Positions 1 through 64,000 of a stretch of DNA of 64,000 bases are shown in pieces. The position numbers and the translations under genes were made by a program. The notes below the pieces were generated by a model. It was not told the origin of the DNA. It saw only the letters and a program-made list of their open reading frames with translations, and made no database searches. Source of the stretch: Euglena gracilis (Eukaryota). The stretch is taken from positions 15,085,805-15,149,804 of the forward strand of contig CP154954.1 in the NCBI GenBank assembly GCA_039621445.1, in the 5' to 3' direction. Within the stretch, counting starts at the first letter, position 1; each line of letters starts with the position of its first letter.

Positions 1-53
1 ATGAAGAGCAAATTGCATCGCTGCTTGCCAGTGACCTCTGTGCCAGCACAACG

Positions 54-5470
<5,417 letters not shown>

Positions 5471-6811
5471 GTGCAAATGTCTGATCTCGGAAAGCACAAA
5501 GACCCGAAACGTCCAATTCTTTTGAAGTACAAAAAAAACACCAAAAAACACCACACAATTTGAACAAGAATTTAGGGTCCGAAAAAACGTGAGCTCTGAT
5601 AGTAAAAAAAATATGTGAACCACAAGGGCCTTCTGACCATGATGATGATAAGGAAGATTGTAGTTAGTTCTCACCATGACGATGGTCGTTAAGTATATTT
5701 TGCTGCCCAACTTGCTAAACAAACATAACCGTGAAGCGTAGCCACTTTGCAGCGTTAAAATTTGCACCGCTTTTTTTTCACGGGTTTTACTTCTGTAAGA
5801 AAGCACATTTTTCCTCCTCGATCGCTTGAGAGATTTGCCTGCAATGGCCTATCCAGTTGCCATTTTGCTTTTGTCTTCGTAGTGGTGCACCCTTTGCTGT
5901 CTTGGCGGTGCCACCCACTGAGTGGTCGTCGTGCAATTTTCCCCCACCCCTCCTCGCTGTACAGCTTCTCTCCCGCTACGACGTCCGATACCACCTACCA
6001 ATGTGATCATCACCCAGTCTCAGATGTCTGTCTCTGATGGTGTACCTCCAAACTAATTGAACTCCCTTTGTGGTGGAAAAAAAACGAAAGTGTTTTTTTC
6101 TATTTTTGGAATTCATGTTTCAATTTTGAGGCATCGCGATGCAAAAATGAACCACATCTCACCGAACCCAGTTCCATTGCAATATCTAACCTTTCCAGAA
6201 ATACTTGTAAAATGCAAGGGAATGTGTGCTTCCCAGGAGGACAGCCTTTCCAAAGATGTGCAAGGACCCGTGGATGCTTCGGATTGCTTAATTTCCGAAG
6301 CTTGATTTTGGTGATGTGTTAATAAATTGCCCTTAAATAGGCACCCTTACACCTTCAATTCCAGAAAATTCCTTTTTTTCGATGCCAAGCGCCCGATTTC
6401 GTCCCAATCAGCCTGATCCCCCTTTTCCAAGCACCCCAAGTTGATCCAACCCTTTTTGACAAGGACCAATGGCCCAAAAATGCAATGAGCACACGTGGGA
6501 TAACAATGTATACCTGCTCATATATGGCATTCGGTGCATACGAGGTTACATATGTGTCACTTGTAAACAATTCATTCTCCTCCCCTTGCATAAATATCAG
6601 AAAATCCCAAAATATGTCTATGTACTGGGGGGGGGGGGCTCTTCTTTTCAGTCGGTCTGCAGGCTGCTGTGTTGTCTTCAGTCTGCAGGCTGCCACTCCT
6701 CCCCTGCCTTTTCAAATTTCCAGGAATCCATACGTATCTTCTTTTCATGTTGATTCATTTCCTCCTTCTGTCATTGAGGAGGCGCCATCCAAAAAAATGC
6801 AAGTCAGTGTT

Positions 6812-6835
6812 CGTTTCTTTTTTTATTTTGCACAG
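6812..6835 (+). promoter_or_regulatory. Polypyrimidine tract + AG just upstream of the LRR start codon; candidate spliced-leader trans-splice acceptor
   Basis: CGTTTCTTTTTTATTTTGCACAG ends 38 nt before the ATG at 6874. Euglenozoa use SL trans-splicing (inference). Confidence 0.5.
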
Positions 6836-6873
6836 CATCTGCCTGCTACCACCCATCCTGCCATCCTGCAGCG

Positions 6874-21553
<14,680 letters not shown>

Positions 21554-22619
21554 CCCCAACCCCCTGAGACTGGCGACACGCGGACGAGGATTTGAGGAGC
21601 AACGTTGCACTTCGTCAAGAACTGATTGTGGTCGTGACCACAGTCTAATTCGTTGCCTTAAAATGACACCTCTGGCTGTGCATTTAGCCTTTCTCAGACC
21701 ATGGCTTGTGCATGGTCGTTGTTCATGTGTTGCCTTGTTTATAAGGTTTTTGTGCTTCGGCCCCGGTGTCCTTTCTTGTCTGATCGGCTCGAGGAGACCA
21801 GTTTCAAGTTCAGCAATTTTGGCTGCGAACGAATCCTCAGACATTTTTTCCATTTTGGCTCAATCACTTTCAGAGCAGGCGGGTTGGATTGGTTGTAAAT
21901 GGCTCAAAAACAGGGACCTTTAGTCACTCAAAGTCTTGGCTGGCTGTCACTCAAAAACGTCGCAAGCAGATTGTCACTCAAAATCCTCGGGGCAGGCTTT
22001 TTCAAAAAGGCTCTAAAATCCAATTGATTGGTAGTTTCTTGGGCAAATAATTCAACAAACAATTTTTCGGAGCAAAACAATTTGGAAAGAAACTGGCAGC
22101 CTTTCGAGAAAAGAACCTTGGGGCATCAACTGCTTGCCAAAGACGCCCCCCTTGACCCCGCAGAGCATTCGGGCTCCGCACTGCGAGATGGTGAGGTCCT
22201 GCTGTCCTTACTCACCATCATCTTACTTGCTCGCCATCTTCTTGTGCTCCGCCCTCTTGGTCCCTTCCTCCCAATTCCTCTGTCGTGGGAGTCCGACTCC
22301 CTCGACCTTGGGGCCCCAACTGCTTGCCAAAGATGCCCCCCTTGACCCCGCACTCCCTCGGGGGGGGTGGGACCAGGGCTCAGCACAAAGACCTTGTGAG
22401 GCCATACCTTGCTCGCCGGTGCGGTGCTGTTTGGATTGCTTCGGCGCGTTGGGTTAGGAGCCCCTGCATAGTCCCGCCTCGCAGGAGTTTGGCTGATAGT
22501 GCTTCCCCGGCGTGGCGCCGTGGCCTCTGTCCCGTGGGGGCGTCCCCCCTCTGACCCCCTGGCCCCATTTTCTTCTGGCCGAGGGCTTTTGATCACAAAT
22601 ACGCGTGGGGGGGGGGCGG

Positions 22620-23066
22620 AGTGTACGTCCAACCCTTTTCCTCGCTTTCGGCCTTTGGTGCGCAAGGTAAAAAGTTGGAGTAACAAAAGGGGAAAAAAAT
22701 AAATAATATAAAAGTTGTAAGCCCTTTTCCCAAATTAAGAGGCCGAGCACAAGGCAGGGGAGAAGCCCTATGGGCTACGACAATGCAAAGTGCCAAGTGA
22801 CTTGGCTGTCCTTTCAGGACTTCAAATGAAAACAAATCAAACTTGAAATTCAAGTAGGACAAAGTGAAAGAACAAAATAGAAAATAGAAAATACCACCTG
22901 TGGTGAGGAGAACCAGAATAAGGATTAGGTATTCCTAATTCAGGCCGTTGGCCATCTTTAGGAATACCACCTAGCATAGTACTGTGTATGGGGCTCAGAG
23001 CTATATCTGGCCGTAGGCTTATACCTACATACACAGTACCATGGCCTTACGGGTGCCTGGTACACA
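22620..23066 (-). repeat. 3' LTR of element A
   Basis: Near-identical to 39568-40015; minus-strand ends TGTGTACC...GGACGTACACT. Confidence 0.95.
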
Positions 23067-23076
23067 TCCCCCTCCC
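23067..23076 (-). promoter_or_regulatory. Polypurine tract of element A
   Basis: Minus strand GGGAGGGGGA immediately before the 3' LTR. Confidence 0.85.
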
Positions 23077-23899
23077 AGGGCTATGCCTGATTTCCCTACT
23101 GGACCAGGCCAGTCGGAATGCCGGACACAGTCCTGGGGACGGGGACCTGTCTCAGAGCCGTATGCGGCTTTTGGTTCTCCTGTCACCAGGGGTGTAGGAA
23201 GGAAGATGCTAAATAACGCAATAACGCGCAAAAGTGGTTAACCGCTTATGCGGTGCCTACTTATTGCGGCAAAGGGGTGGAAGTGGAAGAGCCCATTGGA
23301 AAATGGGGCTGAAGTTTTCCATTCCAGAAAGTCCCATCCACCCAGTTTGGGGTGTGTCTATGACACGCGGGGAGGTCTCATTCCATAATCGGAAAAGATT
23401 GAAGGGTAGGGTGTGGAAGGAGCGGGAACCTGGCCAGTCATATCTGACCAGGGAGAAAGACCTATTTACAAAACCGACTGCCGGCGACAGCGATATTTTG
23501 CCCAGGGGGGTAAAGGAGAGAGGAGTGGGGGGCTGGTCAAAAGACCTTAGATGGAAGTTTTGCTGTCTGGCAGTCTTATGGGGCCTTATAGCCGAAAAGT
23601 AACAAGTTAGGGCTATTATTACGGTGTGCGCGCCGTACGCTGTGTGTCTTCTTACTGGCGGCATATACCGCTGAGGGAAGGCTTCACAGCGCGGCGTGGA
23701 CACGACGTTGTCGATGGGGTATCCCCAGAGGTGTATACCTCGACAGACGGGCGGTAGCCCAAAAGAGAGGGGGTCATATGCTGAATATAAATACATATGG
23801 GCAGATGTGCCTGGGATGGATACCGAATCTAGGGCCTATAGGCCTGAAGGAAAGGTCAGAACAGGGTCCATGGACCTGTGGCCTGTAAGCCTGGGGTAT

Positions 23900-26800
23900 C
23901 TATGGCACAGATGGGCATTTCCTGGGAGTCGGTGGTCTGATCTCCCGAACGTAATCTCCTTCAGGAGTTTCCACTATCTCCAGTATCGGAGGTTCAAAAT
24001 TTACAAGTTGCCTTTCAGGCTCATCGACATCATAATCGGGTGATTCCCAGGTTTGCGTATACCCATCGGGTAATCGTACTCCGAGCCTATTGGCTTCTCG
24101 ATGAAGAAAATTCTGGAGGTTATCCCAGAAGAAAAGTGGCAACATTGCCGGCCAGATCCAAAAATTCAGGCGGGGGTGGTTACACTAAACCTGTGGGGGT
24201 ATCCCCGGGAAGGTGGCAGTATCTGCCTTGCAATGCCAATTTGCGACTCGCGCTCGGATTGTAAAGGGCCTTAAGATTTCTCTTACCCAATCGGTAAATT
24301 CCATCTTATAGGCCTCAGGGGGGTATTCAGGCAACAAAAATGTATAACTTGGTTGGTTTGGCAGGCTTTGTGCCGAGAAAAGTGGGTATATCACCCTGTC
24401 CCAATCGGAGTCTTGAAAAAGATATGGCACTTTGGCCTTCCCTGCTGACTCGACTGCGAGTCGGACAGCTGCGCTGTCAAGTTGAAAATCTTTGGCGATT
24501 CCGCCTGTGCGGTAGCTGTGTACAGCTTTAAACTTCTTGAACTGGTGAAAGTTGATCTGGGACTTATAGTCCCCTTTGAATTTGACCAGATGGTCTTCAT
24601 TTTCTGGTATGACTCTAGTCATACCGCCAGTGGCAGGTAACCAGAAATCTGCCTGTAGGCAGTTGATGCAACAGACAGGTATGTCCTTGTCATAATCATT
24701 TTCCGTCCAGCGGAAAGTGTCCATATTGGACCATGGCAGTAGGCAATTGCCACAAAGCAATGCTGCGCAATTGCGCACATATGCGTCATGGTGGAAGTTT
24801 ATGCTGTCCGGATTGCGTGTGCAGATATGCACTGCGGGCATGTCGTTTCGTAGCATATGGCATGCTGTACATAACCACAATAGTGGATCATTTTCCTGGA
24901 AATCCAGGACGAAATTTCCTCCAAAATATTGGGCAAATACCCTTGGAGATTTTGCGTTCCAAAAACGCCAAGTGTGGCTGGTCGTGAAAATACCGGGTTG
25001 ATCCCGATGGAACAAGGGCTTGATCCACTTGTTCAGCCAGGGGTCACTGCTATTGCGGATCATATTGATCCTAGCCTGGCGAGTGTTGAGGGGGTCTACT
25101 CAGGACAATACGTCCTCAGTCCAAAATGGCTCATTAGCCTCGTGAGGGACATTTGACCGAATCGGTCTGATTGTGGGTTTGTGCTTAGCGCCTTCAGAGG
25201 TTGCAGCCACATAGCTGGCCATTGGTATTGTGGGCCTATGGCCTGTGCCAGAGCCATCTCCACCAGGAGGTGGTGGCTCATCATCCCGCCGCTTTTGAGC
25301 GGGCTTGCAGCCTTCGGCTGAGGGTTTAGCCTTAGGCTTTTTGTGTTTGCCATATCGGCGTTCTTCCCCAGGGTCTGCCGGAGGCAGTGGTCTTTCCGCC
25401 GTTGGCGGTTTCGGGGCTGCCGGCTTGGCAGGAGGTGGTTGCATTTCCGCCGTTGGCGGTGCTGGTGCCTCTGGTTTCGCCACTGGAACATCCAACTCCA
25501 TTGGAGTTGTGACCGCAGCCTGTACGGCTGTTGAGCTGCTATCAGCAGCAGTAACCCTTTGGGTTTCGGGAGGGGATGCGGCAGGTGAGCCGCGAGGGGT
25601 CAGCACTGCCGATACTGCGGACATCGCCGCAGTGACACCCTGTAGCACACCACCTTCCTCCTGAAGGAGATGTCAGCTCAGAATCTGAATCTCCAACATC
25701 CGAGGCCGAACGGCCACCGGTACCTCCGGTACCGCCCCTTTCCTTACCCGCAGTGCCAACGGCATCAACCCCGACAGAACCTGTCGCATCACCAACAATA
25801 CCTACAGGGGGTGTTCTGGAGCCCATTGGGGCTGGTGGAAGAGCTGGATGCTGTGGTTCATCAGCACATATTTCTTCCAAGCCTTCCATGCGGTCTTCAC
25901 CGCTCTCTCCATCACTCTCCTCACTGCCCTCCACCGTTTCAGGTGAAGCAGCAGGGGCTGCTGGCTGTTCCGCTATCGCGGTAGGCACAGTGCCTGTTTG
26001 CGCAGTCGGGCTGGTTGGTACCGCAATAGCGGGCTGGGGCGAGGAGGTAGTCCCTTAGGGACAAAAGGTCTGCTGTAGCCGATAGGCTTGCACCCATGTA
26101 ACGCCGACCACGCCCGAAGACGGGTGGTGGTGTCTCACCAGGAATACCCTGGGTACTGGCGTTGCCGGTTGCGGCTGAGTTGTGACTGATGTTGCCGGTT
26201 GCGGCTGTGTTGAGGATTCCGATGGCGGAACTTCCGGAGCCGGTTGCGGCTTCGGGCGGGGTGCCTTTGGCACCTGTCTTTTCCGTAATCGGAAAAGATC
26301 CCATGGTTTCCGTTCTTCTTCAACCATCCTGTGGTTGAAGCGCAGGAGGGGTAGGGCCATGCCCAACTCGTTCCGTCTGCCGCGTTGGAAAAACAGGCTG
26401 GAACAGCGCTCTATCGAGCGTATCGCCGAATCGGCGTTTGACATAATCGTCAATGCTTTCCTTCTCGAACCGGGGTCTAATGGGGACATAGTCCGGGGGA
26501 ATCTCCCTATCGGGATTGAGATAATAATATATCTCCATGATCTGGCAGGTCCAAGCCCTGAACCAGAACTGCTGCAAATACAGCAGGAGTTGACGGTGGT
26601 TGCGTCGCCCGTTCGAGCTTTGGTGTACATCCTTTTGATTTCGGCAAAGGTGCAGGAGCATGATGCGCTTTGGCGCTGCCTGCGGGACATTGGCCTGTTG
26701 GCCTTCCTCGTCCTGGCCTTCGGCCTGTGGTTGAGTACTGCGTACTCCGAATCCCCAGAAGTCCACTGCAAACTTTTCGTAGCAGTGAGAAAACCGGACG

Positions 26801-29581
26801 ATATCGACCACTTCAAAGTGATAGGCATATTGCCAGTGGTAAAAGACTTGCAGATTGCTGCAGAACATGTTTCCCGCCAATTTGGCGATATTTTCAGGTA
26901 GTGGGTAGAACTCCCACTCCAGGCCTTTTGGGCCCACACTGTGAATGCAGTCGAATAACTGTCGCAGCAGGTCTTTACCTGTATTGTATCGGTCTTCCCG
27001 ACCACAATCCAGGTAAGGATAGCCACAGGAGTTCAAGAATCTGCCGAAATTTTGGGTAGGGTATCCCGCCCAGAACCAAACATGCCAGAAACCCGGCAGA
27101 TTGTCCAATATCGGACTGAGGATGGGATTGCCCTCAAAGGCATATAAAGTTCCATCATGGTGGAAATCACGATTTCGCTCCGTATAGAGCTGTCTGGCCA
27201 CAGTCACGACGGGGGAGGCGACCAGGATTGCAAGGTTAAGTTCATTTTGGAACTTCCACATGGCCTCGAATGCGAGGTCATGAATGCTCTGGATTTGCTC
27301 GAATAGAGCTTCCATGTCGTCCTCATAGACGTTCCGGTATTGGCCTTTCTGGCCTTTGCCTTGGCCTTTTTGGCCTGCGGTAGGTGCTCGTTTGGGAGCA
27401 CTTTTGGCTTTACCCTTGCCCGATTTGGCTTCCCATCGGGCAATCTCTTCCCTAGCTTGTTTCCAAGCATGAGGACAGAGATCGGATGCAAAACGGGGAC
27501 CTAAAAATGCAGGATTCATATCGCTTGTTCGTCCAAGCTATTCCTGTGGGGCATAAGCCAGTTTGGGTGCTGGGTATGCTGCAGGTTGATCCTGCATATC
27601 TGCCACGTTCGAGGGTATCGTCGAAAATTTTCTGTACTCGTGCACGCTCCGCAGCTTCATGCTCGATTGCTGCCCTATGGGCTTTTTGAGCCAGTTCGGC
27701 TCGCTCGAGCTGCTGCTGTGTGGGTTCAGAAACAGGTAGTACCTCGGTTGCGGCCTGTTGGCCTGGAGGTACTGGTGTCTCTTGGGGTGGTGCCACTGGT
27801 GCTGTTACAGGCTGTGGCGCCGTTGGCGCTGCTACAGGCTGTGGCGCGATTGGCGCTGCTGCAGCTGTCGGCGCTGCTGCTTGTGCTGGCACCGGTCTGG
27901 GGGGTTGCGCCATTGGCGCTGGCTTGGCCGGCACGGTAAACGGTACGGGCACGGGAGGGGGTGCGGCCTGTTGACCACCCGATGCCCGACGTTGCTGTGC
28001 AGGGGTAGCCTGTCTGGCTGGGCCTGGGGGTTTTGGTCTCCCCATTCGGGATGACAATTCTGGCCTACCCCGTTTCCCTAGGTCTGCTGGCCTGTATGGC
28101 TGTGTTGCATATCTGCGTTCTGCAGACTGTGGGCCCTGGAGGTGTTCCAGGGATTGGTAGTACTGGATGGCCTGCTGAGGTGATGTGAAGCAGGGTTCTG
28201 GAAGGGGTTCATGTACCGTTGGTACATCCTCTTCCACAGCCATACGGCCTTCGGCCTCGGCCTGCTCCACATCCTCAGCCCAGCATCCAGGTTCCTGAGC
28301 CACCGGCATATCCAGTTGTACGGGTAACTGACTTCCTGCTTCCAGATGGGCTGGATATGGAAATGGCGGTAGTGCCGTTGACGGTTGCGTCGTTGGCTGA
28401 TACGCATATTACGTTGGGGGTTCCCGATATTCGGGTTGTGGTGGTCTTGGCATACGAGGAGGGGACTGGGTATCGCGAAAAATTTGTGATGGCTGCACCA
28501 TTGGTGCTGGGATATCTCCCGCCTCGCTTTCCGCCACTGGGGGGCTATGCACCCGCATATATTCGGTGAATGCACCTGTGTGATGACGGATCCGCGGCAT
28601 CGGCGGTGCCTGGATACCCAGTGTACGCATGCTGACATCAGGGGGATATTCCCCAGGAATGAAGTACACTTTCCCTGTCATCAGAGTTTGGCCACAAGCG
28701 CACCATTGTGCAATAGGCATATTGGCCAGGCCCAAAATCTGACGACAGTGGGTATCCCACATCACTTGTAAGGAGGGGTCTGCTCTTTCGAGTGCGCTAA
28801 CGCGCAGGGCAGTCCGCAGAGTTTTCTCTGCGAGATTCACCAATTCTGCGGTGAATGCGGGGTATGGCACTGTTAGTGCTGGCTGGGGCGTCTCATGCGC
28901 CGCAGGGATCGCATAAGGGGATATACTACTGCTGCTGACCGCGGTCTGAGCCGCAGGCTCCCGACCGGGTTGAGCAGCAGGAGGGAGCATCGCCTGTACG
29001 GCGTGTACCTGGTGCGGGATACCCTGTACGGGTTGTGATTGGGGTTGTGTTTGGGATTGTTGAGTCATAACGTACTGTGGTGTATACAGGATGGGAGGTG
29101 AGGGACCAGGCATGGCGTAATGTGCCTGCTCCATTGGAGGTGCCTGTCCCTGCCTCGCATACTGTTGTTGTTTCATTGGAACTTGGTGTACCTGTTGAGG
29201 GTGTGGTTGTTCCATTGGAACTTGATATGCCTGTTGAGGCTGTGTCGCATATGTAGCTCCCATTGGCACAGAAGCCGAATGAGCGACTGGTGGTGGTTGC
29301 GCCTGAGAGGGGGGCGGCATTTGTGCCTGAGAGGGGGGCGGCATTTGTGCCTGAGACGGGGCTGACATATGTGACTGAGAGGGGTATGGCATTTGTGCCT
29401 GAACCATTTGAGAAGGGGGTGGCATTTGTGCCTGAGCCGCATAAGCGGCTGGAGGGGGTTGATATACTGCATATGCAGGCGCCCCGTGGGCTGGAGGTGC
29501 CGCCGCATAGGCGTGTGGGAGGTAGGGAGGGATGGCATACTGTATAGGGGGCGGTCCTGGGCCGCGCCCTGGGTCTTGCAT
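23900..29581 (-). pseudogene. Extra sense ORF region ('ORF3') of element A, downstream of pol; fragmented; unknown function
   Basis: Segments 29581-28409, 28309-27452, 27519-26320, ~25990-25100, 25063-24185 and 24145-23900 align in order with the element B cassette (AQWCACGQTLMTG; FWHVWFWAGYP; HSVGP; VDFWGFGVR; HTWRFWN..SPRVFAQYFG; WETPS/WESPD). Confidence 0.8.
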
Positions 29582-29707
29582 TGGTCCGGGAACCAAAAGC
29601 AACAAAAAAAGTAGCTTTGATGAGCTGTAGAAAAAAAACAAGGGATAAATGAATTGGGGTTGGGAGAAAAACACAGAGAGGGGAGGGAAAAGGCCTATAG
29701 GCCGATT

Positions 29708-29905
29708 TCAAAAAATATTCACAGAAATGTCTATGTTATTTCTTTTATTACACAGCTTCCAGTCCTGTTGGACATAACCAATAAAACTGGAGGCTGGCTC
29801 CCAGGTGTCCTCCTCTGGCCCATAGCCTTTCCACCTGACCTTCCAGTAATGGACTCCCCGATCAAGTTTGTGATCGAGAATTTTGTCCACCACGAAATCA
29901 TCCGT
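29708..29905 (-). CDS. Chromodomain at the C-terminus of element A integrase
   Basis: VDKILDHKLDRGVHYWKVRWKGYGPEEDTWEPASSF is a typical chromodomain signature. Confidence 0.92.
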   Translation of the reverse strand, partial: TDDFVVDKILDHKLDRGVHYWKVRWKGYGPEEDTWEPASSFIGYVQQDWKLCNKRNNIDISVNIF

Positions 29906-32800
29906 TTCGGGTAACTTGGAACGGGGCTTGAAATAAAGGCACGGTAGTGCTTTGCATAAGGCGGGGAAAGGTATGGTTTGAAATCATCCATGTGAACATC
30001 CTCGATCCCGTTGGGAAGTGCCACCCTATAGCGGCCACTGTTACCAACGCGTTCGAGAATTTCACAGGGCCTGAGCCAGAGGGGGTCTAGCTTGGAAGCT
30101 TGCATACGGATTCGGCTATTCCGAACCCATACGCGATCACCAGCACTATAGCCAGGTGATTTGAATTCTTGCAAAAATTTATTTCTCTTTTGAGAATGGA
30201 TATCAGTAATGCGTTTCTGAACAGTAGTTCTGAGAGACTCTACTTCAGAGAACCATGTCTCACAGGTTACGCTACTTCGAGCTGGTCTCTCTGATGGTAT
30301 ATCACCAATCGCTGGCGGGTCTCGCCCAAAAACAATTTTATATGGGGAGTGCGGCAAAACTAGACCCGGTAGGGTGTTTATATAAAAGAGGGATCATGGC
30401 AAAACCTGGACCCAGGCCTGGCGCCAGTCATCCAGTGAGAGGCGGAGCATATTTACAACAGCCTTCACTGCTGCCTCGGCGCGGCCATTGCCCTTCGGGC
30501 AATATATAATTGAAAAATGCTGTTTGATTCCCAGTAAACCACATAGGGTTGTGAAGAATCGGGGGGAGATCAAATGATCTTGATCACTGACAATCTCATT
30601 CGGCAAGCCCATTAGTCAGATACACTTTTCTATAAATATCTGCGCTAAAATTTGCGCGGTCAACCCTGCCTTTTGGCTTGGAATGGCTACTATGTAACCA
30701 CTCAACCGACAGAAGACAACAAAAAAAGAATCTTAAATTTTGCCGTCTGATCCTTTGCAAGGTTCTAATTCAAGAAAATCCATGCAGAGGGACGTAAAAA
30801 TGTCAGCGGGTACGGGTAAAAAATCAAGCGTACCGGGTGGGTACCTTTGCGCCGTTTCACCGCTTGACAAATTTGGCACCGTTGCGAAATTTGCAAGCAG
30901 CGCGAATGCAAATCTTTTTCTTTCTGGGTTGTACAATACCTGCGACCCACCAGAGAAAGAAGTTTGGGGGCCCCAGGGTGACCTTGGTTGTGATAACACA
31001 AAATTACTTCATCAACCAAGTCACGGGGTATACAATATTTATATCCCGCATCATCGCGGTAAACCAACCGTAAAGGCGAGATAGTACAATTATGTACAAC
31101 CTCGCCATTGCGCAGTCTGTGCACTATCGTGCTATATACAGGGTCATGGGAATAATCTCAATCGCGAAAGAGGAGGGGGGAAGGAGATTCAGATCGCGTA
31201 ATGCGACGGGGACCAGGTGTGCGGCCTCGCCGTCTTCTCCCCCATATAGGACAGACTGGCAACGAACGGAAAATCGATGAAACGGGAAAAGAATCCAACA
31301 TATCGTCGGCTGCGTCATATCGACGTGCACATTCATCAGCCTCTTGGCTGCCATGAAAGGTGGCATCACCTTCATCCAGGTTACCGGGGTAATGCCAGGG
31401 TGCTCGGCTGAGCGGGTCTGCTACTTTCTGTGTATGGCCAGGGTATATACAACCACTAGGTTGAATTGGCTCAAACATTCATGCCATCGGCATCTTCGGC
31501 CTACAGATGACATGGATTTGTTCAGATCCTTGGTATACCAATGTTGAAGACTCTCATTGTCAGTCAACACCAGTATTTGCACCAAGGAGCTGGCGACCCA
31601 ACTACGGAATTTTTTGCAAAATAAGTACGATTGTGTACGTTTCCTTCTCACGGATACTCCACTTGTCATTTGACTTTGCCATCTTCACCTTGTAGCTTTC
31701 TACTGAAAAATGCTACAGGGCGTAATTCGTTAGCCGCGTTATGCTGGATTAGAACACCGCCTGCAGCATAATCGCTGCTATCGACTTCTAGCACATAAGG
31801 CTTGTAGGGATCCTCGATGACGAGTACGACATTTTCAAGCATTAGCTTTTTAATGCTCTCTAGAGCTTCACGCATATCTGCGTCCCATTTAATTTTTGTT
31901 TTTTCGGGTGCGCGATTTTTGAGCTGCCTCGATAGAGGCACCGCGATTTTCGCGAAATCTCTCATGTAAATCGCGTAGTATTGAGCTAATCCCAAAAATC
32001 CTTTCAAACGGGTGATGGTCTTGATGACCTCAGGTGTCCACTTCTTAATGGCCTCTAGTTTGCTAGGCGCCGCTCGGCGTTGGCCATTATTAAGAATGTG
32101 ACCGCAAAACTTTATCGTTTCGCGAAATAAGTCCATTTTAGCTCCTTTGACAAAAAGTCTATGTTTGAGAAATGCGGCTAATACCGCGGAACATCACGAT
32201 AGTGAATGTCGAGAATATTCTCGTGTGTATTCGCTGAATGAGGGGGGGTACCAACCAAAACATCATCAATGTACACCTGCGCAAACGGTAAATCCCGTAA
32301 GACCCATTGGATCATGCGCTGAAACATTGCTGTCCATTCTTAACACCCATTGGCAAAACCGTCCATTGGTAAACACCTTTGGATGTTACAAAAGCCGTAT
32401 AGGCTTGCGAATCGGGATCCAGATGCATTTGGTGGAAACCATCCTCCAGGTCGAAAATTGACCACAAGCGGTTATCCGCTTGTTTTGTGATTAGGTCCTC
32501 AATTAGAGGTAACGGGAAGGGGTCATCCTTATTTTGTGAGTTTAAGTACCGATAATCCAGTACTAGCCTCCACTTTTTCTGACCTGTTGGGTCTGGGGGC
32601 TTAGGAACAACAAAAGCTTGGGAGGTCCATTCACTTTTGGAAGGGATGATCCACTTCCGCTCTATGAGCGTTTCAATCATTTCATTGAGAGCTATCTCTC
32701 TTTCTCCCGAACAACGGAAAAATTTCGGATGCATTGGCTTTGCGCCTTCCTTAAGCTCAATCTTACAAACTCCAAAAGGTCCGTGAATAGCGGGATCTAT
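29906..32800 (-). pseudogene. pol: pol RT / RNase H / integrase of element A (frameshifted)
   Basis: KWRLVLDYRYLN, FDLEDGFHQM, LPMGVKNG, VYIDDVLV (~32263-32274), FLGLAQYY, EVDSSDYAAGGVL, VAFFSRKL, LTDNESL, VADPLSR, H-x3-H..CQIC, LCMDF, IVSDQD, NGRAE, DPLWLRPCEI. Confidence 0.95.
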
Positions 32801-33049
32801 ATCGCAAGCGTAAACAGGGTTCTCCAAAACACCAGAAAATTCGCGACTGATGCGCGTACAAAATTCTGTTGATTTGGGGTGCTGTCCTGCACTTTGAATG
32901 ACAGCGGAAACCTGTTTATGGGTCATATCAACCACAAGGGGGACAGAACGGTGATGCCTATCGGCATTATGGACAAAAGCCGTATCGGCTCCCACATGGT
33001 CGGTATGATCCAACACACTAACATTCAGGGGTGGAGATTGAGAAACATT

Positions 33050-33460
33050 GAAAGCATCAAAGAAACAAACACGAAAAATGTTTTCTTGGAAAGGTGGTAG
33101 TACCACTCCACGGAAATCCTTGAATGGAGAAACATCGTTTGGTAGGTCCCACCAATAAAATGTGACATAAATCAAATTTTGAAACCATTCCGCTTCGGGA
33201 TTCACAGGAACAAGTAATGTGCCTCGCGCTTGATCCTGGAAAATCTTATCTACAACAAGCCGGATAAGTTTTAGGGGGGGATGCATCCATAGGATAGTGT
33301 CTCCCCAAAACTTATGAAAAGCGTCAGAATGTTGCGACCAATGTCGCGGTAATCGCGAATGCGCGTTGGAAGAGAATGCATCAATGTTAAGGTCAACTCA
33401 GAGGAATCCGCCATATCGGCGATTTTTGAAAACCAATGTTTCAAAATTCGATATTTGACC
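33050..33460 (-). CDS. Dam-like DNA N6-adenine methyltransferase domain within pol of element A
   Basis: YRILKHWFSKIA..DLNIDAFSSNAHSRLPRHWSQHSDAFHKFWGDTILWMHPPLKLIRLVVDKIFQDQARGTLLVPVNPEAEWFQNL..WWDLP..FRVCFFD follows the IDxFA..LPR..DAF..W..xPP..I..V..KI..G.L.VP..WF pattern of phage-Dam/DIRS MT domains. In frame with RT. Confidence 0.75.
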
Positions 33461-34486
33461 AAAGTGAAAAGCATTCCAGGTATCCTTGGTGTACTTGTAG
33501 ATCTGCTCAACATCCTGAAGGGGGGGAACACGCTGTAACACAGAACAACGGAATTGTGAATCATCGACACAAATGTCCATAGGACTGGTTCCAGGGGGGT
33601 CATGGGTTGGTTGGGCATATACCCAGTCATCGGTGATGCGCGATAGCGCGGAATGCGCGATATGCGCGGGATTCGCACTATGTGCGTCAAGCGCGATATG
33701 CGCGGGGGTGTTGGAGAGCGCCATAGGCGCATGGGGAGCGCTATGCGCAAATCCGAAAAGGGAGGCTATGCCTTTGCACTGTAGTGCTTGATTCACATTC
33801 GCGAATTGCGAAAAGCTTCCAAGTGTATGTGTGGGATGTTAACAACTACTAAGTGTATTGTTGGGTGCACTACCCATTGTACCAAGGCCATGTACCTTTT
33901 GGTTATCTATTAAATCCGTACCGGTTGTACCACTACCAAGTACATAGGTACCACTACCAAGTGTAGGGGGGTAAAAGTTCCCGGTTGCGGGATCCAAACG
34001 GATTAGTTTGGAAGATTCAACTAGACACCCACAATCAAAATCATGGTAAGCGGAGATTCTCCGACAGTGAGCGCATTGGTAGGAGGGTTGATGCATGTGG
34101 TGCGCGTTTGTGTGGGTGTCAGTGCATAAGTTGGTGTCGGTTGGGGTAGCTGCTGGGGGGTGTACAGGGATGTCTGAAATCGACACACCTGGTGGAAAAC
34201 GAAAAAGTTGGGCAGCTGGGCGGCTACTCGACACCGTAATTACTTCAGGCCTTTGGGCTTTCGCCTGGGAACCCAGCGAAACGTGCGGGGTTAAGCTACT
34301 GGCTTTCCCTACCGCATGGGAAACGAGCGGTAAAAGTGCGGTGGGTAGGGGGGCAGCTTTCTCTTTACCCCTAGGGTAGGAAACGGTGTTTTCGGTTGTG
34401 GAAAACGTTGTGGAAATGCAGGGGGACATCCCGGGGGATGTCACGGGAGACAAGTTTGGGGGTGTGGTGTGTATGTGGGGGGTAGT

Positions 34487-34870
34487 TCACAAACCGTGCG
34501 AAGGACAATCCACCACCAATCGGTGTTGCCGTAGGAATGGAAAACCGAGTATGACATCAGAACCGGCGATATTCTTCTCGAATGCCCAAGTACCCAGAAC
34601 ATTTTGGAATTGTGGGGGGGGGTGCTTCGGGATAATGGGGAGGACTATGTCCAAAATGCATCCCAAGTCACCACCGCACATGGGGCTGTTGTCTGCAGTC
34701 ATCATTTTGATGAGATTCTTGGCATGAACCAAGAGGGGGGTGGGTATAAGTCCTTTGCGGAAAAGAAGGGGGATTCGACATCCTGTGTCGACTAAAATTT
34801 TGGCTTGTGCACAAAAATTTTGCGTTTTAATTTTCGCTTGGACCAAAAGTTCCATGGGGGGTAGGCAAAG
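34487..34870 (-). CDS. Aspartic protease of element A
   Basis: AKILVDTGC..IKMMTADN..DVILGFPFL. Confidence 0.9.
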   Translation of the reverse strand, partial: LCLPPMELLVQAKIKTQNFCAQAKILVDTGCRIPLLFRKGLIPTPLLVHAKNLIKMMTADNSPMCGGDLGCILDIVLPIIPKHPPPQFQNVLGTWAFEKNIAGSDVILGFPFLRQHRLVVDCPSHGL

Positions 34871-35134
34871 CGAATGGTCGGGTGTAAAATTGTTGTCGCA
34901 CCAACTGTTCCATGACCCTTTGCTTACTTTGCTCAACATTCCAAGCAAAAATTTGGCGCGGGGAGTGGGGGACCCGAAAATTTTCCGGGTACCAACCAAA
35001 AAGACCGATGGGCAGGGGGGCAGGGTTGATCAGTTCCTACCTCCATCTGTTCATATGCCCAGAGGTCCGTGCCCTCAGACCTCGGGATCCCCTACTGCAT
35101 ATCGAAGTCGGCCTTTTGGCCTATGGTTGGCTTC

Positions 35135-38100
35135 CTAGAGTAAATTTGTGCGTATGGTGCGAATCGCATTCATGTCTTCCACCAACTCATCCTCGGTGCT
35201 CTCATCCCCCTCCCTGCCCGAGGCCAGGTCTTTTTCCTCGATAGAGGATATTTTGAAACCAACCCGCTGCCTATTGGCAGAACCGCGATTGGAATCGCGA
35301 CGACCATGGCTAGGACGGGGATAACAGGAACGGGGGCACTTGGATGAATGGTGGTCTTTAGACCCACAAAGGGAACAACGGTTTCGCGATTGTGATTGCC
35401 TTTTGGCATCATAGCGACGCGGGGAGCGCGTATCCGCTCGACCGCGATCAGATCGCGAAGAGGATGATCCACTTCGCGACCGAGATCGCAAAGAATCGCG
35501 ATTCGTATCCCGATTGCAGGTGGGGGGGCGGGGGGACCGACCACGCGGTATGAAACCACGTCCGCTATTGCGGTGGGGTGAACAGGAACGCGGTCTACCA
35601 TCACCCGATCGGTATCCCGATCGCTGCGAATGTGCAGAACGTGAAGAACGCGACCTCCAGGAAGAGAGGGATCCTCGGGGGCTCTTACTGCGATTTCGCG
35701 CTTGGGGATTGGGACACTCCCGAGACATATGTCCTGGTTGATTACACAAAAAGCAAACTTTGTCCGAAACTTGATCAGAAGAGCGCGAGTAGCGCGGTTT
35801 GGATTCCCGTGTGGGGGATTTGGGGTTTGAGCGCGGATGGCGCGTTTTGGAATCACTCGATGGTGATTTTGGTGATTTTGGGGAAGTAGTCCTTTGGACT
35901 GCATGGACTGAACCGGTGGGTACACCCGCGGTGTGGTGGTGGTGATACGCCGATTCAATCTGACCCAGAAGTTGTGATAACTTCATTTGTTTGGAAACAT
36001 AGTTCCATCTCTCATCGAGAGTCAAAATGTGTCCCGCGAGTTCCTCGCGGTTAATTTCCTTGATGAGTTTGGGGATATAGCGCAGTAATACCGCATCAAA
36101 TTGTTCTTTGATTTGCTCTTCCCCTAACTCATCAACTTCGGCTGCCAGTGGAAGCCACTTGGAGTACCATAAGTCTATCAAACTTCCATTTGCGGTCCGG
36201 GGGGGTAAATTGCCGCCATTTGTTTTCCAGACTGATTCTGGAAACCAAACTGGAGCATGATGAAGCATATTGCTCAACCAATTCCTCAAAAGAAATGCGC
36301 CTGCAGATGACTAATTTTCTGGCGCGTTCTTTTTCATCCCTTGGGAGGCAATCAATAAACTCCATCTTGATTACCTCTGGGTTATCATCTTGGGTGGGTC
36401 CCTTCAAATCCCAATAATATTCCCAGTCGCGGAAAAATTGTTTCCATGTGGTGGGGTCACCATAACATTGGGGCTTCACCTTGTTCGCTATCGCGATGGT
36501 GCCTTTGAAATCTTTCTGAGAAACCCGTTGCCCTTCGGTGGTATTCCAGGGGTGTGGGCCCGGGCGCGAAATTGCACCACGTGCAGGTACACCGGTGGTT
36601 GCACCAAGGGTATTGTTCGGGTAATTCTGCGAATGCGCACGGAACATACCACTTAGTGTACCATAGGTACCATGCAAATTTAGTGAATCGCGATTGCGCG
36701 AACGGTGATGCGGTTGCGCATGTAGGGGTGAGGTATCACATGGTTGCACCATTGGTGCTACTAAGCGAGTTTGGGAAGTATGACCAAAACCCAGTGTGGG
36801 GGTGCGGGCCATACCACGAATTAGTTCGGATTCCCGAATCTCTTGATATAAGAGGGGGGTGGGTCTGGTTTTCGCTTGAAAACTCGACTCGTCATCCGAA
36901 AACTCGTCCATTGGGCCTGGTAATGCTAGTGGGGGAACCACCGCATGAGCGGAAACGCGATTTGGTAGTAATGTGCCTGTGGACTCGGGGATTGTTGCGC
37001 GAGTGGCGCTTTTTGAGCTGGAAGCTGCGGCAAGTGTGCCAACCATACCCGATTGCGGGTTTTGATGGATGGAACGCAATTGTGCGTGAATTTGGTCCAA
37101 ATTTGTTGCAAACTCATGCACACTTTGCTCCAAATAGTCAACAACCTGCCAATTGTCGGTTATCCGACCCACATCCTCCTGCAAACGCCTAATCCGCCTA
37201 CGGTATGAGGGTAGCTCATCCAAAAGCGGGATTTTGTCGGATATCGACGGGAAATCGTGCGAAATTGCACCAAAACCAGTGTCCAATTCCTGTACTCTTG
37301 TCACCAACGTGCGCATCGCACTGTAAATGTTCTCCAATTGTGGATATGGCTTGGTGGGTTGGTCCGAATGCGGATCTTTGACTTTTTCAGCCATTTGCTG
37401 TTTCTGCAACACTGAAACTTGCGCGGATAGCGCGATAAGGTCATTTTGCAGTTTTGTGACATCCTGCTTCACCGTTTTCTCGGTGTTCATGAGACCATCA
37501 CAAAATCCTTGCATGATTTGGTGATTTTCCTCGCGCATTTCAGCGCGAATCTGGTCCAAGTGTGTGTTTGGGAGTGTGGGGGGAGGTGTTGGTAACGGCA
37601 ATGTGCCTTGGGGTGGTGATTGCACCTGAAGCATTTTTGTGCTCATTTCTTGCATGCGTTTGTGCAAATCCGCTATCGCGGTGTGAATGCCGGTAACATC
37701 CGGGATCCTACCAGCTACTTCCGCATGGCGGGTGTGCAACTTAGCCAATGAGGCTTCAATTTTACTAACATCCTGTTGTTACTGTTTGTGCAAGTCGGAC
37801 ATGGTGGCCTTGAGTCCGCTAATATGCGGTGTTGGTGCACGGGTTGCCGCATTGCGGTTCTGCAAATCCGTGATTGCGGTCCGGATTTCTATTGTGTCGT
37901 TTTGCCACTGTTGTTGCAAATTCTCAATCCTACTCGCGATATTCGCGATTTGCGTTTGAAAACTCACAATTTCAGCAAGAATTTCGCTACAATGGCAAGA
38001 TATCTGCTCCAATCGAGAAAGTCTTTCCTCCAATTGTTGCACATACGTGCGGGGGGCAAAACTTTCATTGGCTTGGGCGGAAAAGTGCGCAAAATTCGCG

Positions 38101-39308
38101 GAATCACCGCTCTACTGGGAAATGTGCTGTTGCGCTTCCTGAAATGCGGATGCAAGTGTGGAGAATTGCTCCAATGTGATAAATTGTCCCAAATCGGGAT
38201 TTTTGACGGAGATTTCATGCAACTTTTGCTGCAATTGTGGAAAAATTGCCGTAATTGGTTCCAATTGATGGGATAAAGCTTGCAAACTACGTTGCATGTT
38301 GGAGAAAATCGCATCATTGCGGGATTGTGTTTCACACATGGCTTAACTCACTTTTTGGAAGTGTTGTGGCAAATGTGCCTGCAAATGTGTGTCTAAACCT
38401 TGACGCAAAGTTGCTAGGTCCACATTGGTGGATTGAACATTTGTTCGGCAATATTCACCAACATCACGCACATAACTGCAAAGGTAATTCAGCTTGTGTT
38501 CTACAAACTTTTGGTTGTTTTCATCAAAATCCAAAACAGTGTTAAGTGTCATAGCGCAATCCGCTACACGGATTGAGTACACACTAAGTGTGGACATGGG
38601 AGATTTGCCGCGTTAGCGGGTGGTCCACTGGAAGATTTGCGACTATGCGCTGAATCACGGTAATGGGTTGAGGGGAAATATTTTTCAACTACTCCGCATC
38701 ACTGCTCATAGATTCTGTGGGACTTGCATAAGCCGGAACTGTCAAACGCATCTCCGGGTGCCATGGCAATGCCGGAAAAGAACCCGTATCGGGTGGTGCG
38801 GGCAATTGTCCAATCAGACTTGTGGGGGGAAGCATAGGTGGGGGCTGAAAGAAACATGGTGTTTCTAACCCACCCTCAACAAAAAGTTGCTGTGGCGTAT
38901 CCGCCTCAGAGTCAAATGTGCCTATCGGCACCAGTGCGAGATCTCGCCGTGGGAATGGGTGTTAGCCGATCGGCTTTCCAACAAAAGGGGTTGGGCCTGT
39001 TGGGCATGGGGTTGCTCTATAGAGCTGGAAACCAAAAGTGGTTGTGCCTGTTGGGCATGGGTTTGCTCTATAGAGCTTGACACCGATAAGTGTGGGGGTG
39101 CCCATCGGGCGGTGGGAGGATTATTCGACACAGACACCGATAGGTGTGACACACGCGGGGAAGGAGGATTACCTGCACAATGAGTCAATGCTTGAGTACC
39201 CCTATGGGGTTGAGAATCCTCATTGGAGCTAGTCAATGATGCCGCAGGTTCAAGTACTCGAAGTGATCCAATCAATGCAGCGTAGTCAATGGGAGTTGTG
39301 CTCTGCAT
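35135..39308 (-). pseudogene. gag: Very long gag of element A (coiled-coil N-terminus, capsid-like region, two CCHC knuckles); disrupted
   Basis: Begins MQSTTP; heptad-rich segments; WKQFFRDWEYYW; CFLCNQPGHMSREC and CSLCGSKDHHSSKC; RS-rich tail. Confidence 0.85.
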
Positions 39309-39540
39309 TTTTGAAGCAAAAACACAAAAACCAAGTGTAACTAGTGGGGTAAAATGCAGAAACAAGTGCAAAAAGATGGGATAGTATAAAAAGTAAGCAG
39401 AGACCCGAACTCTGAGGTTTGAAGCAGCGTATACTGCGAACCGTCAGAGGACGTGTCCGTGCGTACGGCTTTGGCCGGAAACGGCTTGTAGTGCCTGTGG
39501 TCGCCTATAGGCGGGGCACCACACGACCGTTTCCGGTCAA

Positions 39541-39567
39541 ATGGATCGAAAACCTAAACTGCTACCA
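39541..39567 (-). promoter_or_regulatory. Primer-binding site, initiator tRNA-Met type
   Basis: Minus strand TGGTAGCAGTTTAGGTTTTCGATCCAT directly after the 5' LTR. Confidence 0.85.
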
Positions 39568-40015
39568 AGTGTACGTCCAACCCTTTTCCTCGCTTTCGGC
39601 CTTTGGTGCGCAAGGTAAAAAGTTGGAGTAACAAAAGGGAAAAAAACTAAAATAATATAAAAGTTGTAAGCCCTTTTCCCCAATTAAGAGGCAGAGCACA
39701 AGGCAGGGGAGAAGCCCTATGGGCTACGACAATGCAAAGTACCAAGTGAATTGGCTGTCCTTTCAGGACTTCAAATGAAAACAAATCAAACTTGAAATTC
39801 AAGTAAGACAAAGTGAAAGAACAAAGTAGAAAATAGAAAATACCACCTGTGGAGAGGAGAACCAGAATAAGGATTAGGTATTCCTAATTCAGGCCGTTGG
39901 CCATCTTTAGGAATACCACCTAGCATAGTACTGTGTATGGGGCTCAGAGCTATATCTGGCCGTAGGCTTATACCTACATACACAGTACCATGGCCTTACG
40001 GCTGCCTGGTACACA
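39568..40015 (-). repeat. 5' LTR of element A
   Basis: Near-identical to 22620-23066. Confidence 0.95.
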
Positions 40016-40020
40016 GGCGG

Positions 40021-43000
40021 CTCAATTGGTCCAGTAGTCCCGGGATAAACCGTGACCAGCGAGGAGTTGCGTGGGAGTACTTCAGTGCCACAATGGATTT
40101 TCCTTCTGAAGATTTTCCAGAGAGATTATTCCTGCCAAATTTACTTGTCGTATCACCACAGATTTTTCAGAAAAGCGAAGTCCCAGCAGTTTTTCATGGG
40201 TTGCCACAGGATGTTAAGAACCGAGAAGATTTTTCACAATCAACTTGGCCAATTTCAGCACGAATTTAGACGAGTACCCAGATTTTTTTGGAATTTTCTC
40301 AATATTCCCACAGTTTTTGCCAACGGCATGCATTTTAAGCAATATTTATTGTGGGGGGCATGGGCCCATTTATAAACTGGCACGTATTTTCCCGCACAAA
40401 GGTGTTATCTCACAAAAGGTTCGTTCAGCTTTCAAGTGAAAAAAAAGTTAATTTTTCCTTTCCCCGTCACAGAAAGTTTCCTGTGACTTTGACAGATTTT
40501 CAGCCAAGCGGTCGAGATGGGTGATATCCTCCGTACGGGGAGATGGGGAGGAGGGAAGATCCTTGGTAGGAATGTGCAATGAGGAGAGTGCACGAAAGTT
40601 ATGTGGGATGGGATCTTTTCAGAAACGACCACAAAAACAGGCGGAGACCCAAGCCCGTCCCGTTTTGCAAATTTTCCTTTTACCCCCTAGTTGCTCCCTC
40701 CCTAGGCAACCTAGGTCCAGAGGTATGGGGAGCAACATTTTTGACACCCCTCGCTCAGATTTTGGTTTTCCCCAGGATGGTGTATTTTCCTTCCGTATTT
40801 TTTGCAAGTAACAGACTCACGAACAATACCTTCTTTGTATGCCCTCCAGGTAAGCGTGTTGGACTTTCCCGTTGAAACACATGAAACATTTCCATCTGTG
40901 ATTGCCCTGGTGCAACATTAGCTCACAGGGATTGGGGAAGGGGAAGGGATGATGGGGGAAGGCGCCGTTCTTTGTTGCCAAGATTCAATTTTTGTAGGTA
41001 TCCCATTTCGGGGCATGGTGAAAAATGACGCAAAAATAAACAGGTTTTCTTTTCATTAGCAGGATTTTACGCCAAAACTGTCCAGAGTTTCAACAACGTT
41101 TTTTAAGAAGGATTGGAAGTTTTTTTGAGACATAAATTTCCGACGCTTCAGAGTTTTGTCAAATGTGTCTCTGATGCGAATACGTGTCATGTGCTAAGAC
41201 AAGAATTTCCCCTTATTTTTCACCAAAAACGGTAGATCTAAAGCCAGAACGAAAAAGAAACTAGAAAGGAGTTGGCAAGGGAAAAAAGTTTGCTTATTTC
41301 ACTCAGTGGATGGTTGATTTCCATCGGACATGAATTGCTGATTTCCCCTAGCGATTTTCATTTCCCCCAAGCTCAAGTCCTGAGAATGATACAGGGATTT
41401 TTTGAACAAACGCAGAGGGGATGCAATTCAAAGGACCAGGTGACCCCCTCCTGATACGAGTCAACCCCGCGTTTGGTTGCAGGTAACCAAATTCGTTTAA
41501 AAAACACGAAACGAGAACGTTTCTCAAAATTTCACCAGAAAACCTCAGGAAGGGGGGGCGTCGTCAAAAACTTCTTCGAAAGTGGAAGAAGCACCGCTGC
41601 TAAACCCCAACCACACAACCTGTGTAATCAGAGCACCGTGTAAGTTTTGTGGTAAGGTTGGGAATAATACCTCTAACTGTGGGACAAAAAAAATGTGGAT
41701 GCAAATCACGCTCCCCCCAGCACCCAGTTTTGGGCCCCATGCCCATGGGGGTGAGGTGTATGTAAGTTGAGCCACCCGCTGTTGGACGGTCACGAGTTGT
41801 AAGCTCATATTACTCGCCGTGGCACGTCCTCAGACGGGGAAGTACACGAAAGGCCCGGTCAACCAGTTTCCACGTCGTTGCGTGTTGTTGCACGCGCCGG
41901 TGGATCCCCGCAGTATGCCATCTGCCCGTACGGGATCGACCAGAAGTCGCACGGCAGGACCTGGGTCTCGAACCCGCGTGTGAGCCCAGCACCTTACCGA
42001 ATAAGCTACTCCGGCGATATTCGGATTGGTACTACGCGCCGGCTACCTATCTCCCAGTCCGCCGCACACAGGAGGACGAGGCAAGTGGGGCGGGACGTAC
42101 AACTTTCATGACAAAGGTGGGAAAACTGCCCAAGTAAAAAATTGGCGAACGTTTCAGGGGCAGCACTTTTGTTCAAATGCCCCCAGCGCAAACTTTGTCG
42201 CATACAATATTTATGCCACAGTCAAGCACCTTTGTGGACAAAGTCCAGCGATTTTTCGGGATTAAAAGTACCAAAGGTTTTGGAGATTTTTACAGGAACA
42301 AAATCTGGAGGGTAGGTGGGCTTAGCTTTTTTGCATCCGTGCCTTGTACGAAATAGGGTCTAACACCCCACCACGTGTGCAGGAAATTTGGAGTATGCCG
42401 GGTTTCACACAAAAATAACACTTTCCAACACCTAATTTTCACAACCCCCCAGAAATTTTATTAAAATTACGTGAAACGGCCTCATGAAGGACCTTGAATT
42501 TTTGGAAGGGCAACTTTTTTTGGAGGTTGACTTTGTCTATGCGTTCCTTTTATATTTGGGGAATGGTGGAACGTTTTCCAAACCGCTTGTGTTCGGTTTT
42601 TTCGTGCAAGTGCACCATCCTCGGGTCCAAAAGATATTTTACCAATTTGGTGGAAATATATTCAGTGGGACGTCACATAAAAACTCCTGAGTCCCAGATT
42701 TTGTCATTTTTGAGGTTGATGGGAAACAGGAAAGGCATAATCCAAAGGGGGACGTTTTGTTGTTGGTCCCCAAGGGTGGCCCCTCACTAATGACCCATGA
42801 CAAAAGGGAATTTGTGTTTATCCCCAAATTTTTGAAAACGGTGGAGGTAGTTTGGGGAAAGAGAAGAAACAATGGGTTGAACCGTCGACCAATGAAAACT
42901 TTGAGTCTGCCGATTTTTCCCAAGGCAAAAATTCATACGTTTTTATGGGGCAATTGTGGGGGGTGGAATGTATTCAATTTCACAGGGTGTTTTGGGCGGG

Positions 43001-43630
43001 AGAAAATAATAACATCGAAATAAAACGTCAATGTGTTGTGCCGAAACAAACTTCAAGGAAATGAATGGAATTATTTACGGAGAGGATGTGAAACTCAACC
43101 CCCCCGTAAAGGACGGTGTGCAAGAATTTCAGAGTATTTTGGGAACGAAACTTGCCCAAGGAAAACACATGGCCGACGATTTTGTTCGTAATTTTGGGTT
43201 CGGAGGAACAATTTTTGAAATGCCAAGGAGACAAAAAATTAACAATTTTGGATTTTATTTCTGTAAAAGCAAAAGTTGGACAAATTTTCCAAGTGCATTT
43301 TTTCTCCAAAAGAGGTTACAATTTGAGCCAAGATTTGAGAGATGGCCGGGTGGGCACGGGTTGGTGTGACCCACCCAAAAAAACGAAACCGTAAGTCACA
43401 TTTCCTTTTCACTTTTGGGAAAAGTGATCAATTGCCATTGAGGGGAACTAACTCCGTGGTATGCGGGGTTTTTTTTTGTTGTTTCTGATATTTGGTGTTT
43501 GGTCGCGACAAGCAACATACCACAAAATTCAACAATACCCCCTAACAGAAAAGCGTGCAACACTCAAAAAGCGGGGAAAGACAAAAAAACGAAAACAAAA
43601 CAAAGTTTGTGAGACTAATGTCATGAGCAA
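40021..43630 (+). mobile_element. Highly degenerate retroelement-like remnants, including a possible old LTR at ~41757-42101
   Basis: Broken integrase-like reading (NGII..RM*NST..KNFRVFWE..W) at ~42900-43250. A segment TGTATG...GGACGTACA is preceded by purine-rich GGGGGTGAGG. Confidence 0.35.
41955..42015 (-). other. tRNA-like sequence with Pol III A/B-box motifs (not a complete tRNA)
   Basis: Minus strand GCCGGAGTAGCTTATTCGGTAAGGTGCTGGGCTCACACGCGGGTTCGAGACCCAGGT. Confidence 0.45.
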
Positions 43631-43641
43631 CGCTTCCAAAC

Positions 43642-43938
43642 TGTGTACCAGGCGTATGCTTCTGTCCACTTCCGTTAAGGAAGTTAGGATGGAAGCTGAT
43701 CCTTCTCTCTCCACAGGTGGTATTCTTATTCTTTTATATTCTTGTTCCTTCCTTTTCTCTGGACCGGACTTGGAAATCCAGTCCGTCCTCCCTGCATTGC
43801 TCTGTGCTCTGCTTCTTGGGAAGTGGGAAAAGGGTTTTTTCTGTTACTCTGATTTTCAGTTCCCAAGTAGGTGCGCCAAGGCGAAAGCGAAGGCTTTTTG
43901 TGAATTGGGAAAGGGAAATTGGGAATCAGACGTACACT
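43642..43938 (+). repeat. 5' LTR of element B
   Basis: TGTGTACCAGGC...GACGTACACT followed directly by TGGTAGCAG; same termini as element A LTRs. Confidence 0.8.
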
Positions 43939-44028
43939 TGGTAGCAGATTGGTTACGATCCTACACATACTTCACAGAAAGAAAGGCTACCAGGTATTAC
44001 ACTTGGTAGCAGATTGGTTCGATCCTAC
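43939..44028 (+). promoter_or_regulatory. Tandemly duplicated LTR-end/PBS
   Basis: TACACTTGGTAGCAGATTGGTT(A)CGATCCTAC occurs twice (~43933 and ~43998). Confidence 0.85.
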
Positions 44029-44216
44029 GCTGACTGGCAGCGCAGGGCCCCTGCACCGTTGTTACACGGTCGCAGCGTCAGCTCGCGGCTTCTAGTCAAC
44101 GTCTAAGCAGACGAGCAGGCTCCGGAAGGCTCTGTACGGATTACCCGTTACAGCCCCTCTGGTGCCAGCACATCTGCTTAGTTTTGTGGGTTTTTGCTGT
44201 TTTTGTCATCAGAAAG

Positions 44217-47200
44217 ATGCAAAGCACAGGCCCCAACCATCAATTCAACTATGCCTTATTACAGGCATCATTGCAAGACATTGACCAAGAAACTGGGGAC
44301 TGGAAGCTTTTATGTGAACGTGCTTCCAGTTCCCACGCCGATGAGGCACAATTGGTTCAATTGTCAAGATTGCAACATTTGTCATCATTGACAGTGGTCG
44401 GCGATGAGCCCTCCACTTCATTGGCTTCAGAGGCTAATGCGGCCTCTTCCGCAATCACCTTGCCACAACGGGGGTATTCGCCTCTGTCTGCGGCAATGGT
44501 GCAGCTGCGCACGCCGGAGAGACCCGTGGTGATTCCGCCACCGGGCTTCTCTGGTGATGGTGGGCTGGAAACCCCGTGTTTCTTTCAACCACCACCCGTT
44601 CTTCCACCGGCAAGCCCTTACAGAGCTTTGCCACCACCACCCGATCTTGGGTGCTATCCCGCATTACCTTGGCAGCCGGAGACTCGCCTAGTGGTACCAG
44701 AATTCTCTGGTACGTCCCAACCCATGGATGGCTATGGGAAGGGCACTGGGGAGCTCCTCACTGCTGAGGATGTGCAGGATATCGTTGCTCGGCTTCCAGG
44801 GGATCACCCCCTTGTGAGGCAGTTCAACCATGTGCAACAATGTGTTGCAGATTGTGCAACTGCACTGAACAAAGTGCTTCAGTTTGATGAGGACAACCAA
44901 AAACATGTCTTCACCAATCTGGAATACTGCTGGAATTACTTGCAGGAAGTTGGGAAATATTGCCAGAGGAATTTCGAAAGTGCGGGTATTGACCTTGCAA
45001 ACTTTCGGGAAACCTTTGACAAAATGTGCCAACAACTCCCGCAAAACTTCCGGCAAATAAGTGAATGCATGCATGAAGCGGAAACGCGGAATGACTCCAA
45101 GTTTCTGCACTTGCATGACTCACTACGGCAGTTATCGGGACAAATGCAGTCCTGTTCATCCGCGTTGTTGCATTTGCAACAACAGTTGCATGCACGAGAT
45201 TCCTCGTCTGCAACAACAAACAGTGGTGGATTTGTGTCTACGGACCATTTCATCACATTGTCCGCAACTTTTCATGAATCGAAACTCCGCATTATGCAGT
45301 TGTGCGATGAAACGGAAACGTTTCGGCAATTCCAGTCACAAGCTAATGAGAATTTTGCTCCCCACGCGTATGTGCGGCAGTTGGAGGAGCGACTTTCCCG
45401 TTTGGAGCAGAAAACCTGCTATTGTGATGCAAATCGGGTTCGACTATCCAATCTGAGCGCGAAAGTCGCGGAAGTAGCACAACGACAGGATTACTTGCAG
45501 TTGCAGTTGCAATCCGACATTGGCGGGATTAACTCGGCCATTGCGGGTTTGCAACAAAGCTATTCCGCACTTTCCCACCGAGTTTCGGACATTAGCGGTA
45601 TTCAAACTGCTATTGGAGAACTCCAGACCCGGTATGCATCTGTGTCTACCAAAGTAGCGGAAATGCAGTCTCTACCTGCAGCTTCCAGTTCCCGGATTAC
45701 AGAGAACCCTGATTTCAAGGCATTTTATGACAAAATGCTCACTGGCAATCAGGAAACCTTGCAAGATTTCTGCAACAGCCTATTACGGCTTGAGGAATCG
45801 GTGAATCGGAATTCCCGATCCACGCAAGGTGAGATTACCAGGTTGGATGAGCGAATTTCCGCGTTTCTGGATAAGCCACAACCCGGAAATTTGCCCGTAG
45901 GTACCACAACCGCGTTGTCGGATAACCCCGCACTGGTTGAACCCAACACCACACCAACCAAGGTGCAAACACCTTTGCAGATTCTCTCAAAAGCTGTAAA
46001 ATCATTAACGGGACAACTCCAATTATTGGATGAGTCTCACGGGAAACTTGTCCAAGATGTTACCGGAATTTCTGAAAGGATTCCGCATTTGGATGACTTT
46101 TCCCGTTACCGCAAGCGTATTCGCGCTTCGGAGGATGAGGTTAACCGTTTTTGCGGCCAACTCCAACTCGTTGAGCATTTGGAGCAAAGTGTGCATTACT
46201 TGTCTGTCGGTTTGGATAGTGTCCAACCAACAGCGGGTTTCACACCGCAATTCGGCAGTATGCATTGCCGAAGATGCGCCACATGTTCCAGATTCGCGTT
46301 TCCACAACCCGAATCCAGGTGCACACGCACCACCACCACCCGTGTCCCGAGTGTCACAATCCGCGATTCCGCGAATGGTGCCACCATTGGCCCTGTCCAC
46401 AACCCAAACCCAGTTTTCGGATGAACTTCCCATTACGGGAACCGAATTTTCGGAAAACACGGCGATTCTGCAAATGTCTCCATCAAGAAATACATCATTG
46501 CATGCTTGTGCGTGGAATGAGCCAAACCCGTACACCGGGAGTGGGTCACATGTTGCATGCGCGACATACCCCCACACCGGAGAGTCCCCCTATTACGGGT
46601 GACCAACAGGGTTTGCGACCGGATTTCCGGTACCAGGATTCACCTTCACCAGAAATTTCGCGATTCCGACAAGAATCCGGAAAGGATACGCTTTGTGCTC
46701 GAGCGTACCCAGGCACAAAACCGCGGAATACCACCGAGGGTCATTGGGTTTCTCAGAAAGACTTCAAGGGCACCATCGCAATCGCGAACAAGGTGAAACC
46801 CCAATGGGAAGGTGATCCAACCACATGGAGACAGTTTTTCCGGGACTGAGAGTACTACTGGGCATTGAAAGGGCCAACCCAGGACACAAACCCGGAGGTG
46901 ATCAAGATGTAATTCATCGATTGCCTCCCTAGGGATGAGAAGGAGCGCGCGCGACAACTTGTAATTCGCTACCGCGTTTCCTTTGATGACCTGGTGGAGC
47001 AATACGCTTCCACCAGTTCAAGTTTGGTCGCTGGGATTACTCTAGAGACCAAGTGGTGGCAATGCGCCTCCCCCGATCGCAATTGGAAGTCCATTGACCT
47101 TTGGTATGTCAAATGGTTAGGACTTGCCGCTGAAGTGGATGAACTCAGTGAAAAGCAAATGCGCGAACAGTTTGGCGCTTTTCTCATGCATTTTACGCCT

Positions 47201-48192
47201 AGCCTCATTAAGGATATCCATCGTGAGGAGTTGGCGAGTCATCCAATGACTCTTGGCCAACGCTGGAACTACGTTTTCAAGCAATTGAAGCTATCACAGC
47301 TTCTTGGTCAGATTCAATCCGTGTATAACGCACACCAAACCGCTGGATTACCGGCTGGTTCGGTGAACGCATTGCAAAAATCACCGGTTTCACCCACTTC
47401 ACCCACCACGGGATCGAAAACGTGATATCCGCGTTCTTCGGACCAAGCCACAGATAAAGTGTGCTTTTTGTGCAACAAATCGGGACATATGTCTCGGGAG
47501 TGTCCTAATCCTGAAGCGCGAAAGCGTATTCAGAGTCCGCGAGGCTCGACCTCATCACGAGGTTCGGGTTCTTCCGCATTTTAACGCCAATCGGGCAATT
47601 CACGGTCATCGGGTCCCCGTTCCGGTGGTATTAGCCCCCGGATCCCGTTCCGTGATGAGCGGAAACACGGTACCCCTCGGGGTAGGTCACCCGGTGCACC
47701 AGCCAAAAAGCGTGATTCTTATCCCGAGACACCGCGATCGCGTTCGCGACGCGGATCATCCTCTTCGCGATCCTCATCTGGAAAACCCCGATACACCGGT
47801 CATGGTCGACGGGATACCTGCTCACAACGACGGTTTGACGGGAAATCAGGAAACCGATCCCCCCGTTACCCAGAACGCGACACAAATCTCGGTGTTCGCT
47901 TTGTGGATCGAGTGATCACCACTCATACAAATGTCCGCGTTCTCGTTCTCCCCGCCCTGGCCATCGTCATCGCGGTATGAATCGCGGTGACAAGGGTCAA
48001 TCCTCCAACCGCCATAAAGTCGGTTTCAAGATATCTTGTTTGGAGGATGACACCCCGGCTTCGGGCAGGGAGGGGAATGAGACCACGGATACCGATTTCG
48101 ACGAGGCCCGCATGGCGGTGCGCACATTGAAATCCGTTTATACGTCTAATTGGCCCATAGCCGGCTATTCGGCCGGTTCGGACCTGGAGTAG
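44217..48192 (+). pseudogene. gag: Long gag of element B; disrupted
   Basis: MQSTGP.. long coiled-coil ORF to 46424; VSQKDFKGTIAIANKVKPQ; WRQFFRD*EYYW; CFLCNKSGHMSREC at ~47462; homologous to element A gag. Confidence 0.87.
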
Positions 48193-48419
48193 GGGAGCCC
48201 GAGGTCCGAGGGCACGGACCTCTGGGCTGATGAACAGATGGAGGTAGGACCTGATCAACCCTGCCCCCCCTGCCCATCTGCCTTTCTGGTCGGTACCCGG
48301 AAAATTTTCGGGTCCCCCACCCCCCACTCCAACTTTCCGCTCGGAATGTTGTGCAAAGTAGGAAAGGGTTCATGGGAAAGCTGGCAAGAAAACGTATTTT
48401 CGCCAGACCCTTCACTTTG

Positions 48420-48790
48420 CCTACCCCCCATGGAACTTTTGGTCCAAGCGGAAATCAAAATCAAATTTTTTTGTGCAAAAGTCAAAATTCTCATTGACAC
48501 TGGTTGTCGCATTGCACTACTTTTTCGGTTCGGGTTGATACCAACCCCCATCTTGGTGAAAGCCAAGAAGCCGATCAAAATTACGACGGCTGACAACACC
48601 CCCATGTGCGGTGGTGACTTGGGACGCTTTCTGGACATTGTCCTACCCCTCATCCCCAAGCACCACTCACACCCCCCCCAACCGCAAAATTTTCCGGATA
48701 CCTGGGGATACGAATCCGGAAACCATGGTTCTGACGTATTTATAGGACACCCCTTTTTACGTCAGCCCCGGCTGGTAGTGGATTGCCACT
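48420..48790 (+). CDS. Aspartic protease of element B
   Basis: KILIDTGC..IKITTADN..DVFIGHPFL. Confidence 0.9.
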
Positions 48791-49649
48791 GCCACTGTTT
48801 GCGCACACCACCATTCTCTTCATTGCCAAATTCTCTTCATCCCCAAATCTTCATCACCTGTGGCGTCAAACCGCGACGACCACCAATTTTTCAACACCGT
48901 TTTCAAAAACTTTTAACCCGTTACCAACCACACCAACCAACGTTTTACACACCGGGTGTACCGAGAAAGTTCACCCCCTGCCCACTGACACACCAACTTC
49001 CGTTCCCCATGAAGCAGGGCAGGCGAGTAGCGGTACCCCTCTCGTTCCACTGGGTTACAAGACGCAAGCCCAAAGGCCTGAAGTAATTACGGTGTCGAGT
49101 AGTCGCCCAGCTGCACCAACATCCCGTTTTCCACCAGATGTATCGCTTTCAGATACATATGTACACCCCCCAGCAGCTACAAAAGCGCATCCCAACTTTT
49201 ACACACATCCTCACCAGACCAACACGCGCGACCAGGACCACTACTCCAACACTTCCTTCCAATGTGTGCACTGTAGGAGAATTTCCGCCCAGCCAGATTT
49301 CGATTGTGGTTGTTTAGTCCAAACACCAACACTAATCCCGATTTCGCTCACCCATACACTTGGTTGCGGATCGCAATGCGCGACCGTACACCAAGTGCTC
49401 CAACAACGAGGTATTGCCTTGTTGTTTGGGTCCGCGAAATCCGTGTCACACACCTCCCCCACCTCCATCTGGCATGATATGGACTTGGTATGCACCCATC
49501 CAACCCATCAACCCTTGGGAATGCCCCTATGGAGTGTGGATGACACACCCTTGACCTATGTTTGTGGATCCCTGAATTGCGTTACCGCTCTTCAACCCGC
49601 GAACCAGGTGGACACCTACGCGATGCACGTGTGGAACGCATTTAATTTT

Positions 49650-50055
49650 GGTCAATACCGTATTTTGGAGGAATGGTTCTCCAAAATAGCTGTTTTGGCT
49701 GATTCTTTAGATTTGTCGTTGGAAATTGATGCGTTTTCATCAAAAGCGCATGCGCGCTTGTCGCGATATTGATCGCGACATTCCAACGCATTTCTTAAAT
49801 TTTGGGGTGATACGTTGCTATGGATGCACCCTCCCCCAAAACTTATCCCGGATGTGGTGGAGAATATCCTCCGCGATGAAGCGCGAGGAGCTCTCTTCAT
49901 ACCCGTCAATCCGAATGCAGATTGGTTTCACCAACTATCCTATGTGTGCTTTCATTGGTGGGATTTACCCGCTGATGTACCACTATTCGAGGATTTTTGT
50001 GGTATATTATTACCACCTGTTAAAGAAATCATTTTTCGTGTTTGTTTCTTTGACA
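49650..50055 (+). pseudogene. Dam-like N6-adenine methyltransferase domain of element B (one in-frame stop)
   Basis: QYRILEEWFSKIA..LEIDAFSSKAHARLSRY*SRHSNAFLKFWGDTLLWMHPPPKLIPDVVENILRDEARGALFIPVNPNADWFHQL..WWDLPADVPLF..LPP..FRVCFFD. Confidence 0.75.
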
Positions 50056-50303
50056 CATTCGGAATATCCGATTTGCGTGTGCCAAGATACCTTGGTACCA
50101 ATGGGGATGCCACACCCTCAACACAGATTTCCGCGGTCATTGAGAGTGCTGACCAACACCCCAAGTCAGCTGATTAGTGTTCGCGAATTACTCGCGAATT
50201 CCATGGTGTACTGGATAACCCAGTTTACGCCTGCGACATCGACCGCGCGATTCGCGGTCCGTTCGGTTTTTGCAAAATCGAGCTCAAGGGTGGAGCTAAA
50301 CCC

Positions 50304-52092
50304 ATGCACCGGAAATTCTTCCGTTGTTCGGGTGAACGCGAACAAGCTCTCAACGAGATGATTGAGAAGCTCATCCAGCGGAAGTGGATTATCCCTTCCA
50401 AGAGTGTATGGACATCACAAGCCTTTGTGATGCCCAAACCCGCTGACCAGTCTGGTCAGAAGAAATGGAGACTGGTGCTGGATTACCGGTACCTGAACTC
50501 CCAAACGAAGTATGACCCCTTCTCATTACCGCTGATCGAGGATTTGATCACCAGACAATCGGATAACCGGTTGTGGTCAATCTTTGATCTGGACGACGGT
50601 TTCCATCAAATGCATTTGCATCCTGATTCGCAACCGTATACGGCATTCGTGACATCCAAGGGTGTGTACCAATGGACGGTACTCCCCATGGGTGTTAAGA
50701 ATGGCCCAGCCATGTTTCAACGCATGATCCAGTGGGTTTTGCGCGATTTACCGTTTGCTCCGGTGTACATCGATGATGTACTGGTGGGAACCCAACCGCC
50801 ATCCTCGAAGTCGGGCGAGGATATCCTCGAACCGCATTATCGCGATGTGCGGGCGGTATTATCCGCGTTCAAAAAGCATTTGCTTTTTGTGAAGGTTTCC
50901 AAAAGGCACCTGTTTCGCAAAATTATTAAGTTTTGCCGGCATATCCTGAGCAACGGGCAGCGTAAAGCCGCACCCAGCAAGATGGAGGCCATTAAGAAAT
51001 GGACTCCTGAGGTCATTAAGACCATAACGCATTTAAAGGGATTTTTGGGATTAGCCCAATATTACGCGATTTACATGAAAGATTTCGCGAAAACCGCGGT
51101 ACCCCTAACCCGACAGCTCAAACATTGGACACCCGATAACGCAAAAGTCATTTGGGATGACCAAATGCGCGAGGCCTTGAATACAATCAAGGACTTGCTC
51201 CTCGAGAACGTGGTTCTCGATATCGCGGATCCATACAAACCGTATGTCCTGGAAGTCGACATGAGCGATTACGCTGTTGGCGGGGGTCTTAGCCAGCATA
51301 ATGCGGCGAATGAACTCCGACCTATGGCTTTCTTCAGCAGGAAGCTACAGGGCGACAACGGGAAAGGACAGGTTAAATGGAGCATTCGCGAAAAGGAGAC
51401 ATATGCCATTGTGCTTATTATCCAGAAATTCTGCAGCTGGATAGCCAGCAGCTTGGTCCAGATACTCGTGTTGACGGATCATGAGAGCCTTCAACACTGG
51501 TATACCGAGGACCTGAACAAGGCCATGTCATCAGTTGGCAGAAGATGCCGATGGCATGAGTTCTTGAGCCAGTTTAACCTGGTGGTTACCTATACCCCAG
51601 GTCACACGCAAAAAGTTGCGGATCCTCTCAGCCGAGCCCCCCGGTTTTATCCTGGGAACCCGGAAGAGGGTGATGCTACTTTTCATGGCAGCCATGAGGC
51701 TGACCAGTTCGCACGTCGATCCGACGCTGCGAACAACATGCTCGATTCACTACCCGTTTCCCGGGTATATCGCAGCATCGCCATTTCACCACTGCGTGGA
51801 ATGCGCCGACGTGGACGCACTGCCGGAGCCCGTCGCATTACGCGTACGGAAACTCCTACCCCCTATTTTTCCGCGAATAGGATTATTCGCGTGACCCTAT
51901 ATATATATAGTACCATTGTGAATAGACTTCGTAATGGTTAATCCATAGAGAATTACTCTCTATCACCATTGGGACTTATTTTCCGGAATGATTCTGGTTA
52001 TAAATATATGTATACCCCAAGACCTGGTTGATGATGTGATTTTGAGCTATCACAACCATGGTCACCCTGGGGCCCCCAAACTGCTTTCACTA
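50304..52092 (+). CDS. pol: RT, RNase H and integrase N-terminus of element B
   Basis: 545-aa ORF with KWRLVLDYRYLN, LPMGVKNGPAMFQR, YIDD (50766-50777), FLGLAQYY, DMSDYAVGG, EKETYAIV, TDHESL, VADPLSR, then YHNHGHPGAPKLL, truncated at ~52092. Confidence 0.95.
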
Positions 52093-52779
52093 TGTTCCCG
52101 CCCGTGGGCGCCCGAATTGTTTCAATTCAACGGCTTTCCGGCTTCTCGACCGCTGCGAGCGGCGAAAAAGCCGTGGAAAACGGCTGAAAAGCCGTGTTGA
52201 ACAGCGAAGATGCCGTTTCTCCGTGCCCTTTTGGCGGAAAAGCCGTTTGGCCGGCGGCACTGGCGCAAAAGGCGGCTTTTTTGTACTCCGTCGCGGAAAA
52301 CCGACAAGGAAGGAAGGGACACCGCGGGCGAAGCACAAAGGCCTTGGGAAACTGAGGCCCCCCCTTCTCTCTCCGCCGGCCCACGACGCAAAAAAAAACG
52401 CCCATTTTCTTTGCTGTGGCCTTTTTTTTAACATGGCTGGCTTTCCCCGTTTGTTTCGACAACATATTTGCCAACCCCTCAACTAACAAGGAAAAGCAAC
52501 TCTCATCGCAAAGTGTTCGTGACAAAGTGCGGGACAAAACTGTTCTGGAGTTCTGGGACAAAAGTGCGGGACATCTCAAAAGAAGGGTTGCTGTCACTGC
52601 TGTGCCTCCGCCACTTTGTTCTGCAACGAGTGCAGTATAAGCTCTTGAAAAGCAGAAGCGTATATCTGGCCGAATTGCACCATTTCTCGTTCAGCTGTCG
52701 GGCAGGGGAAAAAATTCCTCTACGAAAAAGAGGAGTCCAGAATGAGGCTCACAACCAGAACAAAACATGCATTGCACAC

Positions 52780-53092
52780 ATGGTGGCCATCATGGGGCAT
52801 GATGGCAGATGGCCATCCTGGGTTGTGATGGCCATCAAGGGTCATGATGGACATCAAGGGTCATGATGGCCATCACAGGTCATGATGGCCATCAGGGCCA
52901 TCAGGTGTCATCATGGCCATCATGGATATTGATGGGCATCAAGGGTCATGATGGCCATCATGGGTCATGATGGCCATATGGGTCAGGATGGCCATCATGG
53001 GTCATTATGGCCATCATGTCATGAATATGGGTCAGGATGGGCATCATGGATCTTGATGGCCATGGGTTGTGATGCACCTCATGACAACCATG
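52780..53092. repeat. Degenerate minisatellite built on palindromic GATGGCCATC units
   Basis: Repeated GGGTCATGATGGCCATC variants. Confidence 0.88.
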
Positions 53093-53235
53093 GACAGAAA
53101 AATGGCCCTAAAGTGCTAAGTGGGGGGCGAAAAAAACAAAAAAAGCAAATATCCCCAAACTGGAAAAACCAAATCCAACAGAAACTTTTTTTTTCAAGAG
53201 CTTTGATGGAAGGAATTGAACAAACTCTTTACAAT

Positions 53236-53584
53236 CAGGGGTTTTTTCAGACGGGGGGGGAGGGGATCGGCAGACACCCACCAACATGGCCAAAAATGCA
53301 TGAAATTGCACCTCTTTCAAAATTTTCGAGGCCAGAAAAGATATACTCACCAGCCCGTACCCCACCCCCCCAGTGGGGGGGGGGGCAGGGGGTCCAAGGG
53401 CCACCAAAATTGGCCAGAAATGCATGAAATTGCACCTCTTTCAAAATTTTCGAGGCCAGAAAAGATATACCCACCAGCCTGTACCCCACCCCCCAGTGGG
53501 GGGGGGGGCAGGGGGTCCAAGGGACCCACCCACCCCACCCCCTCCCCCCCGGGGAGGTCTCCAAGGCTTAAAAAAAAAACCCTG
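53236..53584. mobile_element. hAT-like MITE
   Basis: CAGGGGTTTTTT / AAAAAAACCCTG termini; TSD TTTACAAT / TTTCCAAT (7/8); internal ~120-bp tandem duplication. Confidence 0.8.
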
Positions 53585-53659
53585 TTTCCAATCTCCTGCG
53601 TTCATGGGGGAACCCATGGTCAGGGACCATAGGCCACTGTAGAACGGCTGGTTCAACAT

Positions 53660-53914
53660 CAGGCTTTTGCTCAAGGACCTGGGGGGGGGGGCTCATCTGC
53701 TGGACTCTGGAAAAAAAAATTGACTTGCTAGACCCCCCCCCTCCACCCGCCGGTCCGGGGGTCCCCGCAGCTGGAAAAAATTTTCCTGCGAGGTGGAAGT
53801 GAGGTTTTTAATCGGTCTTTGGCTGATTTTGTTCCAAAAATTCCCCAAATTGGACTAGCCGCAGTCCAGCCCCCCCCACTCCAGGGGTACTGCAATCCCT
53901 TAAGCAAAAGCCTG
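53660..53914. mobile_element. hAT-like MITE
   Basis: TIR CAGGCTTTTGCT / AGCAAAAGCCTG; TSD TTCAACAT / TTCAACAC (7/8). Confidence 0.85.
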
Positions 53915-56124
53915 TTCAACACGGAAGGTTGAAGTGCTTGTGCAGCGCAACTTCAGGCTCAACTTTTGCTCGGTCTTCCGAGCATTCAGGAGCCACAGTA
54001 CGGGACATTGAATGAATGCTGCACCCCCATCTCCGGCAGAAGTGCAACCACCGTTAGGGGATGAACCCCTGCCGACAGAGACATATGTCGCACCGGCTAC
54101 AACGGAGGTTCAACCTCCCGTAGCACCTGCGCCAGCGGTTGTGGAGGATCAACCTCCTCGACCGGATGTCGAAATGGAACTGGAGGAAGTACCCCCACGA
54201 CCACCGACACCGCGCAGGATCCCTGCCGTCCCGAGGACAATGGCAGAGTTTATGGGAGTGTCAGCGCCTGTGGAAGCACCGATTCCGGTGACGACCACAG
54301 CACCACGCCCCGTCGGGCAGGATGACCCTGCTCGGCGCAGGGCGGCTGAACAACCCCAGGAACGAGTGCCGACCCCTCGGAGCGTCATGCGCGATCCAGC
54401 GGTCATTATGCCCGCTTCGCCCAGACGGCAAACGTCTGCTCCGGCACCATCGGCTCCTGATACCAGGAGGAAGCCACAGGCGTCGCCTCCTGATTCCGGG
54501 AGTGCGAAGCCGAAAGGAGGCAAACCGGGTGCTGTACCCTTTAAACCCCCTGCCAAAGGCGATGATGGGAAACCACCACCGAAAGGTAGCGCTGGAGGTC
54601 AGACTGGCGGACAGTCGAAAGGCCCTACGACAATGCACGACTATTCGGCCGTTACATCGTCCGGGTACGGCAAGAGCAAACCGAAAGGTAAGGCTCATGG
54701 TCGACAGGCCCAATCTTCCGCCGGATCGACGGATGAGGAGCAGGATGAATCTTCTTCACCTCCCGTGTCTGCGGATGCCCATCTCTGGACTCAGGATATC
54801 CTGACCAGACTAGGCACCGTGGAAGAGAGGACGAAGAAACTGGCTGCTATTAGGCAGCAGAAAGGGTCACATAATCGATAGATTCAGCCCCTCTTCGTCC
54901 GAGGAGAACCTTTCCACTATGTCCCGGAACATACCTGGACATTCTGGAACAGGCGCTCACCCAGAGTACTTGCACAGTACTTTGGCGAGGATTGTGTGTT
55001 GGATTTCCAGCACGGCACGTCATTTGCCTGAACGTGCACCGTGTGCCACCATCTGCGGCACTACCAACCGCTTGTGCATGTGTGCAAGCGGCAGGTGCAA
55101 TCCACGACGTTCCATCACAGGGCATATGTGCCGAACTGTGTGGCGCTCGTATGTGGCGAGTGCCTGAACGCCTGGAAGCACAGCTTGAACTACTCCTACA
55201 GTGAGAATGCTCACGACAGGGATATCCCTGCCTTGTGCATCAACTGTACAGGGGCCAAGTTCGTGCAGACTGCTGATGGAGCAGTCACCACCATTGTCCC
55301 CCAGCACTTGGAGACACTGGAGAAGTGGAAGAAGGAGTACAAGCAGGTGGAAGGCCGCCTGAACCACTCCGACTTCCGAAAGGTAGAAAGCTACCGCCAC
55401 ACGGGAATGGCCCGTGAGTTCCAGACAAACGCTGGGGCAATGCGCCTCGCCGTCGAGGAACACGCCAAGGTAAGAATGCCTTACCTCTGGACCGATGGCG
55501 ACTGGGAGACACAGGTTTACCCCCTGTTCTCCAAGCGTCAGCACGGCGGATACGCCTTGCCACTGTGGCCTCCTGAAGAACACGATTTAGTGGACTTCAG
55601 AGGTTGGTTGGCGGCTGTATTACGGCCCCATACTGCAAGAGCTCGGACAGCGAAGTGGATGTATGACATCAACTTCAAGCAGACCCCGGGGATGCCCCCG
55701 CAGGTGTCTGCGAATCACCCCCGGATGAATTACATCATCTGGCCGGTGATGCTGCCCAGAATTTTCTGGGAACAGCTCCAACGGTACCTTCAGCACATTG
55801 CTGACCGTACCAGGGAGAAGCTGCCGGACAGTTGGATCAAGGACTGGGAGACCCCATCCTTTGATGTCAAAGATCCGGAGCACAACACCATCCGGAGCGA
55901 ATCAGCTCCGCAGCGTTCCCCACGCCAACTGGAGTTGGTTGAGGACCCATTAGGGGACCCTCAACACGACTATTGGCGTGAGGTGCGCGAACGCCCAGCC
56001 GATAAAGGCAGGTGAGGTGGCTGTAAGCGCCAATGCGGCGTCTTTCAGAAACCTCGTCAGGTATTTGCCTGACACCCTGTTCGGGTATTTGCCCGAACAC
56101 CCCTTCGAAGACCCTTTGCGGTAT

Positions 56125-56925
56125 ATATTATATACCGCCCGAAAGGCAATGGTAGAGCCGAGGCAGCCGTGTCCGTTGTCAATATGCTTCGCCTTTCAGT
56201 GGCTGACTCGGGTAAGAATTGGTTATAGGTTCTTCATTGGTGTTAATTTTATATCAATACGTTGCCAGGGTTGGTATTAGCACACTCACCGTACAAAATT
56301 GTTTTCGGACGAGACCCTCCGGGCATAGCGGATATCCCCTCGGAGAGACCCGACCGAAGTAGTGTCAGCTGTGAAACGTGGTTTGCAGAAGTGGAATCAC
56401 TCCGCTCTGCAGTCCAATCACGTGTCACAGAAATTCATTCCAATAAACGGAAATCTTTTTTACAAAACTTCAACACACCCGTGTATAGTCCAGGTCACCG
56501 CGTGTGGGTACGGAATAACCGCACCCGCATGCAATCTTCCAAGCTAGATCATCTTTGGCTCGGCCCATGCGAATTTTTGGAGAGATTAGGTAGTATCGGG
56601 CGATATAAAGTTGCCTTGCCCAACGGGATTGAGGACGTCCATATGGACGACTTCAAACCGTACCTAAGCCCCCCAGACGGAAAGGCTATCACCTGCCTAT
56701 ATTTCAAGCCCCGTTCCAGATTACCTGAAACGGACGACTTTGTGGTCGATAAGATAATAGAGCACAAGGTCGACAGGGGTGTGCACTACTGGAAAGTTCG
56801 CTGGAAAGGGTATGGGCCAGAGAGGACACTTGGGAGCCAGCATCCAGTTTTGTTGGACATATCCAGCAGTATTGGAAGCTGTGGAACAAGCGCAATAACA
56901 TAGACAAAAACATAAACACTTTCTG
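56125..56925 (+). pseudogene. Integrase C-terminal part + chromodomain (copy 1)
   Basis: IYRPKGNGRAEA..HSPYKIVFGRDPP..WLGPCE..VHMDDFKPY..FVVDKIIEHKVDRGVHYWKVRWKGYGPE. Confidence 0.9.
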
Positions 56926-57117
56926 AAACGATTTCGTTTCGGAGAATGTGTGTGTTTTATGTGAATGTTTCGCGTTTATACCCACCCCTGCACTCATCTT
57001 CTGTCTTTCTCACAGAGTTTTTGATTAAGATAGAAGCCTTCTTTTTTCAGTGCACCAGCACTCAAAGCTACTGACAAAAAGGTTTCCCTTCGTTGCAGTC
57101 GTCGTTCGGGTAGCATC

Positions 57118-60100
57118 ATGCTGCCTGGGCGCGGACCTGGACCAGGTCCACCATGGCCGCAGCCTCCTGGCGCGCCATACCCCCAGTACCCTCAGTATGC
57201 TGAGGCCCCGATTCCGGGTGCCCCACACGCTGAGAGGGTTTCAGCCCCGGTATTCGCCGCGGCTACCAGCAGCCGGTCCGCATATGCGGCACCAGATCCA
57301 TCTGCCGTCAAGCAGCCGGCACCCCAGCCACCAGTGCAGCGCAGATTGCGCCTGCCCCCGTATGCGGGAGAGATGATCTTCCGCACTACGGAGACTTTGG
57401 AGCGGGCGATGTGTATGTGCGCACACCCCCCAACGGATCCCTTTATGAAAGCCCTTTGGGATGCATACTGTGCTCAGTTGTTGGTGGTAGCCAACACGCC
57501 TGTGGCTCAGTGGTGTCCCTGTGGTCAAGCCCTGATGACGGGAGACGGTATTTCTCGTGGGCATCCGATTCCGGATTCAAGCCTGGCGAGACAATGATGG
57601 ACCTTGGCGTGTATGTGCCGCCCATGCTGCAAACGCAGAGGACGGTGGGATGCCACACCGTGCATATTTGTGAGCACACGCCCCCACGGGTAGGTGAGGC
57701 TGTGCATGTCCCACCTGGGATGACGAGAATTTTTGCTCGCCCGCCCTCGCCGCAGCGAATGCCGCCGCGCGAGCCGCCAGCGGAGCAATTTGTCTCGCAG
57801 TACGCGACGCACGCGGATTACCCGCGCGGCGCACGCGTGCTCCCAGCCGGACAGTCGGACGTGCCCCCTGAGGCATACGTCCAACACATGTTCGTGCACT
57901 GGATGCCACAGGCATCACCGGTCGCCCCTGCCCCTGGCGTTGAGCCACGGCGGCAGGTGGAGTCCATAGTGGTGGAGGATGAACCTCCCCACAGTGTGGC
58001 AGCCTGACCGCCCAGTGCACCTCCTGTCCAGACCGGGGATATCCCCCGTCGGCAGGAGGCTCCCCACTACCACATGGCACCTCCGGGAACCGAGCAGGAT
58101 GAGCTTGCTCGGCACTTCCTGCAGGAGCCAGTATTCGCGTCTGAAGAGCACCGGACGAGGTATTACGCCTCTCTGGCTGCCCTTCAGGGATACACCCCCT
58201 ACCATCCGTACCAGCCGCAGCTGCGGGTGGCAACCCCGGTTTTACCCGGTGAGCCCCCGGCAGGTGTGGCAGTATTACCTGCCACCCTGAAGCGCGACAG
58301 GGCTACGGAGAACCTTACCCCACAGCCCAGGCGACCCAGCCCACGGGGCGCGGAAGGCGGTGTGGCGAGGCAGGTGGAAGCCAGCCAGGATACCCCGACT
58401 GGACGACCACCGGCAGAGGCACAGGTGGCGATGAGCCGTCCTGTTGCCGCAATGCCACCGCCGATCCCTCCGGTATGGAAGGAGCCGCGACCCCCTGCGT
58501 CGAAGCCAAGCCCACGCCAGGCTCCTAGCCAACGCCCAGCCACGCCATCACCGCGACGTGCAGCGGATCGGCAAGATCCCTCCCCAGAGATGGAATGGGA
58601 AGGAACCGAACCGACTGCGGCACCGAGCGCCTGACCCTCTGGTATTCGCCAGATGGGGAAGGACACTGGCAAGGCTGAGGGCAAAGGCAAAGGAGAAGGC
58701 AAAGGCGTTTGCCGGCAAAGGTAAGGGTGAGGGCAAAGGTGAGGGTAAAGGTAAGGGTACAGGACGTGAGGAGGAAGAACAACCAGCGGAAGTCCTCTCG
58801 GACTTTGAGCAAATGCTCAGGTTCAAGGAGGAGCTGGAGGACGAAGGCTGGCGAATGCAGCATGATTACCATGTTGCAGGAAACCGCCCCGTCACCCCTC
58901 CACAAGCTGTCATCGATGTGGTATTACACCACACTGAGAACAGAGTCAGACAATTCCATTACGGAATTGATCTGTACGCCTTCGAAGGTGAAGGTGGCAG
59001 ACCCTTGCTGGATGCCCAGCCAGGTTTGTGGGAGCTCTGGTTTTGGCTGGGATACCCCTGCCAGAACTGGGGTCTCTTCAGCGATTCCACTGGTCGCAGT
59101 TACCTGCACCAGTTAGGATTCCGGGACCAGCATGTGTTGGCCCGGAGGCTGAAGGCCTACTTCGAATGTATTCACTCGGTAGGACCCCTCAGAGTCCAGT
59201 GGAAATACTACCCCCTGAACCCCGACATCGAACGCCTGATCGAGGTGTTGTGGTGCAACAACATCCAGGTTTGCTGGTGAGCCATTACGGCTCCACCTTC
59301 CGCGTTAAGCGTGTTTCCCTGGCTTACCCACAGAGGTATGACCTCTGTAGTAAGTACTGCGGGCAGGAACTTCCTGTCGACTTCTGGGGATTCGGCGTCC
59401 GCGGAAGTCCTCCACCGCCTCGTGATAACCCGGGCCTGAAGATGGGACGCCGCATGCTTATGCATGTGTGCCGCGACGCCCCGGATCTCCAGGGCAAAAG
59501 TCACCGCGTCCGCAAGCAGCGTGTTTTTATGCTGCACCAGTTCTGGTGGCGAGCCTGGACCACCTACGTCATGGAGGTGTATGTACATCTCCGTGACCCC
59601 CAGGACGACAGGCCTGGTATGGAAAGCTTGCCACCGGATTACGGCGATCCCATTGAGGGTCCTCGTCGTCGTCGGGTCATCGCATCGCCGACCTGCGCCG
59701 CAACTGGCACCTGGCTGATATCAGCCTGGACACTTGCGGCGACAGTTCGGCGGTACCCTCGACCCGGAGGTATTCCTCCAGTTGATGATGCACCCGAAGG
59801 CCGTCCTCGACCTGCGTATGCCGATTCTGGCATGCGTTCAGGAGTTAAAGGATGGCTTTTTCGAGGTCTGGACGGATACGCGTTACCTCGGATTCCTGGG
59901 CCCGAACAGGCCTGCCAACGCCTGGGTGCAGCCATCATGGCCGCCACCCTGGCCCAACAGCGCCAGCAGCAGTACGCTGGCCTTTTACAGGCTGCCGGAT
60001 ACTCAGGGATGCCGATGGCATCCCGACGATCCTCGTTCGCCCGAGGATCTGCGTGCCTTCATCGCCCCGGAGGATGAACCTCTGGCGCGAAGGAGACGTG

Positions 60101-62637
60101 AGGCGTCAGTCGCTTCCACCACCGCGATTCCGCGGCGGGAGGAACGCGAACGCAGCCCCTCCGTCACAATTCTGGAGGCAGCGCCGCCGTCTCCGACAGG
60201 AACGGCTGTATCCTTGGTCTCTGCCCCGCGAGCGGCAGGGGAACGATCAGTTTCCCCGGCCCCCGCGGCAGCTCCCGTCTGTCCACCGGTAGGTGGGGAC
60301 GAGGAACTCCCTCAGGAAGGCGAGAACGTGAAGGATATCCTCTACGCTGCTCTACCTGCACCGGCACAGCCTCGGCCAGACGAAGCACCCACAGAGGATA
60401 TACCTGTGACAGCAACGCCTGTCCCGACGGCTGAGCCTCAACCCGAGGTGACTGGTATGGTCGTCGACGATATCCTCGAAGAACCTACCAGCCCCGCAGC
60501 ACGCACCTCATTAGGAGGCCGCGTGCTCGGCGCCGTAGTCACCGGCATTACTGCCGTGGCTGCTGCACTAACGCCACGAGGTGGAGGCGTAGCATCAAGC
60601 TCCGCCGCTGAGGTCGTGGAGATGCCGGATGTCGGCGTCCCTGCACCCCCATCCCCGGCAGAAGTGCAACCACCGTTAGGGGATGAACCCCTGCCGACAG
60701 AGACATCTGTCGCACCGGCTACAACGGAGGTTCAACCTCCCGTAGCACCTGCGCCAGCGGTTGTGGAGGATCAACCTCCTCGACCGGATGTCGAAATGGA
60801 AGTGGAGGAGATACCCCCACGACCACCGACACCGCGCAGGATCCCTGCCGTCCCGAGGACAATGGCAGAGTTTATGGGAGTGTCAGCGCCTGTGGAAGCA
60901 CCGATTCCGGTGACGACCACAGCACCACGCCCCGTCGGGCAGGATGACCCTGCTCGGCGCAGGGCGGCTGAACAACCCCAGGAACGAGTGCCGACCCCTC
61001 GTAGCGTCATGCGCGATCCAGCGGTCATTATGCCCGCTTCGCCCAGACGGCAAACGTCTGCTCCGGCACCATCGGCTCCTGATACCAGGAGTAAGCTACA
61101 GGCGTCGCCTCCTGATTCCGGGAGTGCGAAGCCGAAAGGAGGCAAACCGGGTGCTGCACCCTGTAAACCCCCTGCCAAAGGCGGTGATGGGAAACCACCA
61201 CCGAAAGGTAGCGCTGGAGGTCAGACTGGCGGACAGTCGAAAGGCCCTACGACAATGCACGACTATTCGGCCGTTACATCGTCCGGGTACGGCAAGAGCA
61301 AACCGAAAGGTAAGGCTCATGGTCGACAGGCCCAATCTTCCGCCGGATCGACGGATGAGGAGCAGGATGAACCTTCTTCACCTCCCGTGTCTGCGGATGC
61401 CCAGCTCTGGACTCAGGATATCCTGACCAGACTAGGCACCGTGGAAGAGAGGACGAAGAAACTGGCTGCTATTAGGCACCAGAAAGGGTCACATAATCGA
61501 TGGATTCAGCCCCTCTTCGTCCGAGGAGACCCTTTCCACTATGTCCCGGAACATACCTGGACATTCTGGAACAGGCGCTCACCCAGAGTACTGGCACAGT
61601 ACTTTGGCGAGGATTGTGTGTTGGATTTCCAGCACGGCACGTCCTTTGCCTGGACGTGCACCGTGTGCCACCATCTGCGGCACTACCAACCGCTTGTGCA
61701 TGTGTGCAAGCGGCAGGTGCAATCCACGACGTTCCATCACAGGGCATATGTGCCGAACTGTGTGGCGCTCGTATGTGGTGAGTGCCTGAAAGCCTGGAAG
61801 CACAGCTTGAACTACTCCTACAGTGAGAATGCTCACGACAGGGATATACCTGCCTTGTGCATCAACTGTACAGGGGCCAAGTTCGTGCAGACTGCTGATG
61901 GAGCAGTCACCACCATTGTCCCCCAGCACTTGGAGACACTGGAGAAGTGGAAGAAGGAGTACAAGCAGGTGGAAGGCCGCCTGAACCACTCCGACTTCCG
62001 AAAGGTAGAAAGCTACCGCCACACGGGAATGGCCCGTGAGTTCCATACAAACGCTGGGGCAATGCGCCTCGCCGTCGAGGAACACGCCAAGGTAAGAATG
62101 CCTTACCTCTGGACCGATGGCGACTGGGAGACACAGGTTTACCCCCTGTTCTCCAAGCGTCAGCACGGCGGATACGCCTTGCCACTGTGGCCTCCTGAAG
62201 AACACGATTTAGTGGACTTCAGAGGTTGGTTGGCGGCTGTATTACGGCCCCATACTGCAAGAGCTCGGACAGCGAAGTGGATGTATGACATCAACTTCAA
62301 GCAGACCCCGGGGATGCCTCCGCAGGTGTCTGCGAATCACCCCCGGATGAATTACATCATCTGGCCGGTGATGCTGCCCAGAATTTTCTGGGAACAGCTC
62401 CAACGGTACCTTCAGCACATTGCTGACCGTACCAGGGAGAAGCTGCCGGACAGTTGGATCAAGGACTGGGAGACCCCATCCTTTGATGTCAAAGATCCGG
62501 AGCACAACACCATCCGGAGCGAATCAGCTCCGCAGCGTTCCCCACGCCAACTGGAGTTGGTTGAGGACCCATTAGGGGACCCTCAACACGACTATTGGCG
62601 TGAGGTGCGCGAACGCCCAGCCGATAAAGGCAGGTGA
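57118..62637 (+). pseudogene. ORF3 region of element B (several frameshifts; last 967-codon segment 59734-62637 open)
   Basis: Pro-rich N-terminus, AQWCPCGQALMTG block, Trp-rich middle domain, Pro/Ala linker and C-terminal Cys-rich domain; collinear with element A ORF3. Confidence 0.82.
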
Positions 62638-62749
62638 GGTGGCTGTAAGCGCCAATGCGGCGTCTTTCAGAAACCTCGTCAGGTATTTGCCTGACACCCT
62701 GTTCGGGTATTTGCCCGAACACCCCTTCGAAGACCCTTTGCGGTATATA

Positions 62750-63552
62750 TATTATATACCGCCCGAAAGGCAATGGTAGAGCCGAGGCAGCCGTGAAATC
62801 CGTTGTCAATATGCTTCGCCTTTCACTGGCTGACTCGGGTAAGAATTGGTTATCCGTTCTTCATTGGTGTTTATTTTACATCAATACGTTGCCAGGGTTG
62901 GTATTAGCACACTCACCGTACAAAATTGTTTTCGGACGAGACCCTCCGGCCATAAGGGATATCCCCTCGGAGAGACCCGCCCGAAGTAGTGTCAGCTGTG
63001 AAACGTGGTTTGCAGAAGTGGAATCACTCCGCCCTGCAGTCCAATCACGTGTCACAGAAATTCATTCCAACAAACGGAAATCGTTTTTACAAAACTTCAA
63101 CACACCCGTGTATAGTCCAGGTGACCGCGTGTGGGTACGGAATAGCCGCACCCGCATGCAATCTTCCAAGCTAGATCCTCTTTGGCTCGGCCCATGCGAA
63201 ATTTTGGAGAGATTAGGTAGTATCGGGCGATATAAAGTTGCCTTGCCCAACGGGATTTAGGACGTCCATATGGACGACTTCAAACCGTACCTAAGCCCCC
63301 CAGACGGAAAGACTATCACCTGCCTATATTTTAAGCCCCGTTCCAGATTACCTGAAACGGACGACTTTGTGGTCGATAAGATAATAGAGCACAAGGTCGA
63401 CAGGGGTGTGCACTACTGGAAAGTTTGCTGGAAAGGGTATGGGCCAGAGAGGACACTTGGGAGCCAGCATCCAGTTTTGTTGGACATATCCAGCAGTATT
63501 GGAAGCTGTGGAACAAGCGCAATAACATAGACATAAACATAAACACTTTCTG
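62750..63552 (+). pseudogene. Integrase C-terminal part + chromodomain (copy 2)
   Basis: IIYRPKGNGRAEAAVKSVVNMLR..DPLWLGPCEIL.. one stop ..HYWKVCWKGYGPE. Confidence 0.9.
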
Positions 63553-64000
63553 AAACGATTTCGTTTCGGAGAATGTGTGTGTTTTATGTGAATGTTTCGC
63601 GTTTATACCCCCCCCTGCACTCATCTTCTGTCTTTCTCACAGAGTTTTTGATTAGACAGAAGCCTTCTTTTTTCAGTGCACCAGCACTCAAAGCTACTGA
63701 CAAAAAGGTTTCCCTTCGCTGCAGTCGTCGTTCGGGTAGCATCATGCTGCCTGGGCGCGGACCTGGACCAGGTCCACCATGGCCGCAGCCTCCTGGCGCT
63801 CCATACCCCCAGTACCCTCAGTATGCTGAGGCCCCGATTCCGGGTGCCCCACATGCTGAGAGTGTTTCAGCCCCGGTATTCGCCGCGGCTACCAGCAGCC
63901 GGTCCGCATATGCGTCACCAGATCCATCTGCCGTCCAGCAGCTGGCACCCCAGCCACCAGTGCAGCGCAGATTGCGCCTGCCCCCGTATGCGGGAGAGAT

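Follow-up and report, generated by a model that had tools for sequence, protein, structure and literature searches.

Element A and its Dam-like domain

The window, by which we mean the whole 64-kb stretch of DNA analysed, contains two related retroelements. The first of these, element A, is 17.4 kb long (22620-40015, minus strand), is flanked by LTRs and carries, in its sense orientation, gag, protease, linker, Dam-like domain, reverse transcriptase (RT), RNase H, integrase, chromodomain and extra ORFs, in that order (Table 1). A purine-rich tract lies directly inside the 3′ LTR. At the end of the integrase, SH3_Tf2-1 was matched with an E value of 6.9e-7, just under the Pfam cut-off, and over the integrase core the rve-bearing part of protein P0035 aligns to 30948-30124 (E 8e-32). 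No tyrosine recombinase (Phage_integrase) was detected by Pfam in the window ORFs scanned, and an Rfam scan of the 64-kb window gave 0 matches. Element A is a chromovirus-like chromodomain Ty3/gypsy LTR retrotransposon and not a DIRS element; the LTRs, the 5-bp target duplication, the H2C2 zinc finger, the integrase core, the SH3-like domain and the chromodomain, together with the lack of a tyrosine recombinase, agree with the original prediction that the Dam-like domain resides in a DDE-integrase element. The same prediction had placed the domain between protease and RT, which holds for the order of the segments; the protease itself is recognized by its DTG and ILGFPFL motifs only, and a Pfam scan of 34490-35029 matched no protease family.

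Table 1. Features of element A and of the Dam-like domain of element B (window coordinates)
Feature	Position	Strand	Basis or remark
5-bp target duplication GGCGG	22615-22619 and 40016-40020		Flanks the LTRs of element A
3′ LTR, element A	22620..23066	minus	97.5% identity to 5′ LTR
Extra 6.6-kb ORF region, chromodomain to 3′ LTR	23067..29707	minus	ORFs protein-conserved in element B
Chromodomain, end of pol	29789..29896	minus	Chromo E 1e-11; downstream of SH3-like integrase end
Integrase: H2C2 zinc finger, DDE core region, SH3-like C-terminal part	29986..31031	minus	Integrase_H2C2 E 3.2e-7
RNase H domain	31436..31887	minus	RT_RNaseH_2 E 3.2e-17
Reverse transcriptase	31900..32605	minus	RVT_1 E 2.3e-12; frame broken after 32312
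Dam-like (PF05869-type) methyltransferase-fold domain, element A	33050..33478	minus	Pfam, phmmer, models, fold matches
Motif IV position, HPPL (family consensus NPPF)	33272..33283	minus	Element A codons
Linker, protease to Dam-like domain, ~340 aa	33479..34489	minus	Sequence
Putative aspartic protease	34490..35029	minus	Motif and position only: DTG 34789-34781, ILGFPFL
Gag region, coiled-coil part and CCHC zinc knuckle	35135..38111	minus	zf-CCHC E 5.6e-8
Primer-binding-like site starting TGG	39567-39548		Directly inside 5′ LTR of element A
5′ LTR, element A (sense orientation)	39568..40015	minus	Direct repeat of 448 nt
Dam-like domain, element B	49632..50063 (approx.)	plus	One in-frame stop
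Motif IV of element B, HPPP	49827-49838	plus	Dam-like domain codons

The Dam-like domain comprises about 143 amino acids (33478-33050, minus strand) and lies in the same ORF as the start of the RT. ORF 33397..32312 (minus strand, 361 aa) begins with VDLNIDAFSS..RLPRHWS..DAF..FW..LWMHPPL..VVDKI..GTLLVPV..WF..WWDLP, and the RT follows in frame, with RVT_1 at residues 265-355 (Pfam, E 2.3e-12), as had been proposed for this string, which is read on the minus strand. The domain in fact starts about 80 nt upstream of this ORF, at around 33478, where a helix is encoded (WNAF..YRIL..WFSKIA). In element A this N-terminal stretch is enclosed by two frame changes that compensate each other, one near 33456 and one near 33385, so that the TGA at 33398-33400 falls within an out-of-frame stretch. 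In addition, two in-frame stops are present in the linker (34487-34489 and 33839-33841), the intact relative P0001 (see below) aligns to the RT region in three frames, and more frame breaks occur in the RT, RNase H and integrase. With these stops and frame changes, the element A copy is dead.

The 6.6-kb region that separates the chromodomain from the 3′ LTR could not be assigned to a known family, in that none of six ORFs had a Pfam match. One of these ORFs codes for 304 aa rich in Cys and His; its best score against the Atlas was 0.86, too low to use. The FxGxG, PCQ and ENV motifs of C5 methyltransferases were absent from the three sense frames of the region, which is a weak test, and because no C5 methyltransferase was found in this way we did not class element A as an 'EpiLTR'. 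The linker holds a CxxC-x11-D(F/Y)DCGC motif (34075-34025, minus strand; DFDCGC in element A) that precedes the Dam-like domain by some 190 aa; it has a counterpart in element B at about 49240-49290 and is kept in five of the 151 representatives listed (P0001, P0002, P0009, P0010 and P0046). This stretch may represent a small module that binds zinc and accompanies the Dam-like domain.

Elements of this kind are already known; element A adds one more to them, with a motif IV that is degenerate. Dam domains in non-DIRS LTR retrotransposons, named 'DAM-LTRs', were described in May 2026 (Fernandez-Moreno et al., bioRxiv 10.64898/2026.05.21.726589); according to the preprint's text, chromodomain LTR forms account for 30.9% of its DAM-TEs, and the Dam domain was transferred at least four times from DIRS to Ty3/gypsy elements. 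The novelty of element A is modest because its kind is already in that preprint, and what the original prediction had implied in this respect was too high. No other report of such Dam-bearing LTR elements was found in the literature besides the preprint, and the Troyka paper (PMC12440569) does not mention a methyltransferase. Like the chromovirus-like form of DAM-LTRs, as the preprint's text describes it, element A is a Ty3/gypsy LTR element with a DDE integrase, a chromodomain and a DIRS-type Dam domain in pol, and the domain is short, has a small sheet-plus-helices fold, and is missing the N-terminal parts that serve catalysis and recognition in bacterial Dam. Element A differs from the DAM-LTRs of the preprint's text in its length of 17.4 kb and its 6.6 kb of extra conserved ORFs, and in motif IV, which reads HPP(L/P) in elements A and B and Asn-Pro-Pro followed by an aromatic residue in nearly all sequences of the preprint. 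The order in element A is protease-Dam-RT, whereas the preprint's text locates the Dam domain of one clade between RT and integrase.

The domain is also almost certainly of the same family as the methyltransferase (MT) of DIRS1-like tyrosine-recombinase retrotransposons, with which it shares the pattern DAF(A/S)S .. DAF .. W .. LW.NPPF .. VV.KI .. G..VP.W..WF .. WWDLP, and which the Dam profile of Pfam detects, as noted in the text of PMC3783388. DIRS1-like elements have the order RT-RNase H-MT, and the text of PMC3266345 says of the MT that its 'function ... remains unknown'. The MT of DIRS elements had been stated to follow RNase H, which agrees with the architectures given in PMC3266345 and PMC3783388, where a tyrosine recombinase is present and protease, DDE integrase and target duplication are lacking. 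Unlike DIRS, element A has the Dam-like domain before the RT, direct LTRs, a 5-bp duplication, an integrase and a chromodomain.

Relatives, fold and motif IV of the domain

The window's own domain matched the Pfam Dam family (PF05869) over residues 4-74 of the ORF and profile positions 30-105 of 169, with an E value of 1.3e-3 and 18.9 bits, under the cut-off of 28.1; P0001 reached 19.6 bits and is also under this cut-off. A phmmer search with the window's 117-aa piece against 1.84 billion cluster representatives matched 374 of them at E<=1e-3, including 74 that reached 1e-10 and 5 that reached 1e-30, well past what chance would give. We then scanned with Pfam 27 of the 150 listed matches (P0001 and longer ones), out of the 374. 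The Dam family was detected at E<=0.01 in 24 of the 27 and over the gathering cut-off in 13, the relatives compared with this cut-off having been retrieved by the window domain at phmmer E values of 1e-8 to 1e-20. A 44-row alignment has the consensus DAFAS..DAF..W..LW.NPPF..VV.KI..G..VP.W..WF..WWDLP. Searching with a profile for longer family proteins gave 5 proteins; the few Atlas members with a taxon were eukaryotic, most often Preaxostyla or Chlorophyta, and a green algal host would be a guess. No PDB sequence matched the family profile at E<=10. The segment almost certainly belongs to the retrotransposon/phage Dam family.

Among the 27 relatives scanned, the Dam domain lies upstream of RVT_1 within one protein in eight, and a weak protease match was found upstream of Dam in three (P0015, P0038 and P0007). 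In five others the RT (and RNase H) comes before Dam, with an integrase after it in three and a chromodomain in two of those; two carry the Copia-type RVT_2, seven have Dam alone, one has no Pfam match, and in none of the 27 did Pfam find a tyrosine recombinase. Thus, the protease-Dam-RT order is common across environmental eukaryote contigs among the relatives surveyed, and Copia-type RTs (RVT_2) can adjoin a Dam-like domain, while the preprint's text names only DIRS and Ty3/gypsy-like carriers. The two proteins with RVT_2 have the orders integrase core-Dam-RVT_2 (P0134) and Dam-RVT_2 (P0074). In another relative, P0141, a weak match to C-5 cytosine methylase (E 0.007, residues 210-278) was seen upstream of the Dam-like domain (452-527); judged from its sequence, P0141 may represent a dual-methylase element of the 'EpiLTR' kind.

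The second retroelement of the window, element B, runs on the plus strand from before 44034 to past 56900 and has about 68-75% DNA identity to element A; like A, it is a broken copy. The Dam-like domains of A and B share 66% amino acid identity over 114 codons, and P0001, a metagenomic protein of 1208 aa, has 71% identity over the domain (phmmer E 8.9e-53). P0001 is one intact open frame that codes for a Dam-like domain, RT, RNase H and the zinc finger of the integrase, and the linkage of Dam and RT in one frame was seen in A, B and P0001. For the domains of A and B (113 codons), dN is 0.214 and dS 1.20, which gives a dN/dS of 0.18; for the N-terminus of the RT the ratio is 0.04. By these codon comparisons, the Dam-like domain is under purifying selection within the family. 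Because the LTRs of element A differ by only 2.5%, most of the divergence between A and B arose while the lineages were active.

Three of the extra ORFs of element A have protein counterparts near element B (37-42% identity; 54819-55706, 57355-57546, 58804-59642 and 61441-62328), and because of these protein-level counterparts the extra ORFs belong to the element family. A 3.36-kb stretch with the integrase end and chromodomain of element B (54019-57374) is repeated, at 98% identity, 6.62 kb downstream (60641-64000), and in each 3.36-kb unit a homologue of the last extra ORF of element A lies upstream of the integrase end. From this repeat and the placement of the ORFs, the region of element B would be either rearranged or a tandem of partial elements.

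AlphaFold2 models were obtained for the domain of the intact relative (147 aa; pLDDT 95.8, pTM 0.89) and for the window's own 117 aa (pLDDT 94.6, pTM 0.85). Against the predicted viral structures of BFVD there were 19 matches at E<=1e-3, and the best named ones were phage DNA N-6-adenine-methyltransferases (E 4.2e-9 to 5e-7, TM 0.69-0.76, rmsd 2.3-4.2); for the top phage N6-adenine methyltransferases, TM was 0.74-0.76 and rmsd 2.3-3.0 over 133-151 columns, with 13-21% identity. In VIA-align, all 50 rows listed were methyltransferases or methyltransferase-fold chains, with Z values of 10.2 for PH1948, 10.0 for CAPAM, 9.2 for METTL5 and 8.9 for KsgA, and, among DNA methyltransferases, 8.4 for T4 Dam, 8.2 for M.TaqI and 8.0 for EcoDam; a Z of about 10 is slightly over the 7-8 typical of models without clear matches. 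The window's own model gave CAPAM at Z 9.9 and the next row at 7.2, 2.7 lower. Foldseek against the PDB gave nothing below E 1e-3, the best match being 6irw (CAPAM) at 1.0e-3, and the fold assignment rests on BFVD and VIA-align.

On these models, the domain has a predicted class I (Rossmann-like) SAM-methyltransferase fold resembling that of phage Dam. A Rossmann-fold methyltransferase match for the segment was thus obtained, and the Dam-like N6-adenine methyltransferase identity put forward earlier is supported by the Pfam Dam family relatives, the class I fold and the phage N6-adenine methyltransferases among the best matches. The phage Dam-type (PF05869) N6-adenine methyltransferases are the best structural matches of the modelled domain; unlike them, the domain of the element is under the Pfam cut-off, has a degenerate catalytic motif and is embedded in a retroelement polyprotein.

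The HPPL motif described for the segment is real, and HPP is common to A, B and P0001, the last with HPPL. In the model, HPPL comes directly after the strand at residues 64-67, and a helix is next; this is the place of motif IV in this enzyme class. The pattern (D/N/S)PP(Y/F/W) is not found at motif IV in A, B or P0001. Among the listed proteins, 144 of 151 align there. These 144 representatives begin motif IV with Asn in 103 cases, His in 21, Cys in 12 and something else in 8; PP is present in 120, F, Y or W is the fourth residue in 100, and 68 are fully canonical. Some of the listed representatives may be decayed copies. In almost all of the Dam sequences sampled in the preprint, according to its text, an Asn-Pro-Pro triplet is followed by an aromatic residue (bioRxiv 10.64898/2026.05.21.726589).

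A FastTree phylogeny of 111 domains groups A, B and P0001 in an HPP clade that is nested among NPP(I/V/L) sequences (P0002, P0005, P0007, P0010-12 and P0004), and this nesting places the loss of the aromatic residue before that of the Asn. The His codon of motif IV has a synonymous difference between A and B, and other near-invariant positions (DAF, the second DAF, W, L, P and VP) are kept in element A. His and Cys variants at motif IV recur in separate clades and, because of this recurrence, may be tolerated active forms.

Possible functions of the domain

In active members of the family, the domain would be made as part of Gag-Pol and carried in the particle with RT and integrase, where it could meet the element's RNA or cDNA. 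For the domain of the HPP sub-lineage, canonical N6-adenine methyl transfer has most likely been lost, because motif IV no longer has its hydrogen-bonding Asn or its stacking aromatic residue while the rest of the domain is conserved; the domain would then be kept as a binding or scaffolding module, for nucleic acid, SAM or a host factor. We give about an even chance to the reading that the domain is non-canonical or inactive and still functional, in binding or as a scaffold, a judgement that draws in part on analogy. The analogy is with METTL14, whose EPPL motif lacks the usual acid/amide and the aromatic residue needed for stacking and which, in the account given in PMC5023411, is inactive and kept as a nucleic-acid-binding scaffold. 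The likeness serves as an analogy for the persistence of a degenerate site and is not put forward as homology: METTL14 differs in belonging to the MT-A70 superfamily, in being a cellular protein and in forming a heterodimer with METTL3. The whole account, of a pol-embedded Dam domain of a 'DAM-LTR' chromodomain Ty3/gypsy element, mechanism included, is one that we regard as evenly balanced between right and wrong.

The useful point of the locus is that motif IV is degenerate yet the domain is selected. Somewhat more tentatively, and short of an even chance, the HPP(L/P) lineage may be viewed as a natural experiment, in which the Dam domains of retrotransposons need no canonical catalysis: a high-copy 17-kb chromovirus would keep under purifying selection a Dam fold without the Asn and aromatic residue of motif IV, and the role under selection would be binding, for instance to hold on to the RNA-DNA intermediate or to bring in the 6mA machinery of the host. 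If true, a binding role would account for the negative methylation assays on other TE Dam domains. A selected domain (dN/dS 0.18) with a degenerate motif IV also allows a direct comparison with NPP sisters such as P0002 and P0005: binding by both forms and methylation by neither would call for a revision of the 6mA-writer model, and methylation confined to the NPP forms would mark the HPP clade as one whose function has changed.

The main alternative to a binding or scaffolding role is an active N6-adenine DNA methyltransferase whose motif IV is a variant one, with His in the place of Asn as the hydrogen-bond acceptor, and which puts 6mA on the cDNA or RNA-DNA hybrid of the element. New insertions would then come to lie in permissive chromatin whose 6mA the host maintains, as in the DAM-LTR model of the preprint. 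A neutral His at motif IV could still take a hydrogen bond from N6; the domain retains its entire fold and the remaining near-invariant positions, purifying selection acts on the domain, and His is the second commonest residue at motif IV (21 of the 144 listed) and is conserved within clades. We know of no amino-methyltransferase with His at the first place of motif IV, and this counts against such an activity.

Moreover, in this enzyme class the residue that follows PP is an aromatic one that stacks against the target adenine, as PMC5023411 states for METTL3/14; it is L in element A and P in element B. In the preprint's text (bioRxiv 10.64898/2026.05.21.726589), DAM-LTR copies are 6mA-enriched in three protist species and show higher expression in two ichthyosporeans, and because of this enrichment activity in at least some lineages is favoured; however, TE Dam domains with an intact NPP caused no rise in 6mA in dam-deficient E. 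coli. The proposal made there is that LTR elements captured Dam to exploit 6mA chromatin, and the same text presents this activity as not demonstrated. On balance, an active enzyme with a variant motif IV is possible for element A and its family, and we consider it rather unlikely.

It is improbable that the domain is directed to RNA, methylating N6 of adenosine in the element's own transcript (cap-adjacent or internal A) in the manner of CAPAM/PCIF1. CAPAM is the best Foldseek match in the PDB (6irw, E 1e-3; TMq up to 0.65 for 6irx) and is top or near-top in VIA-align (Z 10.0 and 9.9), giant-virus PCIF1-like proteins rank after the phage Dam proteins in BFVD, and the rRNA m6A enzymes METTL5, KsgA/DIMT1 and Erm are also high in the structure lists. 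However, phage DNA Dam is far better in BFVD (E 4e-9 as against about 1e-3), the sequence family is PF05869, and the rank of CAPAM in the PDB may reflect the absence there of a close PF05869 structure matching the family profile; the degenerate motif IV speaks against any N6 transfer to adenine.

That the domain is foreign to the LTR element, as a nested DIRS fragment or an assembly chimera, is hardly credible even though DIRS elements are its classic carriers (in the accounts of PMC3266345 and PMC3783388) and the preprint's text mentions possible nested or chimeric cases in one species (bioRxiv 10.64898/2026.05.21.726589), because three independent sequences, element A, the 27%-diverged element B and the intact single-ORF P0001, keep the same in-frame order, Dam is followed by RVT_1 in one protein in 8 of the 27 relatives, no tyrosine recombinase was found in these 27 or in the window ORFs scanned, and DNA contigs of high depth cover the stretch compared with the reads (run X1, 30 of 30 bins; see below).

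Read data and the rest of the window

Fourteen DNA runs labelled as one organism contain 48-59% of the sampled words; the smaller shares in a leaf-litter metatranscriptome (0.17) and in organisms B and C (~0.2) were not used as evidence. In one DNA run, X1, 49,093 short contigs were found over 30 of 30 bins of the stretch compared, so that the element family is highly repeated in X1. At position 34487, all 27 covering X1 contigs differ from the letter of the window, so that the stop after the protease (34487-34489) is private to the element A copy. Seventeen X1 contigs end at 33455, the first frame change of the Dam-like domain.

About 5-6% of each RNA run was read, and support from RNA was thin: in two runs there were 25 and 27 reads, most of which matched partially and formed a pile at 35018-35054. 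The RNA reads of this pile (~37 nt) continue into unrelated sequence on both sides, and we rejected them as a sign of element expression, since they represent a short piece common to another transcript. A third RNA run gave 73 reads over 28 of 30 bins, with the first mate mostly on the plus strand, an orientation that would be sense for element A under the usual stranded protocol.

The CpG observed/expected ratio of the window is 0.66-0.85, and (CA)n is the sole abundant dinucleotide repeat. At lower window coordinates than element A, short pieces resembling leucine-rich-repeat (LRR) exons are spread over about 12 kb of the plus strand (6870-18400), and the multi-kb stretches between them contain long (CA)n/(GT)n arrays (10100-10360 and 19890-20530) and an 18-nt tandem array (12490-13170); from its sequence, this region resembles an LRR gene of the host whose introns are long.

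Follow-up and report, generated by a model that had tools for sequence, protein, structure and literature searches.

The 64,000-nucleotide stretch of Euglena gracilis DNA analyzed here (the window) contains two LTR retrotransposons, E1 on the forward strand and E2 on the reverse strand, in both of which a coding region of about 5.5 kb follows the chromodomain. The locus raises the question of whether this region is a gene of the elements or cargo, whether it is one gene or two, and what its product might do. According to passages of a published account, between about a fifth and a third of the 2.4-Gb E. gracilis genome consists of LTR elements (PMC11252322). The gene content of Euglena LTR elements has barely been described so far.

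Our best explanation, to which we give a probability of ∼0.6 as a whole, is that the region is a third gene, ORF3, which would be expressed from a subgenomic mRNA and would act as an adaptor in the element life cycle. Its structural part, that of a single ORF3 integral to the element lineage, we regard as very probable.

Elements carrying ORF3

E2 is a whole element (22620 to 40015, reverse strand). Its LTRs, at 40015-39568 and at 23066-22620, share 97.5% identity and are flanked by the 5-bp target-site duplication CCGCC (40020-40016 and 22619-22615), its primer binding site starts at 39567, and the polypurine tract GGGAGGGGGA (23076-23067) abuts the 3′ LTR. The 5′ LTR of E1 (43642-43938, forward strand) starts with TGTGTACCAGGC and ends with ACGTACACT as in E2 and is followed by the primer binding site TGGTAGCAGATTGG... 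from 43939 (feature span to 43960); the 3′ end of E1 lies beyond the window. In both elements, the primer binding site TGGTAGCAG... stands directly after the LTR, which, together with the polypurine tract of E2, is as expected of a chromovirus.

The gag zinc knuckle, reverse transcriptase (RT), and RNase H all scored above the Pfam cutoffs (zf-CCHC, 33 bits; RVT_1, 83.8; RT_RNaseH_2, 79.2), as did the zinc-binding N terminus of the integrase (Integrase_H2C2, 30.8 bits against a cutoff of 25.5). The SH3-like C terminus of the integrase falls slightly below its cutoff (SH3_Tf2-1, 28 to 29.7 bits against 30), and the DDE core, which gave no Pfam match in the broken frames, is recognizable on inspection in E2 and is partly missing in E1. 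The E2 chromodomain (29983-29711) reached 45 bits for Chromo against a cutoff of 25.1, and the E1 chromodomain copies, both split by a frame change, score 19 to 21 bits. The carrier lineage would be one of chromodomain-bearing Ty3/gypsy LTR retrotransposons of E. gracilis or a close relative.

E1 is rearranged around ORF3 by a 1.85-kb insert of foreign sequence and by a tandem duplication. Since its ORF3 copy lies inside this 6,622-bp duplication (54019-57374 corresponding to 60641-64000, 98.2%), the window also holds, on the forward strand, an incomplete upstream copy of the C-terminal part of ORF3 (54019-56015) and the start of a third copy (63744-64000, ending at the window edge). The integrase C-terminal part and chromodomain directly upstream of ORF3 (56127-56903, forward strand) are repeated at 62733-63530, and the ORF3 stop is followed by the middle of the integrase instead of a 3′ LTR. 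The upstream copy differs from 60641-62637 by 24 substitutions, 8 synonymous and 16 nonsynonymous with 2 stops among the latter, differences that look like neutral decay after the duplication.

Extent and decay of ORF3

In E1, ORF3 extends on the forward strand from the ATG at 57118, ∼215 nt downstream of the pol stop, to a terminal TGA (62635-62637), giving 5,520 nt or 1,840 codons (57118-62637). It is broken by four frame changes (about 57540, 58435-58631, about 59277-59298, and 59719-60074) and one in-frame TGA (58005-58007); an open frame spans the last 972 codons (59719-62634). In E2, ORF3 lies wholly within the element on the reverse strand (29581-23900; 5,682 nt), from an ATG (29581-29579) to a TAG (23902-23900), with the chromodomain upstream and, downstream, first the polypurine tract and then the 3′ LTR, and it contains three frame changes and four in-frame stops. 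E1 and E2 are old, dead copies in which frame changes and stops hit ORF3, gag, and pol alike. An intact ORF3 would be a single reading frame of about 1,850 to 2,300 codons that follows the chromodomain at the end of pol and stands ahead of the polypurine tract and the 3′ LTR.

ORF3 leader and transcripts

Both copies share the ORF3 start M..PGRGPGP. In E1, the segment upstream of the ATG (57036-57072, forward strand) holds a putative 3′ splice or trans-splice acceptor, made up of a pyrimidine tract and a CAG whose last base is 57050, and then the conserved 11-mer TCAAAGCTACT at 57062-57072. The E2 leader (29610-29640, reverse strand) has a pyrimidine tract and CTACAG, with the AG (29626-29625) 44 nt ahead of the ATG, and the identical 11-mer at 29620-29610. 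The three occurrences of the 11-mer in the window all fall at the three ORF3 leaders, against 0 expected (100 shuffles). A subgenomic ORF3 mRNA might arise if the pyrimidine tract and CAG, 44 to 68 nt before the ATG, served for cis-splicing or for trans-splicing of a spliced leader; we give such a splice-acceptor route somewhat less than an even chance. We know of no retroelement that makes a subgenomic mRNA by spliced-leader trans-splicing of its genomic RNA.

RNA reads covered ORF3 in one of four runs. This run, X20, gave 446 reads over all 30 bins of E1, ORF3 included, at a depth of about 0.2 to 3.7 per first-mate strand, and the three others gave almost no ORF3 reads. Since only 12 of the 446 X20 reads are at least 99% alike, the loci themselves may be silent; sense transcription is unproven, as first mates fall on both strands. 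All four reads at the first frame change of E1 have an additional base precisely there, behind 57539. Among the read joints and loose ends listed, none lies at 57015 or 57050, and with a depth of ∼2 to 4 at the acceptor the absent joint speaks neither for nor against splicing. In a sequencing-run index, which we did not use as evidence, 16 rows from 11 studies, one of them a leaf-litter metatranscriptome, hold 0.05 to 0.39 of the words of the window.

Conserved blocks and relatives

The preliminary description had read the region as a conserved accessory part of the element, with three motif blocks in equal order on the sense strand of E1 and E2. This was borne out by tblastn of the E2 frames against E1: the blocks are shared by both elements, and their motifs are readable in the alignments. 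Block i, W..YC.Q.L..AN.P.AQWC.CGQ.LMTG, occupies 57256-57546 of the forward strand, as numbered in E1 (38% over 97 aa, E 1e-15). Ahead of block ii stands a basic Gly-Lys tract (58680-58790), which has an equivalent in E2. Block ii, LYAFEG..WFW.GYP.QN..CIHSVGP..VDFWGFGVR..H.CR..QFW.RAWT (58804-59642), matched in two segments, 58804-59277 and 59355-59642 (37 to 38%, E 2e-42), and is cut in E1 by one frame change (about 59277-59298). Blocks iii-iv (61441-62610) comprise an N.W leader, AQYFG, a Cys/His cluster, a helical region, and PGMPPQ..ANHPR.N..IWP..LPR.FW; block iii (61441-62328) is 42% identical over 302 aa (E 5e-83), and the fourth, C-terminal block (62332-62610) is 44% identical (E 6e-22).

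With blocks iii-iv as the query, HMMER run in full over 1.84 billion representatives returned 15 relatives. Two of these are named as E. gracilis transcripts and match E1 and E2 at 94% identity, and the remainder are environmental proteins of 22 to 37% identity; metagenome scans gave no confirmed genomic locus for the distant relatives. P0016, an environmental cluster mate of match P0012, is 2,294 aa long in a single open frame and has, in order, a Pro-rich start, a basic tract rich in Arg-Gly and Lys-Gly at the position of the Gly-Lys tract, block ii (E 1e-4 to 7e-7), a linker, and blocks iii-iv. We detected no counterpart of block i in P0016, and this block was seen only in the two Euglena-type elements. 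Further block ii relatives were found by none of the word-index searches, whose queries were E2 (near lengths), residues 600 to 920 of P0016 (shorter lengths), and alignment A5.

ORF3 gave no match to a known family or fold in Pfam, a PDB sequence search, Foldseek, VIA-align, or the ESM Atlas. Nine ORF3 pieces gave no Pfam family at E up to 1 save a chance match to EBNA2 (E 0.18), P0016 gave none, and, at E up to 10, the 14 block iii members hit eight families, each with a single member (best E 0.022). The PDB sequence search yielded one chance row for P0016 (E 0.49) and none for the A1 profile. For block ii, the ESM Atlas had no usable match and the AlphaFold2 model (4-row alignment, mean pLDDT 35.8) is unusable, giving no fold reading. 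For blocks iii-iv, the AlphaFold2 model (14-row alignment) is moderately confident, with a mean pLDDT of 68.6 and a pTM of 0.69, and the two blocks are therefore probably a folded domain. Against this model, none of 257 PDB rows or 462 BFVD rows reached E ≤0.001 in Foldseek, and the best Z among 48,161 chains in VIA-align was 4.5, with no chain at 5 or above and most rows covering only residues 169 to 291. A likeness to retroviral capsids was rejected, the five entries having Z scores of 2.4 to 3.1, far under the level meaningful for helical bundles.

ORF3 could instead derive from a host gene that an ancestor of the lineage acquired a single time, and could travel along as cargo that plays no part in the element life cycle. 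In favor of capture, no retroelement domains are visible in the environmental relatives P0002 to P0016, the C terminus of P0016 continues for a further 640 aa that ORF3 of E1 and E2 lacks, and ORF3 evolves far faster than pol: between E1 and E2, the ORF3 blocks are 31 to 44% identical in amino acids, compared with 68 to 77% for RT and 60% for the integrase C terminus. However, gag diverges as fast (29 to 55%), and ORF3, its start, and the acceptor-like motif have been kept across elements that are 25% diverged in RT nucleotides (∼75% identity). The only named relatives are the 94%-identical transcripts, which are further copies of the same elements, and the preliminary description's proviso that the blocks might match an ordinary host gene came to nothing, as Pfam and HMMER searches matched no known host gene family, with no Pfam family on any ORF3 piece or P0016. 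We consider capture without a role quite unlikely.

We give as little credence to a division into two genes, ORF3 with block i and ORF4 with blocks ii-iv, as suggested in the preliminary description. The observation behind it is correct: in both copies the frame moves by +1 in the 80 to 200 nt or so that precede the Gly-Lys tract (somewhere in 58435-58631 for E1 and in 27537-27455 for E2), and the missing block i of P0016 would also fit. Yet with five disruptions in E1 and seven in E2 per 5.5 kb, such a near-coincidence is likely to arise by chance, ∼1/3 by our own estimate for a low-complexity linker, and the RNA reads mark the first frame change of E1 as copy specific. Neither an ATG-led start nor an acceptor-like motif was noticed at the divide, and P0016 runs in a single 2,294-aa frame from its Pro-rich N terminus through block iv. 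Because blocks ii and iii-iv share this open frame, we read ORF3 as one gene. The one-gene reading depends on this environmental relative, E1 and E2 in the window both being decayed.

Protein features

The ORF3 protein would be soluble, its three or four folded modules being separated by long, probably disordered linkers rich in Pro, Ala, and Gln, and it has two basic tracts of Gly and Lys/Arg. The Cys/His cluster of blocks iii-iv has the pattern CxxCH..HxC..NCxAxxCxxC..CxNC, with the spacing CxxC(H)-x10-13-HxC, a gap of ∼17 to 25 residues, and CxxxxCxxC-x(about 20-30)-CxxC. A RING (C3HC4) consensus has 2 to 3 residues between ligands 4 and 5, and RING or cross-brace spacing was rejected for block iii because alignment A1 has the ∼17- to 25-residue gap there instead. 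Two successive sites fit better than a cross-brace, and the predicted cluster could hold two zinc ions. Searches touched on related folds at low scores: zf_RING-like was matched by 1 of 14 block iii members (Pfam, E 1.8), Foldseek with the Cys/His-bearing model of blocks iii-iv pointed to baculovirus PE38 and IE2 (E 0.35 to 2.2), and the ESM Atlas gave leads only for block iii (0.78 to 0.82), among them RING, C1, and Rubicon-homology clusters (0.78 to 0.80, under the 0.9 level).

The env-like ORF3 of errantiviruses (Gypsy) and of plant Athila/Tat elements is likewise a third open reading frame, preceded by a splice acceptor and placed after pol and before the 3′ LTR, and encodes glycoproteins with a signal peptide and a transmembrane segment. 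The position downstream of pol and behind an acceptor-like site is similar here, and a conserved stretch, GGRVLGAVVTGITAVAAAL, is weakly hydrophobic, with a Kyte-Doolittle mean of 1.6 in E1. However, this mean is 1.36 in E2, no 19-residue mean exceeds 1.6 in E1 or 1.09 in P0016, no Pfam env family was matched, and the N terminus, MLPGRGPGPGPPWPQPP..., is rich in Pro and Gly. Thus, as the preliminary description had noted, ORF3 has neither a signal peptide nor a membrane helix, in contrast to those glycoproteins, nor a C-terminal membrane anchor, and its product is not env-like; a membrane glycoprotein gene of the errantivirus/Athila kind is a strongly disfavored reading. Equally disfavored is a separate transposon nested at the same place in both elements, a check posed in the preliminary description that came out negative: E1 is indeed rearranged there by the duplication and the foreign insert, but E2 ORF3 sits within a single LTR pair with one 5-bp target duplication, flanking direct or inverted repeats of at least 150 bp are absent, two diverged elements share the same pol-stop junction and leader, and ORF3 contains no transposase, RT, or integrase signature.

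As the product of a third gene of the elements, the ORF3 protein may be a lineage-specific adaptor that binds nucleic acid or protein, for example, in genomic RNA handling or chromatin targeting, an idea modeled on CERV of Cer1 or on the accessory proteins of complex retroviruses. Drawn from composition and position alone, we hold this function only tentatively and think it rather doubtful. The anti-silencing role and nuclear localization raised as possibilities earlier are unsupported, the basic Gly-Lys/Arg tracts being the only features that bear on either.

Comparison with known systems

If confirmed, ORF3, which is longer than pol, retained in diverged elements, and without a family or fold match, would be a new retroelement accessory protein and could help to show how retroelement genes lying downstream are expressed in an organism with trans-spliced mRNAs. 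Even as decaying cargo, it would account for an appreciable part of the "unknown" sequence that looks coding in the genome and in environmental protist data. A broader proposal, which we consider unlikely, is that euglenid chromoviruses are "complex," with a giant (1,850 to 2,300 aa), largely disordered, zinc-binding protein of an undescribed family, whose mRNA would come from trans-splicing a spliced leader onto the genomic RNA at a conserved internal acceptor and which would be needed for RNA handling or chromatin targeting.

Long extra coding regions downstream of pol have been described elsewhere. Passages on plant Retand and other lineages report long regions between pol and the 3′ LTR with additional open reading frames (Mob DNA 2025, PMC11963269), and others report bdelloid rotifer LTR elements with captured open reading frames (Viruses 2017, PMC5408684). 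The likeness is one of description, the hosts and proteins being different, and ORF3 (5.5 kb) is larger than the PR-RT-IN region of its own element.

Closer in host are the DAM-LTR/EpiLTR elements of Euglena, described in passages of a preprint as Ty3-like, with a chromodomain and with adenine and cytosine DNA methyltransferases as extra modules (bioRxiv 10.64898/2026.05.21.726589). They share with E1 and E2 the host genus and the combination of a Ty3-like LTR element, a chromodomain, and extra modules, but ORF3 matches neither methyltransferase type in Pfam, and passages of the main text contain no mention of a long open reading frame after the chromodomain. A weak Dam-like match (E 0.0013, 18.9 bits against a cutoff of 28.1) lies between protease and RT in E2 (33397-32312, residues 4 to 74), with no match at E up to 1 in the E1 equivalent, and no DNMT family was found in the ORF3, pol, and gag pieces scanned with Pfam, which cover part of the frames of E1 and E2.

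The nearest functional parallel may be CERV, which passages on the Caenorhabditis elegans LTR retrotransposon Cer1 describe as a protein that is not env, fits no known family, is encoded beyond gag and pol, is expressed from a spliced mRNA, and acts in the export of genomic RNA (PLoS Genet 2023, PMC10309623). Although ORF3 is several times larger than CERV as described there, and its splicing and RNA-export role are what we infer, CERV offers a functional model for a soluble ORF3 protein, one in which no relation in sequence is expected.

ORF3 is carried by two related chromoviruses

Self-comparison and frame-wise tblastn identified two related LTR retrotransposons of the Ty3/gypsy type in the window. 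E2, on the minus strand, extends from 40015 to 22620, is flanked by a 5-bp target duplication (CCGCC), and has LTRs of 448 bp that are 97.5% identical to each other. Its primer binding site (TGGTAGCAG...) immediately follows the 5' LTR, and its 3' LTR adjoins a polypurine tract. E1 lies on the plus strand and extends past the window end; its 5' LTR occupies 43642-43938 (297 bp), with termini and primer binding site as in E2. The E1 LTR end and primer binding site (CACTTGGTAGCAGATTGGTT.CGATCC, 43935-43965) recur ∼65 nt downstream, at 44000-44030. Judged by their domains, E1 and E2 are chromoviruses, since Pfam matched the gag zinc knuckle, reverse transcriptase (RT), RNase H, and the integrase zinc-binding domain, together with a chromodomain in E2 (45 bits). 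Amino-acid identity between the two elements (tblastn) is 68-77% for RT, 71% for protease, 60% for the integrase C-terminus, and 29-55% for gag. The segment 5' of the protease (38961-35135 on the minus strand in E2, 44556-48135 on the plus strand in E1) is of unusual length, ∼3.8 kb, and conserved between the elements; part of it resembles a coiled coil (Pfam NPV_P10, 30.6 bits), and it also has two CCHC knuckles.

On the sense strand of both elements, 3' of the pol stop, lies a long coding region, ORF3. In E1 it starts with an ATG at 57118 and ends with a TGA at 62635-62637 (plus strand, 5,520 nt); in E2 the start is an ATG at 29581 and the stop a TAG at 23902-23900 (minus strand, 5,682 nt). 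The three conserved blocks named in a preliminary description of this DNA are all present in E1 and E2 and match significantly between them (tblastn E of 1e-15, 2e-42, and 5e-83 for blocks i, ii, and iii), and to these we add a fourth, C-terminal block, PGMPPQ..ANHPR.N..IWP (E of 6e-22). Likewise as described, the linkers between blocks are Pro/Ala-rich and dissimilar between elements, and in E1 Pro makes up 17% and Ala 14% of the linker 5' of block iii. Block ii and block iii each follow a basic Gly-Lys tract. ORF3 is well supported as an accessory gene borne by the elements, and an extra ORF in an LTR retrotransposon is a known kind of arrangement.

In E1 this region is rearranged. Positions 54019-57374 match 60641-64000 at 98.2% identity (self-comparison), defining a tandem unit of 6,622 bp that holds the integrase C-terminus, the chromodomain, and ORF3, in an array of at least 2.5 units that continues past the window end. 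Mid-integrase sequence, and not an LTR, begins within ∼100 nt 3' of the ORF3 stop at 62637, and the E1 integrase ends abruptly at ∼52172, with ∼1.85 kb of unrelated sequence next, up to 54019. Because E1 is rearranged, we take the canonical order of chromodomain, ORF3, polypurine tract, and LTR from E2 alone. Of the changes between the two tandem ORF3 copies of E1, 8 are synonymous and 16 non-synonymous (two of them stops), a divergence that looks like neutral decay. Within the unrelated insert we also observed internal repeats (53253-53400 matches 53378-53523 at 91%) and, at ∼53800-53914, many RNA reads with a partial match and loose ends.

Elsewhere in the window, TG/CA-rich imperfect microsatellite arrays (319-481, 10098-10363, and 19887-20533) match one another at 80-94%, and a separate degenerate tandem array occupies 12545-13184. 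Open frames with leucine-rich-repeat-like motifs such as LSKLPPGIAQLPVLNDLDL and LTRLDLAHNRF, at 9653-11321 on the plus strand, could represent host-gene exons.

Relatives and predicted fold

When 1.84 billion representative proteins were scanned in full with HMMER, 15 relatives of blocks iii-iv emerged. Two carry Euglena gracilis transcript names (EukProt) and show 94% identity, one to E1 and the other to E2; two more are Logan proteins that we consider further, more diverged copies because of their 46-55% identity over aligned stretches. The others are environmental proteins with 22-37% identity. Euglena gracilis or a near relative is thus the most likely source of the window, and the blocks iii-iv module extends beyond it. 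Block ii was seen only in the window and in P0016, a 2,294-residue environmental protein that is a cluster mate of one of the hits (P0012), with word-index searches giving no further relatives; block i was seen only in E1 and E2, with no counterpart detected in P0016. As far as these searches reach, the ORF3 family is undescribed.

Pfam assigned no family to any ORF3 piece, to P0016, or to 14 family members, and sequence and profile searches of the PDB returned no match. AlphaFold2 modelled blocks iii-iv with moderate confidence (mean pLDDT of 68.6, pTM of 0.69), predicting a helical domain preceded by a small Cys/His module that is rich in beta structure and lies at about residues 55-165 of the model; the model of block ii (pLDDT of 35.8) was unusable. 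With the whole blocks iii-iv model as query, Foldseek found nothing in the PDB or BFVD at E up to 0.001, and exhaustive VIA-align reached a best Z of 4.5, which is noise level. Weak Foldseek matches of blocks iii-iv to baculovirus RING proteins (E of 0.35-2.2) are leads only, as are weak RING, C1, and Rubicon-homology matches of block iii in the ESM Atlas, all below 0.9. The Cys/His pattern of ORF3, CxxCH...HxC...NCxAxxCxxC...CxNC, offers candidate ligands for two zinc ions. The ligand spacing of this cluster does not match a RING cross-brace. As the preliminary description had stated, neither a signal peptide nor a convincing membrane helix was found in ORF3, which therefore is not an env-like protein.

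ORF3 is better read as one decayed gene than as two

ORF3 has four frame changes and one in-frame stop in E1, and three frame changes and four in-frame stops in E2. A frame change before the first Gly-Lys tract in both copies had suggested that two genes might be present. The frame change is indeed there in both, and given five and seven disruptions per 5.5 kb, we estimate the chance of such near-coincident changes at ∼1 in 3. P0016 speaks most strongly for one gene and against two: its single frame begins with a Pro-rich stretch and continues through an Arg-Gly/Lys-Gly tract to block ii, then over a Pro/Lys linker to blocks iii-iv and a C-terminal extension of 640 residues that is missing from ORF3 of E1 and E2. 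Moreover, one E1 frame change interrupts conserved block ii, an E2 stop stands in place of a conserved residue (PGIPPQV*CNHPR), and gag and pol are likewise broken; the disruptions are therefore defects and not gene boundaries. In the RNA sequencing run X20, four of four reads have an additional base after 57539, the exact site of the first E1 frame change, which is therefore a copy-specific defect. ORF3 is thus better read as one gene, decayed here. Despite their frame changes, both copies span an exact multiple of three nucleotides between ATG and final stop, a coincidence with a chance of ∼1 in 9.

Expression of ORF3

The frame of ORF3 is separate from that of pol, with stops in between. 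Each ORF3 ATG has 5' of it, at 68 nt in E1 and at 44 nt in E2, a pyrimidine tract with a terminal CAG that resembles a 3' splice site, and the exact 11-mer TCAAAGCTACT found 3' of the CAG occurs within the 64 kb only at the three ORF3 leaders, with 0 expected. Given that a capped spliced leader is commonly trans-spliced onto nuclear pre-mRNAs in Euglenozoa (PMC2920757), this putative acceptor could yield an ORF3 mRNA either by cis-splicing from the 5' leader or by spliced-leader trans-splicing of the genomic RNA. Among the read joints and loose ends listed, none fell at the putative acceptor, where a depth of only 2-4 neither supports nor excludes splicing.

Reads covered ORF3 in one of the four RNA runs compared with the window (X20), with first mates on both strands; most of these reads are 90-99% alike, and we attribute those to other copies. 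Overall, ORF3 expression is low, in agreement with the preprint on the Euglena DAM-LTR elements, which notes that LTR elements are expressed at low levels in E. gracilis (bioRxiv 10.64898/2026.05.21.726589). Reads of the runs X17, X18, and X21 pile up at 48208-48266, 49351-49507, and 62795-62837, where they match over 40-150 nt and then continue into unrelated sequence; such reads probably come from expressed sequences elsewhere with a short segment in common with the element.

Comparison with known systems

Roles of ORF3 related to chromatin or silencing are possible, and we found nothing that supports specifically the anti-silencing role proposed earlier. A full-text literature search found no paper on Euglena chromoviruses besides the DAM-LTR preprint, which reports on LTR elements of Euglena that combine a chromodomain with adenine and cytosine methyltransferases (bioRxiv 10.64898/2026.05.21.726589); its passages returned by term search mention no long ORF past the chromodomain. 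Between protease and RT, at 33397-33170 on the minus strand, E2 has a weak Dam-like (N6-adenine methyltransferase) stretch with the motif WMHPP (E of 0.0013, 18.9 bits, below the Pfam cutoff), while the equivalent E1 stretch (49773-50177) gave no Dam match at E up to 1. This weak match may link the ORF3-bearing elements to the DAM-LTR elements. Pfam found no cytosine methyltransferase in the scanned ORF3, pol, and gag pieces of E1 and E2, and ORF3 itself differs from the modules of the preprint in being neither of the two methyltransferases.

For the function of ORF3, as for its mode of expression, we offer hypotheses. The protein would be, tentatively, a scaffold that is soluble and for the most part disordered, has basic tracts, and probably includes a zinc module; its gene lies where the regulatory genes of complex retroelements are found. 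With low confidence and by analogy, its function may be modelled best on CERV, the accessory protein of the Caenorhabditis elegans LTR retrotransposon Cer1, a novel protein made from a spliced mRNA and required for export of the genomic RNA (PMC10309623).
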